The notes beneath the pieces are model-generated. The model saw only the letters and a list, made by a program, of their open reading frames with translations. It searched no databases and had not been told where the DNA came from. A stretch of DNA of 64,000 nt from Centroscyllium fabricii. Its lineage: Eukaryota. The stretch is taken from assembly GCA_051313645.2 (NCBI GenBank), contig JBNRSN020000010.1:9114001-9178000 (forward strand), given 5' to 3'. Positions 1 to 64,000 of the stretch are shown piece after piece (positions within the stretch are counted from its first letter, which is position 1; the number at the start of each line of letters is the position of its first letter). The position numbers were made by a program, and so were the translations under genes.

Positions 1-3000
1 ATGACTTTAGATTCCTGGATATCTGGGGCTGCTTCTGGGGAAGGTGGGACATGTACAAGTCGGATGGTTTGCACCTGAACCAGAACGGGACTAATATCCT
101 TGTGGGGAGGTTTGCTAGTACTGTTGCGGGCTTTTTAAATCTACTTGGCAGGGGGATGGGATACGGACTGGTAGTATTATAGGTGGTGGTGCGCAGCCAA
201 ATATTAAGAATAAAACAAGTCAGCTTGGAAGGCAGAGCAAATATGTAACGGCACAAGGGAGTATGGCAAGTCTCGATTGAATTTATTTTAATGCAAGGAG
301 TCTTGCGAATAAGGTGGACCAACTGAAAGTGTTGTTGAAAGCATGGGAGTATGATATGGTTGCTATCACGGAGCCATGGTTGAGGGAGGGGCAGGCTCGG
401 CAGCTCAATATTCCGGGGTATAGAATCTTCAGGCGAGACAGAAGGGGGGGGGGTTAAAACAGGAGTATGTGTCGCAATATTAATTAAGGAATAATTTACT
501 GCTGTAAGGAGGGATGATATATTAACAGGTTCCTCTAATGGGTCCATATGGGTGGAGCTTAAAAACAAAAAGGGGGCAAGTCCTTTGGTGGGAGTGTTCT
601 ATAGGCCCCCAAACTGTCAGGGCGAGATAGAGGAACAGATATATAGGCACATCTCAGAGAAGTGTGGAGATAATAGGGTAATAATAGAAGGGCATTTCAA
701 CTTCCCCAATATTAACTGGGATAGTCAGCGTGTGAAAGGCTTGGAGGGTGCAGAATTCTTAAAGTGCATCCAGGAGAGCTTTTTGAGCCAGTATGTAGAG
801 AGTCCTACAAGAGAGGGGGCGGTACTGGACCTGATTCTGGGGAATGTGGTCGGGCAAGTGGTAGAAGTATTAGTAGGAGAGCACTTTGGTGATAGTGACC
901 ATAATTTGGTGAGAATTAAGGTAGTCATGGAAAAGGAAAAAGATGGACCGGAAATAAAGGTTCTACATTGGGGGAAGACCGATTTTAATACGATAAGGCA
1001 GGTCTGGCCACAGTGGACTGGGATCAGATACTTGAAGGAAAATCCACGTCAGAGCAGTGGGAGACTTTGAAAAAGGTAATGGAGAGCGTACTAAGGAAGC
1101 ATGTTCCTGTAAAGATCAAGGGAGGAACCAAGAAACTTAGGGAACCTTGGATGTGACAGGATATACGAGAATAGATTCGGAAGAAGGGGGGCTTTTGGCA
1201 GATAAAAAGAGATAAAGAAAGAGGAAGTCCTAAAGGATGATACAAAGTGCAGTGAAGTACTTAATAAGAAATTAGGAGAGTCAGGAGGGGCCATGAAATG
1301 ACACTGGTGAGCAAAATAAGGTCTAATCCTAAGATGTTTTATAAGTATATTAAGGGCAAGAGGATAACTAGGGAAACAGTAGGGCCCATTAGGGACCAAG
1401 GTGGCACCTTGTGTGTAGAGCCAGAAGATGCAGGTGGGGTTTTAAATGATTTTTTTACATCTGTGTTCACTATGGAGAAGGACGAAGTAGGCTTAGAAAT
1501 CAGGCAGTGAGACTGCGACATACGTGAACATATTACAATCGAGAGGGAGGAGGAACTAGCGGCTTTAGCAGGCTTAAAATTGGATAAATCCCCAGGACCG
1601 GACGAGATGTATCCCAGGCAGCTGTACAAGGGAAAAGCGGAGATTGAATGGGGCCCTGACACTAATTTTCACATCATCTCTGGCCACAGGGGATGTTCCA
1701 GAGGACTGGAGAACAACTAAAGTAATACCATTATTCAAGAAGGGTAGTAGTGATAAACCAGGGAGTAACAGGCCAGTGAGCCTAACATCAGTGGTATGGA
1801 AATTATTGGAAAAACTTCTGAATGATAGAATTTGTATTCACTTGGTGAGGCAAGGATTGATCAAGGATAGTCAGCATGGCTTTGTCAAGGGAAGACCATG
1901 TCTGAACAACTTGGTGTAATTTTGTGAGGGGGTGACTAGGCGTGTGGACGAGGGTAGTGCAATGGATGTGGTATACTTGGATTTCAGTAAGGCTTTTGAT
2001 AAAGTCCCGCATAGGAGACTGGTCAGAATGTATGAGCCCATGTGTTCCAGGGCACCTTGGCACAGCGGATCCAAAACTGGCATAGTGGCAGAAGGCAGAG
2101 TGTGATGGTCGAATGTAGTTTTTGTGACTGGAAGCTTGTATCCAGCGGGGCACTGCAGGGATCGGTGCTGGGTCCCTTGCTGTTTTTAGTCTAGATTAAT
2201 GGTTTGATATGAATTTAAAGGGTATGATCAGTAAGTTCACTGATGTCACAAAAAGTGGTGGGTTGGTGGTTAGCGAGGAGGGAAGCCTCAGTCCGCAGGA
2301 CAATATGAATGTGTTGGTCAGAGGGGCGGAGCAGTAGCAAATTGAATTTAACCCTGAAAAGTGTGAGGTGATGCATTTTGGAAGGACTAACAAGGCAAAG
2401 GAATACACAATGAATGGTAAGATCCTAGTAAAGACAGAGTATCAGAGGGAACTTGGTGTGCATGTACATAGATCCCTAAAGGCAGCAGGACCGGTAGATA
2501 AGGTGGTTAAAAAGGCATATGGGATACTTGCCTTCATTAGCCGAGGCATAGAATATAAGAGCAGGGAGGTTATGTTGGAACTGTACAAAACGCTGGGAAG
2601 GCCACAGTTGGAGTACTGTGTGCAGTTCTGGTCGACACACTATAGGAAGGATGTGATTGCCTGGGAAAGGGTGCAGAGGAGATGCACCAGGATGTTACCT
2701 GGGCTGGACGCTTCAGCTATGAATAAAGACTGGACAGGCTGGGGTTGTTTTCCTTGGAGCAGATAAGGCTGAGGGGGGACCTAATTGAGGTGCACAAAAC
2801 TATGAGGGGCATAGATAAGGTAAGATAGTAAGGAACTTTTTCCTTTGGTAGAGGGGGCAATAACAAGGGGGCATAGTTTCAAGGTGAGGGGCGGGAGGTT
2901 TAGTGGGGATCTGAGGAAGAACCTTTTCACCCAGAGGGTGGTTGGAATCGGAAACTCACTGGCTAAAAGGGTGGTGGCGGCAGGAACCCTCAACAACATT

Positions 3001-3150
3001 CAAGAAGGATTTGGAAGAGCACTTGAAGTGTCATAGCATACAAGACTATGGATCAAATGCAGAAAATGTGATTAGAGTCGGCAGGGCTCGATGTCCGGCA
3101 CAGATGCAATGGGCCGAAAGGGCTCTTTCTGTGCTGTGAAACTCCATGAG
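1..3150 (+). mobile_element. CR1-clade LINE, decayed: end of ORF1 esterase, ORF2 AP-endonuclease + RT, 3' tail
   Basis: GLHLNQNG esterase motif near 65-90; endonuclease motifs (VGVFYRPP, FNFPNINW, GDSDHN) in ORF 552-1070; RT motifs (RPVSLTSV, SQHGFVKG, QGSVLGP); CR1-type C-terminus (RPQLEYCVQFW, TRGHSFK, FTQRVV). Many stops and frameshifts. Confidence 0.92.
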
Positions 3151-3159
3151 TCCAATCAT

Positions 3160-3525
3160 ACAGCACATAAGGAGGCCATTCTACCAATCTTGCCTGTACG
3201 GGCCCTCTGAACGTGTTAACAATTCCTCCCACTCCCCTACTCCCTCCCCATAGACCTGCAAGATTTTCCTTTTCAAGTATTTATCCCATTCCCGATTGAA
3301 ACGTACTATTGAATCTGCTTCCACCACCCTTTCAGGGAGCACATTCCAGATCACAAAAACTGGCTGTGTAAAAAAACTCCTCATAATTGGCTTTGTTGCC
3401 AATTATTTTACATCTGAGTCCTCTGGTTACCGACCCTCCTGCCATTTGCTACCTATTTACTCAGTCAAAACCCTTTGTAATTTTTAACACCTCAATTAAA
3501 TCTCCACTTAATCTTCTCTGCTCTA
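3160..3525 (-). mobile_element. CR1 LINE 3' fragment
   Basis: ORF 3181-3402(-) RSFFTQPVFVIWNVLPERVVEADS is a CR1 ORF2 C-terminus. Confidence 0.8.
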
Positions 3526-3530
3526 ACAAA

Positions 3531-3885
3531 GAAAGACTTGCATTTATATGGCGCATTTCACGACCATGGGACGTCGCAAAGCACTTTACCATCAATGAAG
3601 TACTTTGGAAGTGAAGTCACTGTTGTAATGTGGGAAATGCGACCAGATAATCTGCTTTTGTTATATTGGTTGAAGGATAAATATTGGCCAGGACACCTGG
3701 GATGACTCTCCATATCTTGTCCACACAGTGCCAAGTGATCTTTTACATCCACCTGAGAGAACAGATGTGGCCTCGGTTTAATGTCTCATCTGAAAGAAGG
3801 CACCTCCCCCAATGCAGCATTCCCTCAGCATTGCACTGGAGTGTCACTCTCTGAGGCCTTGACGTCCTTTCTAAAGTGTTGACAT
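3531..3885 (-). mobile_element. Deu-domain SINE (SacSINE1/AmnSINE-like) with L2-type tail
   Basis: Reverse strand reads CAGATGAGACATTAAACCGAGG...GGATGTAAAAGATC...GGTGTCCTGGCCAATATTTATCC (Deu core as recalled) and a tail ending ...CGCCATATAAATGCAAGTCTTT. Confidence 0.7.
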
Positions 3886-3989
3886 GTACAGGATTGGGCA
3901 CAGTATCCCAGCTGAGGTCTAACCAGCTATTTATAACGGTGTAGCAAAGCTGAATTTGGCAGGGCGAGGGGCACCAGGACGAAACATTA

Positions 3990-5945
3990 GAGAAGAGATA
4001 CAAGAGGAGGACAAAGGGATTAATTAAGAAGGGGAAAATAAAATGAGAGGAAGCTCTCAGGAAACATGCAAACTGACTGTAAAAGCTTTTATAGATATGT
4101 GAAGAGAGAAAGATTGGTGTAGTCGAACGTAGGTCCCCTGCAGTCAGAATCAGGGCAATTTATAATGGGGAACAAAGAAATGTCGGACCAATTAAATACA
4201 TATTTTGGTTCTGTCTTCACAAACGACGCCACAAATAACCTTCCAGAAATGTTGGGGAACTTAGGATCTGATGAAAGGGAGGAACTGAAACAAACCAGTA
4301 TTGGTAGGGAAACGGTTTTAGGGAAATTGACGGGACTGAAGGTCCATAAATCCCCAGGCCCTGATTATCTACAACGTAGGGTAACTAAGGAAGTGGCCCT
4401 AGAAATAGTAGATGCATTTCAGATCATCTTACAACATTCGATGTAATCTGGAACAGTACCCATGGATTAGAGGGTAGCTAATGTTACCACACAATTAATA
4501 ACCCCACTATTTAAAAAGGTGCTAGAGAGAAATCGGGGAATTACAGACCCGTAAGCCTGACATCAGTAGTGTGGAAAATGCTAAAGTCCATTATAAAAGA
4601 TGTAATAGCAGAGTACTTGGAAAACCGTGACAGACTCAGACAAAGTTCAAATGGATTTACAAAAGGTAAATCGTGCTTGTCTAGTCTACTGGAAATTTTT
4701 GAGGGTGTAACTGGTAAAGTAGATGAGGGAGAACCAGTGGATGTGGTGTATTTGGACTTTAAGAAGGCTTTGAATTAGGTACCGCATAAGGGATTAGCGT
4801 GAACATTTAAGGCATATGGGATTGGGGCCAAGGTATTGACATGGATAGAGAACTGGTTGGCAGACAGACAGCAAATGGTTGGAAGAAACGGGTCTTTTTC
4901 TGAGTGGCAGGCAGTGACTAGTGGGGTACCTCAGTGATTGGTCCTTGGACTCCAGCTATTCACAATGTATATTAATGATCTAGAAAATGGAACTAGATGT
5001 AATATCTCCAAGTTTGCAGCTGATGCAAAGCTGGGTGGCCGTATGTGCTGTGCCGATGATGCCGAGAAACTCCAGGATCAATTGGAAAGGTTGGGTGATT
5101 GGGCAGAAGCATAGCAGAAGCAATATAATGCGGATAAATGTGAAGTTATCCGTTTTGCTGGCATAAACAGGAAGGCAGATTATTATCTAAAAGGCAATAG
5201 ATTTTGAGAAGGGGAAGTACAACGAGATCTGGGTATCCTTGTGCACCAGTCGCTGAAGATAAGCATACAGGTGCAGCAGGCGGTTAAGAAGGTAACTGGT
5301 ATGCTGGCCTTTGTAGCGAGAGGGTTCGACTACAGGGACAAGGATGTCTTGCTCCAGTTGTATAGGGCCTTGGTGAGACCACATCTTAGGTATTGTCTGC
5401 AGTTTTGGTCCACTTATCTGTGGAAGAATGTTCTTGACATTGAGGGAGTGCAGCGAAGATTCACCAGGCTGAAACCTGGGATGGCAGGAATGACGGAGGA
5501 GGAGAGATTGGGTCGATTGGGCGTATACACGCTGTGGTTTAGAAAAATGAGCGAGGATATCATTGAAACTTATAACATTTTTACAGGACTGCACAGACTA
5601 GATGCAGGAAGGACGTTCCCGATGGCCGGGGAGTCCAGAACCAGGGGTCACAGACTAAGAATAAGGGGTAAACCATTTAGGACTGAGATGAGGAGGAATT
5701 TCTTCACCCAGAGATTGGTGAACCTATGGAAATCTCTACCACAGAAGGCAGTAGAGGCCATTTCATTAAATATATTCAAGAAGGAGTTAGATATATTTCT
5801 TAAGGCTAAAGCGATCAAGGGATATGGAGGGAAGGCAGGGACAGGGTACTGGGTTTGGATGATCAGCCATGATCTCTTTGAATGGTGGAGCAGGCTCTAG
5901 GGGCCGTATCGTCTACTCCTGCTCCTATCTTCATGTTTCTATGTA
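3990..5945 (+). mobile_element. CR1/HER1-type LINE, 5'-truncated RT region with 3' tail
   Basis: KSPGPD, VDVVYLDF, RPHLRYCLQFW and RRNFFTQRLVNLW motifs; tail GATCAGCCATGATC...CTCCTGCTCCTATC...TGTTTCTATGT shared with the V-SINEs in this window. Confidence 0.9.
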
Positions 5946-7052
5946 ATCCCCTTTAAACTTATGACCAATTTCTTTAAACCAATGACCCCTGGTTATTGAC
6001 CCTTTTGCTAAGGGAAATAGGTCCTTCCTATCCAATCTCCCTAGAACCCTCATAATTTTATACACCTCAATTAGCCCTCACCTTAGCCTCATCTGTTCAA
6101 AAGAAAACAAAACCAGGCTATCCAACATTTCCTCATAGCTAAAGTTCCCCAGCTTGGGCAACATCCTCGTAAATCTGCTCTGCATCCCCTCTAGTGCAAT
6201 CACATCCTTCCTGTAATATTGTGACCAGAACTGCACGGAGTATTCTAGCTGAGGCCTAACTCGTGTTTTACACAGTTCAAGCATAATCTCCATGCTCTTA
6301 TTGTCTATGCCTCGGCTGGTAAAGGCAAGCATCCCATATGCCTTCTTAACCACCTTATCTACCTGCCCTGCTACCGTCAGCGATCTGCGGATGTGTACTC
6401 CAAGTTCTCTGTGATCTTCTGCACTTCTCAGTGTCCTCCAATTTATAGATTATTCCCTTGCCTTGTTAGCTGTCCCCAAATACATTACCTCACACTTCTC
6501 CGGATTGAATTCCATTTGCCACTGTTCTGCCCACCTTACTAGTCCATTGATATTTTGCTGCAGTCTGCAGCTTTCTTCTTCATTATCAACCACACGGCCA
6601 ATTTATGTACTATCTGTAGACGTCTTAATCATACTTCCTACATTCCTACATTGATATATACCACAAAAAAGAAGGACCCAGTAGTATGCCCTGCAGAACC
6701 CCACTAGAAAGAGCCTTTCAGTCACAAAAACATCCTTCAAACATTACACTGTGTTGCCTGCCTCTGAGCCAATCTTGGATCCAACTTTGCCTTCGATTCC
6801 ATGGACTTTCACTTTCCTGACCAGTCTGCCAGGCAGGACCTTATCAAAAGCCTTGCTAAAATCCATATAGACTACATCAAATGCACAGACTTTACCAACC
6901 CTCCTTGCTACCTCCTCAAAATATTCATTCAAGTTAGTCAGACATGACCTTCCCTTAACAAATCAATGTTGACTGTCACTGATTAATCCTTGTCTTTCTA
7001 ATTGAAGATTTATCCTGTCTCTCAGAATTTTTTCGCCACCACCGAGATTACT
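5946..7052 (-). mobile_element. CR1 LINE RT fragment
   Basis: DVVYMDFSKAFDKV (6744-6932) and RPQLEYSVQFWS (6078-6353) on the minus strand. Confidence 0.88.
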
Positions 7053-7222
7053 AAAGATAATACATTCATAAAAATTGAAATAATACTTGAACGGAGAAGT
7101 AACAATCCCAGAACATCAGCAATTATCTGTGAAAACTGCCTGCAGTGCTTTCATCGCATACTTTGCTTCTCTCTGTCTCTCTCGAACCGAATGATTAATT
7201 CTGCTGCATTACCACAATCAAG

Positions 7223-7316
7223 ATGCTCAGCCAAGCCGCAGTATAAGGATGTACCTGTACGAGTTTGAGCCTCTCTCAGAGATGGACTTCAACTCCCGGA
7301 ATGTAGCAGTGTTTCA
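7223..7316 (+). CDS. Candidate internal coding exon of an unidentified host gene: (D)AQPSRSIRMYLYEFEPLSEMDFNSRNVAVF
   Basis: Non-repeat island; pyrimidine tract at about 7161-7182, first downstream AG at 7221-7222; donor CA|GTACGT at 7317; open frame; phase-compatible with the exon at 24030. Confidence 0.5.
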
Positions 7317-7349
7317 GTACGTATTATTCCCTTTCATGGCTCAATTTTC

Positions 7350-7615
7350 AGCATCCTCGCCTCGCAATCAGAAGGTCCAGGGTTCAAAAGACCTGCTGCA
7401 GAGACTTGAGCAAAGAATTCAGGCTGGCGCTGCGGTGCAGTGCTGAGGGAGCGCTACAGTGTCGGATGCGCTGTCTTTCGAATGAAACTTTGAACCGAGG
7501 CTCCCGCCCATCGGCCATCTCAGGAGGACATCAAAGATCCCATGGAGCAATTGGGAGGAAGTCTCAGGGCAGTTATCCGAGGTGTCCTGGTCAATATGTA
7601 TTCCTCAAACATCAT
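7350..7615 (+). mobile_element. Deu-domain SINE fragment
   Basis: GCAGTGCTGAGGGAGCGCT...GAACCGAGG...AAAGATCCCATGG...GGTGTCCTGGTCAATA, same family as 3531-3885. Confidence 0.65.
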
Positions 7616-9061
7616 GGGGAGGGGTTAAAGGGGACGGGTTAGAGGGGGATTCACATTCGGTGTGGAGTGGCAGTGCGTGGAGATTAATCATAGAACCATA
7701 GAGATTATTAGCTCACTACCGTTACACTGGAGTTGACACTGATCCTCCGGGATTATTTTTGCACTACACTTGCACTAGAGTTGACAGTTCTACTCCAGTA
7801 TGATTGATGGACTACACGTACACCAGAGTGGACATTTCTCCTCTGGCATTATAAATGCACTACACTCACACTAGAGTGGGCACTGCCCCACCGGTTTTAG
7901 TGGTGATCTGCACTTACACTAGAGATTACGCTGCTGTTCTGGTATTAGTCTTGCACTATACTTTCTTCTGGTTGGACACTGCTCCTCCAGTTTTCTTGTT
8001 GCACTGCAAATACATTCGATTGCTGCCTGCTCCTCCAGTATTATTGGTGCACTACACTTACAGTAGATTTGACCGTGCTCCTCCGCTATTATTCATGCAG
8101 TACAATTACAATAGAGTGCACACTGCTCCTTCGCTCTTGCTGGTGCACAATAATTACACTAGAGTTTACACTGCTCCAGTATTTTGCATGCACTATATTT
8201 ACACTAGAGTTGACACTGTTCCTCCGTTATTACTGGTGTACTATACTTATACTAGATTTGACACTGCTCCTCCGGAATTATTGGCATACTACACTTACAC
8301 TAAAGTGAACATTGCTCCACCGGTATTATTCCTGCATTACACTTAGACTAATGTTGACGATTCTCCTGCAGTATTATTGGTGCACTAAACATACACTAGA
8401 TTTGGCACAGTTTCTCCAGTTGTATTGGTGCACAATAGTTAGACTGGATTTGACACAGTTCCTCCGGTAAAATTGTTGCAATACTCTTACACTAGTCTGG
8501 ATACTGCTCCTCCTGCATTATTGGAGCACTACATTTACACAAGAATGAACACTTCTCCTTCGGTACACATACACGAGAGTGGACACTGCTCCTCCTTTAT
8601 AATTGATGCACTACACTTACTCTAGAAGGACACTGCTCCTCCAGTATTATTGGTGCTCTACACTTAGGTTGGCGTTGATACTGTTCCTCCCGTATTATTG
8701 GTGCACTGCACTTACACCAGAGTTGAAACTGCTGTGCTAGTATTTTTGGTGCACTATACTTACACAAATGTTGCCAAGGTACCTCCTGTAGTATTAATTC
8801 ACTACAAATAGACTAGCGTTGACAGAGCTCTTCCAGTATTATTGGTGTACATACAGTTAAACTGGAGTTGACACTGCTTCTCCGCTATTATTGGTTCACT
8901 GCACTTACACTAGAATTGACATTGATCCTCCGGGCTTATTGATGCACTACACCAGCACCAGAGCCGACACTACTCCTCTGGTATTAGTGTTTCACAATAT
9001 TTTCACTACAGTTGACACTGCTCCTCCGGTGTTATTGGTGCACTACACTTATACTAGATTT

Positions 9062-9460
9062 ACATAGAAATATAGAAACATAGAAACATAGAAGATAGGA
9101 GCAGGAGTAGGCCATTCGGCCCTTTGATCCTGCTCCGCCATTCATTGAGATCATGGCTGATCATCCAAACCCAGTAAACCGCCCCTGCCCTCTCCCCATA
9201 TCCCTATCGAGCCTGCACCGACACATATCCCACCCAATCCCCGTAACCCCACACATTCAATCCCCCTAACACTAAGGGTAATTTTATCCTAGCCAATCAA
9301 CCTAACCCGCGCATATTTGGACTGTGGGAGGAAACCGGAGCACCCGGAGGAAACCCACGCAAACACGGCGAGAATGTGCAAACTCCACACAGATAGTCAC
9401 CCGAGGCTGGATTTGAACCCGGGTCCCCAGTGCTGTGAGGCAACAGCCACCGTGCCGCCC
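9062..9460 (-). mobile_element. HE1-type V-SINE, long-tail form
   Basis: tRNA-like head GGGCGGCACGGTGG...GGGTTCAAATCC, V-domain GTGTGGAGTTTGCACATTCTC...GGGTGCTCCGGTTTCCTCCCACAGTCC, CR1 tail ending (TTCTATGT)n. Confidence 0.9.
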
Positions 9461-10100
9461 GTTGACACTGCTCCTCCGGTATTATTGATGCACTACACTT
9501 ACAGAAGTGTTCACACTGGTCCTCAGATATTATTGGTGCTCTGCACCTACCCTAGAGTTGACAGTGCCCCAGTATTTATCGTGCACTACAATTACTCTGC
9601 AGTTGACACTGTTTCCCCTGTATTATTGGTTCACTACACTTACACTAGAGTTGACAGTGCTCCTCCAGTACTATTGGTGTACTAGCCTTACTCTGGATTT
9701 TACACTGCCCCTCCAGTATTATTGCTGCACAACACTTATACTAGAGTTGACAATGCTCCTCCGGTATTATTGGCGCACAACATCTACACAAGAGTGGACA
9801 CTGCTCCACCGATATTACTGGTGCTCTACATTTCCAGCAGAGATGACACTGGTCGTCCTTTATTATTGGTTTACTACACTTACACTAGAGTTGACAGTGC
9901 TTCTCCAGTATTATTAATGTACCACCCTTACACCGAATTTGACACTGCTCCTCTGGTATTTTTGCTTCAATTCACTTACGATAGAGTTGACACTGGTCGT
10001 CCGGTATTATTGTTGCACTACACTTACACTAGATCTGACTCTGCTCTTCCGGTATTATTGATGCACGACATTTGCACTAGATTGCACACTGCCCCTCCGG

Positions 10101-10527
10101 TATATAACGTAGATAAATGCGAGGTTATCCACTTTGCTGTCAAAATCAGAAAGGCAGACTATTATCTCAATGGAAATAAATTGGGAGATGGGGAAGTGCA
10201 ACGAGAACTGGGTGTTCTTGTGCACCAGTCGTTGAAAGTAAGCATGCAGGTGCAGCAGGTGGTGAGGTAGGCAAATGGTATGTTAGCCTTCATAGCGAAA
10301 GGGTTTGAGTACACGAACAATAATTTCCTGCTACAGTTGTACAGGGCCTTGGTGAGACCACACCTCGAGTACTTTGTGCAGTTTTGATCGCCTTATCTGA
10401 CGAAGGATGTTCCTGCTATGGAAGGAGTTCAGCGAAGATTCACAAGGCTGATAACTGGAATGGCAGGAATGACTTATGATGAGATATTGGGTCGATTGGG
10501 CTTATACTCGCTGGGGTTTAGAAGAAT
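10101..10527 (+). mobile_element. CR1 internal fragment within the satellite
   Basis: YNVDKCEVIHF...ELGVLVHQSLKVSMQVQQ at the end of ORF 9722-10270. Confidence 0.85.
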
Positions 10528-10657
10528 CATAGAATCCTAGAATCACAGAACCCGTACAGTGCAGTTGGAGGCCATTTCCGCCCGTTGAGCCTGCACCGAC
10601 ACATATCCCATCCTATCCCCTAACGCCACATATTTAACCCCCTAACACTAAGGGTCA
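10525..10657 (-). mobile_element. V-SINE 3' fragment, short-tail form
   Basis: Reverse strand ...GATATGTGTCGGTGCAGGCTCAACGGGCGGAAATGGCCTCC...GATTCTAGGATTCTATGATTC. Confidence 0.7.
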
Positions 10658-11271
10658 TAGATACCAGAGTGCATAGATCACCTCTGGTATTATTGGTGTA
10701 TTACACCTACACTGGAGTGGACACTGCTGCTCCAGTATTATTCCTGCACTACACCTATACTAGAGACGATACGTCTCCTCCAGTATTGTTAGTGCACTAC
10801 ACTTACAGTAGAGTTGACACTGCTCCTCCGCGATTATTGATGTACTACACTTACACTGGAGTGGACACTGCTGTTCTGGTATTATTCGTGCACTATATTT
10901 ACACTAGAGTTGACACTGCCCCTCCGGTACTATTCATGCAGAACACTTATAATGGAATGGTACTTCTCCTCCGGTATTATTGGTGCACTACACTTACACG
11001 GGAGTGGACACTGCTCCTCCAGTATTAATGCTGCACTGCACTTATACTAGAGTGAACACTGCTCCTCCGGGATTACCTGTGCACTGCACTTACACGGGAG
11101 TGGACACTGCTGTTCTGGTATTATTCGTGCACTATATTTACACTAGATTTGACACTGCCCCTCCGGTATTATTCATGCAGAACACTTATAATAGAGTGGT
11201 ACTTCTCCTCCGGTATTATTGGTGCACTACACTTACACTAGAGTGGACACAGCGCCTCCAGTATTAATGCT

Positions 11272-11492
11272 TCTTCTTGTCGTATCTTCTTTCGAAGGGG
11301 TGGATGGAGTTTTTTAACAGACCGGTTAACGGTCTGCCTTTTGACCGCGCGTTAGCGCCTCCTCCGTGGTCACTGCCTGCTATTGCACCTGGTCTTCCCC
11401 GATGGTCTCCCATCCAAGTACTGACCAGGCCTGACTCTGCTTAGTTTCCGAGGTCGACTTGGGATCGGGCGTTCTAGACTAGCAGGCCGGGG
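11272..11492 (-). mobile_element. 5S rRNA-derived SINE (SINE3-type), 221 bp, with perfect 13-bp TSD
   Basis: Minus strand GAACGCCCGATCCCAAGTCGACCTCGGAAACTAAGCAGAGTCAGGCCTGGTCAGTACTTGGATGGGAGACC...ACCAGGTGC aligns to 5S rRNA including box A and box C; then about 108 nt of non-5S body ending GATACGACAAGAAGA; flanked by CAGTATTAATGCT at 11259-11271 and 11493-11505. Confidence 0.88.
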
Positions 11493-12992
11493 CAGTATTA
11501 ATGCTGCACTGCACTTATACTAGAGTGAACACTGCTCCTCCGGGATTTCCTGTGCACTACACTTACACGGGAGTGAACACTGCTCCTCCTGGATTAATGC
11601 TGCACTGCACTTATACTAGAGTGAACACTGCTCCTCCGGGATTACCTGTGCACTACACTTACACGGGAGTGGACACTGCTCCTCTTGGTTTATTGATGCG
11701 CTACACTTATATTGCAGAGTTGACACTGCTCCTCCGTTATTATTCATGCACAACACTTACACCTGAGAGGATAATTCTCCTCCGGTTTTATTGGTGCACT
11801 ACACGTACACTGGAGTGGACAATGCTCCTCCAGAATTATTGGTGCAGTACACTTACAATTGACTTGGCACTGCTCCACCAATATTATTGATGCACTACTG
11901 TTACACTAGATTTGACACTGTTCCTTTGGTGTAAATTGTGCAGTACACTTACACTAAATTTGACACTGTACCTCTGTTGATGTTGTTGAACTACCCTTAT
12001 ACTAGAGTTGGCACTGTACCTCTGGTGATGTTGGTGAACTACCCTTACACTAGAGTTGACTCTGCTCCTCCGGTACTACTGGTGCACTGCAATTACACTA
12101 GAGTTGATGCTGCTCCTCCGTTAGTTTTGGTGCTCTAATATTACACGAGATTTTACAATGTTCCTCCGTTATTATTGGTGCACTACAATTACACTTGCTT
12201 TGACACTGCTTCTGCATTATAATTGGTGCACTTCACTTACACTAGAGTGGTCACGGCTCCTCTGGTATTATTGCTGTAATAAACTTAAACTTCTGTTGCC
12301 ACTGCTCCACCGGATTTATTCATGAAGTTCACATTCATTAGAGTTGATATTGCTCCTACAGTATTATTGGTGCACTAAATTTACACTAGAGTGGAAACTA
12401 CTCCTCCGGTATAATTGGTGCTCTACATTAACACTAGATGTGACACTGCTTCTCTAGTAGTATTGCTGCTCAACACTTGACACTGCTCAGCCGGCATTAT
12501 TGGCCCAAAATTAGCCTCGGAGCCTTCCTGCGAGTGTAGGCCTCCAAGGTATACTTACCCTGCGCTCCTGCCATTCTGCAATTCTGGGATGTGAAATCCC
12601 GATTTGTAAAGCTGCTTCAAGATCCAGGTGTCGGGCTGGTGTAACTGAACGTCATACTTAGTGGGAGATCTCACGTGGGACCACGTGGTCTGCAGTGAGC
12701 CAATGAATGGAAGCAATCCACCATTAATAACTTTCACGGAGAAATCTGTGTAAGTTATGAAAAAGAAGAGCTTCAAAAACACATCTGAACTCAAACATAA
12801 AATTAAAAAACCACCACATTGCTTTACAATATTCTAACTAACAAAAAATTCCTATTTTAAAGGAAAAAAGTAAATTCAAAAAATTTAAAAAAAAGTTTTT
12901 ATGAGTGGCCTACAGTCTTTGAAGTTTACAAAACAGAAAAACCTGCAAAAAAACTTAAATTCTATAAAATAAAACACGTCCTGATAAAAAGG

Positions 12993-15174
12993 CCATGATT
13001 TGAAGGTGCCACTGTTGGACTGGGGTGGACAGATGTAAGAAGTCACACAACACCAGGTTGCAGTCCAACAGTTTTACTTGAAATCACAAGCTTTCAGAGC
13101 ACTGCTCCTTCGTCAGGTGACGTGAAGAGATGCACATAAGCAAAGCATATAAAGTCAGAAAACAATGCTTGAAGATTACAGGTAATTTTGCAAACTGCCC
13201 CTTTATCACACCTCGGCAAAGAGAGAATCTCCGCAATTATGGGTGTAATTGGTGTCGAAACATGTCAGTCAGCAACACATTCCATCAAAGAACAATGAGG
13301 AGGGGTCACAAGGGGTCAAATGTTGCACATGCTGTATGAACCGCAAAAAAACAAACAAGCAGTAAAAAATAAAATGAAATACAAAATGTTTTTCTGGAAA
13401 TCACAGCATGTCCAGCCGCATCTGTGTAGGGAGAAGCTGCCAAGGACGACCCAAGTCTGGATGATGCTACATCAGGTGGGGTTATATGTAGCGTGACATG
13501 AAGCTAAGATCCCAGTTGAGACCATCCTCATGAGTGCGAACTTGGCTATCAGTTTCTGCTCGACGATTTTGCGTCGTCGTGTGTCTCGAAGGTAACCCTG
13601 GAGACTTCTTCACTGCACAGGATCTCCAACCAACGCTGTACACCAGATACAACGACGACATTTTCCTCCAATGGACCCACGGTGAAAAATCACTGAAAAG
13701 ACTACACGTTAACATCAACAAGTTCCATCCCACTATCAAACGCACCATGGACTACTCCTCAGAATCGGTGTCATTTTTGGACACACGAATCACCATCAAA
13801 GACGGACACATCAGCACTTCACTCTACTGCAAGCCCACTGAAAACCTCAGGACGTTCCACTTCTGCAGCTTCCACCCTAACGACGTTAAATAATCCATCC
13901 CCTATGGACAAGCCCTGCGAATACACAGGATCTGCTCAGGCGAGGAGGAATGTGATGGACACCTGCAGACGCTGAAAGAAGCCCTCGTAAGAACAGGATA
14001 TAACACTCGACTGGTCAATCGACAGTTCTGACGTTGCACAGCGAAATATCGCATAGACCTCCTCAAAAGACAAACATAAGACACAGCCAACATAGTACCT
14101 TTGTACGTCCAGTACTCCCCCGGAGCGGAGTAACTATGCCATGTTATTCGCAGCCTTCAACATGTCATCCATGATGACAAACACCTCACTAAGGCCATCC
14201 CCACGCCTCCACCACTCGTCTTCAAACAGCTGCCTAACCTCCAACAGACCATCGTTCGCAGCAAATTATCCAGCTTTCAGGAGAACAGCAACCACAACAC
14301 CACACAACACTGCCTCAGCAACCTCTGCAAGACATGCCAGATCATCAACACAGTTAACACCAACACACGTGAGGACACCACCCACTGGTTACATGGTATA
14401 TTCTCATGTAAATTGGCTAAAGTTGTCTACCTCATACGTTGCAGGAAAGGATGCCCCGGAGCATGGTACATCGGCGAGACCATGCAGACACTGCGACCAC
14501 GGATGAACGGACACTGCGCAAGAATCGCCAGGCAGGAGTATTCCCTCCCAGTCGGGGAGCACTTCAGCTGTCAAGGACATTCAGCCTCCGATCTTCAGGT
14601 AAGCATTCTCAAAGGTGGCCTTCGAGACACACGACAATGCAAAATCGTCGAGCAGAACTTGATAGCCAAGTTCCGCACTCATGAGGATGGTCTCAACCGG
14701 GATCTTGGCTTCATATCATGTTACATGTTACCCCACCTGACGTAGAGTCATCCAGACTCGAGTCGTCATTGGCTGATTCTTTCTACCATGATGCGGCTGG
14801 ACATGCTGTGATTTCCAGAAAAAACTTTTTTATTTCATTTAATTTTTTACTGTTTGTTTGTTTTTTTGCTTTTCATACAGCATGTGCAACATTTGACCTC
14901 TTGTGACCACATCTCATTGTTCTTTGATGGAATGTTCTGCTGACTGACCTGTTTGGACACCATTTACACCCATTATTGCGGTGATTATCTCTCTGCCGAG
15001 GTGTGATAAAGGACAGTTGGAAACATTTCCTGTAATCATCAAGCATTGTTTTCTGACTATATATGCTGTGACTATGTGCATCATTTCACTTCACCTGATG
15101 GAGCAGCGCTCCAAAATCTTGTGATTTCAAATAAAACTGTTGGACTATAACCTGGTGTTGTGTGACTTCTTACA
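12993..15174 (+). mobile_element. Penelope-like element (partial RT + GIY-YIG endonuclease) with an inverted 3'-end copy on the left; 12-bp TSD
   Basis: YTRYNDDIF...VSFLDT...LYCKPT (13534-13893); VVYLIRCRKGCPGAWYIGET (14413-14745); 12993-13590 is the reverse complement of the 3' end; CTGATAAAAAGG at 12981-12992 and 15175-15186. Confidence 0.92.
13084..13120 (-). ncRNA. Minimal type I hammerhead ribozyme motif in a Penelope pseudo-LTR
   Basis: Minus strand TCAC-CTGACGA-AGGAGC-AGT-GCTCT-GAAA-GC-TT-GTGA: CUGANGA and GAAA boxes, helices I and II. The + strand counterpart at 15091-15124 is degenerate. Confidence 0.75.
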
Positions 15175-15405
15175 CTGATAAAAAGGGGTCGTTATGGCTG
15201 ATATTTTTCAGCATAATTTTTCAATATTTACCCCGATAAAATACGCTTAAAAAATCGGAATCCTACTGCAAATGCGATATAGCTCGCTGCAGCTTGCGAT
15301 CCCCCGCTGGCCTTCTTGGAATTACATGGAGTACCTGCAATTCGGAGCACACACGCATGAGTATCCAGCTCCAAAATGAACCGCGGTCACCCTAATTTTA
15401 GGGCC

Positions 15406-18400
15406 ATTGTTATCCTACACTTACACTAGTGTGTATACTTCTCCTCCAGTATTACAGGTGTACTACACGTACACTTGAGTGTATACTTCTACTCTGTTCT
15501 AATTGATGAACTAAGCTCACACTAGAGTGGACACTGCTCTTCCGCTATTATTGGTGTGCTACAGTTACACGAGAGTTGACACTATTCCTCTGGTATTAAT
15601 GATGCACTGCCCTTAAACTAGATTTGACACAGCTCCTCCGGTATTATTGGTAAATTACACTTACACTGGAGTTGTAACTGCTCCTCCAGTATGATTGCTG
15701 CGCTGCATTTACACTAGAGTTGACTCTCTCCGATATTATTGGTGCTCTATACTTACACTTGAGTTGACACTGCTATTCACGCATTATTGGTGCACTACAC
15801 TTGCACTAGAGTTGACACTACTCCTCCGGTTTTATTAGGGCACTCCCCTTAATCTAGAGTGGACACTTCTCCTCTGGTATTACTGTTGCACTACACTGAC
15901 ACTAGATTTGACAATGCTCCTCCGTTATTATTGGCGAATGACATTTATACTACAATTGACACTGCTTCTCTGGTATAATTGGTGCAATCCACTTACATTA
16001 GAGTGGAAACTGCTCCTCCGGCATTATTGCTGCACCACAATTACATTAGAATTGAAACTACTCCTCCAATATTAATGGTGCAGCACACTTACACTAGAGT
16101 TGACACTGCTCCTCCGGTATTATTGGTGCACGACACTTAATCTAGATTTGATACTGCTCCTCCGGTATTATTCGTGCATTATATTTCCACTAGAGTGGAT
16201 TCTCCTCCCCCGTTATTATTGCTGCACTACATTTACACTAGTTTTGACACGGCTCCTCCTGTATTAATGGCGCATTACATTTTCAGTAGAGTTGACACTG
16301 CTCCTCGGGGATTATAGGTGCACACAAATTACACTAGATTTGACACTGCTCCTCCGGCATTTTTGGTGCACGAAACGTTTTCTAGATTTGACACTGCTCC
16401 TCCGCTATTATTGGTGCAGTAAACTTACAATAGGCTTGACAATGTTCCTCCGGTATTATTGATGCACTACAATTACACTCGGTATGACACTGCTCCTCCG
16501 GTATTATTGGTGCTATATATTACAATAGACTTGACACAGCTCCTCCAGTATTGTTGGTGCACTACACATACACTAGAGGTGACACTGTTCCTGCAGTGTA
16601 AATGGTGCACTGCATTTACACTAGAGTTGATACTGTTCCTCTGGTGGTATTGGTGAACTACACATACACTAGACGCGAAATGGCTCATCTGGTGTTTCTG
16701 GTGCACTTAACATACACTAGAGTTGACACGGCTCCTCCAGTACTACCGTTGCACTACACTTACACTAGAGTTTAGACTGCTCCTCCAGTATTATTGTTGC
16801 TTTACACTTGCACTAGAGTAGACAAAGCTTCTCCGTTATTATTGCTGCACTACAGTTACACGTGTTTTTTCACTGCTCCTCCGGTGTTACTGCTGCACTT
16901 CACTTGCACAAGTGTTGTCACTGCTTCTGCAATATTATTTTTGCACTGCACTTACACTAGAGTGGATACTGATCCTTCAGTATTACTGGTGCGACACACT
17001 TACACTAGACTTGATACTGGTAGCATTTGTGAAGTACACTTACACTAGAGCGGACACTGCTCCATCGGTATTATTGGTGCACTACACTTACACTAGTGTT
17101 GACACTGCTCCTCGAGTATTATAGGTGCACTACACTTGAATTAGATTTTACACTGCTCCTCCGGTGTTATTGGTGACTACACTTACACTAGAGTGGATAT
17201 TACTCCTCCGGTCTTGTTTGTGCACTACACTTGCACTAGATTATATACTGCTGCTCGAGTATTATAGGTGGACTACACGTACAGTCGAGTGGTTACTTCT
17301 CCTCCATTCTAATTGAAGCACTGCATTTACACTAGAATGGACACTGCTGCTCCGCTGTTTTTGGTGCTCTAAAATTTCAGGAGAGTTGACACTGCTCCTC
17401 CGGTATTATTGGTGCTTTACACTTACACTGGTGTTTTAACTGCTCCTCCAGTATGATTGTTGCACTACATTTACACTATTGTTGACTCTGTTCCTCTGCG
17501 ATTATTGGTGCACTTCACTTACACTAGATTTGACACTGCTAATCAACTATTATTGGTGCACTACACTTGCACAAAGTTGGCACTGCTCCTCCGGTGTTAT
17601 TGGTGTAATGAACTTTTGCTAGATTTGGCACTGCTCCTCTGGTATTATCGGTGCACAACACTTACAAGAGATTTGCCACTGTTCATCCGGGATTATTGGT
17701 GCACTACAATTATATTAGAGGTGATACAGTTCCTCTGGTATTATTGGTGCACTACACTTACACTAGAGTGTGCGCAGCTCCTCTGGTATTAATGATGCAC
17801 TGCACTTAAACGAGATTTGACGCTACTCCTCCGGTATTACTGGTACACTACACTTGCAGTAGAGTTGACACTGTTCCACCGGTTCTATTGGTGTGCTACA
17901 CTAACACTAGAGGTGACAGTGCTCCTTCTGTGTTATTGGTGCATTGCACTTACACTAGAGTTAAAGCTGCTCCTCCTTTATTATTGGTGCACTGCACTTA
18001 CAGTAGATTTGATACTGTTCCACAGGTGCTATTGGTACACCATCCTTAGACTAGAGTTGGCACTTCTCCTCCGGTATTATTGGCGCACTGCACCTACACC
18101 AGATTTGACACTGCTCCTCCAGTATTTTTGGTGCACTACACTTACACTAGATTTGAAAATGTTCCTCCGGTATTAATGTTGCACTACACTTAGACTAGAG
18201 TGGACACTGCTCCTCCATTATTATTGGTGCACTACACTTACACTAAGTGGACACTGCTCATCTGGTAGTATTGGTGCACTACACTTGCACTTGCGAGGAC
18301 AATGCTCCTCCGGTTTTATTGGTGCACCACGATTATACTAGCGTGGACACTGATTCTCCTACATTAATGATGTTCTACACCTACACTAGAGTGTACCCTG

Positions 18401-18790
18401 CTCCTCCTGTAATATTGGAGCAGGTCACTAACACTAGAGTTGAAATTGCTCCTCCGGTATTATTTTTGCACTACATTTTCACTAGAATTGATACCGCTTC
18501 TCCAGTATTATTGCTGAAATACACTTACACTAGATTTGACACTGTTGCTCCTGTATTATTTGTGAACTACATTTGTACTGGGATTGAGACTGCTTCTCCA
18601 GTATTATTGGTGCACTTCAATTAGCTAGATTTTACACTTTTGCTCCGCTATTATTGGTGTACAACACTTACACTAGATTTGACACTGTTGTTCCAGTATC
18701 ATTGCTGCACTACAATTACACTAGAGTTGACACTGCTCCTCCGGTGTTATTGGTACCCACACCTACAACAGAGTGAATACTTCTCCTCCC
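15406..18790 (+). repeat. 48-bp tandem repeat array, part 2
   Basis: Same consensus as 7710-12500, resuming right after the MITE. Confidence 0.95.
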
Positions 18791-19610
18791 TAACTGTTCT
18801 CCGATGCTAGTGGTGCCCTACACTATATGTAACAGTTCCCCGGTACGAGTGGTACAATACACTAGATATAGCAGTTCTCCAGTGCTAATCGTAAACTACA
18901 CGGGATGTAACAGTTCTCCAGTGCTCGTGGTACCTAACACTAGATGTAACAGCTCTCCGGTACTAGTGATACCCTACACTAGATGTAACCGTTCTCTTGT
19001 ACTAGTGGTACCTTACACCAGATGCAGCAGTTCTACAGTACTTGTGGTACCCTACACCAGAAGTAACGTTTCTCCGGTACTAGTGGTACCCTACACTAGA
19101 AGTAACCGTTCTCTTGTACTAGTGGTACCTTACACAAGATGCAGCAGTTATCCAGTTCTTGTGGTACCCAGCACCAGATCTGACAGTTCTCCAGTACTAG
19201 AGGTACCCTCCATTCGATGTAATTCTTCTCAGTTGCTAGTGGTGCACTACACTTTATGTAACAGTTCTCAGTATCTATTGGTACCCTATACTAGATGTAA
19301 CAGTTCTCCGGTACTAGTGGTAGCCTACACTAGATGTGACAGTTCTCAGTTACTTGTGGTACGCTGCACTTCTACTAGGGGTGACCGTGATTCTCGGGTA
19401 CTGGTATTAGCCCCGCACTTAAAGTGATGTTGCCGTTCTCTTCTGGTACCACTAGTATCCTACACTTTCACTCCAACTTAGCATATTGCTCTGGTAGGTG
19501 CAACCTACACGAGAGATGAACATGCTGCTTCTGTACTAGTGGTACACCGCACTTACATTAAAGGTGACTATGCTCGTCCAATACTAGTTCTGTTCCACAC
19601 TTAAAATGTA
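18790..19610 (+). repeat. 39-bp variant tandem repeat
   Basis: Unit TACACTAGATGTAACAGTTCTCCGGTACTAGTGGTACCC; 13-aa periodicity (YTRCNSSPVLVVP) in ORF 18804-19427. Confidence 0.9.
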
Positions 19611-21263
19611 TGACAACGAATTTGCAGCAGGGAACCAGCCCTTTAGGCCCATCATGTCCATGTCAGTATTTATGCTCCACAGGAGCCTCATCCCGTCTTT
19701 ATCGCACCCCATCAACATATCATTCTATTACTTTTTCCCTCATATGTTTATTTAGCTTTACACGAATCTATACTATTCTCCTCAAATACTCCATGTGGTG
19801 GCGAGTTCCACATTCTAACCATTCTCTGGGTAAATACGATTTGCCTGCATTTCCTATTGAATTTATTAGTGAACATCTTATAATTGTAGCCCTTATTTCT
19901 GTTCTCGCCTGTCATGGAAATATCTTCTCTACGTCTCCCCTATCAAACCCTTTCATAATCTTAAAGTCCTCTCTGAGGTCACCCCTCAGTTTTCTCTTTT
20001 CTGTTGAATCTTTCCTGCTAGGTGAGTTCTGGTATAATTGACCTTTAACTTTTTGCACTTTTTCCAGTGTCTGTATACATTTTATAATATTGAGACCGCA
20101 ATGTGCACAATACATCAAGTGTGGTCTAACCAAGTGCTATACAATTTTAATATAGCTTCTTCGTTTTCAAATACTATCTCGCTAGAAAGGTACCCCAGTG
20201 CTTTGTTTACTTTTGTGGCCTTATTATCCACATTGCTACTTATGATGATTTGTGTATCCGTACCCGTAGATACGTCAGTTCCTCTACCACATTTAGAGAC
20301 TTTTCCAATGAGTATGTGCCCTACTTATTCTTCCTATCAAAATGTATCGACTCACATTTATCTATATTAACGTTCACTTGCCAATTACATGCTGATTCTG
20401 CAGTTTTATTAATGTGCTCCTGTATCTTATCGCAGTATTCCTCAGTATTAACTTTACCACCTTTCTCAATTTGCTGCTATTTGTAAATTTTAAAATTATT
20501 CTTCCGATTCCAGAGTCCAAAATCGTTTACTTAAGTGGTGAACGCCAGAGGTCCCTGCACCGATCTTTGTGGAACATTACTTCCTACCAGTTACCATTCT
20601 AAGTAAATACCTTTAACCCCTACCCTCTGCTTTTAATTTGGAACCAGCTTGCTAACCTTTCTGCTACATGTCTTCTGACTCCATGTTCTGACATTAGCCA
20701 TGAGTCTAACATGCAGTACCTAATCAAAGGCTTTAAAAAAATATCCAAATATAGTACATCTACTGCATGTCACTTAACTGCCCTTTCTTTGACTTCTTCA
20801 AAGAATTCCATAACGTTCGTCAAGTGTGACCTTCCCTTTTGGAATCGGTGTTGACTACTCTTTAATATATTTTCAGTTTCTGGATGATTTTCTATTGCAT
20901 CTTTAATAAGGATTATAGAACCTTTACACCACCTGCGTTAAAGAAATTGGGCTATGTCCGAGACATGTTGTATCTCCTTTTTTACATGTAGGAATCACAT
21001 TAGTTGTCGACCAGTCCTCTGACGTTATTCGCTGTACTAATTATTTTCAATATATAGGTAATGGTGACCCTGTTAGCTCTTCTGAAACATATTTTAGTGT
21101 GTGAGGTTGCAATCCCTCCAGATCAGGGTATTTATTCTCCCTAAGTTTGAGCAGTTTCATAATTATCATGCTCCCTTTCTATCTTAAATGTCTTTATATC
21201 TTTTTTGACCAATGTCCTGTCCAGCATATTATTCTCCCTGGTAAATAATGAGGCAAAGTCGTT

Positions 21264-21447
21264 GGCCTAAAAATTCATCTCAGGCGGTGGTGGAAGATGG
21301 ACGCTACCGAATCGGCCGCACGTTACACGCAGCACCTGATAGTCAGATCCATTGACTGAAATAGAATGGAATATCAGGTGCTGCGTATATCGGGCGGCCA
21401 ATCCGATGCCGGCTGTTTGCGCCACCACCCAGACGAATTGTCAGCCC
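21264..21447. mobile_element. Palindromic MITE (184 bp)
   Basis: Arms ATCGGCCGCACGTTACACGCAGCACCTGATA and TATCAGGTGCTGCGTATATCGGGCGGCCAAT are reverse complements; ends GGCCTAAAAATTC and GAATTGTCAGCCC; central CCATTGAC...AATGG. Confidence 0.75.
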
Positions 21448-22502
21448 AATTATTTAATATTTCTATTGTCATTAACTGTGGTTATTTATGTGTATGTAGA
21501 ATAGATTACTATTGCTTTTGATATTCCTTGGTCATTTATTTTCAGAATTTTTCATTGTCTTTCTAGTTGTTTTATGACTGATTTCCCAACCTTTTCATAT
21601 TTTCACATTCCCTTTTGCCATCCTTTCATTTTATGTCTATGTACTTAGTGTATGCTGTTTTTTCTAGTTTCAATTTTGCCCTTACTTACTTATTCTTTCA
21701 TGGTGTGTCGCTACTGCCTAGTTTGTTCTTGCTTTTTAGTGAGATATACTTCTCCTGGACTCTATTGATCACCGTTTTAAATGTTTTCAACTTATGTTTT
21801 ATTTCTATGTTTGTTAGAAAATTTTACAGTTTATTTTCCCTCGTTCCATTCTTATCCCCTTAAAATCAACCTTTTTCCCAAGTTACTTCTTTTTCTTTGT
21901 CTTATGTCCTTTGAAATCTTTATTTGAAATCTTATTATGTTGTGATCGCTATTGCCTAGATGTTCTTCTTCACTTATCTCTCTGATCTGTAGCGCTTCAT
22001 TCTCCATTCCTATTTACATCAGTGCTCCCTCCCTTGTTAGAATTTTTACATACTTGGCAAAACAGGAGTCTTGCACACATTGTACATTTCTCCTTTGCCT
22101 GTACCTCTTTCACTACCTCTTATAGCCAGTTTATTGGACATAGTTAAAATATCCCATGACTATTGATCTATGTCCTTTACTCATTTCAAATATCTGCTGA
22201 CATGTTTATTCCTCCAACTCATTTCCACTATTAGGTGTTTTTTTTAGAATACTCCTATTAGCGTGATTGATCCCTTATGGTCTTTCATTTTAATCTATAC
22301 ATATTATTTTTCCGTTCTTCTGTTAGTTACGTCCATTGTGTCTACTGCAATTATGTCATTTCTAATTATTACAGCTACCCCATGCCCTTCTTGATTCTCT
22401 TTTCTTTCTGCGTATGTTATAAGTAGTAATACGTATTTCCCAGCCCTGTACTTTATGCAGCGACTTTTCAGTTATTCCTACCGCATTTGCTTCCCTGTTA
22501 CC

Positions 22503-22889
22503 GACTGTTGCCTCATAGCACTGGAGACCCGGGTTCAAATCCAGCCTCGGGTACTATCTGTGAGGAGTTTGCACATTCTCCCCGTGTCTGCGTGGGTTTC
22601 CTCCGGGTGCTCCGGTTTCCTCCCACAGTCCAAGGATATGCGGGTTAGGTTGATTGGCCAGGATAAATTGACCCTTAGTGTTAGGGGGATTGAATATGTG
22701 GGGTTACGGGGATAGGGTGGGATATTTGTCGGTGCAGGCTCGATAGGGATCGGGGGATGTGGGGAGAGGGCAGGGACGGGGTGCTGGGTTTGGATGATCA
22801 GCCATGATCTCGTTGAATGGCTGGGCAGGCTCGAGGGTACGAATGGCCTGCTCCTGCTCCTAATTTCTATGTTTCTATGTTTCTATGTT
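22503..22889 (+). mobile_element. HE1-type V-SINE, long-tail form, 5'-truncated
   Basis: B-box GGGTTCAAATCC, V-domain, CR1 tail (TTTCTATG)n. Confidence 0.9.
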
Positions 22890-24029
22890 CCTTCGTTTTA
22901 TTTTGGATGCTGTGTACATTGCTGTACAGTTCGTCTTTAACATATGTTCATTTTACTTTATTTTTGAAGTTCATTAATACTTCTGCTATTCTCTGACCGT
23001 TTATGTTACCTTGTTCCTTACCTTGGTCTGACCTTTACTCTCGTCTCCTATTTGTTTGTCTTCAAACTCTTTTATTTTCATCAGATCCCTCCCTCCATCT
23101 TAGTAGTTTAACATTCTAACAACAGTGTTAGTACACTGCTCGCATGCAGGTTCAGTTGGATTGTATCACTCCTGTACATTTCGATGACCAAATGCTCACT
23201 ACATGTCTCTGCTTTATAACCTACAGTAAATGAGGGATTGACTACTGTAGTGCTTCTCAGTATTACGCAGTACTCTTTTTTTCTGATGGATTCATTCTCA
23301 CTTCGCTGTCATACAAGTCTTTTTAAAAATAATCTTTTCTCCCTTTCCCAAGGCTAGCTTCCTACAGGTCTTAAGTTTATATCAAAAGTACTTTTAAATA
23401 CCATAATTCATAATGTCATTCTTGTCTTTGTTGTCACTAGGCTTATTTAATGTATTCGTACCAACAAGCTATAGGAAAACATTACATTTCATATGTTTTA
23501 ATGGTGTGCCAGTGCACGTGTATGATAATTAATCTCAAATCGCTTCCATAACTACCACTGTCAGTGACAGAGCAGTAACCATCAGTATTTACCCTGATGT
23601 TACAGACTCAATGCTCTGTGCAGACACAGCCCATTTTGAGAGGACCGAATTTAAAATTGCATTCTGAGTGCTTTTCACAATTCAAGTGAACATAATGTGA
23701 AAGTTCCTCACTCCTACCATCATGTTTTATTGAAATCCCAGTGACAATACTGCCTGTGTAAAGTGATCTTTGTGCACAATGTAGTTGTCTTTTATTGTAA
23801 GCCTGAAATTGTTCTTCATTCGATACTGAAGCCAGTTTGTCAGTTGCTCTGCATTCCAGAGTCAACATATCAAGGTTAAAATGGTCGGGTTTTTTTTTCC
23901 TCTGCTTCTTGATTTTTTTTTGGCCGGATTAAAGGGCAAATTGACCGAGCAGTCAGAGATCTTTTATAGGTGTGGTCCATCCTTCTGCACAGTAAACGTG
24001 ACTGAAAATTACTAAACTTTGTGTTTCAG

Positions 24030-24108
24030 CAACAGGCACATCTACTGTGCTGGAAGACAGGGTTTATGTAAAATTACTTCTGAAGCACCAGGAAACAGTG
24101 GACAATGA
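24030..24108 (+). CDS. Candidate terminal coding exon: (H)NRHIYCAGRQGLCKITSEAPGNSGQ*
   Basis: Acceptor ACTAAACTTTGTGTTTCAG|C; joins in frame to 7223-7316 (CA+C = His); TGA at 24106-24108; AATAAA at 24874-24879. An alternative frame is open to TAG at 24145. Confidence 0.45.
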
Positions 24109-25599
24109 CAGTTTCCTGATTTCCCAAGCACTATTTGATCAGTAGGGAGAATGATGTTACACGTGCAACCAGCAGTTAACTCCCAGCTGGACTGAAAACT
24201 GGCATATGACAACAGGCTGTGTGTGAAATGCGTCCAGTTCTGGTTACAGCTTGGATAGTGACAACAACCAGTATTTGGTTGATGGTCCATTGAAGAACTG
24301 AAAGCAGTTCTATATAATCCCATATCTTTTTAATTTTATACGGCCCAGAGTTCTAACCAGATGGGCTGTTGCATGAAGCCGTGACCTTTTTTGAAGGGGA
24401 GGGAATGGAAGAGATCTCTTACTGTTACAGTTCGCTGGATCAGTTTCATTTCTCTTGCATATCCTCCATGTACATTGCACGGATTTTTACTATCTTAAAG
24501 TATTGGTCGTCTGATGGCCAGGTGGGCAAAAATACTGCCCAATGCAGTACACTGTATTAAGTAATACAGACTAAAAGATCTGAAGTTCAATCCCCTGTCT
24601 GGACTGAGCTACCAAATCTCCGCAGGGCCAGCAGTCGGTGGGCTACAGTCAGGATCCCAGCTGGATATTGGTGCTCTTGTAGTTGGCTCTGTATCCATTT
24701 ATGATTGAGTAATCTACTTATGTGAGGTACCTAACGTACCTTTGGAATCGCCCCAGCAAGAGTCCACATGCTCGAAAGAGAGAGAGATGGGGAGGAAAGT
24801 TGCAAAATGTATATAGATTATTGCCTCAAAGTATTTGTTTTGAGTTACCAGTGAATGTGGACTATATATATGTAATAAAATATTCCTCCATATAAATGTG
24901 CTAAATTAACGATTTTTACACATTTCCAAATTTACACCAACCCAGTTTAAGAATTTGCATTCCTGGGGGTCAGGGGGAGTTGGTACATAAGGGAAAGATG
25001 AGGTTGGGAATAACTTCACAAAGCTTGTTTACAGGAAAGCAGCTTTTCTTGGGGTGACTATAGTGAGCGTTTTGGGCCTGCCCAGAGTTTGAAATATTCT
25101 GCAATCTGGACGTGATTTATGGCTCATCGTACCTGACGCAGCAATGATAGGAAAGGCTGATTTAGAGAGTTCAGGAAAATCTGGCTGCAGTATTGACTGT
25201 GAACATGTCGGGATGCTCGGAATAATTTGTCAATTTCTTGTAGCTGCACTTGTTCCCCGTTGCAAAGCAGAAAAATGGACTGTACAGTATAGATCTGTTG
25301 AGGCATTTCAAATCTATTTGATCCAGATTTCTAAATGTCACTACTTTGTTTCCAGGTTTGTGGTGTGTGCAGTATGTTCATGACGTAAAATGCCTCTGTT
25401 TTTAATTTTTTTAATGCATCTGCTGAATCTGATATGCTACGTGCTGGGAGGGGGCAGGGGAGAGACCGAAAGGTGGGCTTTGTTTCCTTTTGATGTGCAT
25501 CTCGTTCCACAAGCAGCTTGAAACTCAGGTATTTTTTCTCACCATTTCTCTCCATTTCCAGGACCTTTCCCAAATGGCCTTTATTTGTGTGAAAAGCCT

Positions 25600-25715
25600 T
25601 GACCGTGAATGTTGGAAGGCTATTTAACCGTCTTATAATACTCCTGTGAAGCGCCTTGGGACGTTTTACTATGTTAAAGAAAGCTGCTATATAAATATTT
25701 GTTGTTGTTGTTGGC
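25600..25715 (+). mobile_element. L2-type 3' tail fragment
   Basis: CTCCTGTGAAGCGCCTTGGGACGTTTTACTATGTTAAAG...TATATAAAT...(GTT)n; the reverse-oriented relative is at 37095-37570. Confidence 0.65.
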
Positions 25716-25737
25716 TGGCATTGCAACAGAGCCGGAT

Positions 25738-26145
25738 GGGCAGCACGGTGGCACAGTGGTTAGCACTGTTGTCTCACAGCACTGGAGACCCGGGTACAAA
25801 TCCAGCCTCGGGTGACTATATGTGTGGAGTTTGCACATTCTCCCCGTGTCTGCGTGGGTTTCCTCCGGGTGCTCCGGTTTCCTCCCACAGTCCAAAGATG
25901 TGCGCGTTAGGTTGATTGGCCAGGATAAATTGACCCTTAGTGTTAGGGTGATTGAATATGTGGGGTTACAGGGATAGGGTGGGATATGTGTCGGTGCAGG
26001 CTCGATAGGGATCGAGGGATATGGGGACAAAGCAGGGACAGGGTGCTGGGTTTGGATGATCAGCCATGATCTCATTGAATGGCAGAGCAGGCTCGAAGGG
26101 CCGAATGGCCTTCTCCTGCTCCTATCTTCTATGTTTCTATGTTTC
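25738..26145 (+). mobile_element. HE1-type V-SINE, full length, long-tail form
   Basis: A-box TGGCACAGTGG, B-box region GGGTACAAATCC, V-domain, CR1 tail. Confidence 0.92.
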
Positions 26146-26276
26146 AATGGATTGTGCCGCATCAGAACACATTCTTCCTGCCCCAGTGCGGATGCCAAAG
26201 TTTCATGAAATGGAAGCCCTGCATCCTACGCCAATTTTTCTGATACGCCCTCCTCTTTCTGATCTACATATCCGTA

Positions 26277-26835
26277 AGAACATATGAAATAGGAGCAGGA
26301 GTCCGCCATTCGGTCCCTGGAGCCTGTTCTGCCGTTCATTAGATCATGGCTGATCTTCTGCCTCATCTGCACTTTCCTGCACTCCCACTCTATGCCTTAA
26401 TTTCCTTAATATCCCACAATCTGTCGACCTCTGTCTTGAATATACTCAATGGTTGAGCCACAACAGCCCTCTGGGGTAGAGAATTCCAAAGATTCAACAC
26501 TGTCGGATTGAAGAGATTTCGCCTCATCTCGGTCCTGAATGGCCGACCCCTTATTCTGAGACTGTGACCCCTGGTTGCAGATACTCCAATCAAGGGAAAC
26601 ATCCTCCCTGCATCTACCCTGTTAAGCCCTGTAATAATTTTGTATGCTTCAATAAGATCACCTCTCATTCTTCTAAATTGTCGAGAATATAGGCCTAGTC
26701 TACTCCATTTCTCCACATAGGACATTCACCCCAGCCCAGGAATCTGTCTGTTGAAACTTTGTTGCACTCCCTCTACAGCTAATATATCGTTCCTTGGGTC
26801 AGGAGACCAAAACTGTACACAATACTCCAGATGTT
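26277..26835 (-). mobile_element. CR1 3' fragment
   Basis: ORF 26390-26725: RRMRGDLIEAYKI...NLWNSLPQRAV. Confidence 0.88.
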
Positions 26836-26974
26836 TTATATGCCAATTAGCAATTGACTCAATAGTTATCCCGATAAACCAGACGTGAGGTACTGTTTTT
26901 AAATTTTATTTTCGAACTTCTGATATTTCCTTAGCAGCGCCTTCACCCTTTCTTCCCTATTTTTTAAAAAGCGT

Positions 26975-27340
26975 TCACGAGCAAGGTCAGCATTTATTGT
27001 CCATCCCTTATTACCCTTGAGAAGGTGCTGCTCAGCTGCCTTCTTGAACTGCTGCCGTAGTTGTGGTGAAGGTAATGCCGGGTGGTCCGGCTAGATTTAT
27101 TGTCAGTGTACTTCTTTGCAGCGGTTTGATACAACTGAATGGCTTTCTGGGGCGGTTCAGAGGGCAGTTAAGAGTCAACCACTTTGCTTTGGGTCTGGAG
27201 TCACAAATAGGCCAGACCAGGTATGGATGGCAGATTTCTTTCCCCAAAATGTCATTCGTGAACCGGATGTGTTTTACGGCAATCCGTTCACCATGACTGA
27301 TGCTAGCTGTTTTATTTAATTAACATAATTTAAATTCCCC
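26975..27340 (-). mobile_element. SINE with a LINE-derived tail (family also at 55090-55228 and 60810-61240)
   Basis: Shared blocks CATTTATTGYCCATCCCT...CTTCTTGAAC and AGAGTCAACCAC...CTGGAGTCACAAA in two copies; a tRNA-like head is visible in the 60810-61240 copy. Confidence 0.6.
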
Positions 27341-27344
27341 AATA

Positions 27345-27910
27345 GGTATACCGATCATGGAGCATGACAATGGGATCTGGTCCCTCTCCGTGATAACATT
27401 TACCTTTGCACCAGGTAGCCTACACACCCTTCTGGACTCTCGGTGGGACTGCAGAGGATACCAGCTATCCCCCTAATTATGGAATACCCTGTTACTACAA
27501 ACGTTTTATTCTGTTCAACCCCCTTAGCCTGCCTTCTGCCAGGATTTGCATTCCTGTTGTCCACCCTGAAGCCTGTATCCTTATCATCACAAGTAGCAAG
27601 TACATTGTACCTGTTGGACAAGGACCAGTGTCTGCAGGACCACCATGCCTATTTCCCCTAGGCCCTTGGGTCTCTTACCCTGCTGACTAACAGACCCCCC
27701 TCCTCTTCCAGCACCTGTACTTTCGTCTGAGGTGTGACTATAAACTGGAAAAAACTACTCGCAAAGTCCTCTCTCTCCCTTATATGTTGGAGTGTCTATA
27801 ATTCGCACTCCAGCTCAAAGTCTCTGAGCCAAAGGCATTTACTGCAGCTGAGGATCTGCGAGAGTATCACCGTCCACATATCACAGTCCCGACACAAAAC
27901 CTGCACTACC
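27345..27910 (-). mobile_element. CR1 ORF1 remnant (zinc finger + esterase start)
   Basis: SNRYNVLATC and VVTGYSIIRGI (GDS-IIRG esterase-like) in 27400-27621; CRDC and CSKC remnants near 27830-27900. Confidence 0.6.
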
Positions 27911-28465
27911 ATTTCTATTTCTAATGTATTTATCAGTATTATGTTAGTTCTAGATATAATACATTTACTTGAGATCTAGATTGTATTTCTGTATTTGGCT
28001 TTATCTTGAATTCTGTTTAATTTGTAGCTAATTCACCTTGGCTCTTTGATTAGTGACATCTTAGTTTGATTATTTCGCAACTCCTATTTATTTTATATCA
28101 GCTATTGTAGTATATTTCTAGATATTAAATTTTAATTTCTGAAATTCATAAGCCATGAAATGTTTGTATCCTCCACTTAGTTAATTTTAACCACTTCGAT
28201 CTGATTAACTAGTTGATCACTGAATTTAAATAGATAATAAAGTGAACACATGAATTAATTGTAAATAGACTTATCACTTAGCTGTAATTTCACGGGCTCC
28301 ACCGCTCCCTTGACGTCGTATTTTCAAATTCAGAATCTTTGTTGCATCACAGAGACCACACATCACAGCCGCTTCTCTGCTTCACCGGCGCTTCTAGCCG
28401 TGTGCTAACAGCTGCTCCAATGTCCTCTGCCAGTCACAGGCCACCCTAATGTTAAAACATGTCAT

Positions 28466-31400
28466 TGTGACAGGTGTGGTGGTGGACCCATGTGCAGAAC
28501 AAACAGCCAGAGACACAAGATGCAGTAGAACTCAGGAGATAAGTTACTCGAAGACTCTTCATACAGCAGATCAAGTAATGATTCCAAGAAACAACAGGAC
28601 ATCCACAACTCTGTGACCTGAAGACACGAGACCTCAAGGCCGAGTGACTGGGGCTAGAAATATTTGGCTTACATATCAGGTCTGATTACTTCAACAAAAT
28701 AATTACTTGAATGAGACACAGGTGAGGAGAGTCACTGAGATTTGGCAGCATGGTACAGAGGAATCCTAAACCTCCCTCTGGTGGCTGGCAGAGGAACGAG
28801 TGGCTGGAATGCTGACAGTACCTCCCCCGCTAGGGACGGCACCTGATATACCCACAATAGACTCTGGCTGGCGCTGGTGGAACTGCCGGAAATGCCCAGG
28901 ATCCAGGATGTCCGGAGCCGGAACCCAGGAGCGGTCCTCGGGTCCATATCCCTCGCAATCCACCAAATATTGGAGTCCCCCGCAGACCCAGAGGGAGCGA
29001 AGAAGACGGCAGACGGTGTAGGTGGGCTGGTCCCCTACTAGTCGAGGGGCTGGAGGTGGTCTGGTGGCTCTAGACAGGGGACTGGTCCACACAGTTTTGA
29101 GTCGGGAGACACGGAAGGAAGGATGGATCCTCATGGATTGAGGAAACAGGAGTCGGCAGGATACTGGGTTTATCTTCCGGAGTATCTTGAATGGACCAAA
29201 GAAGCGAGAAGCCAGTTTGCGGGACTCGACCCACAGGGGAAGGTCCCGGGTGGAGAGCCACACCATCTGCCCGGGCCAGAGCAAAGCTGCAGGATTGCGT
29301 CGTCGGTTGACCTGGTTCCTCGGTCGACGTGATGCCAGTTGCAGTGCAGAACGGCCCTTTCTCCAGGTCCTCCGGTAGCGTCGGACGAACAACTCAGCCG
29401 ACGGTAACATCACCTCAGGCTCCTGTTCAGAGAACAATGGAGGTCGGTAATGTGTTGTGAGCATATCCTGCCCAAATGAGTTGTTTGCTCCAAGTAGAGG
29501 GGTTGGAGGAGGCAAGGCAACGCAGGGTTGTCACCAGGTCTTGATTCACCCTCTAGTTTTGCCCATTGGACTGGGAATGGAAACCCGAGTAGAGTCTGAC
29601 TGCTGCACCCAGGAGATGACAGAAAGCCTTCCAGAACCGGGAAGTGAACTGGGGACCACGGTGTGACACTGTGTCTAGAGGAAGACCATATAAACGGAAG
29701 GCGTGTTGTGCCGTAAATTCCACGGTTTATAAACATAGAAACATGGAAACATGTAAGATAGGAGCAGGAGTAGGCCATTCGGCCCTTCGAGCCTGCTCCG
29801 CCATTCAATGAGATCATGGCTGATCATCCAAACCCAGTAACCTGTCCCTGCCTTGTCCCCATATCCCTCGATCCCCATCGAGCCTGCACCGACACATATC
29901 CCACCCTATCCCCATAACCCCACATATTCAATCCCCCTAACACTAAGGGTCAATTTATCATGGCCAATCAACCTAAACTGCACATCGTTGGACTGTGGGA
30001 GGAAACCGGAGCACCCGGAGGAAACCCACGCAGACACGGAGAGAATTTGCAAACTCCACACAGAGAGTTCTCGAGGCTGGATTTGAACCCGGGTCTCTAG
30101 TGCTGTAAGGCAACAGTGGTAAGCACTATGCCACCGTGCCGCCCATTGCTTTTTACTTTCTTGCCTGGATTTTTCCATTGATGTCAATGTTTCTTGGGCA
30201 GAAGGAAGTTTGGGCAGGGGGACGAAGTGGCAGGCCTTGGAGAACTGGTCGACAACAACTAGGATGTCATTGTTACCCTGGGACGGACGGGGGCAGACCG
30301 GTGATAAAGCCCATGGAAATGTGGGACCAAGGACGGTTCGGAAAGGGGAGCGGATGAAGGAGGCCATGTGGACCTGTCCTGAGGTTCTTCTGCTGGGCAC
30401 AGCTGTTGCAAGCTAAGACAAATGACCAGCCGTCTTTCTCGACCGATGGCCACCAGAATCGCCTGCGGACGAACTCGAGAATTCGGGCGACTCCTGAATG
30501 CCCAGTTAGCCAGGACGTGTGCTCCCACTGCAGGACATGGGTTCGGACTGTCGTGGGAAGAAACAGTCGATTCGGAGTTTCGACACCTGGATCGGACTCC
30601 CGCCATTGTGCATCTCGAACGGTGGTGTCGATGCCCCAGCGAACCGAAGCCAAAATCCTGGAGCTCGGAAGGATGGGTGTCAGGCTCTTGCTTATGTCCG
30701 GGGGCTGGAATTGACGAGAGAGCACCTCAGATTTCAGATTTTGGGACCCGGGCCGGTAAGAGAGGATGAACTCGAATCGAGTGAAGAAGAGCACCCACCG
30801 GGCCTGGCGAGAATTGAGGCGTTTGGCATGCTGGATGTAGGCGAGGTTCTTATGGTTGGTCCAGACCACGAATCGGTGTTTGCTGGCCTCTTGCCAGTTC
30901 CTCCATTCTTCCAATGCTAACTTGACCGCAAACAGTTGTTTGTTGCCGATAATATAGCTGCACTCAGCAGGCAATAGCCGCCTGGAAAATAAGGCACACA
31001 GGTGGAGTTTGCCGCTATAGAGCTGAAGTCTCTGAAGAATCTTCTGTAGAAGTTGGCGAAGCCGTTGAAGCGTTGGGCCTGTTTGACTGCAGTGGGTGTT
31101 GTCCAGTCACAGACAGCCTGGGCTTTATCTGGATCCATCTGCGTCCATCTGGGTGCCGCCATTGGTGACGATAAAGCCAAATAAGGAGACAGTGGAGACA
31201 TATAACTCACTTTTGTCGAGTTTGACATGCAGGTGGTTTTTAAGAAGCCGGTGCAGTACCTCTCGGACGTGTTGAACATGTTCGTGGGGGGAGCTGGAAA
31301 AGATGAGAATGTCATCAATGTAGACGAAGACGATCAGGTTGAGCAGATCACGAAGAACGTCGTTATTCAGGGATTGAAAGACCGCTCGTGCATTGGCCAA

Positions 31401-33729
31401 ACGAAACTGCATTACCAAGTATTCATAATGGCCAGTAGGGCTGTTCAACGCGGGCTTCCACTGTTTTCCTTCCCTTATACAGACCAAATTGCCTGCATTA
31501 CGAAGATCCAGCATGGTACAGCGCGTGGACCCCTGCCGGAGCTCGAACACAGTGGACATAAGAGGGAGGGGGTAGCGATTCGTCACTGTGGTCCGGTTGA
31601 GGCCGCGATAATTATTGCATGGGCGGACACTCCCATCCGTTTTTACACAAAATAGAAGGCTGCCCCGGCAGGGGAGGTGGAAGGATGGATAGCACCAGTG
31701 AAGAGGGCGTCATGGATATACTCCTCCATAGCCGCGGTCTCGGGGGATGAGAGAGAGAATAGACGACCCCGCGGAGGACAGGTGACGGATAACAGGTCGA
31801 TGGCACAGTCGCACGGGTGGTGAGGAGGAAGAGTGACGCCCCGCTTCTTACTGAAGACCTCTATAAGGTCGGTATATGCAGGTCGACCTCGAGGAGCATC
31901 GGGGGGAATGGAGAGCTCGGGGCACTTGAGAAGTGGTGCCGAGAATAGGCAGGTTGCTTGACAGGTAGGTCCCCATTCCATGAGTGCCCCAGTAAACCAG
32001 TTGATATGTGGATTATGAAGAGCCAACCAGGGAAAATCCAGGACCAGAGGGAACTCGGGGGAATAAATTAGGTGGAGCTTGATTGTCTCTTGGTGGTGCT
32101 TCTCCACACATAACTGCAGGAGGATAGTGATTCGGCAGATGTTACCAGAGCCCAAAGGTCTACCATCAAGTGCAGTAATTGTACGTGGCTGGTCGAGATC
32201 GATCCTTGGGATCTTCAGCTGTCTAGCGAAGTTGATATCCATGAAATTCCCCGCCGCTCCAGAATCCACAAAAGCACGGAGAGTGTGTTGCTGATTACCC
32301 TAAGAGAGACAAGTGTAGAGACGGACACCTGAAGAAGTAGATTCGAGAGTGGTGATTTGACTCATCACAGTCCTCCCGCTTTTGGACGAGTCCTGGCTTT
32401 TCCCACCAGCTCGGGGCAGGTATCGCAGAAGTGTCAGAATTCCCCGCAGTAGATGCAGCTTCTCTCGCGCATCCATCGCTCCCGTTCAGATTAGGAGATT
32501 CGAGTTCTGCCCAGCTGCACGGGCTTCTCCGCGGCGATATGTGGCGTTGGGCTCGGGGGTGCCGCATTGGGGATGTCCCAGAAGTGCCTGGAAGTCATCG
32601 CTGAGGTGCTGGCTCTGAGATCCAGGGGCGAGAGGAACAGGCGGCGGCATTCTCTTCGCCACTCTCGGAGTCGATTGTCAATCCGAATGGCTATATTGAT
32701 AAGAGCCTCGAGATCCGATGTACATTCACGGGAGGCCAGTTCATCTTTGACATCCTCTGAATGACCGTGAGAAAATGTGGCAATAGGTGCCTCCATATTC
32801 CAAAGACTCCCAGTGGCAAGAGTACGGAATTCAATAGCGTAGACGGATACAGCATGATTGACCTGATGCAGGTGTAGCAGTCTATTGCCCGTCACTGGCC
32901 CGCAAACTTAATAGTCGAAGGCTTGCCTCATCTCCTCGGAGAACATCCGACAGTTGAAGCAGGCTTGTCTGTCTCTCCAAAATGGCCTGGCCCAAACGAG
33001 GCTCTCCCGGTGAGCAGGGTGAAGATGAAAGCGACCTTAGAGCGATCGTTGGGAAATCTAGAAGGCTGGAGCTCAAATGCTAGAGAACACTGCGAGGAAG
33101 CCGCGACACTTGCCTGGTTGACCGTTGTATAGTTCGGGAGCTGGAAGGTATGAATCCTTGTCTTGTCGAGGATGAGGTGCTGGAAGTTGTGCTGAGTCCG
33201 GCTGCTGGCTGTGCCCGACAGCCTCTGCTAGGGAATGTAGGCTATCACAAATCGAATGCAGTAATTGGGCATGCCTCTCGACATTGGTTCCTTGGCTCCG
33301 CAGGGTAAAGCGGAGTTGATTTATCACCTCCTGTGGTTGGCTGTTCTCTGCTGGGTCTATGTTGATGTCGTGGTCTTGCTGTGACGGCTGTGTTGGTGGA
33401 CCAAGGTGCAAAACAAACAGCCAGAGGCATAAGATGCAGTAGAACTCAGGAGATACTTTACTCGAAGGCTCTTCATACAACAGATCAAGTAACGATTACA
33501 AGAAACAACAGGACATACACAACTCTGTGACTTGCAGGCACGAGACCTCAAGACCGACTGACTGGGGTTAGAAATATTTGGCTTATATAACAGGCCGGAT
33601 TACTTCAACAAGATCATTTCTTGAATGAGACACAGGTGAGGAGAGAGTGTTATTTGGCAGCCTGTTACAGAGGCATCCTAAACCGCCCTCTGGTGGCTGG
33701 CAGAGGAACGAGTGGCTGGAATCCTGACA
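28466..33729 (-). mobile_element. Gypsy chromovirus (sushi/Tf1-like) LTR retrotransposon, decayed: gag-PR-RT-RNaseH-IN-chromodomain
   Basis: LTRs 28466-28817 and 33380-33729 (TG...CA, about 350 bp); TSD GTCAT/GCCAT; PPT AGCGGGGGAGG; gag (ELYNGQPGKCRGFL, YAIEFRTLA), protease [21 protein letters not shown], RNaseH WTNHKNL, integrase VVVDQFSK, chromodomain QYLVDCEGYGPEDRSW. Confidence 0.95.
29731..30144 (-). mobile_element. HE1-type V-SINE inserted in the Gypsy integrase
   Basis: Full head, V-domain and tail; interrupts the integrase between PSAQET and ...[10 protein letters not shown]. Confidence 0.9.
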
Positions 33730-34826
33730 GCCATGGTCCCTTCATCATTGGTGAGTCAAAATCCTGCAATTAACTTCTCAGCACAATCGGAATAGCATCG
33801 TCACCATAAAGATGACAGTGGTTCAAAAAGGTCAAATATATATATATATATATATATCTGGGGAAGATGGAGACGACAGATCCCCCAAAAAACCAGATCG
33901 ATTGATCAAGAATAGAGCAGTTTTCAATATGGAGATGCGTGTGCAGAAATAATTGAATATTGAAGAGGAACATTGGCGACTGATGGCCTGATATTGTAGG
34001 TGCATGTTCTCTAGTTGGGACTGCTTTAGATGAAGATAATATGAGACGGACTTTGTAGGTTATGGGGAATTATACGCATATCTAGTGTGATGTAGGAGAA
34101 GTTTGAATAACTTTGATGTATCCTTTTTGATGGATGTGGAATCAGGTTTGCAGCAGGATGGAGTTTTACGCAGGGAAGTGAATCAGGCATAGAATAGGTG
34201 GAAGGGCATTGACAGTGAGAATCGTAAGCAGTGAGGATTGCAAATGGTATGTTGGCTTTTATTGCAAGAGGATTTGAGTACAGGAGCAAGGGTGCCTTAA
34301 AACAGTTATACAGGGCGTTGGTGAGACCACATCTGTTGTATTGTGTGCAGTTTTGGTCTCCTTACCTAAGGAAGGATACACTTGCCATAGAGGGAGTGCA
34401 GTGAAGATTCACCAGTCTGCTTCCTGGGAAGGCCGGACTGCCGTATGAGGAGAGATTGGGTTGGCTAAACCTATGCAATAGAGTTTTGAAGTAATGAGAG
34501 GGGATCTCTTTGAAACGTATAACATTCTGACAGGGCCAGACAGACTGGATGCAGGGAAGACTTTTCCACTGACTGAGAGGTCTATAACGAGGGGTCACAG
34601 TCTCACGATACGGGTTAGGACATTTAGGACAGGGATAAGAAGAAATTTCTTCAATCAGAGGGTGGTGAACCTGTGGAATTCTCTTCCACAGAAAGCTGTG
34701 GAGGCCAAGTCACTGAATATATTAAATGTGGAGATAAATATATTTATAGACACAAAAGGCATCTATATGTCTTGGGAAAGAGTGCAAGCATGATATTGAG
34801 ATAAAGGATCAGCCATGGTCATATTG

Positions 34827-35055
34827 GCCATGATGCGGAGGTGCCGGTGTTGGACTGGGGTGGACAAATGCAAGAAGTCTCACAACACCAGGTTATAATC
34901 CAACAGTTTCATTTTAAATCACAAGCTTTCAGAGCGTCTGCCCCTTCGTCAGGTGAAAGACATCTTTCACCTGACGAAGGGGCAGGCGCTCCGAAAGCTT
35001 GTGATTTAAAATAAAACTGTTGGACTATAACCTGGTGTTGTGTGACTTCTTAAAT
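34827..35055. mobile_element. Miniature palindromic Penelope pseudo-LTR element with two opposed hammerhead motifs
   Basis: Inverted arms of about 90 bp around a CA loop at 34961-34962; arms match the ends of Penelope 12993-15174; flanks ATGGTCATATTG and ATGATCATACTG (10/12). Confidence 0.85.
34967..35004 (+). ncRNA. Minimal hammerhead ribozyme motif (mirror copy on - at 34919-34956)
   Basis: TCAC-CTGACGA-AGGGGC-AGGC-GCTCC-GAAA-GC-TT-GTGA with intact catalytic boxes. Confidence 0.8.
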
Positions 35056-35309
35056 ATGATCATACTGAATGGCGGAGCAGGCTCGAAGGTCCGGATTGCC
35101 GACTCCTGCTCCTATTTGTCAATGTTGCCATGTTTCTATTTATGAAGATCCGGAAGGCAGGGGTAGAATCAGGCATTGTGCAGGTGGAAAGCAAGGCAAA
35201 TGGGAAAATTAGGATTGTGGCAGTTAGAGAAGCCACAGTCAGGAGCAGGATAATTGGAAAACCAGACATGAAGCACTGGAAGGAGCAGCCCTAAGGAAAA
35301 AAAGTCTTG

Positions 35310-35760
35310 GATTGATGTAGTGCCCTTCGCGATCTCGGGATGTCCCAAAGCGCTTTCTAGCCAAGGAAATACATTTGTAGTGTAGTAACTGTTATAATGG
35401 TGGAATTGCGGCAGCCAATTTGCGCACAGAACGCGCCCACAAACAGCAATATGATAATGAACAGAAAGCTGTTTTTTTGTTATGTCGATTGAAGGATTAA
35501 TAATGGCCGGACCTCTAGTGATAACTACACTGCTCCTCAGCGAAATATTTCCATGAGGTGTTTTCCGCCCATCTGAGAGACCAGATAGGACCTCGGATTA
35601 TCCTGTCATCTGGAAGACGGCAAGACCTACAGCGCATCGCTCCCTTAGCAGTGCACTAAAGTACCAGCCTAGATTGTTGGGCTCAAGTCTCATGGAGTTG
35701 GAGTTGGCTCCACAACCTTAAGACTGCGAGGGAGTGCTCCCCACTAAACCATGGATGAAA
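35310..35760 (-). mobile_element. Deu-domain SINE
   Basis: Similar to 3531-3885 over most of its length; tRNA-like head at about 35690-35755. Confidence 0.65.
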
Positions 35761-37094
35761 GTTACGATGGAGGAAGGGGAAGTGGACACGGAGGAGTCGA
35801 GAGATGTATTACCAAGTTTTAATACTTATGTTAAAAGCAAATGCTACTTAGGAATTTAATTTAAGTTTCAGATTTTATGAGGCTCATAATGAATTGAATA
35901 AGTTGTCAGATATTTTTTTAAAGAATACAATGAAAAGGTGAATTCACAAAACCACGAATAAAGGTCAAATGGCCAATGATGCAAAGAGTTCGCCTGTTTA
36001 CCGCACATATTTTCCGTCAGGGAAACCTGAAGCCTGATACTCATGGGTGTGAACATCGAAGCCCAGACTGTTACGTACTAACTCGAGACTATCTCCTGGA
36101 TGTTAGAATCTTTGCTGTGCTTCTAATAAAATGACAATCTGTGAAAATTAACCTGGAAACAATCATATGACGGGAATTACAGAGCTGCACGACAATCCAG
36201 ATCCGGCGTGAGAAGCCTGATACCGAGATTAATGTAGCTGGGATCAGAATTAATTAAAAGTACGCAGAGTTAGAATCGGTTTAAAGATACAGCTAATGTT
36301 CAAAAGTGATGTTCAGAAGTTAATGCCAATCATTAATGTGTTAACTCAGAGAACACTCTGTGCCCTTCCATCAGGTATTTGATCCCAATAAACTAACAGC
36401 AATCTTTGTCCCTTGCTATCTTTGCCCTTTTCTACTCTGTTAATAAACTGGTTTTATGGTGGGCAATATAATCGAATTTCTGACAGTGGACTGGTTTCTT
36501 CTGCAGAATCCGTTTTCTGTGCGAGGTCTACTGAACAGCTGTTGGAGGACATAAATTTAGTCATTGCTACCACACCAATAATTAATGACTTTGGTTAAAA
36601 GATTACATTAATCACAATGATTCAAACTGAATGAGACCCTGTTTGACTCTGATCGAGCCCAGCACCAGAGGACAGGGCGGGGAGGGATTGTACTGATCAG
36701 GTCAAGATTATGAATGTGCTGTATAACTGACCATTGCCCAGGTTGTAATAATTAAGCCGCATAACACACAGCATTAACTTACCAGACTCTCTGGAACCAG
36801 AATCAGGAGCCGCAGTACAAGGTAAGGAGACAGAATTTCGGAGCACAGTTATAGTGTTTTAATGTAGCTGCACTGATCCGTCGCCTTTTATTTGTGCAGG
36901 AGGTGAATGATATTGAAAAGATGAAGTATTACTACGAGACCAGGTAAGACATTTTGTCTCTTTAGAAATTGTTTATTGCCACAGAGTACTTTAATAGAAT
37001 AAAACTAACGAATGTAATCTCACACATTAACTTTCTGTTGTTGTAGCTAGTATTGAAATGCATTTCGACTTTATGAAACGCTTATGAACAAACG

Positions 37095-37570
37095 GCAACA
37101 GCAGCAACTTATTTTTAAATAGCGCCTTTAAAGTAGTAACATGTCCCAAGGCGCTGCACAGGAATATTTTAAGACCGTTTTGACACCGATCCATGTAAGG
37201 ATAAATTAGGGCAGGTGACCAAAAACTTGTTCAAATTAGTATGTATTGAGGAGCGCCTTAAAGGAGGATAGCGAGGTAGAGAGGCAGAGAGTGTTACGGA
37301 GAGAATTCAAGAGTTTAGGGCCTCGGCAACAGAAGGGACGACTACCAAGCTTTGAGCGATTCTAATCAGGGATGCTCAAGAGGGCAGAATTTGAGGAGCG
37401 CAGATAACTTGGGGGGTTGTGGAGCCGAAGCAGGGTACAGAGATAAGATGTGGCGAGGCCATGGAGGGACATGAAAACAAGGATATTAATGTTGAAATCA
37501 AGGCGCTGCTTAACCCGGAGCCAAGTAGATCAGCGAGCACAGGACTGATGTGCGAACGTGACTTGCTGCA
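37095..37570 (-). mobile_element. L2-clade LINE 3' fragment
   Basis: CAACAGCAGCAACTT...AGCGCCTTTAAAGTAGTAACATGTCCCAAGGCGCTGCACAGG tail, then L2-like C-terminal sequence on the minus strand. Confidence 0.7.
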
Positions 37571-37649
37571 ACAGTTAGCTATCGAGACTTCTCACCATAC
37601 ACCATGTGCTCTCAGCTGATCCTCTCGCGTTTTATGACCTTTTATAATA

Positions 37650-38984
37650 AGGTGACAAATCAACTCCTGTACTAGAGGTACCCCATCACTTACAGTTGCG
37701 GTCATTAAGCTTCTCTTTTAGTTGAGGAATCCGTTCACTTACACTAGGGATGACAAAGCTCCTCTTGTACTAGTGGTACCCCATCAGTTAAACTAGAGGT
37801 GTCCAAGCTCCTCTTGTATTAGTGGTGCCATTTCACCTAAACCTGATGTGACCAAATTCCTCTTCTACTCGTCGTACAGCTTCACGTATACTGGAGGTGA
37901 GCAAGCTCCTCTTGCACCATTGGAACCCCTACACTTACTCTGGTGGTCATCAATCTCCTCTTGTACTAGTGGTAAATCTTCACTTACACTAGAGGTGACC
38001 AAGCTCCTGTTGTACCAGTGAAACCCTACCCTTACATTAGTAGTGACCAAACTCCTCTTGTACAAGTGGCCCCCTACATTTACACGAGAAGTGACCCAGC
38101 AACACTTGTACCATTGGAACCCCTACTCTTACACTAGTGTTGACCAAGCATGTGTTGTGCTCGTGGTACACGTACACTTACACGAGGGGTGACCAACTCC
38201 TCTTGTACCATTGGAACCCCTACACTTACACAAGTGGTGACCAAGCTCCTCTTGTACTAGTGATACCCGTACACTTACACGAGAGGTGACCAAACTCCTC
38301 TTGAATGAGTCGTCCCCCGTACACATACACTTGATGTGTACAAGCTCCTCCGGTACCACTGGTACCCGACAATATCACAGGAGTTGCCCGTACTCCTCCG
38401 GTATATTGGGACCATACACTTACACAGAGCTTTTACAGCGTTTTCTGTTGTTATTTCCTCTTGTTCCAGTTGTACTATTACACTTACACCAGATGTGACC
38501 AAGCTTACCTTGTACTAGTCGTCCCTGTACACGTACACTAGATTAGGCCAAGCACCTCTTGTACTATTGGTAACCCTTCATTTACACTAGTGGTGACCAA
38601 GCTGTTCTTGTACTATTGGTCCCCCTACAGTTACACTAGATGTGACCAACTGCTCATTTACTATTGTTCCCCCTATTCTTGCACTAGTGCTAACCACGCC
38701 GCACTTGTACGAATGGCCCCCCTACACTTACACTAGAGGTGACTAAGCTCCTCTTTTATTGTGGCACCCGTACTATTGCACTAGAGGTGACCAATCTCCT
38801 CTGGTACTAGTGGTCGCCTTACACTTACATTGAGGTGGCCAAGCTTGTCTTGTTCTAGTGGTACGACTTCACTTACACTAGATGTGACCAAGGTCGTCTT
38901 GCACGAATGGTGCCCGTGCACTTACACTAGATTTGGCCAAGCTCTCCTTGTACTATTCGTCCCCCTACACTTACACTAGTGGTG
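37650..38984 (+). repeat. 49-bp variant tandem repeat, part 1
   Basis: Unit about TACACTTACACTAGAGGTGACCAAGCTCCTCTTGTACTAGTGGTACCCC; period measured between 38221 and 38270. Confidence 0.9.
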
Positions 38985-39042
38985 GAGGAGGAATTCCTGG
39001 AGTGTATACGAGACGGTTTCCGGGACCAATATGTCGAGGAAC

Positions 39043-42000
39043 TGATGCACTATCAATAACTCCAAAAGACTAGAAGTGGTACGAGTAAGAAATCAGCCTT
39101 TATTGACTAAAGAAGACGAGCATGTCTCCAGCTGTAGACCGATCCTGAAAGCCCGTGGGAGGGGAGCTCAGTTATCTTTATACCTGTGATTAGGTGTGGA
39201 GCCAGGGGCGGAGCAAGCAGAGACATGCCCAGACAAGTTATGTACAAAAAGAACAGTGTTTTACCACATTCACCCCTTGCTTAAAATGAGTCCGGCGGGG
39301 TGAAGTGTCTCAGAAGTTCGTGTAATTAAGTCTCTCCGGGGTTCTTGTTAGCCTAAGTGACCGTCGAGGTGCCAACTGTGGTGGTTCATCTCTCGCGGCC
39401 GTTTACCGCTTGGGCCGGAGCACTGGTGTGTCGTCTTCCTGGATGCTGATTTGGTTGGCATATGAGGGTGGGTCACGGCGCCCCGGCGTGCCATGAAATG
39501 GGGTCAGTTATGGATTCCCTGCTACAGGTGTGTCGTGGGTAACGGTAGAGGGCAAGGGTGGTGGAGAGTGGGCTATGGTGGTTTCAGCGGCCCCCAAGGT
39601 TGCGAGGTCTTGTATGAAGACTGTGTCCTCCCGCCCATCGCGATACGCCACGTATGCATATTGTGGTTTGGCGTGGAGGAGGTGGACACTTTCTGCTAGG
39701 GGGTCTGTTTTATGGCTCCTCGTGTGCTTCTGGATTAGGACGTGACCTGGAGACATCAGCCATGGCGGTAGCGGTGTCCGCGATGTGGAACTCCTAGGGA
39801 AGGTGAACATTTTCTCGTGAGGGATGGCATTTGTGGTGGTGCAGATCAGTGACCGTATGGAGTCGGGCGTGTCAGGGTCGTAGCTACCTCTATTTCGAGC
39901 CGGTACTGGCGCAGCTCGTCACTCATAAACGATGTATCTGGTCGTTATGTATGTATCTGGGGTAACCGAATATTGCGAATAGATCATTTAGACATTTGAT
40001 GACCATAGGGCTGGTCATGTCCGAGCAGGGGATGGCGAACGGGAAATGGGAGTACTCATCAATGATGTTGAGGATGTACGTCTTGCGGTCAGAGGAGGGG
40101 AGGGGCCCTTTAAAATCAACGCTCAGGCGCTCAAAGGGGCGAGTGGCTTTTATCAGGTGCGCCCTGTCTGGCCTATATAAATGCGGTTTGCACTCGGCAC
40201 AGACCTGGGAGTTCCTGGTCATGCTCCTGACCTCCTCGATGGAGTAAGGCAGGTTGCGTGCCATAATGAAATGAAAGAACCTGGTGCCCCCGGGTGGCAA
40301 AGATCATTGTGGAGGGCTCGCAGCCTATCGGCCTGTGCGTTTGCACACGTTCCATGGGATAGGACATCTGGGGGCGCATTAAGTTTCCCAGGCCAGTATA
40401 AGATATCGTAATTGTAGGTGGATAATTCGATTCTCCACCTCAATATCTTATCGTTTTTGATTTTGCCCCGCTGCTTGTTTTTGAACATAAATGTTGCTGA
40501 TCATTGGTCAGTGAGCAGGGTGAATCGTTTACCGGCCAGGTAATGCCTCCAATGGTGCACAGTTTCGACTATAGCCTGGGCCTCCTTTTCTACTGAGGAG
40601 TGTCTAATTGCGGGGCCCTGGAGGGTTCGTGAAAAGAAGGCCACGGGTCCCCCCGCCTGAATAAGCGTTGAAGCAGGGCAAAATTGGACACATCGCTCTC
40701 CACCTGGAAAGGGTTGGACTCGTCCACGGCGTGCATTATGGCCTTCGGAATGTCCTCTTTAATGTGGCTGAAGGCTAAGCGGGCTTCTGTCACCAGGCGG
40801 AAGGAGGTGTAATTGACAAGGGGCCGGGCCTTGTCCGCATAATTGGGCAGCCACTGGGCGTAGTAAGAGAAGAACCCCTGACATCTCTTCAGGGCCTTGA
40901 GGCAGTGAGTCAGAGGTAGTTCCAGGAGGGGGTGCATCCGGTCGGAGTTGGGGCCGACGACTCCGTTTTCCACAACACAGCCAAGGATAGCGAGGTGGTT
41001 GATGTGAATCATACATTTTCCCTTGTTATAGGTCAAAACTAAGCGCTGGACTGTGCGGAGGAATTTTTCGAGGTTGGCGTCATGTTCCTGCAGGTCATGG
41101 CTGCAGATTGTAACGCTGTCCAGGTAGGGAAAAGTGGCCTGCAGCGCGTTTTGTTCGACCATCCGATCCATCTCCCTTTGGTGACGCTGAAGGGAAACCT
41201 AAGGAAGTCGTAGAGTTGGCCGTTTACTTCGAAGGCAGTATAATGGCGGTCCGCAGGCCTGATAGGGTGTTGGTGATATGCCGACTTAAGGTCAATGGTA
41301 GAGAGTACTGGTACTGCACAATCTGTTTGACCATATCAGATATGCGGGGAGTGGGTATGCATATAACTGGGAATATCTATTGCTCGTTTGACGATAGTCA
41401 ATGACCAGGCGCTGTTTCTCGCAGGTCTTCACAACCACTACTTGGGCTCGCCATGGGCTGGTGCTACCCTCGATGATCCCTTCCCACAGGAGCCTCTCTA
41501 CTTCTGATTTTATGAAGACAGTGTCCCCGGCACTGTACCGCCTGGTTTTGGTGGCGATAGCTTTGTAATTGTGGGCGAGGTTAGCGAACAACGGGGGTGA
41601 GGCTGACTTTCAGTGTGGATTGGCTGCATATTGTGCATGGCGGGTGTTTTAATTTTTCTGGCTGCAGACTGTAAGTGCAGCAGCTGTGGAAGAACAAGGA
41701 GCTTGAAGCCTTGTACAACGTGCCCTTCACAGTCAGGCTCACTACACAGTAGCCGCCAACGCCCGCTGTATGGGACTTGGAGGCCATATAGATCCGATGC
41801 CGTGCCGGCAGGACTGAAAGGGAATAGCACCACACTATGCTCCCGCAGTCAAACAGGCAGTTCGTAGCACGGCCGTTTATCCTGATGTCCAACATGGACC
41901 TGGCAAGCTGGTGAGGCTTGGATTGGTCCAGGGTGAAGGAGGCCAGCGTTCGATTTGGTGGGACACTGTCATACTCAGTTGAGGCAATGGGGGAGTCGAG

Positions 42001-43138
42001 GGCTTGATCCCAAAATTGCGGCCGGCACGGCTCACATGCGACTTGTGACATCCACGTTGGCTGCCACCACGGCCCACAGGCGGTGATGCTGGAATAGGAG
42101 GTCGGTTTGGCCTTGCACAGCTTAGCATAGTTCCCCTTCTTACCGCAACCAGAGCAGATCGCATCCTTTGCCGGGCAGCATTGTCTGGGGTGCTTGGCCT
42201 GGCTACAGAAGTAGCACTTTGGGCCTCAGGATATCGCGGCTGTAGTCAGGCTGCTGTTGGGTCGTGCCGGTGGCGGCGTGGTGCAGGCTTGTGTCCCTCC
42301 AAAGTCCCAAGATGGTGGCACCCACAACATCCACGATGTGGCCGCATGGTCAGGGGAGTAGGCATCCATGTTTCGGTGAGCCACATCCAGCGAGTTAGCC
42401 AGTGTCACAGCCTTGGGCAGGTCGAGCCCACCCTGTTCTAACAGTACCTGCCGGGTGCAGCTGGACCTGATGCCAGTGACATAGGCATCCCGGATTAAGA
42501 CCTCCATATATTCTGTGGCCATCACCACTTTTCACTTGCAGGCACGACTGAGGACTTTCAATGCCCGTAGGTATTTGTCACCTGATTCCGCTGGTCGCTG
42601 TTTACGGGTAGCCAGGAGGTGTCTGGCATAGACCTCGTTCACCGGTTCAGTACATTGATGTTTAAGGAGACTGATAGCATCCATATAGGATGTCGCATCG
42701 CAGATCATCGAATATACTTGCTGGCTCACCAGGGAGTTCAGTAACAGCAGCTTGTCGGCTTTGAACATGACGGTAGCGGTGGAGGCCTGCAGGAATGCTT
42801 CAAATCAGCACAGCCAGTGCTCGTAGTTTTTGGAAGCATCCGATGGTTGAGGATCCTACTCCACGTGTTCTGGTTTTACGATTTGCTCCATCATAAAATT
42901 TAATCAATAAAATTGATGCGCTATCAATAACTCCAAAAGACTAGAAGTTAGACGAGTAACAAATCGGCTTTTCTTGACAAAAGAAGACGAGCATGTCTCT
43001 CACTGTAGACCAATCCTGAAAGCCCGGGGAAGGGGAGCTCAGTCACTTTATACCTGGGCTTAGGCGTGGAGCCAGGGGCGGAGCCAGCAGAGACATGCCC
43101 AGACTAGTTATTTACAAACAGAACAGTGGTTTCCCACA
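39043..43138 (-). mobile_element. Gypsy LTR retrotransposon (two gag zinc knuckles, possibly Mag-related), decayed
   Basis: LTRs 39043-39268 and 42914-43138; perfect TSD GGAAC (39038-39042, 43139-43143); PPT AAGGGGTGAA; protease CLFDCGS, RT SPWRAQVVVV and FPYLDSVT, RNaseH QVESDVS, integrase HNDLCHPG and SVDFKGPLP. Confidence 0.93.
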
Positions 43139-45105
43139 GGAACCAACTCGGGATCAGGCCATCTTAGACTTCGTATTATGCAATGAGAAAGGATTAATTA
43201 GCAATCTTGTTGTACGAGGCCCCTTGGGTCAGAGTGATCATAATATGATCGAATTCTCACTTAAGATGGAGAGTGAGGAAATTGAGTCAAAGACTAAGGT
43301 CCTGAATTTAATTAAAGTGAACTATGATGTTATGAGACGCGACTTGGGTAGGATTGATTGGGTGGTGTCGCTCGAGGGGTTGATGGTGGATGGACAATGG
43401 CAAACATTCAAAGATCGAATGGAAGAATTACAGAATTTGTTTATACCGTTTTGGCATAAAAAAAACCAAGAAAGGTGACTCAACCGTGGATAACAAGGGA
43501 AATTCGAGATAACATAAAATCCAAAGAGAGGGCATATAATTTGGCCAACAAAAGCAACAGACCTGATGATTGGGAACAGTTTACGATACAGCAAAGGGAT
43601 TCATTAAGAGGGGGAAAAAGATAATTAAAGTAAGTTTGCAGCGGACATAACAACTGACTGCAAATGCTTTTAAAGCTATATTAAGAGGAAAAGATTGGTG
43701 CAATCAAGCGTCCGAAGCAGAGGAATATATAATGGGGAACAACGAAATGGCAGACCACGTAAATACATATTTTGGTTCTGTTTTCACAAAGGAGTAAACA
43801 AATAACCTCCCAGAGATGTCGTGATACATATGGACTAATGAGAGGGAGGAACTGATATAAATCAGTATTTGTAGAGATATGGTGTTGGGGAAGTTGAAGA
43901 GATTGAAGGCCGACAAATCCCTAGGGCCTGATAATCTACATCCTAGGGTACTTAAGAAAGTGGCCCTGCAGATAGCAGATGCATTGCTGATCAACTTCCA
44001 GAACTCCATAGACTATTGCACAGTACCCGTGGATTGGAGGGTAGCTAATGTTGCCCCACTATTCAAAAAATGGGGTAGAGAAAAAGCGGGCAATTGTAGA
44101 CCAGTGAGCGTGACTATGGTAGAGGGGAAAGTGCTAGAGTCTATTATTAAAGATATACTAGCAGTAAACTTGAAAAACAGTGACAGGATCGGACAGAGTC
44201 AACATGGATTTACAAAAGGTAAATCGTGCGTGACTGATCTACTGGAAGTTTTTGAGGATGTAACTGGTAAAACAGATAGGGGAAAACCAGTGGACGTGGT
44301 GTATTTGGACTTTCAGAAATCTTTAGATGAGGTCCCTCATAAAAGATTAGCGTGCATAATTAAGCCTCATTGGATTGGGGGCAAGGTATTGACTTGGATA
44401 GAGAACTGGTTGGCAGATGGAAAACAGCGAGTTGTAATAAATGGGTCGTTTTCCGAGTGGCAGGCAGTGATTAGTGGGGTACAGCAAGGATCATTCCTAG
44501 GTCCCCAGCTGTTCACAATATATATTAATGGTCTGGACTAGTGAATTGGATGTAATATCTACAAATTTGCAGACGACACAAAGCTGGGTGGGGGGGGGGG
44601 GGGTATGCTGTGAGGACGATGTCGAGAAACTCCAATGCGATTTGTACAGGTTGGGGAATTGGGCATATACATGGCAAATGCACTATAATGTGGATACATG
44701 TGCGGTTATCCACTTTAGAGGCAAAAAGAGGAGGGAATATTATTATTTGAATGGCAATAGATTGGGAGATGGCGAAGTGCAATGAGACCTGATTATTCGT
44801 GTGCACCAGTCACTGAACGTAAGCATGCAGGTGCAACAGCTGGTTAACAAGGCAAATGGTATGTTGGCCTTCGTAGCAAGAGGGTTCGCATATAAGAACA
44901 AGGATCTCTTGCTGCAGCTCTACAAGACCTTGGTGAGACCACACCTCGAGTATTGTGTGCTGTTTTGGTCGCCTCATCTGAGGAAGGAAGTTCTTGCTAT
45001 TGAAGGAGTGCAGTGAAGATTCACCAGGCTGATCCCTGGGATGACAGGAATGCCGGATGGGGAGAGATTGAGTCAATTGGGCTTATACTCACTGGAGTTC
45101 ACTAA

Positions 45106-45420
45106 TGGCCCGATGGCATAGTGGTTAGCACTGTTGCCTCACAGCGCCAGGGGCGCGGGTTGAAATCTGGCCTCGGGTGACTATCTGTGTGGAGCTTGCA
45201 CATTCTCCCTGTGCCTGCGAGGGTTTTCTCCAGGTGCTCCGGTTTCTTCCCACAGTCCAAAGACTTGCGGGTTATGTTGATTGGCCATGATAAATTGACC
45301 CTTAATGTTAGGGCGATTAAATATGTGGGGTTACAGGGATACCGTAGGATATGTGTCGGTGCAGTCTCGATGGGCGGAAATGGCCTTTATCTGCACTATA
45401 GGGATTCTATGATTTTATGA
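45106..45420 (+). mobile_element. V-SINE, short-tail form
   Basis: Head and V-domain, then GTCGGTGCAGTCTCGATGGGCGGAAATGGCC...GATTCTATGATT. Confidence 0.85.
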
Positions 45421-45814
45421 TTGAGAGTGGATATCATCGAAACCTATAAAATTCTTTCAGGCCTGGACAGACTCGATGCAGGAAGGATGTTTCCGAAAAA
45501 AGGGCAGTCCAGAACCAGGGGCCATAGGCTAAGGATAAGGGGAAAACCATTTAGGTCTGAGATGAGGGGCAATTTGTTCAACCAGAGACTGGTGAATCCA
45601 TGGAATTCTCTGCCACAGAGGGCGGTGGAGGTCGATTCATTAAATATATTCAAGAAGGAGTTGGATATATTTCTTCAGGCTGAAGGCATCAAAGGATATG
45701 GGGAGAAGGCAGGGAAAGGATACTGAATCTGAAAGATCAGTCATGGTCTGATTGAATGGCGGAGCAGGCTCAAAGGGCCGAATGGACAGTCCTGCTCCTA
45801 TCTTCTATGTTTCT

Positions 45815-46295
45815 ATGACCAAGTTCGTTTTGTACGAGTGGTCCCTGTACATTTACACGAGAGTTGGCGAAGCTCCTCTTGTACTATTGGTACCCCATTC
45901 ACTTACACAAGTTGTGACCAAGCTCCTCGTGTACGATTGTTCCCCCTACAGTTACACAAGTGGTGTCCATGCTACATTTAACTAGTGGTGGCCAAACTGC
46001 TCTTGTACGAGAGGTCCCCCCTACTCTTACACTAGAGGTGACCAAGCGTCTCCTGTACTACTGCTACCTCTTCTCTTACACTAGATTTCACCCAGCTCCT
46101 CTGGTACCAGTGGTACCCGATATTATCACGTGAGGTGCCCGTTGTCCTCCTGTATAGTGGGACCGTTCACTTACACTATTAATATTCATCTCCTCCTGTA
46201 TTAATGCACAGATTCACTTAAACTACAGGTGATAATGGTCCAGCGGCACTAGTGGTAACCCTAAACCTACATTAGAGTTGACCAAGCTGTCCCAG
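45815..46295 (+). repeat. 49-bp variant tandem repeat, part 2
   Basis: Resumes mid-unit (ACCAAG...) where 37650-38984 was cut (...TAGTGGTG). Confidence 0.85.
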
Positions 46296-46299
46296 TACA

Positions 46300-46655
46300 T
46301 GCGGTGTGTGCTGAATGTGTTCTGTGCATATGCTGTGTGTATATGTGCTTTTTGTGTCTGACTTGACAGTGTATGTGAGTGTTTTGTGTGTGTTTTGTGT
46401 GTCTGTGCCTGTGTTGTATGTGTGTGTTTATATGTTGTGTGTGTGTTTTGTGTGTGTATGTCTGTGTTGTATGGGAGTGTGTTTATGTTTTGGCTGTTAG
46501 CTTGTGTATATGCATATACGTGTTTTGCGTGTAATATGTGTGCATATGGCGTGTGTGTTTTTAGATGTGTATCTGTTGGGTGTTAGTGTTGCGTCTGTCT
46601 GTGTTGTGTTTGTGTTTGGGTGCATGTATGTGTTTTTTGTGTTTGTATGATTGTG
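46300..46655 (+). repeat. Degenerate (TG)n-rich low-complexity tract
   Basis: Imperfect TG/GT repeats directly upstream of the 46675 acceptor. Confidence 0.85.
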
Positions 46656-47007
46656 CCTGTCAATATTTACACAGAAAATCTTCCTCAAGATATTTATACT
46701 GGCACTTCACAGGGCAAGCAGAGGACGTGTTATCCCTTTTTAAAAATATGTGCCGCAATCTCCAGCCATACAGAGACAATTCTTTTCATAGGGCAGGATA
46801 TACAAATATTGAAATTGGCGGAGGCATCTGTGTTGATTCCGCCCCAGCATGATTACCACTCATTCAGCGTGACACTGAAATTATGAAAGAGAATCATCAG
46901 GGAAAGGTAAGAGTTTAAATTATTCTATAATATCAGACAAAGTTGCACCAGATCCTGGCGAAATCTATTCCCCTCTACTTCATATTTGTGTGGTGCTTGC
47001 GACAGTC

Positions 47008-47270
47008 ATAAAAACGTAAGAAATAGGAGCAGGAGTAGGCCATTCGGCACTTCGAGCCTGCTCTATCATTCAATAAAATTATGGGTGATCTTGAATCTCA
47101 ACTCTGTCTGCCCGCTGTTGATTCTCGAAATTCTAACAATCTCTCGTCTTCAATATACTAAACAAGTCGGCATCAACAGCCCTCTGGGGTATATAATTCC
47201 AAAGCTTCACACCCCTTTGACTGAAGAAATTTCTCGTCATCTCAGTCCTAAATGGCCGCCCCTTATTCTT
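47008..47270 (-). mobile_element. CR1 3' tail fragment
   Basis: AGAAATAGGAGCAGGAGTAGGCCATTCGG is the reverse of the CR1 tail. Confidence 0.75.
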
Positions 47271-47419
47271 AGTGCTGCAAGAACTTTAGTGGAACAGCTA
47301 GGAGCGATCATTTCTTGCCTCTGTATCCCATCGGGGGCAATCGCATGTCAACATGGCTCTAAATGGAGTGCAACGTCTCATCCAGAAACAATGATCTCTC
47401 TTTTTCTATCTTTACACTG

Positions 47420-47555
47420 ATGTGGACATGCTGGTGTTGAACTGGTGTGGGCAAAGGCAAGAAGTCACACAACACCAGGTTATAGTCCAACAGCTTTATT
47501 TGAAATCACTTACAGCTGTTGGACTATAACCTGGTGTTGCGTGACTCCTTACATT
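47420..47555. mobile_element. Very small palindromic Penelope pseudo-LTR derivative
   Basis: AGTCACACAACACCAGGTTATAGTCCAACAGCT and AGCTGTTGGACTATAACCTGGTGTTGCGTGACT inverted arms; flanks TATCTTTACACTG and TATCATTCCACTG (11/13). Confidence 0.75.
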
Positions 47556-48858
47556 TATCATTCCACTGGCGCAGCCCATTTTTGTCATCGAGCACCTGGG
47601 TGGGTCAGTTTCATCGGTTAATCACCGATAATCTCATAAAAACTAATAATGTGCTTTATTGTATGCAACGGGTACAAGTTTGCAACCACTTAGCAGCATG
47701 ACGCATGTAGTACAGGTTTTATGGCAAAATTGCTGATTGCAGTTGCAGAAGGGAGAAATAAAGTGGATAATGCTGATGACTCTGGCCTTTGAAAGCAACG
47801 CCCATATGGCGATGGTGACAATCTTCAAATGTTGTCTGGCTCCAGGTTTTGAGAGGAACAGGTTTCAATTACAAGAAACGCATCTAGGCTGTTCTTATAT
47901 CTCATTTATTGGCCGTGCCACTGCTTGATTTCCTACCCTGCTCCTATAATCGCTTTATAATATGCTGATAAAACTATATTGACTCTATTGCACAATTGGA
48001 TGCAAACATCATGTAATTATGTGCTGCCCTTTGTTGAGAATTTACCCCAGTGAAACCAAGATTAGATTATTATTATCAATGTACACTTTGATCAGTATTT
48101 GAAACCTGCACTGCAAGCATATGTCAATCCGCCACTCCCTCAATATGTGCAGTAAACCATGACCTTCCTTCTCTCTACATTGCTGACATAGTATAATATC
48201 CAATTTAACCAACGTTGCTTTCTGAATCTGTATGGCAGAAACAAATGGACACCGAGCCATATATTAAATCGACAGAAAATAAACATTCGGTATGGTAAGG
48301 CACACCTGAGCAGAGCAAATTGCATTAGGTCAGTTGGTTGTTCCAGAACCTGCTACTCCGTCTATTTCTTCCCATTCATTTCGATCTAATGAGGCTGATT
48401 TCATTATTTAACGATAGTGTAAAATGGACACTATATAATGGGCCTCCCAGGACACAACTCTCCCGATTTTCCTTGTCGGCAAATAAAATTGGTCGAGGTG
48501 TATGACCGACATCCAATTGTCAGATATCGCCCGTTTACCACTATCGCCAAATGTTAAAATTAAACTGTAAAATTTACTGGGCGTATAAAGATAGTCCCGT
48601 TCAACCAAACAGTACGGAATTTAAACTGGTACCTTTGCTTTGCGTGAGAACACATAGGTCTACTCTAGTCAGAATCGCCTCCATGAAGGAACTCTATACT
48701 TACCGCCTCACCCAAGCTTAATCAATCCTGGCAGGCCAACTCTGAGAGGACATCTCCAGCACATCTTGATTTTCTCCATAAATTTGGAAAATTTGTTTGG
48801 ATTTAAGTAGTCACTCTCTATCTGCTGTTCATATTATGTCCTTTGTGATCCCAATATT

Positions 48859-49233
48859 GGCCCAAAAAATGCGTTCCCTACCAGTGTGTACGCCCTGTGC
48901 ACTCACACCTTGGCCAACGGAAGAGCCGGTTTTGCCAATGCACTGCGCATGCATTGGAAACCGGATCTGCCGGTCTATAAAGAAAGGGTTTTGCAGGTCA
49001 ATCGCCTGCGCTGGATAGGCAGCGCTTACGGATGGAACTTCTGCATTTTTCAGCGGTTGCTTCAGACCAGGTAAATCTTAAATAGATACGCCTGGAACAG
49101 TGGTGATGGGGATTATCTGTCAACAGAAATATTTAAGAGCATGGGCAGTGCATGCCTGAACCCCCCACTTGTGCGGTCCCTACGGGCGCATGCGCACTTC
49201 ATACGCACCCGTAGGGGACGCAAATTACGGCCC
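48859..49233. mobile_element. MITE with GGCCC-type TIRs
   Basis: GGCCCAAAAAATGCGTTCCCTAC and GTAGGGGACGCAAATTACGGCCC inverted ends; subterminal GCGCATGC motifs. Confidence 0.7.
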
Positions 49234-50202
49234 ATGATTTCCACAACCAACTCCTGGTATATTAAATTTCCTACAACTATAGCTTGTCCCTTCCTATTTG
49301 TCTTCCTTATTTCATCCACTGCTTCAGATTAAAACTTTCACCCTCACCTTGTCATCAATACCGCACCCTCAGCAATAGCTGCCTTTGTACTTATCTATTA
49401 ATTCTACTTAAAGTGATTTGCGACCGCCCTTTCATTTATATTATTTTTTGCCACATGTCGCTCAACAGATAAACTCTCACATCACCCACTTTTCTCCTGA
49501 TATTGTCTCTTCTAAACAATATGCAGTGTTCAAGATATGAGATCGATTGATTGAATCGTTCCATCGTGGCTGCGTGAAGCTACTCATGTCCAATCTATCA
49601 GTCCCCACAAATACATTCCAGGTCACATACCTTATTTGTCAGACATTTCGCATGAAGTCAAGTAAAGCTCCATTGTTTATTAATCTCACCTTTATGTTAG
49701 TAACATTCAACATTGCTTTTCTCCCAACATTGGGTTCAGATTTAATAAAAGTTAATTTATGTTTTCACTGGCACACCTCAACATTTGCTCCGTTCGGTAT
49801 GGGAATTTAGCTCCAACACCCACCACCAGAGCATCTCGTTTAAACATTGCCCCTCCATTCTATCTGTGCTACCTGCCAACACCTCTCTCCCATTTGAACC
49901 GTGTCCCATTGTTTAAAGAAATACAATCCCGATTCTGTTTGCCTAAGCTTTTACCATGAGTTGATCTGCTGAATTACACATGATTAATCGTCCTTCCCAT
50001 CGCTCTCAATTTAGTACGATGGAGCCCAATCAATACGGGAATCTAATACGGATTGCAAAAATATGAAACGTGTGAGGTTTTTGAAATATTTATTAAAACA
50101 TGTCCAGCCCGGTTACATCCAGACATATCTGGTTTACGAATATTATTGCTGAATATCTGAATCTTAGTTTCAGAACAAGAAGTTTTCCCATGTGGAGACA
50201 TC

Positions 50203-50734
50203 ATGGCTGAGAAAAGGAAAGGTAATTTCTGGCGAAGAATAGGAAGGGTCGATCGCACTCATCAAAATGAAAAGGGCGATGTAAACACAAAACCCGATGA
50301 TGTCAGTGAAGGGCCGCACAACCGACCAGGCGATCAAAAGCATGACACTCCAGGAGGAATGGTTCGAAATGCAATTGCTTTCTTGGGAAAGAACAAGATT
50401 CGTAAAGAAAAGGACGACAAGCAGAATATCCCTGCTGAACCTGACAGGGCCACCGCAACAGCTGGTGACACGGTTAAAAGTCTCAACACGGAAATGGACC
50501 CAAGGGCCCTCACTGTGACCGGGTCTCATAAGAATACATTTACAAAGACCAGTCCTGCCAATAACAATACTGGATTATTCAATCCGAACCAAGAGGGATA
50601 TGCTGTTACAGAATCATCGCTCAGCACGGATGCTTCCAGTGATATCAGCCACACACACAAAGTGAATGAAGATCTACAGCCGGGGCTGCAAGAAAAAGGA
50701 GCCGGCGGAAATGGCAGAAGTGCGCACACATCCG
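50203..50734 (+). CDS. First coding exon of a CARD-containing (probable NLR-family) gene; hydrophilic N-terminal region
   Basis: Acceptor TTAGTTTCAG at 50173; ATG in strong Kozak context (ATCATGG); 177 open codons in unique sequence; donor G|GTGAGA at 50735, phase 1, compatible with 59477/59480. Confidence 0.65.
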
Positions 50735-50990
50735 GTGAGATTACTCCTTGTGTTGAACTGATATATCTGCCAGTGTTTAAAATTTAATCCAGTGAACTTC
50801 AAACCGTGTTTTCAATCTCTTCTCATTCTGTTGAGGCTTCCTACATATCTGAGATTTGTAACGATTTTATTATTACCAATAAGTTAAATTATCCTCTAAA
50901 TGGCACAGAAAGCGTCATAATTCACTCCTGTCCCTCTACCAAATCTTAAACTCAATTCTGGTACAGCAGCAGATGTTATTCTGAGATAAA

Positions 50991-51900
50991 GGCCCAGCAT
51001 TTGCGGTCGGAGGCTTCCCGCGGAGAAATTCCTCCGATTTGTTAATAAAAAACCCGCCTACCTGGTAGGTACGGAGACTCGCGGTCCTGGGGCTCTCAAA
51101 ATACCCGTAGGTAGAGGCTCACGTATCCCAGGTGCTCACGGGGTTCACAGGCACCCATTGGATCACGTGGGCTGGCCAAACGAATGATAGAAAGGGATCA
51201 CCATTCTTGCTTATGGGGCTTCCGTATTTACATTACGCAATCCCTACAACTATGAATGGGAAAACCCCAGAAAATGCAACTGCACGTCAAACAAATAAAA
51301 AATTACATATTTAAAATATATTATAATGACATTTAATTAAACCAAAATTGTTATTAAAAAAAATAAACGATTTAACCGGCCGAAAAATAACATTACCCCA
51401 TGGCACAGTATTTTTAATGTTTAAGTGATTGAAATATTTTTTTACACAAAAACATAGAAACAGAGAAGATAGGAGCCTGCTCCTCCATTCAGGGGGATCA
51501 TGGCTGATCATCTAAATTCAACACCGTATCCTTGCCTTCTCTCCTCACCCGTGATCCATTTAGCCTTACGAAATATATCTAACTCAGTCTTCATTATATT
51601 TCATGATTCGGCCTCCACTGCCTTCTGTGGCAGAGAAATCAGCGAAACCTGCGTTATCACCAGGCATAATAATTCCACAGCGATTCGCCGGTCTGGATTC
51701 CGTCAAATCACCCAACACCCAATCTGCGAATGCCCTGTTCCCAGGGATGCGCTGGATCTGTTAACATGGTTCTTCACAAATCACAGGTTCTGGTTATTCC
51801 CGAATGTGCTCCAAACACAAAAGCCTGGAACTTGTTCGGCACTTACATGCACGTACGCATCGCATACGCGGACGTAGTTGCCACAAGTTACGGGCATTAT
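50991..51900. mobile_element. MITE/DNA-transposon remnant related to the 12502 element, with a CR1 tail fragment (about 51449-51640, -) inside
   Basis: Start GGCCCAGCATTTGCGGTCGGAGGCTTCC resembles the 12502 and 56453 starts; shared TCACGTGGG motif. Right end not resolved. Confidence 0.5.
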
Positions 51901-51939
51901 ATCTATAATAACAACGGAAAATGCTGTAAAAAACACAGT

Positions 51940-54280
51940 AATTCAGGCAGCATGTATGGGGAGAGACACAGAGACAACGTTTCGGGGAGTTCCCTTTAAC
52001 GAGACTGATGAAACAGCCGAGAAGGATAGCAGAGTGCTGAGAGAACTCAAAGGGACGAGAAGAGTCAATGAGAGTTGTTCAGAACGAGACGAGGTGGTAA
52101 AAGGACAGAAGACAGCTCTAGATTAGGTGTGAAATGCACTGGTTGAATAGGAGACAGCTGCCGTGTGGGAAAGAGAAAAAAGAGAGGAGGGGCGGTGGAG
52201 GGCCGAGGCAAATGTCTCGATAATGTAAAAAAAGGTAAAAATGTTCTGGGTTATGATCTGAATTTGTTGTACTCGATATTGAGTCCGGGCGGCTGTACAT
52301 TTCCTAAACAGAAGATGAGGTGTTGTTCCTGGAGCTTACGCTGATCTTCGGTGGAACAATGTAATAATCCAAGGAGAGAGAGATCAGAGTGGGTGTGAAG
52401 CGAAGAATTGAAGTGACAGGTGAACGGAACCTCAGGATCACCCTTGCAATCTGAATGCAGGTGTTCCGCAAAGCGGTCACCCAATCTGCGTTTGGTTTCC
52501 CCAATGTGAGCAGCGAATACAGTATACCAGATTGCAAGAAGTGTATTTAAGTCGCTGCTTCACCTGGAAGGGGAGTTTGGGGCCCTGGACAGTGGGAAAG
52601 GGGAGGTACCAAGGCAGGTGTTGCATCTCCTGCGCTTGCATGGAAGGTGCTGGGCGAAGGTAATGGGGTAGCTGGGGGTAATAGAGGAGTGGACTAGGGT
52701 GTCTTGGCGGGAGCGGTCCCTCCGGAATGCTGAAAGGGGCGTGGAGGGGAAGATGCGTTTGGTGATCTGATCACTTTGGAGGTGGCGGAAATGGCAGAGG
52801 ATGATCCGTTGAATGTGGAGGCTGGTGGGGTGAAAGGTGAGGACGATGGGAAGCGTATCGTAGTTCTGGGAGGGAGGGGCGGGGCTGAGGGCAGAATGCG
52901 GGAGATAGAGCGGACATGTTCAAGGGCCGTGTCGACCACGGTAGAGGCAAATCGTCGGTTGAGTAAAAGGAAGACATATCAGAAGAACTGTTCTGGAAGG
53001 TGGCATCGTCGGTGCAGATGCAGCAGATATGGGGAAACTGAAAGAATGGAATAGATTATTTACAGGAAGCGGGGTGGGAGGAAGTGCAGTTCATGTAGCT
53101 GTGGGAGTCAGTGGGCATGTAATGAATGTTGGTCAATAACCTATCTGCAGAGGTGGAGATGGAGAATTCGAGGAAGGGTAGGGAAGAGTCGGAGATAGAT
53201 CATGTGAAGGTGAGGGAAGGGTCGCACTTGGAGGCATAGTGAATGCAATCGTCGAGTTCGGGGCAAGAGCAGAAAATGGCAACGATACATTCATCAATAT
53301 ATCGGAAGATGAGGTGAGGGTAGTGACCCGAGTAGGACTGGAAGAAAGAGAGTTCCAGATATCCCACGAAAAGGCAGTCATAGGTAAGGCCTATGCGGTT
53401 ACCCATAGCCACACCTTTGAATTGGAGGAAATGAGTGGAGTCAAAGGAGAAGTTGTTCAATGTGAGAACAAGTTCAGCCAGGCAAAGGAGGGTGGTTGTC
53501 GATGGGGTTTGGTTGGGTCTCTGTTCGAGGAAGAAGCAGAGTTCCCTCAAGCCATTCTAGTGGGGGATGGATATATAGAGTAATTGCACAGCCATGGTGA
53601 AAAGGAGGCGGTTGGGACCGGGAAACTTGAAACTGTTGAAGTGGAGGAGGGCGTCCGAAGAATCGTGGATGTAGGTAGCAAGAGACTGAACAAGGGGAGA
53701 AAAAATAGAGTCGAGATAGGAAGAGATAATTTCCGTGGGGCAAGAACGGGCTGAACCGATGGGTCTACCAGGGCAGTCCTGTTTGTGGATCTCTGGAAGG
53801 AGGTAGAAGCGGGTTGTGGAGGGCTAGGGAACTATGAGGATGCTGGCCGCGGAAGAAGATCTCCAGAGGAGATGAGGTCAGTGGCAGTCTTGGGAATGGT
53901 GGTTTGATGTTCAGTAGTGCGGTCCTGGTTCAGGTGGAGGTAGGAGGATGTTTTGGAGAGTTGGCGTTTAGCTTCTGCTAGGTAGAGGTCGGATCTCCAA
54001 ACAACAACAGCACCACCCTTGTCAGCAGGTTTTATGACAATGTCGGGGTTGGATCTGAGGGAATGGAGTGCTGCAAGTTCAGAGGGAGTTAGGTTGGAGT
54101 GTGTGAGGGGAGTAGAGAAATGTAGATGGCCGATGCCATGGCGGCAGTTAGCGATGAAAAGATCTAGAGAGGGTAAGATGTCGGGGGGAGGGGTCCAAGT
54201 GGAACGAGAGTTTTGAAAGTGCTAGAAGGGGACAGCTGTGCGAGGAGAAGACTCCTGGTCAAAGAAGTGGGCACGGATTA
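51940..54280 (-). mobile_element. Penelope-like element, second family (RT + GIY-YIG), decayed
   Basis: LVLTLNNFSFD...KGVAMG...FRYIDE (53200-53550); GDRFAEHL...HFNS...QPPGLNIE (52251-52484); degenerate hammerhead remnant near 51970-52010. Confidence 0.88.
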
Positions 54281-54299
54281 CATCTATGATGGCTTGGGT

Positions 54300-55020
54300 T
54301 CTATTGTTGAAGAAAGGACATACATGCCGTAGAGGCGGAGCAACAAATCTTCAATGGATTAAGCCCTGGAGTGAGAGGGCTGTCCTATGATGATGATTGT
54401 ATAGATTGCGCATATACCCACTGGAGTTCAGAAAATTTAAATGTTATCTCGTTGAAATATGTAAGACTCTGAGGGATAACGATTGACAGGTTAGATGCTG
54501 AGAGGTTGTATCCCCTGGCTGGCGAGTCTAGAACTAGGGGTCACAGTCTCAGAATAAGGAGTCGGCCGTTTATGACTGAGGTAAGAAGCAATTTCTTCAC
54601 GCAGCGGTTTGTGAATCTTCAGAATTCTCTACCCGAAAGGGGATAGGGTGGGATATGTGTCTGTGCAGGCTCGATAGGGATCGAGGGATATGGGGAGAGG
54701 GCAGGGGCGGGTTGCTGGGTTTGGATGATCAGCCATGATCTCATTGAATGGCGAAGCAGGCTCGAAGGGCCGAATGGCCTTCCCCTGCTACTATCTTCTA
54801 TGTTTCTATGTTTCTATGTTTCTGTGCTTGTGAATGCTGAGTCAATGGGTATACTCAAGGCTCAGATCGATAAACGTTTGGACTCTAGGGGAATGGAAGG
54901 ATATTGGGGATCGGTGGGTAAATGGAGCTGAGCTCGAAGATCCGTCATGGTCGTATTGAATGGCAGAGCAGGCTCGAAGGGCCGTTCCTCTACCCCTGGC
55001 CCTAATTCTTACGTTTTTGT
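54300..55020 (+). mobile_element. CR1 3' fragment containing a V-SINE long-tail piece (about 54640-54825)
   Basis: SRTRGHSLRIR...NFFTQR remnants; GGGATAGGGTGGGATATGTGTC...(TTTCTATG)n insert. Confidence 0.8.
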
Positions 55021-55227
55021 GTACATATAGGTTTTGCTGAGCTCAAGGTTTCGCCACATTTTCTGTGCTACTAACCCATAGAAATCCTTTTTTAGTCCTG
55101 GCAAACCTGGACTAAAAAGTTGGTATCAGTAATGGAGACCATGTAACTACCAGATTGTTGTAAAAGACCATCTGGTTCACTAATGTCCTGAGCGAATGAA
55201 ATCTACCATACTAACCCGGTCTGGACT

Positions 55228-56450
55228 AATCTACTGTAATTTTTTGAGGATGTAACTGTTAAAATAGATAAGGAAGAATCAGTAGATATGGTGTATTTGG
55301 ACTTCCAGAACGCTTTCGATAAGGTCCCGCATAAGAGATTAGCATGTAAAGCTAAGGCACATGGGATTGGGTGCAAGGTACTGACTTGCATAGAGAACTG
55401 GATGGCACACAGGAAGCAAAGATCTGGAATAAACGGGTCTTTTTCCAAGTGACAGGGAGTGACGACTGGGTTACCGCAGGGTTTGGTCCTAGGACACCAG
55501 ATATGCACAATATATATTTTAATGATCTGAACGGCAATAGATTGGAAGAAGGGGAAGTGCAACGAGACCTGAGTCTCCTTGTGCACCAATTCAATACAAT
55601 TCAACTTTTTTTTTCATATACAATATACATGTACATGAACAACGAAATGTGATCTTGCAAGCTCCCAAGAGTCCAGCAAAGCCATTGCGTCTGTGCGTGC
55701 CACCATTCCATCTTTCCATCATTCCGACAATCTTCAGCCAACCGCCCCTCCCCGGGGTTCCTTTCGTGACCTCCGCTGAATGTAAGCATGCAGGCACAGC
55801 AGGTGTTTGAGAAGGCAAATGGTATGTTGGCATTCGTAGCGAGAGGGCTCGAGTACAGGAACAAGGATGTCTTGCTGCATTTGTACAGGGACTTGCTGAG
55901 ATCACACTTTGAGTATTGTATGCAGTTTTGAGCGCCTTATATAAGGAAGGATGCTTCGTGCTATGGAGGGAGTGCAGTGAAGATTCACCGGACACATACC
56001 TGGGATGGCAGGACTGAGGAGAGATTGGATCGATTGGGCTTATACTCGCTGGAGTTTAGAAGAATGTGAGGGGATCTCATTAAAACTTATAAAATTCTAA
56101 CAGGACTAGACAGACTAGATGAAGGAAAAATGTTCCCGATGACCATGGAGTCCAGGACCAGTGGTAGCAGTCTAGGCATAAGGTGGAAGCCATTTAGAAC
56201 TGAGAAAAGGAGGCGTTTTTTCACTCAGAGAGTGGTGAACCTGTGGAATTATCAACAACAGGAGTCAGTGGAGACCAATTCATTAAATATTTTCAAGAAG
56301 GAGTTAGATATATTTCTTAAGGCTAAAGGGATCAAGGGATATGGGGAGAAGGCAGGGACAGGGTACTGAATTGGGATGATCAGCCCACATCGCATTGAAT
56401 GGTGGAGCAGGCTCGAGAGACCGAATGGCCTACTGCGGCTACTATCTTGT
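55228..56450 (+). mobile_element. CR1/HER1-type RT fragment with an internal deletion and 3' tail
   Basis: VDMVYLDFQNAFDKVPH; ORF 56130-56369 RRFFTQRVVNLWN...GIKGYGEKAG. Confidence 0.85.
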
Positions 56451-56452
56451 AT

Positions 56453-56700
56453 GGCCCAGAAATTCGGGTTGGAGGCTTATCACGAGTGCAAGCCTCCAAC
56501 CCACACTTACCGACCGCACCGGCCGTTGAGCAGTGCCCCAGCATGGACCCCGATTTTGGGCCCTCCAGAGCTGCCGGCGCACCGCGCTCCCGGATCCGAG
56601 CGGTGAAGATAGTGAGAGGCTTCATGCGGGATCAGGTGGGCTGCGGAGAGCCAGAATGCTCCATACATATGTTTGACAGGAAGACCTGTCAAACATATGA
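56453..56700. mobile_element. MITE left-end fragment (GGCCC family)
   Basis: GGCCCAGAAATTCGGGTTGGAGGCTT...AAGCCTCCAACCC internal hairpin. Confidence 0.5.
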
Positions 56701-57264
56701 ATACTACAAACCCAACACCTCAGTAAATCTTGAAATATGTTTTAAAAAAGCATCACATTTTTTAAAATAACTATCAATTACATAAATTAGCTATTTTAAA
56801 CAACCCTTATGTTCTTACTTTCCACTCTCTAGTTCTTGATCATCTCTGTAATTTATCTGCAAATTTGCTCATCTATATCCTTCCCAATAGTTGGCGATCT
56901 ATAGAATACACCTAGTATTCCAAATTTATTCCATGGACATATAGATTATGAGTGTTTCTGTTTATTATTCCCTACACAGCCAGGTGTTGACCTAAGGTTT
57001 GGGGAGGGCATGGGGAAGAGTGACTTTGATTTTCTGATTCTGCAGCAGATAACATATATTCATTTTTAATTCCACCATTGAGGAGCTGGTCTGAGTTCGG
57101 GAACATATATATGTCACCACCTCAGAATAACCCAGAAATGAAAAAAAAATATCTTAAATTTTATTTAAAGAAGAAATAATAGCCACAATATTATTTTTTA
57201 AATAATCATGTACTTTCCTCTTTATCTCTCGATATCAATACTTAATGTACTTAATATAAGTAGA

Positions 57265-58895
57265 GAGCAAGTACTCTAGAAAATAATGGGACTAAATTCC
57301 ACCAATACCCCTGGACCTGACGATCTACATATTAGGCTTCTAAAGAGGATGCTGAAGATATAGTGGTGCATTGGTTTTCATCTTCCAAAAATCACTACAT
57401 TCTGGAATAGTTACAGATGATTGGAAGGTCACAAATCTAACACCGCTATTCAAGAAAGGTAGGAGAGAAAAAATAAGGAACTGCAGGCCAGTTAGCCTGA
57501 TGTCAGTCGTCGGCAAAATGTTGGAATCCATTGTTAAGGAAGTGGTACCAAGTCGCTAAGAAAATAATAACATGATTAGGCAGAGTCAAATTTGATTTTT
57601 GAAAGAGAAATCGTGTTTGTCAAAATTATTCGTGTTTTTTGAGGATGTATCTAGCAGGGTAGATAAAAGTGAACCAGTGGAACGAGTATATTTGGATTTC
57701 CAAAAGGCATTCGATAAAGTGCCACATAAAAAAATTATTAAACAAGATTAGGGATCACGGGGTTGGGAGTAATATAGAAGCATGGTTAGATGATTCGTTA
57801 ACTTACAGAAAACAGTGTAGAAATAAGCGCATATCTTTCAGTTTGGAAGGCTGTAACTAGTGCGGTGCCACAAGGATCAGTGTTGGGGTCTCAGCTATTT
57901 ACAGCCGATATTACTGAGCTAGATGAAGGGACCAAGTGTCATGTATCCAAGTTTGCTGTTGATACAAAGCCTGGAGGGACAGTAACTTTGAGGAGAACAC
58001 AAAAAAGTCTGCAAAGCGATATAGATAGGCTGATTGAGTTGGCAATAAATTGGCAGATGGAGTATAATGTAGGGAAAGGTAAGGTTTTTCAGTTTGGTTG
58101 GAAGAATAGAAAAACATAATCTTTTTTAAATTGTGAGAAACCTTAAAATCTTGGTATTAAGAGAGAGTTGGATGACCTCGTGCAAGAAGCACATGAAGCT
58201 AGCATGCAGGTTCAACAAGCACTAAGGAAGGCAAATGGCATGTTGGCCTTCATTGCAAGGGGGCTGAAGTATAAGAGCAATCAAGTCTTGCTGTAATTGT
58301 ACAAGGGCCTTGGCGAGACCACATCTGGACTATTGTGCACAGGGTTGGCCTCCCTATCTGAGGAAGGATATACTTGCCTTGGAGGCGGTGCAACATAGGT
58401 TCATTAGATTGATTCCTGAATGAGAGGGCTGGCCTATAATGAGAGATTAAATATAATGGGCCTATACTCTATGGAGATTAGAAGAATGAGAGGTGATATC
58501 ATGGAAACAGACAAGATTCTGCAGGGAATTGACAGGGTAGCTGCTGAGAAGTTGTCTCCTCTGGCTGTAGCATCCAGAACGTGGGCGCATTGTCTCGGGA
58601 TAAGGGGTTGGCCATTTAAGCCTGAGATGAAGAGGAATTTCTTCACTCAGATGATTGTGAATCTTTGGCATTTTCTGCCCCAGAAGGCTGTGAATGTTGT
58701 GTCTTTGAGAATATTCAAGGCTGAGATAGATAGATTTTTGGACTCCAGACGAATCAAGGGATATGGAGATCGGGCGAGAAACTGGAGTTGAGGTCGATGA
58801 TAAGCCATGCTCTTATTGAATGGCGGAGCCACATGGCCTACTTCTGCGCTTATTTATTGTGTTTTTATTTTCTTATGTTCGTTTTTTCTTATGTT
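57265..58895 (+). mobile_element. CR1 RT fragment with 3' tail
   Basis: DDWKVTNLTPLFKKG, PQGSVLGSQLF, SKFAVDTK, RRMRGDIMETDKIL. Confidence 0.88.
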
Positions 58896-59476
58896 GTTAT
58901 CACCTTTAAGTACAGCCAGTCTTTCCATTTTCTTCGCCTTATCAAATGTTATCCCATCCCTTTTCTGAACTACCTTCTCTCTCACTTTGGCTTTGGCAAT
59001 ATCTTCTTCCTTGTTAAAGACATAAGCTATACATTCATTTAATACGTCTGCCATGCCCTCTGCCTCCACTAATTTATAGTTCATGTACCTCTCTTTTTAC
59101 TTTCACTGCCAATTTGCTCCTCTATATCCTTCCCACTTGTTGGTGGCCTATACGATACATCGAGTATTATATATATACATATTTTCCAAGATCATATAGA
59201 TTCTGACTGTTTCAGTTTCCTATTCCCTACACCGCCAAATGTTGACCCAAGGTTTGGTGAGGACATGGGCAAACATGATTTTGATGCTTTGATTCTACAG
59301 CAGTTAACGTATATATATTTTTCCACAATTGAGGAGCTGGGCTGAGTTCTGGAACTGAGAAATGTCACCAAATCAGAATAACACAGAAATGAAAAAAATA
59401 TCTCTTAAATTGAGTAATAATTGGCACAATATTATTTTTCACACAATCCTATTATTTCTCCTTTATCTCTTGACAG

Positions 59477-59646
59477 CAGACGCTGTGGATCAAATGCAGG
59501 AAATTCTGGCAAGTTTCAGAGATATTGAGCTCCGTAGAATCACAGTATTCTACCGTCAGAGATTGGAAGACGCTATTGAAGAATTTGTTGATGGTGTTGG
59601 TTTGGCATTACTGGATGAAAACCAAATTAATAGTCAAGAATATCAG
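59477..59646 (+). CDS. CARD-like death-fold exon, N-terminal half: ADAVDQMQEILASFRDIELRRITVFYRQRLEDAIEEFVDGVGLALLDENQINSQEYQ
   Basis: Pyrimidine tract + CAGCAG acceptor (59474-59479), donor CAG|GTAGAT at 59647; phase 1 in, phase 0 out; CARD helix 1-3 pattern (R..L...V..V...L.....I...EY). Confidence 0.8.
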
Positions 59647-60809
59647 GTAGATTGGAGTTGCGGAATGGAATATTTCACGATTTAAAATTGTAAAGTAAAA
59701 TAAATTCAAGATCAATGGTTCTTTCCAATTTACTGCCGTGATTTGGGGAACACTAAAATTGTTCATTGTTCAACAAAACTCATGTAATCTGATAATTAAG
59801 TATTTATCAAGAAACGCATATTCGGGTTAAGCCAATCTTCCGCAGAATTGCATGTTTAGCAAAGGTCGTGATCTTTTCTTTCACAATGAATAGAATTTCA
59901 TAATAATAGCACTTTCCAGTAATGCTTGAGTCAACATTGTTATCAGATGATTAGTTATAATTCCCATGTACGCTGCCAAGATTACAGTAACCTGAAACTA
60001 TTTGAACGGCAGGTATCTGTACAATATCGATGTAAGACACTGGATAGTGTTTCTCAGCAATCTAAAAGAATATCATTTTCTCCGGTTTAAGTTTATTTCT
60101 AAAATAGTAATCAAACGAACGACCAACACTCACGCCACGTGACTGTTTTCTGTTTTCCTTAGAAGCTACACCACTGGAATATCATGAAGAATTACACGAG
60201 GAGGCTAGTTTGTGCTTCCAGCGAATCCTTCCACATGTACCAATCTTCCCAATTTTCCACATCTAATGGGCTCCAAAAAAATCCTGATTCACTACATTGC
60301 TACCGGGGACCATTCCAAGTGTTAGTTGCCCTTTCTGCAAAGTATTCCTGATATCAGTCAGGAACTTGCCTACTAAGCGTGTACCTGTGGCCCCTTGTCG
60401 CTCGGTCGCACATTGTCTTGCAATAGTGACCATGAGTAATATTCCACTTACCTTTTATACATCACTAAGATCCCTTTTCATTCGTTTCTTTTGAAAGCTG
60501 TAGAACATATGTTTATTTACATCTGCTTTTTGTAACTAGCTCGGTTGCACTCTTCTATTTTTCTTTGTGGCCCAAAATGTTAACACTGGGTTTCGATAAT
60601 CAGAAATGAACCCAGTACTCGACATGTTGTTTAACCAGAATGCCATTCAACTTCAAGATGACAGATTCAGAATTATTAGCTAAATATTCTGCAAAATTAC
60701 TTTCCTTTTTTTTGCTTCATTGATGTCTGTTAAGCAACATATCATCATGGGAGATGGATTTTTGGCATTCAGGCTATTTTATATGTTGGCAAATATTTCT
60801 GATTCAGTG

Positions 60810-61240
60810 ACGGGATGGGGGCGTTGCTGCTCAGGTCAACATTTATTGCCCATCCCTAAATTCACTTGCAAAGGCGGTGGTCAGCCACTTTCTTGAACCG
60901 CTGCAGTCCATTATATTTCTTCATGATTCTGTAGCCGTTTGGTACAACTGAGTTGGTTGCTAAGCAATTTTAAAGGGCATTTTAGAGTCAACCACATTGC
61001 TGTGTGGCTGGAGTCACAAAAAGACCAGACCAGAATGGCCGATTTCCTTCCCTAAAGAACAATTTGTATGACAATCTGGTAGTGTTATGGTCAGAATTAC
61101 TGAAACAGGCTTTTGATTCCAGATGCATGTAATGAGCTGAGCTAAAAATCCCGACCTGCCATGTTGTGATTGAACTCACGCATCCACATTATTAATTCAG
61201 GCTTCTGGATTGTTGCCCTGTAACATAACCACTATGCTCA
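60810..61240 (-). mobile_element. tRNA-headed SINE with a LINE-derived tail
   Basis: Minus strand AGCATAGTGGTTATGTTAC...GAGTTCAATCAC head; same body and tail as 26975-27340. Confidence 0.65.
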
Positions 61241-62079
61241 AATAGCCCTGATACCATTATCGTTGGACAATTACTTACTGAGAAAGTAGGTTTCTGCTAT
61301 GTGGTCCCAAGGGCTACGACTCCATTCTGGGTGCTGCACATCTACATGGCCAGGTTATGAGACTATTATGACTCCCAGGTCTTTCAGCTACCTCTCATGC
61401 CATTTACACGCAGCTCATTGAGTATTGTCAATTTGCCAATCTCGCTGCATGTTGGGGCTCTTCTCTCCAGATAAGCGACGGCTGAGTGGCGACCTAACAG
61501 AAAGTGTAACTTGCTACCCCACGGGATAGTTGGGGCGAATTGAATTAAGGGAAAGCTAGACGACGGAAAAAGGATCAGAAATATAGACTTATAGGTTGAG
61601 ATGAACGGAGGTAGGAGGGAAATCTTGTGGAGAATAACTACTGGCATGGAGTAATTGGGTCGAATGGCCGGTTTGCCGTAAATTCTATGCAATTCTATAT
61701 TAATACCCTCATTTAATTTCACATGTCATAAATCAACCCAGCTGAAAATGATGCCAATGTTCTCCTGTAGTTCAATTGATGTTTCCCTCATTTGAATAGT
61801 GGTTCAACGTTAGCTAGTTTTAAATGCAGTAGACTCTCTCGTAGTGAATAAGTTCCTCGCTGACTGTCAATATTTTGGAGATTTAATTCGCGTTATACAA
61901 TGCATTGTATAATATCATTTTTTGGGGATTTTTATTCGTATGCATGTCGATCTAGTAGCCAAATAGTACTATAACGCGCTATTTAAATAATTACATTCAT
62001 TTTCAGGACTCCATTTAGTGAGTTCATTGTGCTCTCGCTATGTCTACTCATATGTTTATATGCACATATGTGTACGCAT

Positions 62080-62140
62080 ATTTATCTATCGTTCTATCTC
62101 TCTCTCTATCTATATTTCGATATCTATCTCTCTATCTCTC

Positions 62141-62200
<60 letters not shown>

Positions 62201-62330
62201 ACTATCTATCTATCTCTCTATCTATATACCTGTAATTTATATATTCTCTATCTATCTAGCAATCATGTATCTAGCTATTTGTCCAACTCTCTCTCTCACT
62301 CTCCCTCTCTCTCATTCAATCTATATATCA
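62080..62330 (+). repeat. (TCTA)n / (TC)n microsatellite
   Basis: Perfect TCTA run at about 62141-62200 with degenerate flanks. Confidence 0.95.
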
Positions 62331-62589
62331 ATTGGTTTTGTCATTAAACCATGTAACCTAATGATGCAAAAAAAGAAACCAACACCTACAAATGCTGGTA
62401 ATCTAAAATGATAACAGAAACACTGGAAACAATACATTTTGAATTGATTTATTCAAGCTGGTTATATTATTCCTGCGATATCTGCACATAGCTGCTGACT
62501 CAACTGCTGAGATTTTCTAGCATTTTTTTTCGCAATAGAAATTATTGGCATTCCCATACCTGATTATGTCTCCATGTGAACTAAGTACA

Positions 62590-63165
62590 CAGAATTATAT
62601 AGAATGAACAATATATAAACAGTTCAGGCGGCTCAACTGGTCCAAGCCTCATCCCACCTTACATCCTTTAAATCTAGCAGCATATCCTATTCCCCTTTCA
62701 CGCTTGTGTTTGTTTAGCTTCCTCTTAAATGCATCTATGCTATTCGCCTCAACATATGCTTGTGGTAGGTAGTTCCTCATTCTACCCACTCGCTGGGTAA
62801 ATACGTTTCTCCTGAATCACCATATGGTTATCGTGCTTTCTTATATAGATATATGTATGGCCTCTTGTGGTGTTCCCCACAAGTGTAACCATCTTCCCTC
62901 GGTCTACCCCATCAAAGCTCTCTTGCAAATCAATGCTTTGTTTGCATTTTTACATGGATTTGGGAACCTGTCGCTCTACTTTTAGAGATTTCTGTATCCG
63001 TATCCCGGATCCCTTTTCTCCTCTATCCTTTTGAACTCTTATTTTCTAAGGCATATTTTTGGCTATTTATTCTTCCTAACAATATGCACCACCTCATAAT
63101 ATATAACATTGCAATTCGTTCGCCAAATACACGCCCATTGTGCAAGTTTATTAATTCCATGGATA
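62590..63165 (-). mobile_element. Old CR1-like 3' fragment
   Basis: Resembles 19640-20400 (TTAGCTT...CATTCTA...CTGGGTAAATACG). Confidence 0.55.
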
Positions 63166-63170
63166 TAAAA

Positions 63171-63553
63171 CAGTGGTTAGCGCTGTTGCCTCACAGCACC
63201 ATAGACACGGGTTCAAATCCAGCCTCGGGTACTATCTGTGTGGAATTTGCACATTCTCCCCGTGTCTGCGTGGGTTTCCTCCGGGTGCTCCGGTTTCCTC
63301 ACGCAGTCCAAATACGTGCGGGTTTGATTGATTGACCATTATAAATTGACCCATGGTGTTAGGGGGATTGAATGTGTGGGGTTACGGGGATAGGGTGGGA
63401 TGTGCGTCGGTGCAGGCTCGATAGGGATCGAGGGATATGGGGACATGGCAGGGACAGGGTACTTGGTTTGGATGTTCAGCTATGATCTCATTGTATGGCG
63501 GAGCAGGATTGAAGGGCCGAATGGCCTACTCCTGCTCCTATCTTCTATGTTTC
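63171..63553 (+). mobile_element. HE1-type V-SINE, long-tail form
   Basis: Partial head, V-domain, CR1 tail. Confidence 0.9.
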
Positions 63554-63735
63554 AAGGTTTATATGTATACTCTTCCGCAATATTCCTTGTTATTAACCAC
63601 AGATTTTGAAATTGTTCTTTTGATGCCCACGTGCAAATCAATTGCACTGGTTATATTTGTCTTACAAGTGTTATGCATGATTGATATAAAACAGTGCAAT
63701 AATTTGGGTTGAACTTATCTGCATTTTAATTCCAG

Positions 63736-63907
63736 CATGTCCGGGAGCTAGTTGGAAGAGAATGCAGAAACGAAGCTTCCAAATTCCTTTTCAATAAAGT
63801 CTTCGAAAGTGGAGCTGTAGCAGCCAGAGCATTGTGGGAAATATTTGTGCAGATGCAGTGTATGAAGCCAAAGCTGCGAGGAATACTCAAAGAAATACAA
63901 GAAAAAG
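63736..63907 (+). CDS. CARD-like death-fold exon, C-terminal half: HVRELVGRECRNEASKFLFNKVFESGAVAARALWEIFVQMQCMKPKLRGILKEIQEK(G)
   Basis: Acceptor TTTTAATTCCAG at 63735, donor G|GTATCA at 63908; 172 nt open, phase 0 in (matches the 59646 donor); CARD helix 4-6 pattern (R.....L...V...G..A.......P.L). Absent from the ORF track. Confidence 0.82.
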
Positions 63908-64000
63908 GTATCAGGTGGTTCACTTTCTCTGCAGTTCGGTATTAAAAAAATATGTTTCCCTTAATACTGTATGTACTATTCCATGGATAGTAAATTGGAA

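Follow-up and report, generated by a model that had tools for sequence, protein, structure and literature searches.

The 64-kb window (the whole stretch of Centroscyllium fabricii DNA analysed, 64,000 nt) contains one copy of a retroposed element of 221 nt at 11272–11492 on the minus strand. This element is probably a full-length 5S-headed SINE (SINE3), the body of which is derived from an internally deleted Vingi-type LINE with a disabled ribozyme, and which parasitizes a Vingi-type LINE. It is inserted into a satellite array and flanked by a target-site duplication (TSD), as follows:

10681–12484, unstranded: 48-bp satellite array broken by the element (Tandem Repeats Finder)
11493–11505, unstranded: 13-bp TSD copy lying 5′ of the element (exact copy of 11259–11271)
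11259–11271, unstranded: 13-bp TSD copy lying 3′ of the element, overlapping the tail by 2 nt (repeat search)
11020–11032, unstranded: empty site, one target copy in a paralogous 239-bp higher-order unit (Tandem Repeats Finder, repeat search, alignment)

The longest direct repeat shared by the two junction zones is CAGTATTAATGCT (11259–11271 and 11493–11505), and only one further exact copy of it, at 11020–11032, is present in the 64 kb. The satellite (about 145 units) offers 124 positions within four mismatches of this 13-mer; the exact sequence is found at only three of them, so the two exact repeats flanking the insert are not an artefact of satellite phase, and this explanation of the duplication was rejected. 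Since the tail shares its terminal AG with the repeat, the duplication can be read either as 13 bp with a 2-nt microhomology or as 11 bp. The 48-bp satellite is locally organized into a 239-bp higher-order repeat, revealed by Tandem Repeats Finder, and deletion of the insert together with one repeat produces a gap-free match (94.7% over 171 nt) to the unit located 239 bp upstream; a longer empty-site alignment has 281 of 307 positions identical. The first-pass annotation had described a 221-bp minus-strand insert with a perfect 13-bp TSD and a paralogous unit carrying a single target copy at 11020–11032, and it was correct on all three points. The element is a real retroposed element, short (221 nt) as SINEs are and bearing the retroposition junctions of a SINE, namely the TSD with its empty site and the AAG repeat end. 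The insertion is more recent than the satellite duplication, which is now about 5–8% diverged; the element can be called young, as it was earlier, in this relative sense only, and an absolute age does not follow.

The 5′ half of the transcribed strand comprises a short leader and a 5S rRNA-derived head with an internal promoter:

11488–11492, minus: 5-nt GC-rich leader preceding the 5S match (Rfam match edge, box positions)
11375–11487, minus: 5S rRNA-derived head (Rfam RF00001, 54.6 bits; pair table; fold)
11432–11446, minus: box A of a type 1 Pol III promoter (position; label from established knowledge)
11425–11431, minus: intermediate element (IE) region (position; label from established knowledge)
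11407–11416, minus: box C core (Rfam match, position; label from established knowledge)

The Rfam model RF00001 (5S_rRNA) matches 11374–11487 of the minus strand with 54.6 bits (E 1.2e-8), exceeding the cut-off of 38 bits, and this is the sole Rfam family hit in the 64-kb window. The names box A, IE and box C, which we take from established knowledge, are given to 11446–11432, 11431–11425 and 11416–11407; the presence of these boxes in register, together with the RF00001 score, bears out the earlier recognition of a 5S-like head with boxes A and C. Deletions of 8 nt and 1 nt are located in the 5′ domain of the head, and the internal control region is free of gaps. In a 5S gene, box A, IE and box C are located at +50, +65 and +80. 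Counted from the 5′ end of the insert, they begin at +47, +62 and +77, with constant spacing and each 3 nt short of the position in the gene. The 5-nt non-5S leader compensates for most of the 8-nt deletion, thus placing box A at +47. Such an arrangement suggests that the RNA starts where a promoter of this type would start Pol III. Helix I of the head is closed by eight Watson–Crick pairs (11487–11480 with 11375–11382; pair table), and the head alone folds no better than shuffled sequences (z −1.3, not significant by itself). No tRNA segment was found in the head or in the whole window. On its transcribed strand, the insert nowhere has more than two T in succession. A functional 5S rRNA gene was considered for this locus and set aside, given the 8-nt deletion, the single unit and the absence of a T4 within 990 nt downstream.

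The head is followed immediately by a 73-nt segment of the body with these features:

11302–11374, minus: degenerate HDV-like (Vingi/CPEB3-type) ribozyme fold, 73 nt (layout scan, anchors, pair table; by-eye comparison)
11372–11368 with 11346–11342, minus: P1, 5 bp (pair table)
11365–11359 with 11309–11303, minus: P2 (pair table)
11358–11356 with 11349–11347, minus: P3 (pair table)
11355–11350, minus: L3 (pair table)
11338–11330 with 11324–11316, minus: P4 (pair table)
11316–11338, minus: P4 stem-loop with seven Watson–Crick and two G·U pairs, the hairpin of the first-pass annotation (fold, pair table)
11317–11310, minus: J4/2, with no C at all (pair table)

With 9 CpG in 102 nt (observed/expected 1.31, versus 0.54 for the window), a count reached by 8 of 627 tiles of the window, the body is indeed CpG-rich, and it folds better than shuffled sequences (z −3.39; 1 of 200 shuffles). 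The perfect 7-bp hairpin reported at 11318–11336 is also present, its seven Watson–Crick pairs being extended by two G·U pairs on the transcribed strand. Both elements of the earlier description, a CpG-rich body and a hairpin, therefore stand, but the identity of the body as a degenerate HDV-like ribozyme, with the hairpin as its P4, was missed.

A scorer of P1–P2–P3–P4 nesting that uses structure only placed the best start at 11374, on the final nucleotide matched by the 5S model; the score of 17.5 was reached by none of 5000 dinucleotide shuffles. The HDV layout is nevertheless not unique by structure alone, because 9 of the 127,800 starts in the window score at least 17.5. Five three-letter anchors at ribozyme spacings, picked after the match had been seen, occur once in the window, in the body of the insert; one of 300 shuffled windows and one of 100,000 shuffled bodies contained them. 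All comparisons of the insert with published element sequences were made by eye. At positions invariant among Vingi-2_Gav, Vingi-2_SPur, Vingi-1_BF, SINE2-1_AMi and CPEB3, the insert matches 26 of 36; inclusion of Vingi-4_Crp, which was left out of this set because it is CpG-decayed, gives 22 of 31. Six of the ten mismatching positions preserve the pair in P1 or P2, and the other four are located in L3, J1/4 and J4/2. Seven pairs of P4 are kept, with three inner pairs altered on both sides relative to SINE2-1_AMi. None of the Rfam ribozyme families matched the body at E values up to 10, where only chance-level hits (mir-128, CRISPR-DR53 and others) were obtained. Overall, the first 73 nt of the body look like a whole Vingi-type 5′ end, flush with the 5S head.

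Cleavage by HDV-like ribozymes needs a G1–Y pair, the C–G pairs of P1.1 and a U·G wobble in L3, and the catalytic C, whose loss abolishes cleavage, sits in the CRRA linker J4/2 (PMC6326823). The insert allows 326 possible registers, 301 of which start at 11373–11374. Neither a catalytic C in a CRRA J4/2 nor a P1.1 C–G pseudoknot pair was found in any of the 326, and the cleavage-site pair is absent from all 301 registers starting at 11373–11374. In the best registers, the base of P1 consists of A·A and G·A, two mismatches below the five pairs; the G1–Y pair and the L3 U·G reverse wobble are absent, L3 starts with C, and J4/2 reads TTAAAAAA. Judged by its sequence, the ribozyme of the insert is predicted to be dead. 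Decay specific to the one copy seen is unlikely, since four separate losses stand beside intact CpGs and perfect TSDs.

No second copy of the insert was revealed within the 64 kb by blastn, fuzzy motifs or nhmmer. Searches of prokaryotic sets, which have no bearing on copy number, found neither the body pattern nor the head pattern in GTDB contigs (0 and 0) and, as expected, no blastn match among plasmids and phages. The occurrence of one copy only in the window would fit a one-off chimera: while a short, non-autonomous RNA of Vingi type was being inserted on one occasion, the reverse transcriptase would have switched to a 5S or 5S-SINE RNA, and the resulting copy never spread. The junction, which coincides precisely with the end of the 5S match and with ribozyme +1, is also consistent with such an event, because a template jump gives a junction of this kind. 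However, a stand-alone Vingi derivative should have a working ribozyme, whereas the insert lacks four catalytic features and keeps its stems and CpGs. The deletions in the head, the leader restoring the promoter distance and the letters shared with CoeSINE5 are likewise unlike a fresh capture of 5S RNA, and this origin is rather unlikely.

The 3′ end of the element is organized as follows:

11272–11301, minus: 3′ tail, comprising a linker of 4 nt, a GAAA-loop hairpin with a 4-bp stem (11297–11286), ATACGAC and an AAG repeat running 2 nt into the target (fold, motif search, pair table)

The end given in the first-pass annotation as ...GATACGACAAGAAGA(AG) was recovered. The proposal of a tail not of the CR1/L2 type, with no Deu domain, is also supported, as only 102 nt lie outside the head and the insert has no match in the rest of the window, which contains pieces that we take to be CR1-like LINEs and a tail presumably of the L2 type. 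CR1 and L2 elements are not known to make long TSDs often. Mobilization by L1/Tx1 was set aside on the basis of the sequence and established knowledge, because there is neither a poly(A) tail nor an A-rich target. The order of the parts of the tail is colinear, by eye, with the end of SINE2-1_AMi, whose tail is labelled ‘unknown’ by Kojima 2018 (PMC5786205), where no LINE was found for it. The last ~25 nt of the insert resemble, again by eye, the 3′ end of RTE-3_AMi, and the block upstream of that end is absent from the insert. Since the tail resembles the ends of both SINE2-1_AMi and RTE-3_AMi, we infer its partner LINE clade from the body. Of the two mobilizers suggested earlier, an RTE- or a Vingi/Ingi-type LINE, the latter is better supported, through the Vingi-type 5′ end in the body and not through the AAG tail or the length of the TSD.

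Alternatively, the same SINE could be moved by a LINE of the RTE clade (or the Ingi/I group), the Vingi-type body being an inherited relic and the tail having been swapped. The short non-CR1 vertebrate SINE3s in the available text of PMC5786205 and PMC3747384 are all RTE-type, tail exchange is documented (PMC5786205), the 3′ end of RTE-3_AMi carries a similar hairpin and an ACGA ending, and the 13-bp TSD falls within the 7–15 bp range of RTE elements (PMC6007223). However, the ~40–50 nt RTE 3′ block and the conserved RTE 5′-UTR domain of CoeSINE5, WALLSI and SINE-1_Pmo are absent from the insert by eye, its body being fully accounted for by the ribozyme fold. In addition, the distance from ribozyme to tail equals that in SINE2-1_AMi, and the T-stretch ~10 nt upstream of the 5′ TSD, a signature of RTE (PMC6007223), is missing at the one site examined. 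Mobilization by such a LINE is quite unlikely.

The tail, by which the first-pass annotation proposed to look for a partner LINE, has no match elsewhere in the 64-kb window. No recognizable Vingi-like or RTE LINE was found among the window ORFs (Pfam, 62 of the 135 ORFs of at least 90 aa). Eight of the 62 ORFs gave Pfam hits, all of them to LINE endonuclease/RT or LTR-retrotransposon domains, and Pfam domains do not resolve LINE clades. Among other features of the window, a LINE reverse transcriptase (43861–44538) has its best 3 of 116 hits in Callorhinchus milii (61–64%), followed by turtles (~50%), and a skate protein matches it at 66% over half of the query; on these matches, the host is placed among the cartilaginous fishes. 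A repeat near 25735–25935 is presumably V-SINE-like, and the homologue search for ORF 50200–50784 gave none.

If the element is a 5S SINE moved by a Vingi-type LINE, the starting unit would be an internally deleted Vingi-type element consisting of a ~73-nt 5′ ribozyme and a ~30-nt 3′ end. The 5S-derived head would have been acquired flush with the ribozyme cleavage site, most likely via a template switch of the reverse transcriptase; a template-switch route of SINE birth from internally deleted LINE RNA is proposed by Kojima 2018 (PMC5786205). Pol III, directed by the internal promoter (boxes A and C and the IE) to a start near 11492, would read through the insert, because T never occurs three times in a row there. 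HDV-like ribozymes cut immediately upstream of themselves (PMC4035085), and an active ribozyme behind the head would sever the promoter from every transcript; that an active ribozyme behind a head would truncate it is also pointed out in PMC5786205. The losses of the catalytic C, P1.1 and the cleavage-site pair, visible in the insert, may thus have been selected in the lineage able to spread, because an active ribozyme would cut the promoter off. Paired changes appear to have preserved P2, P3, P4 and most of P1, presumably as the fold is required by the LINE protein or for the stability of the RNA. The LINE protein would then bind the 3′ hairpin and nick the target, and in target-primed reverse transcription the AAG repeat would prime with 2 nt of pairing, producing the 13-bp duplication present at the junction.

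A family with an active ribozyme, of which the present copy is merely damaged, would have its transcript split into a 119-nt 5S-like RNA and a short template. The head, with its 119 nt, is of 5S rRNA size, is closed by helix I (8 bp) and has its 3′ end at the cleavage position, and SINE2-1_AMi retains the catalytic-C motif behind its tRNA head, both of which agree with this possibility. It is very improbable, however, as four separate catalytic features are missing despite perfect TSDs and intact CpGs, and the inserted copy is of full length including the head, indicating that the RNA behind it escaped cleavage. The locus could also be a 5S rRNA gene, dispersed from its array, or a processed 5S pseudogene, each together with spacer sequence, and the body fold due to chance. 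This is barely credible: although the Rfam 5S score exceeds the cut-off and no Rfam ribozyme model matches, the 5S part is not followed by a T-run terminator, either directly or in the next 990 nt, and no second 5S unit lies in the window; the 5′ domain carries deletions, and both the layout and the anchors of the body agree with Vingi 5′ ends.

A wider proposal extends the reading of a Vingi-mobilized 5S SINE. The element could belong to an uncatalogued family of such SINEs in cartilaginous fish, founded by knocking out the LINE 5′ ribozyme, the fold of which was kept as a mobilization signal, and would then offer a natural case of a ribozyme domesticated as part of a SINE; the mammalian CPEB3 ribozyme would stem from the same lineage of Vingi ribozymes. 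This combination is tentative, and we rate it at somewhat below an even chance. A literature search, the coverage of which misses most subscription papers, Repbase Reports, Dfam and SINEBase, returned no SINE combining 5S and Vingi, no shark SINE3 and no link between Vingi and CPEB3; the family may already be catalogued in Repbase Reports, Dfam or SINEBase. SINEs combining 5S with RTE and tRNA with Vingi are known already, and the apparently new feature is the fusion of a 5S head with a Vingi-type ribozyme that has been disabled. The novelty attributed earlier to a short 5S SINE with a non-CR1 tail was overstated: CoeSINE5 (225 nt), SINE-1_Pmo, Ped-1 and HaSE3 are catalogued, all of them RTE-type in the available text of PMC5786205.

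The origin of SINE middle bodies is described as an open question in PMC5786205. The same source predicts that, once placed behind a Pol III head, a LINE 5′ ribozyme cannot remain active, and Vingi is missing from its list of ribozyme-bearing clades. The element looks like a test case for this prediction, with a Vingi-type 5′ end that is whole and flush with the head, conserved stems and lost catalytic positions, and the pairing of a 5S promoter with a broken ribozyme suggests how such elements arise without severing their own promoter. If this reading is true, Vingi would join CR1, I and RTE, the SINE3 partners given in 2020 (PMC7245038), and a 5S SINE would be added to the list of chondrichthyan SINEs, which are tRNA-headed only in the available text of PMC3747384, PMC5499810 and PMC4824008. 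A cis-acting unit of ~100 nt could also bear on Vingi-based gene insertion tools, which use the Vingi 5′ and 3′ UTRs (PMC13708176).

Among known elements, SINE2-1_AMi of the alligator (161 nt) consists of a tRNA head, a Vingi 5′ end and a tail of unknown source, and is printed aligned to four Vingi 5′ ends in PMC5786205. Like the insert, it has a small-RNA head followed without a gap by a Vingi 5′ end, a non-head part of nearly the same length (101 versus 102 nt), the order P1–P2–P3–L3–P4, a short hairpin, an ACGA core, a purine-rich end and an L3 starting with C (by eye). It differs in its tRNA head, in stem letters altered via paired changes, and in keeping the catalytic-C motif and P1.1. 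SINE2-1_ACar and SINE2-1B_ACar of the anole, comprising a tRNA and the 5′ and 3′ ends of Vingi-2_ACar, share with the insert a bipartite Vingi body plus tail behind a Pol III head, and differ from it in the tRNA origin of that head, both according to their descriptions (PMC5786205, PMC3747384, PMC4494074).

CoeSINE5 of the coelacanth is composed of 5S, RTE 5′ and RTE 3′ parts (PMC5786205), and its head is identical to that of the insert at 77–78 of 89 positions (~87%, by eye), with box A at +48 (counted by eye) versus +47. Together with SINE-1_Pmo, Ped-1 and HaSE3, it resembles the insert as a short SINE3 with a bipartite LINE body, but elements of the CoeSINE5 type carry an RTE 5′-UTR domain and an RTE tail instead of a Vingi-type ribozyme, and another terminal repeat. 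Zebrafish SINE3-1, AmnSINE1 and OS-SINE1 also have a 5S-derived head; their ~330 bp Deu domain and CR1/L2-type tails (PMC3747384, PMC4824008) are both lacking in the insert.

The 5′ ends of Vingi-2_Gav, Vingi-4_Crp, Vingi-2_SPur and Vingi-1_BF and the mammalian CPEB3 ribozyme resemble the insert in P3, the ends of P4, the C–G of L3, the end of P1 and the stem lengths. In contrast to them, the insert has no cytosine in J4/2, no P1.1, a P1 of 5 bp, an L3 one base shorter and a J4/2 four bases longer. Compared with each other, Vingi-2_Gav and the CPEB3 ribozyme printed in PMC6326823 are identical at 37 of 40 letters by eye, and this likeness, if it reflects true kinship, would give the CPEB3 ribozyme a transposon origin. 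Finally, RIME, NARTc and SIDERs of the ingi/L1Tc clade are, like the insert, internally deleted LINE derivatives beginning with an HDV-like ribozyme, which is inactive in some SIDERs; unlike the insert, they have no small-RNA head, and their ribozyme, often active, forms the 5′ end of the element (PMC3185411, PMC4035085).

The 5S-headed SINE on the minus strand (11272-11492) lies in one of several tandem arrays that share the window with other retroelements:
7704-9058, 9461-10103, 10681-12484 and 15415-18789: 48-bp satellite arrays, with higher-order periods of 96 and 239 bp
18791-19370: 39-bp array, apparently related to the 48-bp satellite
37650-38984 and 45816-45973: 49-bp arrays, apparently related to the 48-bp satellite
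25620-25935, plus strand: presumably a V-SINE/HE1-like element
28766-32299 and 39923-42225, minus strand: disrupted coding sequence of LTR retrotransposons, in which Pfam detects protease, RT, RNase H, integrase and SH3 domains

LINE fragments interrupt the four 48-bp arrays. Immediately to the right of the insert, a third near-copy of the satellite unit holding the insertion site is located at 11573-11640, with a variant and shorter junction sequence. The V-SINE/HE1-like element adjoins what we take to be a tail of L2/Deu-SINE type, which finishes with a trinucleotide repeat. Open reading frames within 14096-14745, presumably resembling the end of a Penelope-type GIY-YIG endonuclease, had no Pfam match. 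An open frame of 208 codons (50161-50787), not transposon-like in appearance, matched no Pfam family, and a search for homologues found none among longer proteins.

In the sequences printed in the supplements of PMC5786205 and PMC6326823, the Vingi 5' ends and positions 61-127 of the alligator SINE2-1_AMi hardly differ, by eye, from the CPEB3 ribozyme of mammals; Vingi-2_Gav agrees with it at 37 of 40 letters and, at the 3' end, at 14 of 15. Because of this near-identity, sequence comparison suggests that a CPEB3-type ribozyme forms the start of Vingi LINEs, and that a Vingi ribozyme may have been the source of the CPEB3 ribozyme. No statement of such a link was found in the literature searched for it.

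SINE2-1_AMi, which combines a tRNA head, a Vingi 5' end and a tail labelled "unknown" by its author, is a close parallel in design; this tail may be a Vingi-type end. Its ribozyme part (PMC5786205) retains the catalytic-C motif, but its P1 is shortened and its L3 opens with a C, two traits also seen in the Centroscyllium fabricii element. Judged from sequence, the alligator ribozyme may have been crippled by a route other than that of the C. fabricii element.

Follow-up and report, generated by a model that had tools for sequence, protein, structure and literature searches.

A probable relic of a divergent BRICHOS-family gene next to an NLR gene in Centroscyllium fabricii

A set of candidate exons in Centroscyllium fabricii is probably, to judge from sequence features, the relic of a divergent and multiply disabled gene of the BRICHOS family. 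The exons lie on the plus strand of contig JBNRSN020000010.1, in a 64-kb window (the whole stretch of DNA that was analysed), and are adjoined downstream by the gene of a shark-type NLR immune receptor. The BRICHOS reading, which is the most likely one, is based on residue spacing compared with published numbering, on the order of the predicted secondary-structure elements and on the position of a lesion. The BRICHOS superfamily (Pfam PF04089; PMC9627735) includes ITM2A/B/C, GKN1-3, CNMD, TNMD, BRICD5, proSP-C, OAF, groups I and II and AMP precursors, and its domain, a Cys-Cys-stapled β-sheet/helix fold, chaperones the aggregation-prone tail of its own protein (PMC10182729).

The gene pieces share one orientation and are bounded by splice sites. 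The candidate upstream exon (36507–36601), degenerate and with a putative 3′ end, would encode a linker and the first strand; it contains the codon of a candidate conserved Asp (36587–36589) and a TAA stop (36596–36598). Candidate exon A (36742–36821, 80 nt) begins with VVIIKP and contains the lesion (36775–36779). There, a TAA (36775–36777) is combined with a change of frame, so that the frame open afterwards differs by two extra bases or one missing. A GT–AG intron of 78 nt in phase 0 with an in-frame TAG inside (36822–36899) separates exon A from candidate exon B (36900–36943, 44 nt), which encodes predicted helix 1. The second GT–AG intron (36944–46674, 9731 nt), with a phase-2 junction, leads to candidate exon C (46675–46906), which comprises a predicted strand, predicted helix 2, two Cys codons (46751–46753, the candidate second conserved Cys, and 46829–46831 in the tail), a TGA (46850–46852) and a strong donor at 46907, 54 nt beyond the TGA. 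Past the lesion the frame stays open through A, B and C as far as the TGA, which amounts to 87 open codons plus a split codon (chance of about 0.014 for one fixed frame, before the choice of frame and acceptor). The second intron is filled with repeats, namely 49-bp tandem repeats (arrays at 37650–38984 and 45816–45973), an LTR-retrotransposon-like stretch with weak RVT_1 and RNase H matches at 40593–41198 (E 0.012 and 0.031, respectively) and fragments whose ORF translations are LINE-like. Exon C is the one gene piece that coincides with an ORF of at least 80 aa (46565–46852), and an earlier note on this DNA had remarked that the ORFs show the last exon alone; the coordinates in that note, with in-frame splicing across introns of 78 nt and 9.7 kb, and its report of a TAA plus frameshift in exon A and of the upstream stop were all reproduced in the sequence.

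Splice sites were scored with approximate tables, which placed a real NLR donor only 111th, and were ranked among all plus-strand GTs (3758) and AGs (4156) of the window. The donors of exons A, B and C rank 5th, 6th and 11th, and the acceptors of exon B, the upstream exon, exon A and exon C rank 10th, 22nd, 164th and 589th, the last being weak. The good splice sites claimed previously are found in the donors and in the acceptors of B and of the upstream exon, less so in that of A and not in that of C. Exon B scores best of all candidate internal exons on both strands. Two alternative acceptors in exon A, past its stop (36772 and 36786), were rejected with scores of −2.2 and −1.6. For exon C, 15 AGs are present in 46560–46860, and the reading is longest from 46675 (59 codons), followed by 46690 in the same frame and 46724 in another (54 codons each); the acceptor at 46713 (rank 164) is stronger than that at 46675, but a stop follows after 10 codons. 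The upstream exon is devoid of a usable donor, with AT at 36602 (score −1.7 even if it were GT), and the GT nearest to its end, at 36594, ranks 2159th. Neither this lost donor nor the strong donor closing exon C had been noticed before. The locus displays three breaks, namely the upstream TAA, the missing GT past the upstream exon and the TAA with frame change in exon A.

The position of the lesion can be compared with known BRICHOS landmarks. In ITM2A numbering, D144 and C160 are separated by 16 residues and C160 and C219 by 59 (PMC2751770), while the published residues of proSP-C are D105, P115, C121 and I126. Within exon A, and independently of any junction, 6 codons lead from Pro to the lesion and 5 from the lesion to a Trp, which is the spacing of P115, C121 and I126 in proSP-C. 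The candidate Asp stands 16 codons before the lesion provided that the upstream exon ends at 36601, at a junction without GT. On that condition the relic would resemble proSP-C in having Pro at Asp+10, the Cys position at Asp+16 and a hydrophobic residue at Asp+21. Downstream, 55 codons separate the lesion from the Cys at 46751–46753 (59 in ITM2A), which ends a predicted amphipathic helix and corresponds to the second Cys of BRICHOS domains; the next Cys follows after 26 codons. The first conserved Cys is absent, a stop and a frame change occupying its position, as expected of a pseudogene. The earlier placement of the lesion at the first Cys agrees with the published Asp/Pro/Cys numbering.

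Motifs and predicted structure were also compared with the family, with chance rates that are optimistic because the patterns were composed with the sequence already in view, on the model of a general family pattern. The class motif for the second Cys occurs at two places in the six-frame window, one of them at 46739 (shuffle mean 0.75), and that for the first is common (10 matches in the window versus a shuffle mean of 15); both together were found in 0 of 2000 non-coding chimeras. The middle class motif has no match at the locus in the unspliced window (4 elsewhere) and appears there only once A is spliced to B. BRICHOS domains are described as a central β-sheet flanked by two helices, in the order strand-strand-helix-strand-helix, and a crude Chou-Fasman-type prediction for the gene model yields this same order. 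Set post hoc, the pattern also turns up by shuffling of residues (12 of 2000) and among non-coding chimeras (8 of 2000). Of the two putative helices, the second is amphipathic (1.6% of 5000 shuffles equally high) and the first is not (49%). Single-sequence AlphaFold2 modelling of exon C only gave a helix at residues 15–35 with low confidence (mean pLDDT 51), and fold searches with it carried no information, Foldseek matching nothing at E 0.001 and VIA-align reaching Z 2.8 at best.

Homology queries were single exons or references read through the stop, each covering less than a third of the BRICHOS domain. No exon query retrieved a BRICHOS family from Pfam, any match in the PDB with phmmer or anything usable in the ESM Atlas (all and named clusters), and the upstream exon matched nothing in Pfam or the PDB. 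A phmmer search of exon C against 1.84 billion representatives at 50% identity found no orthologue; the two proteins returned consist of tandem repeats, matched in 10 and 7 stretches, and were rejected as chance. In simulations, such a search would have recovered 86 of 100 relatives that share 50% identity and 55 of 100 that share 40%, and the sister protein collection contains at least one shark protein. Word-indexed searches yielded homologues in 0 of 4 candidates for exon C read through its TGA (proteins of 136–2000 aa) and in 0 of 121 for a four-row alignment of separate pieces, a poor stacked profile (103–2000 aa). Exact look-up found 0 of 3 window ORFs in the protein collection, and tblastn detected no second exon copy within the window (best non-self E 0.074). 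A BRICHOS origin can accommodate the lack of matches to exon C, since the C-terminal half and the tail are the least conserved parts of these proteins (26% identity in the GKN1 tail). The earlier proposal of a divergent BRICHOS gene broken at this locus is the most likely reading, on the indirect evidence of the spacing, the structure order and a lesion where the first Cys is expected, but none of the exon-level searches, which had low power, names the family.

The relic is like the BRICHOS superfamily in the order and spacing of the candidate Asp, the Cys position and Cys, in its predicted strands, two helices and intervening strand, and in a short tail with a predicted strand and one Cys; it is unlike it in the stop and frame change replacing the first Cys and in the missing convincing leader. 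The specific likeness of its motifs to gastrokines, proposed in the earlier note, is a putative one. Gastrokine genes are not known to have this region divided by a 44-nt exon together with a phase-2 intron. A short tail past the second Cys and, weakly, a possible signal-peptide-type leader recall gastrokines. However, the relic has one Cys and not two beyond the second BRICHOS Cys, and two C-terminal Cys (C244 and C261 in ITM2A numbering) characterize every family except group A and proSP-C (PMC2751770, Hedlund et al.). In addition, an NLR gene lies downstream, and the gastrokine neighbours ANTXR1 and BMP10 were not seen within the 64-kb window. Gastrokine orthology is therefore not supported by these sequence features, even if gastrokines offer precedents both for genes decayed by nonsense mutation and for copies away from the canonical site, with a platypus Gkn1 pseudogene and a gastrokine-like clade in lungfish and coelacanth (PMC12372087). 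As in SFTPC, whose sixth exon is untranslated (PMC1090616), the stop of the relic may precede a last exon that is not translated. It differs from proSP-C, which has no C-terminal tail (PMC2751770), by 33 codons past the second Cys, and no poly-valine helix was found in it.

No convincing hydrophobic leader exon was located upstream, and no single-frame stretch of 19 residues reaches a hydropathy of 2.2 within 3 kb. One weak lead is a possible remnant of a signal-peptide or transmembrane exon (36375–36458, plus strand), suggested by hydropathy and an acceptor score of 4.7. Its best 12-residue hydropathies (2.18 and 2.20) are split over two frames, the following intron would be just 48 nt, the phase is mismatched, and T-rich DNA produces such hydrophobic stretches by chance (6 others upstream). 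The ancestral gene would have encoded a secretory-pathway proprotein composed of a hydrophobic leader, a linker, a BRICHOS domain and a short β-rich tail, which the domain would have chaperoned by analogy with the family (PMC10182729). The lesion would then have deleted the first Cys and shifted the frame ahead of both helices, so that any transcript would yield no more than a short truncated peptide and would itself probably be degraded. Retroelements and satellites would have enlarged the second intron, earlier or later, and the TGA of exon C may be the original stop, ahead of an untranslated last exon, or a further lesion.

A less likely alternative, at perhaps one chance in several, is that the exons are real and of non-coding or other origin, either as a long non-coding transcript or as 5′ untranslated exons of the NLR gene spliced from 46907 to 50174, the BRICHOS likeness being after-the-fact pattern-matching. 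The downstream gene, 61% identical to its counterpart in Mustelus asterias, is on the same strand, and the exon C donor lies 3.3 kb upstream of its start exon (acceptor before 50174); strong donors persist although the coding features are broken, and the protein searches gave no match. Against this stand the landmark spacing and structure order, the 87 open codons over two junctions, a candidate donor at 49071, closer to the NLR gene, that might belong to a 5′ exon of that gene and, with little weight for long non-coding RNAs, the absence of any Rfam family in 35000–51000. The pieces were also tried as NLR coding exons and rejected (best E 3.4 for the gene model versus the NLR protein). Across the window, 75 non-repeat ORFs of at least 58 aa gave no Pfam match above curated cut-offs. 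Non-coding or NLR 5′ use could, moreover, be a later co-option of a BRICHOS relic.

It is rather improbable that there is no gene at all, and that chance splice signals and short open frames in unique intergenic DNA were assembled by eye. Donor-acceptor-donor clusters arise in 12 of 60 dinucleotide-resampled windows at looser thresholds, exon B has only 14 codons (chance of staying open 0.5), and the exon C acceptor was picked from the 15 AGs; at the observed strengths, however, clusters arise in 0 of 60, and chance is hard to reconcile with four pieces that follow one another consistently, match in phase and fit the landmark spacing. Least likely is a living gene that looks broken through errors of assembly or because one allele is null. 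The intact donors and downstream frame and the small indel, typical of long-read error, are outweighed by breaks at three places in two exons, of which two are of the substitution type, the lack of a leader exon and protein collections without a matching protein.

The relic is probably a pseudogene within a domain family already known, and the surprise is limited because BRICHOS pseudogenes have been recorded before (platypus Gkn1). A more speculative proposal, tentative at best, is that it represents a dead member of a rapidly evolving cartilaginous-fish BRICHOS family that annotation has missed and that falls outside the 14 described. Such a family would have a distinct exon structure (a 78-nt intron, a 44-nt exon and a phase-2 junction) and a place beside NLR immune genes; other sharks or rays would express an intact copy, which possibly releases a short β-hairpin tail peptide. 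In full-text searches on BRICHOS and gastrokines in sharks, elasmobranchs and cartilaginous fishes, no paper was found that treats such a gene, and a gastric gene-loss study leaves sharks unmentioned in its main text. If the BRICHOS reading is true, a BRICHOS gene has been overlooked by annotation in cartilaginous fishes, and an intact orthologue would help to date the origin of gastrokine-like and surfactant-like BRICHOS genes to before the split between sharks and bony fish.

The candidate relic of a BRICHOS-family gene is laid out on the plus strand, by sequence check, as exon A (36742–36821), exon B (36900–36943) and exon C (starting at 46675, with its TGA at 46850–46852 and its donor at 46907), separated by introns of 78 nt and 9731 nt and preceded by an upstream piece that starts at 36507 and carries a TAA at 36596–36598. 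Exon A contains the lesion, a TAA with a frame change at 36775–36779, where the first conserved BRICHOS Cys is expected. The earlier note, which described a divergent, probably pseudogenised BRICHOS/gastrokine-like gene, had the exon, intron and lesion coordinates right, as read directly in the window sequence, and the disabling breaks exist: a stop, a lost donor and a stop with a frame change.

The likeness to BRICHOS is indirect, in residue spacing and predicted element order. Three residues are invariant in the domain, namely D144, C160 and C219 in ITM2A, which has two further Cys (C244 and C261) in its C-terminal region (Hedlund et al., PMC2751770); in proSP-C, the numbered positions include D105 (PMC9627735), P115 and I126 (PMC1090616) and C121 (PMC12992958). 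Within exon A, the Pro of VVIIKP lies 6 codons from the lesion and the lesion 5 codons from a Trp, distances equal to those of P115–C121–I126, with the second presupposing two extra bases at the lesion and not one missing. An Asp (36587–36589) precedes the lesion by 16 codons, provided that 36601 is the last base of the upstream exon. The nearest Cys after the lesion (46751–46753) is 55 codons away, with one further Cys 26 codons past it and the stop at 33 codons. The model, i.e. the repaired and spliced reading of these pieces, lacks the first Cys itself and one C-terminal Cys, and no convincing hydrophobic leader was found upstream of the exons. The published element order (short strands, helix, strand, helix; PMC2751770) is reproduced by a crude propensity string of the model; among 2000 residue shuffles 12 showed an identical pattern, as did 8 among 2000 chimeras built from non-coding pieces. 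Of the two putative helices, helix 2 is amphipathic (1.6% of shuffles) and helix 1 is not (49%). The second-Cys class motif has two matches in six frames, one of them at exon C, and the first-strand motif 10, fewer than shuffles give. All these chance rates are optimistic, since motifs and patterns were drawn up from a general picture of the family after the sequence was seen.

No database test of the exons, queried singly or as stacked pieces, named BRICHOS: there was no such match for any exon in Pfam, nor for exon queries among PDB sequences or in the ESM Atlas, and word-indexed searches scored 0 of 4 (single exon) and 0 of 121 (stacked pieces) candidates. The single-sequence model of exon C (mean pLDDT 51, one helix at residues 15–35) found no match in fold searches, and phmmer with exon C as the query, run over 1.84 billion cluster representatives, returned only two tandem-repeat proteins. 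In simulations, this search recovered 100, 86, 55 and 8 of 100 ungapped relatives at 60, 50, 40 and 30% identity, respectively; a close annotated orthologue is thus unlikely, and a distant one may still exist.

The relic lies just upstream of an NLR-type gene on the same strand, and exons that are non-coding or belong to the 5′ end of that gene, with a coincidental BRICHOS likeness, make up an unlikely reading. The 5′ part of this shark-type NACHT-LRR gene spans 50174–63907 (+). Two exons, at 59479–59646 and 63736–63907, are 58–60% identical to Mustelus asterias XP_078087541.1 (tblastn over 59479–59649 and 63715–63909, E 4e-14 and 9e-16); in the database search this M. asterias match was one of 18 candidates (61% identity, E 5e-9). 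A cartilaginous fish is therefore the most likely host. The long ORF from ATG 50203 is likely the first coding exon, with a weak match to XP_078087541.1 (E 0.36), and the exon for NACHT must be sited past the end of the window. CpG observed/expected rises to 0.7–0.95 at 48800–49250 and 50000–52000; with a candidate donor at 49071 and GCGCATGCGC at ~49187, the NLR gene may have its promoter and first exon here. An 82-aa stop-to-stop ORF (51878–52126, +), of unique sequence and protein-like composition, has no Pfam match and no good donor close by; it is possibly an NLR exon or relic.

A chance assembly without any gene is improbable. The good splice sites described earlier hold for the three donors, which rank 5, 6 and 11 among the 3758 GTs of the plus strand, and no candidate exon on either strand scores above exon B (both by approximate splice tables); of 60 resampled windows, none held a comparable cluster at the observed scores and 12 did at looser ones. 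They do not hold for the in-frame acceptor of exon C (rank 589 of 4156). A better acceptor at 46713 meets a stop 10 codons on, and two others give 54 codons each versus 59 for the in-frame choice. The exon model is weakened by this rank, by these alternatives and by the AT at the required donor position of the upstream piece. From the lesion to the TGA, 87 codons are open (chance ~0.014 for one fixed frame). Very improbable is a live gene whose breaks, three in two exons, are assembly errors.

The residue-level likenesses to GKN1 and GKN2 in the earlier note are putative. We advise against classing the locus with the gastrokines. One defining C-terminal Cys is absent, and the canonical ANTXR1/BMP10 neighbourhood (PMC12372087) was not seen among the 75 non-repeat ORFs of the 64-kb window, none of which reached a Pfam cut-off. 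In a chicken gastrokine-1 peptide (PMC2588339), Pro and second Cys are 48 residues apart by eye, against 44 in the model. The available text of PMC10991444 does not mention gastrokines, and according to that of PMC8455134, in which BRICHOS does not occur, whale shark has an expanded family of NLRP-related genes; no shark names turned up when the supplementary PDF of PMC9627735, figures aside, was searched by term. Literature searches, mostly outside subscription journals, yielded no paper on BRICHOS with gastrokine in sharks or on BRICHOS in elasmobranchs, nothing relevant by title on gastrokine in shark stomach, and no paper on gene structure.

The surrounding vertebrate DNA is repeat-rich. 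Related 48-, 39- and 49-bp tandem arrays (7704–18789, 18791–19370, 37650–38984 and 45816–45973), the largest of ~71 copies, share a CTACACTTACACTAGA-like core and produce long spurious ORFs. A fragmented LTR retrotransposon (~28500–33400, −), presumably Ty3/Gypsy-like by domain order, retains RVT_1 (E 1e-19), RNase H and integrase zinc-binding domains in several frames; a second, more degraded LTR-retrotransposon-like element (~39300–42900, −), with weak RVT_1 and RNase H matches, sits in the 9.7-kb intron. ORF fragments at 13100–14750 and 52250–54220, with reverse transcriptase and GIY-YIG-type endonuclease likeness, are taken from their translations to resemble Penelope-like retroelements. 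A 106-aa ORF of unique sequence (23608–23928, −), ending in Cys-x-Cys and without Pfam match over cut-off, is probably due to chance.

A BRICHOS-like pseudogene, as yet unconfirmed, is a plausible description of the locus, and we lean towards a secretory BRICHOS proprotein gene as the ancestor of exons A–C. The BRICHOS domain acts as a chaperone for a β-prone part of the precursor to which it belongs, with helix 2 stapled to the sheet by the two Cys of the domain (PMC10182729). We infer both this ancestry and the ancestral working mode: as a putative member, exons A–C may work, or may once have worked, like such a precursor; given the stop, the lost donor and the combined stop and frame change where the first Cys belongs, no folded domain would remain. 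The TGA of exon C, 54 nt upstream of its strong donor, may mean that the last exon is untranslated, which is the case in SFTPC (PMC1090616), or may reflect a further lesion or onward splicing to an NLR gene acceptor before 50174. Quite tentatively, the relic might represent an unannotated BRICHOS family of cartilaginous fish, with its own exon structure and intact in other species.
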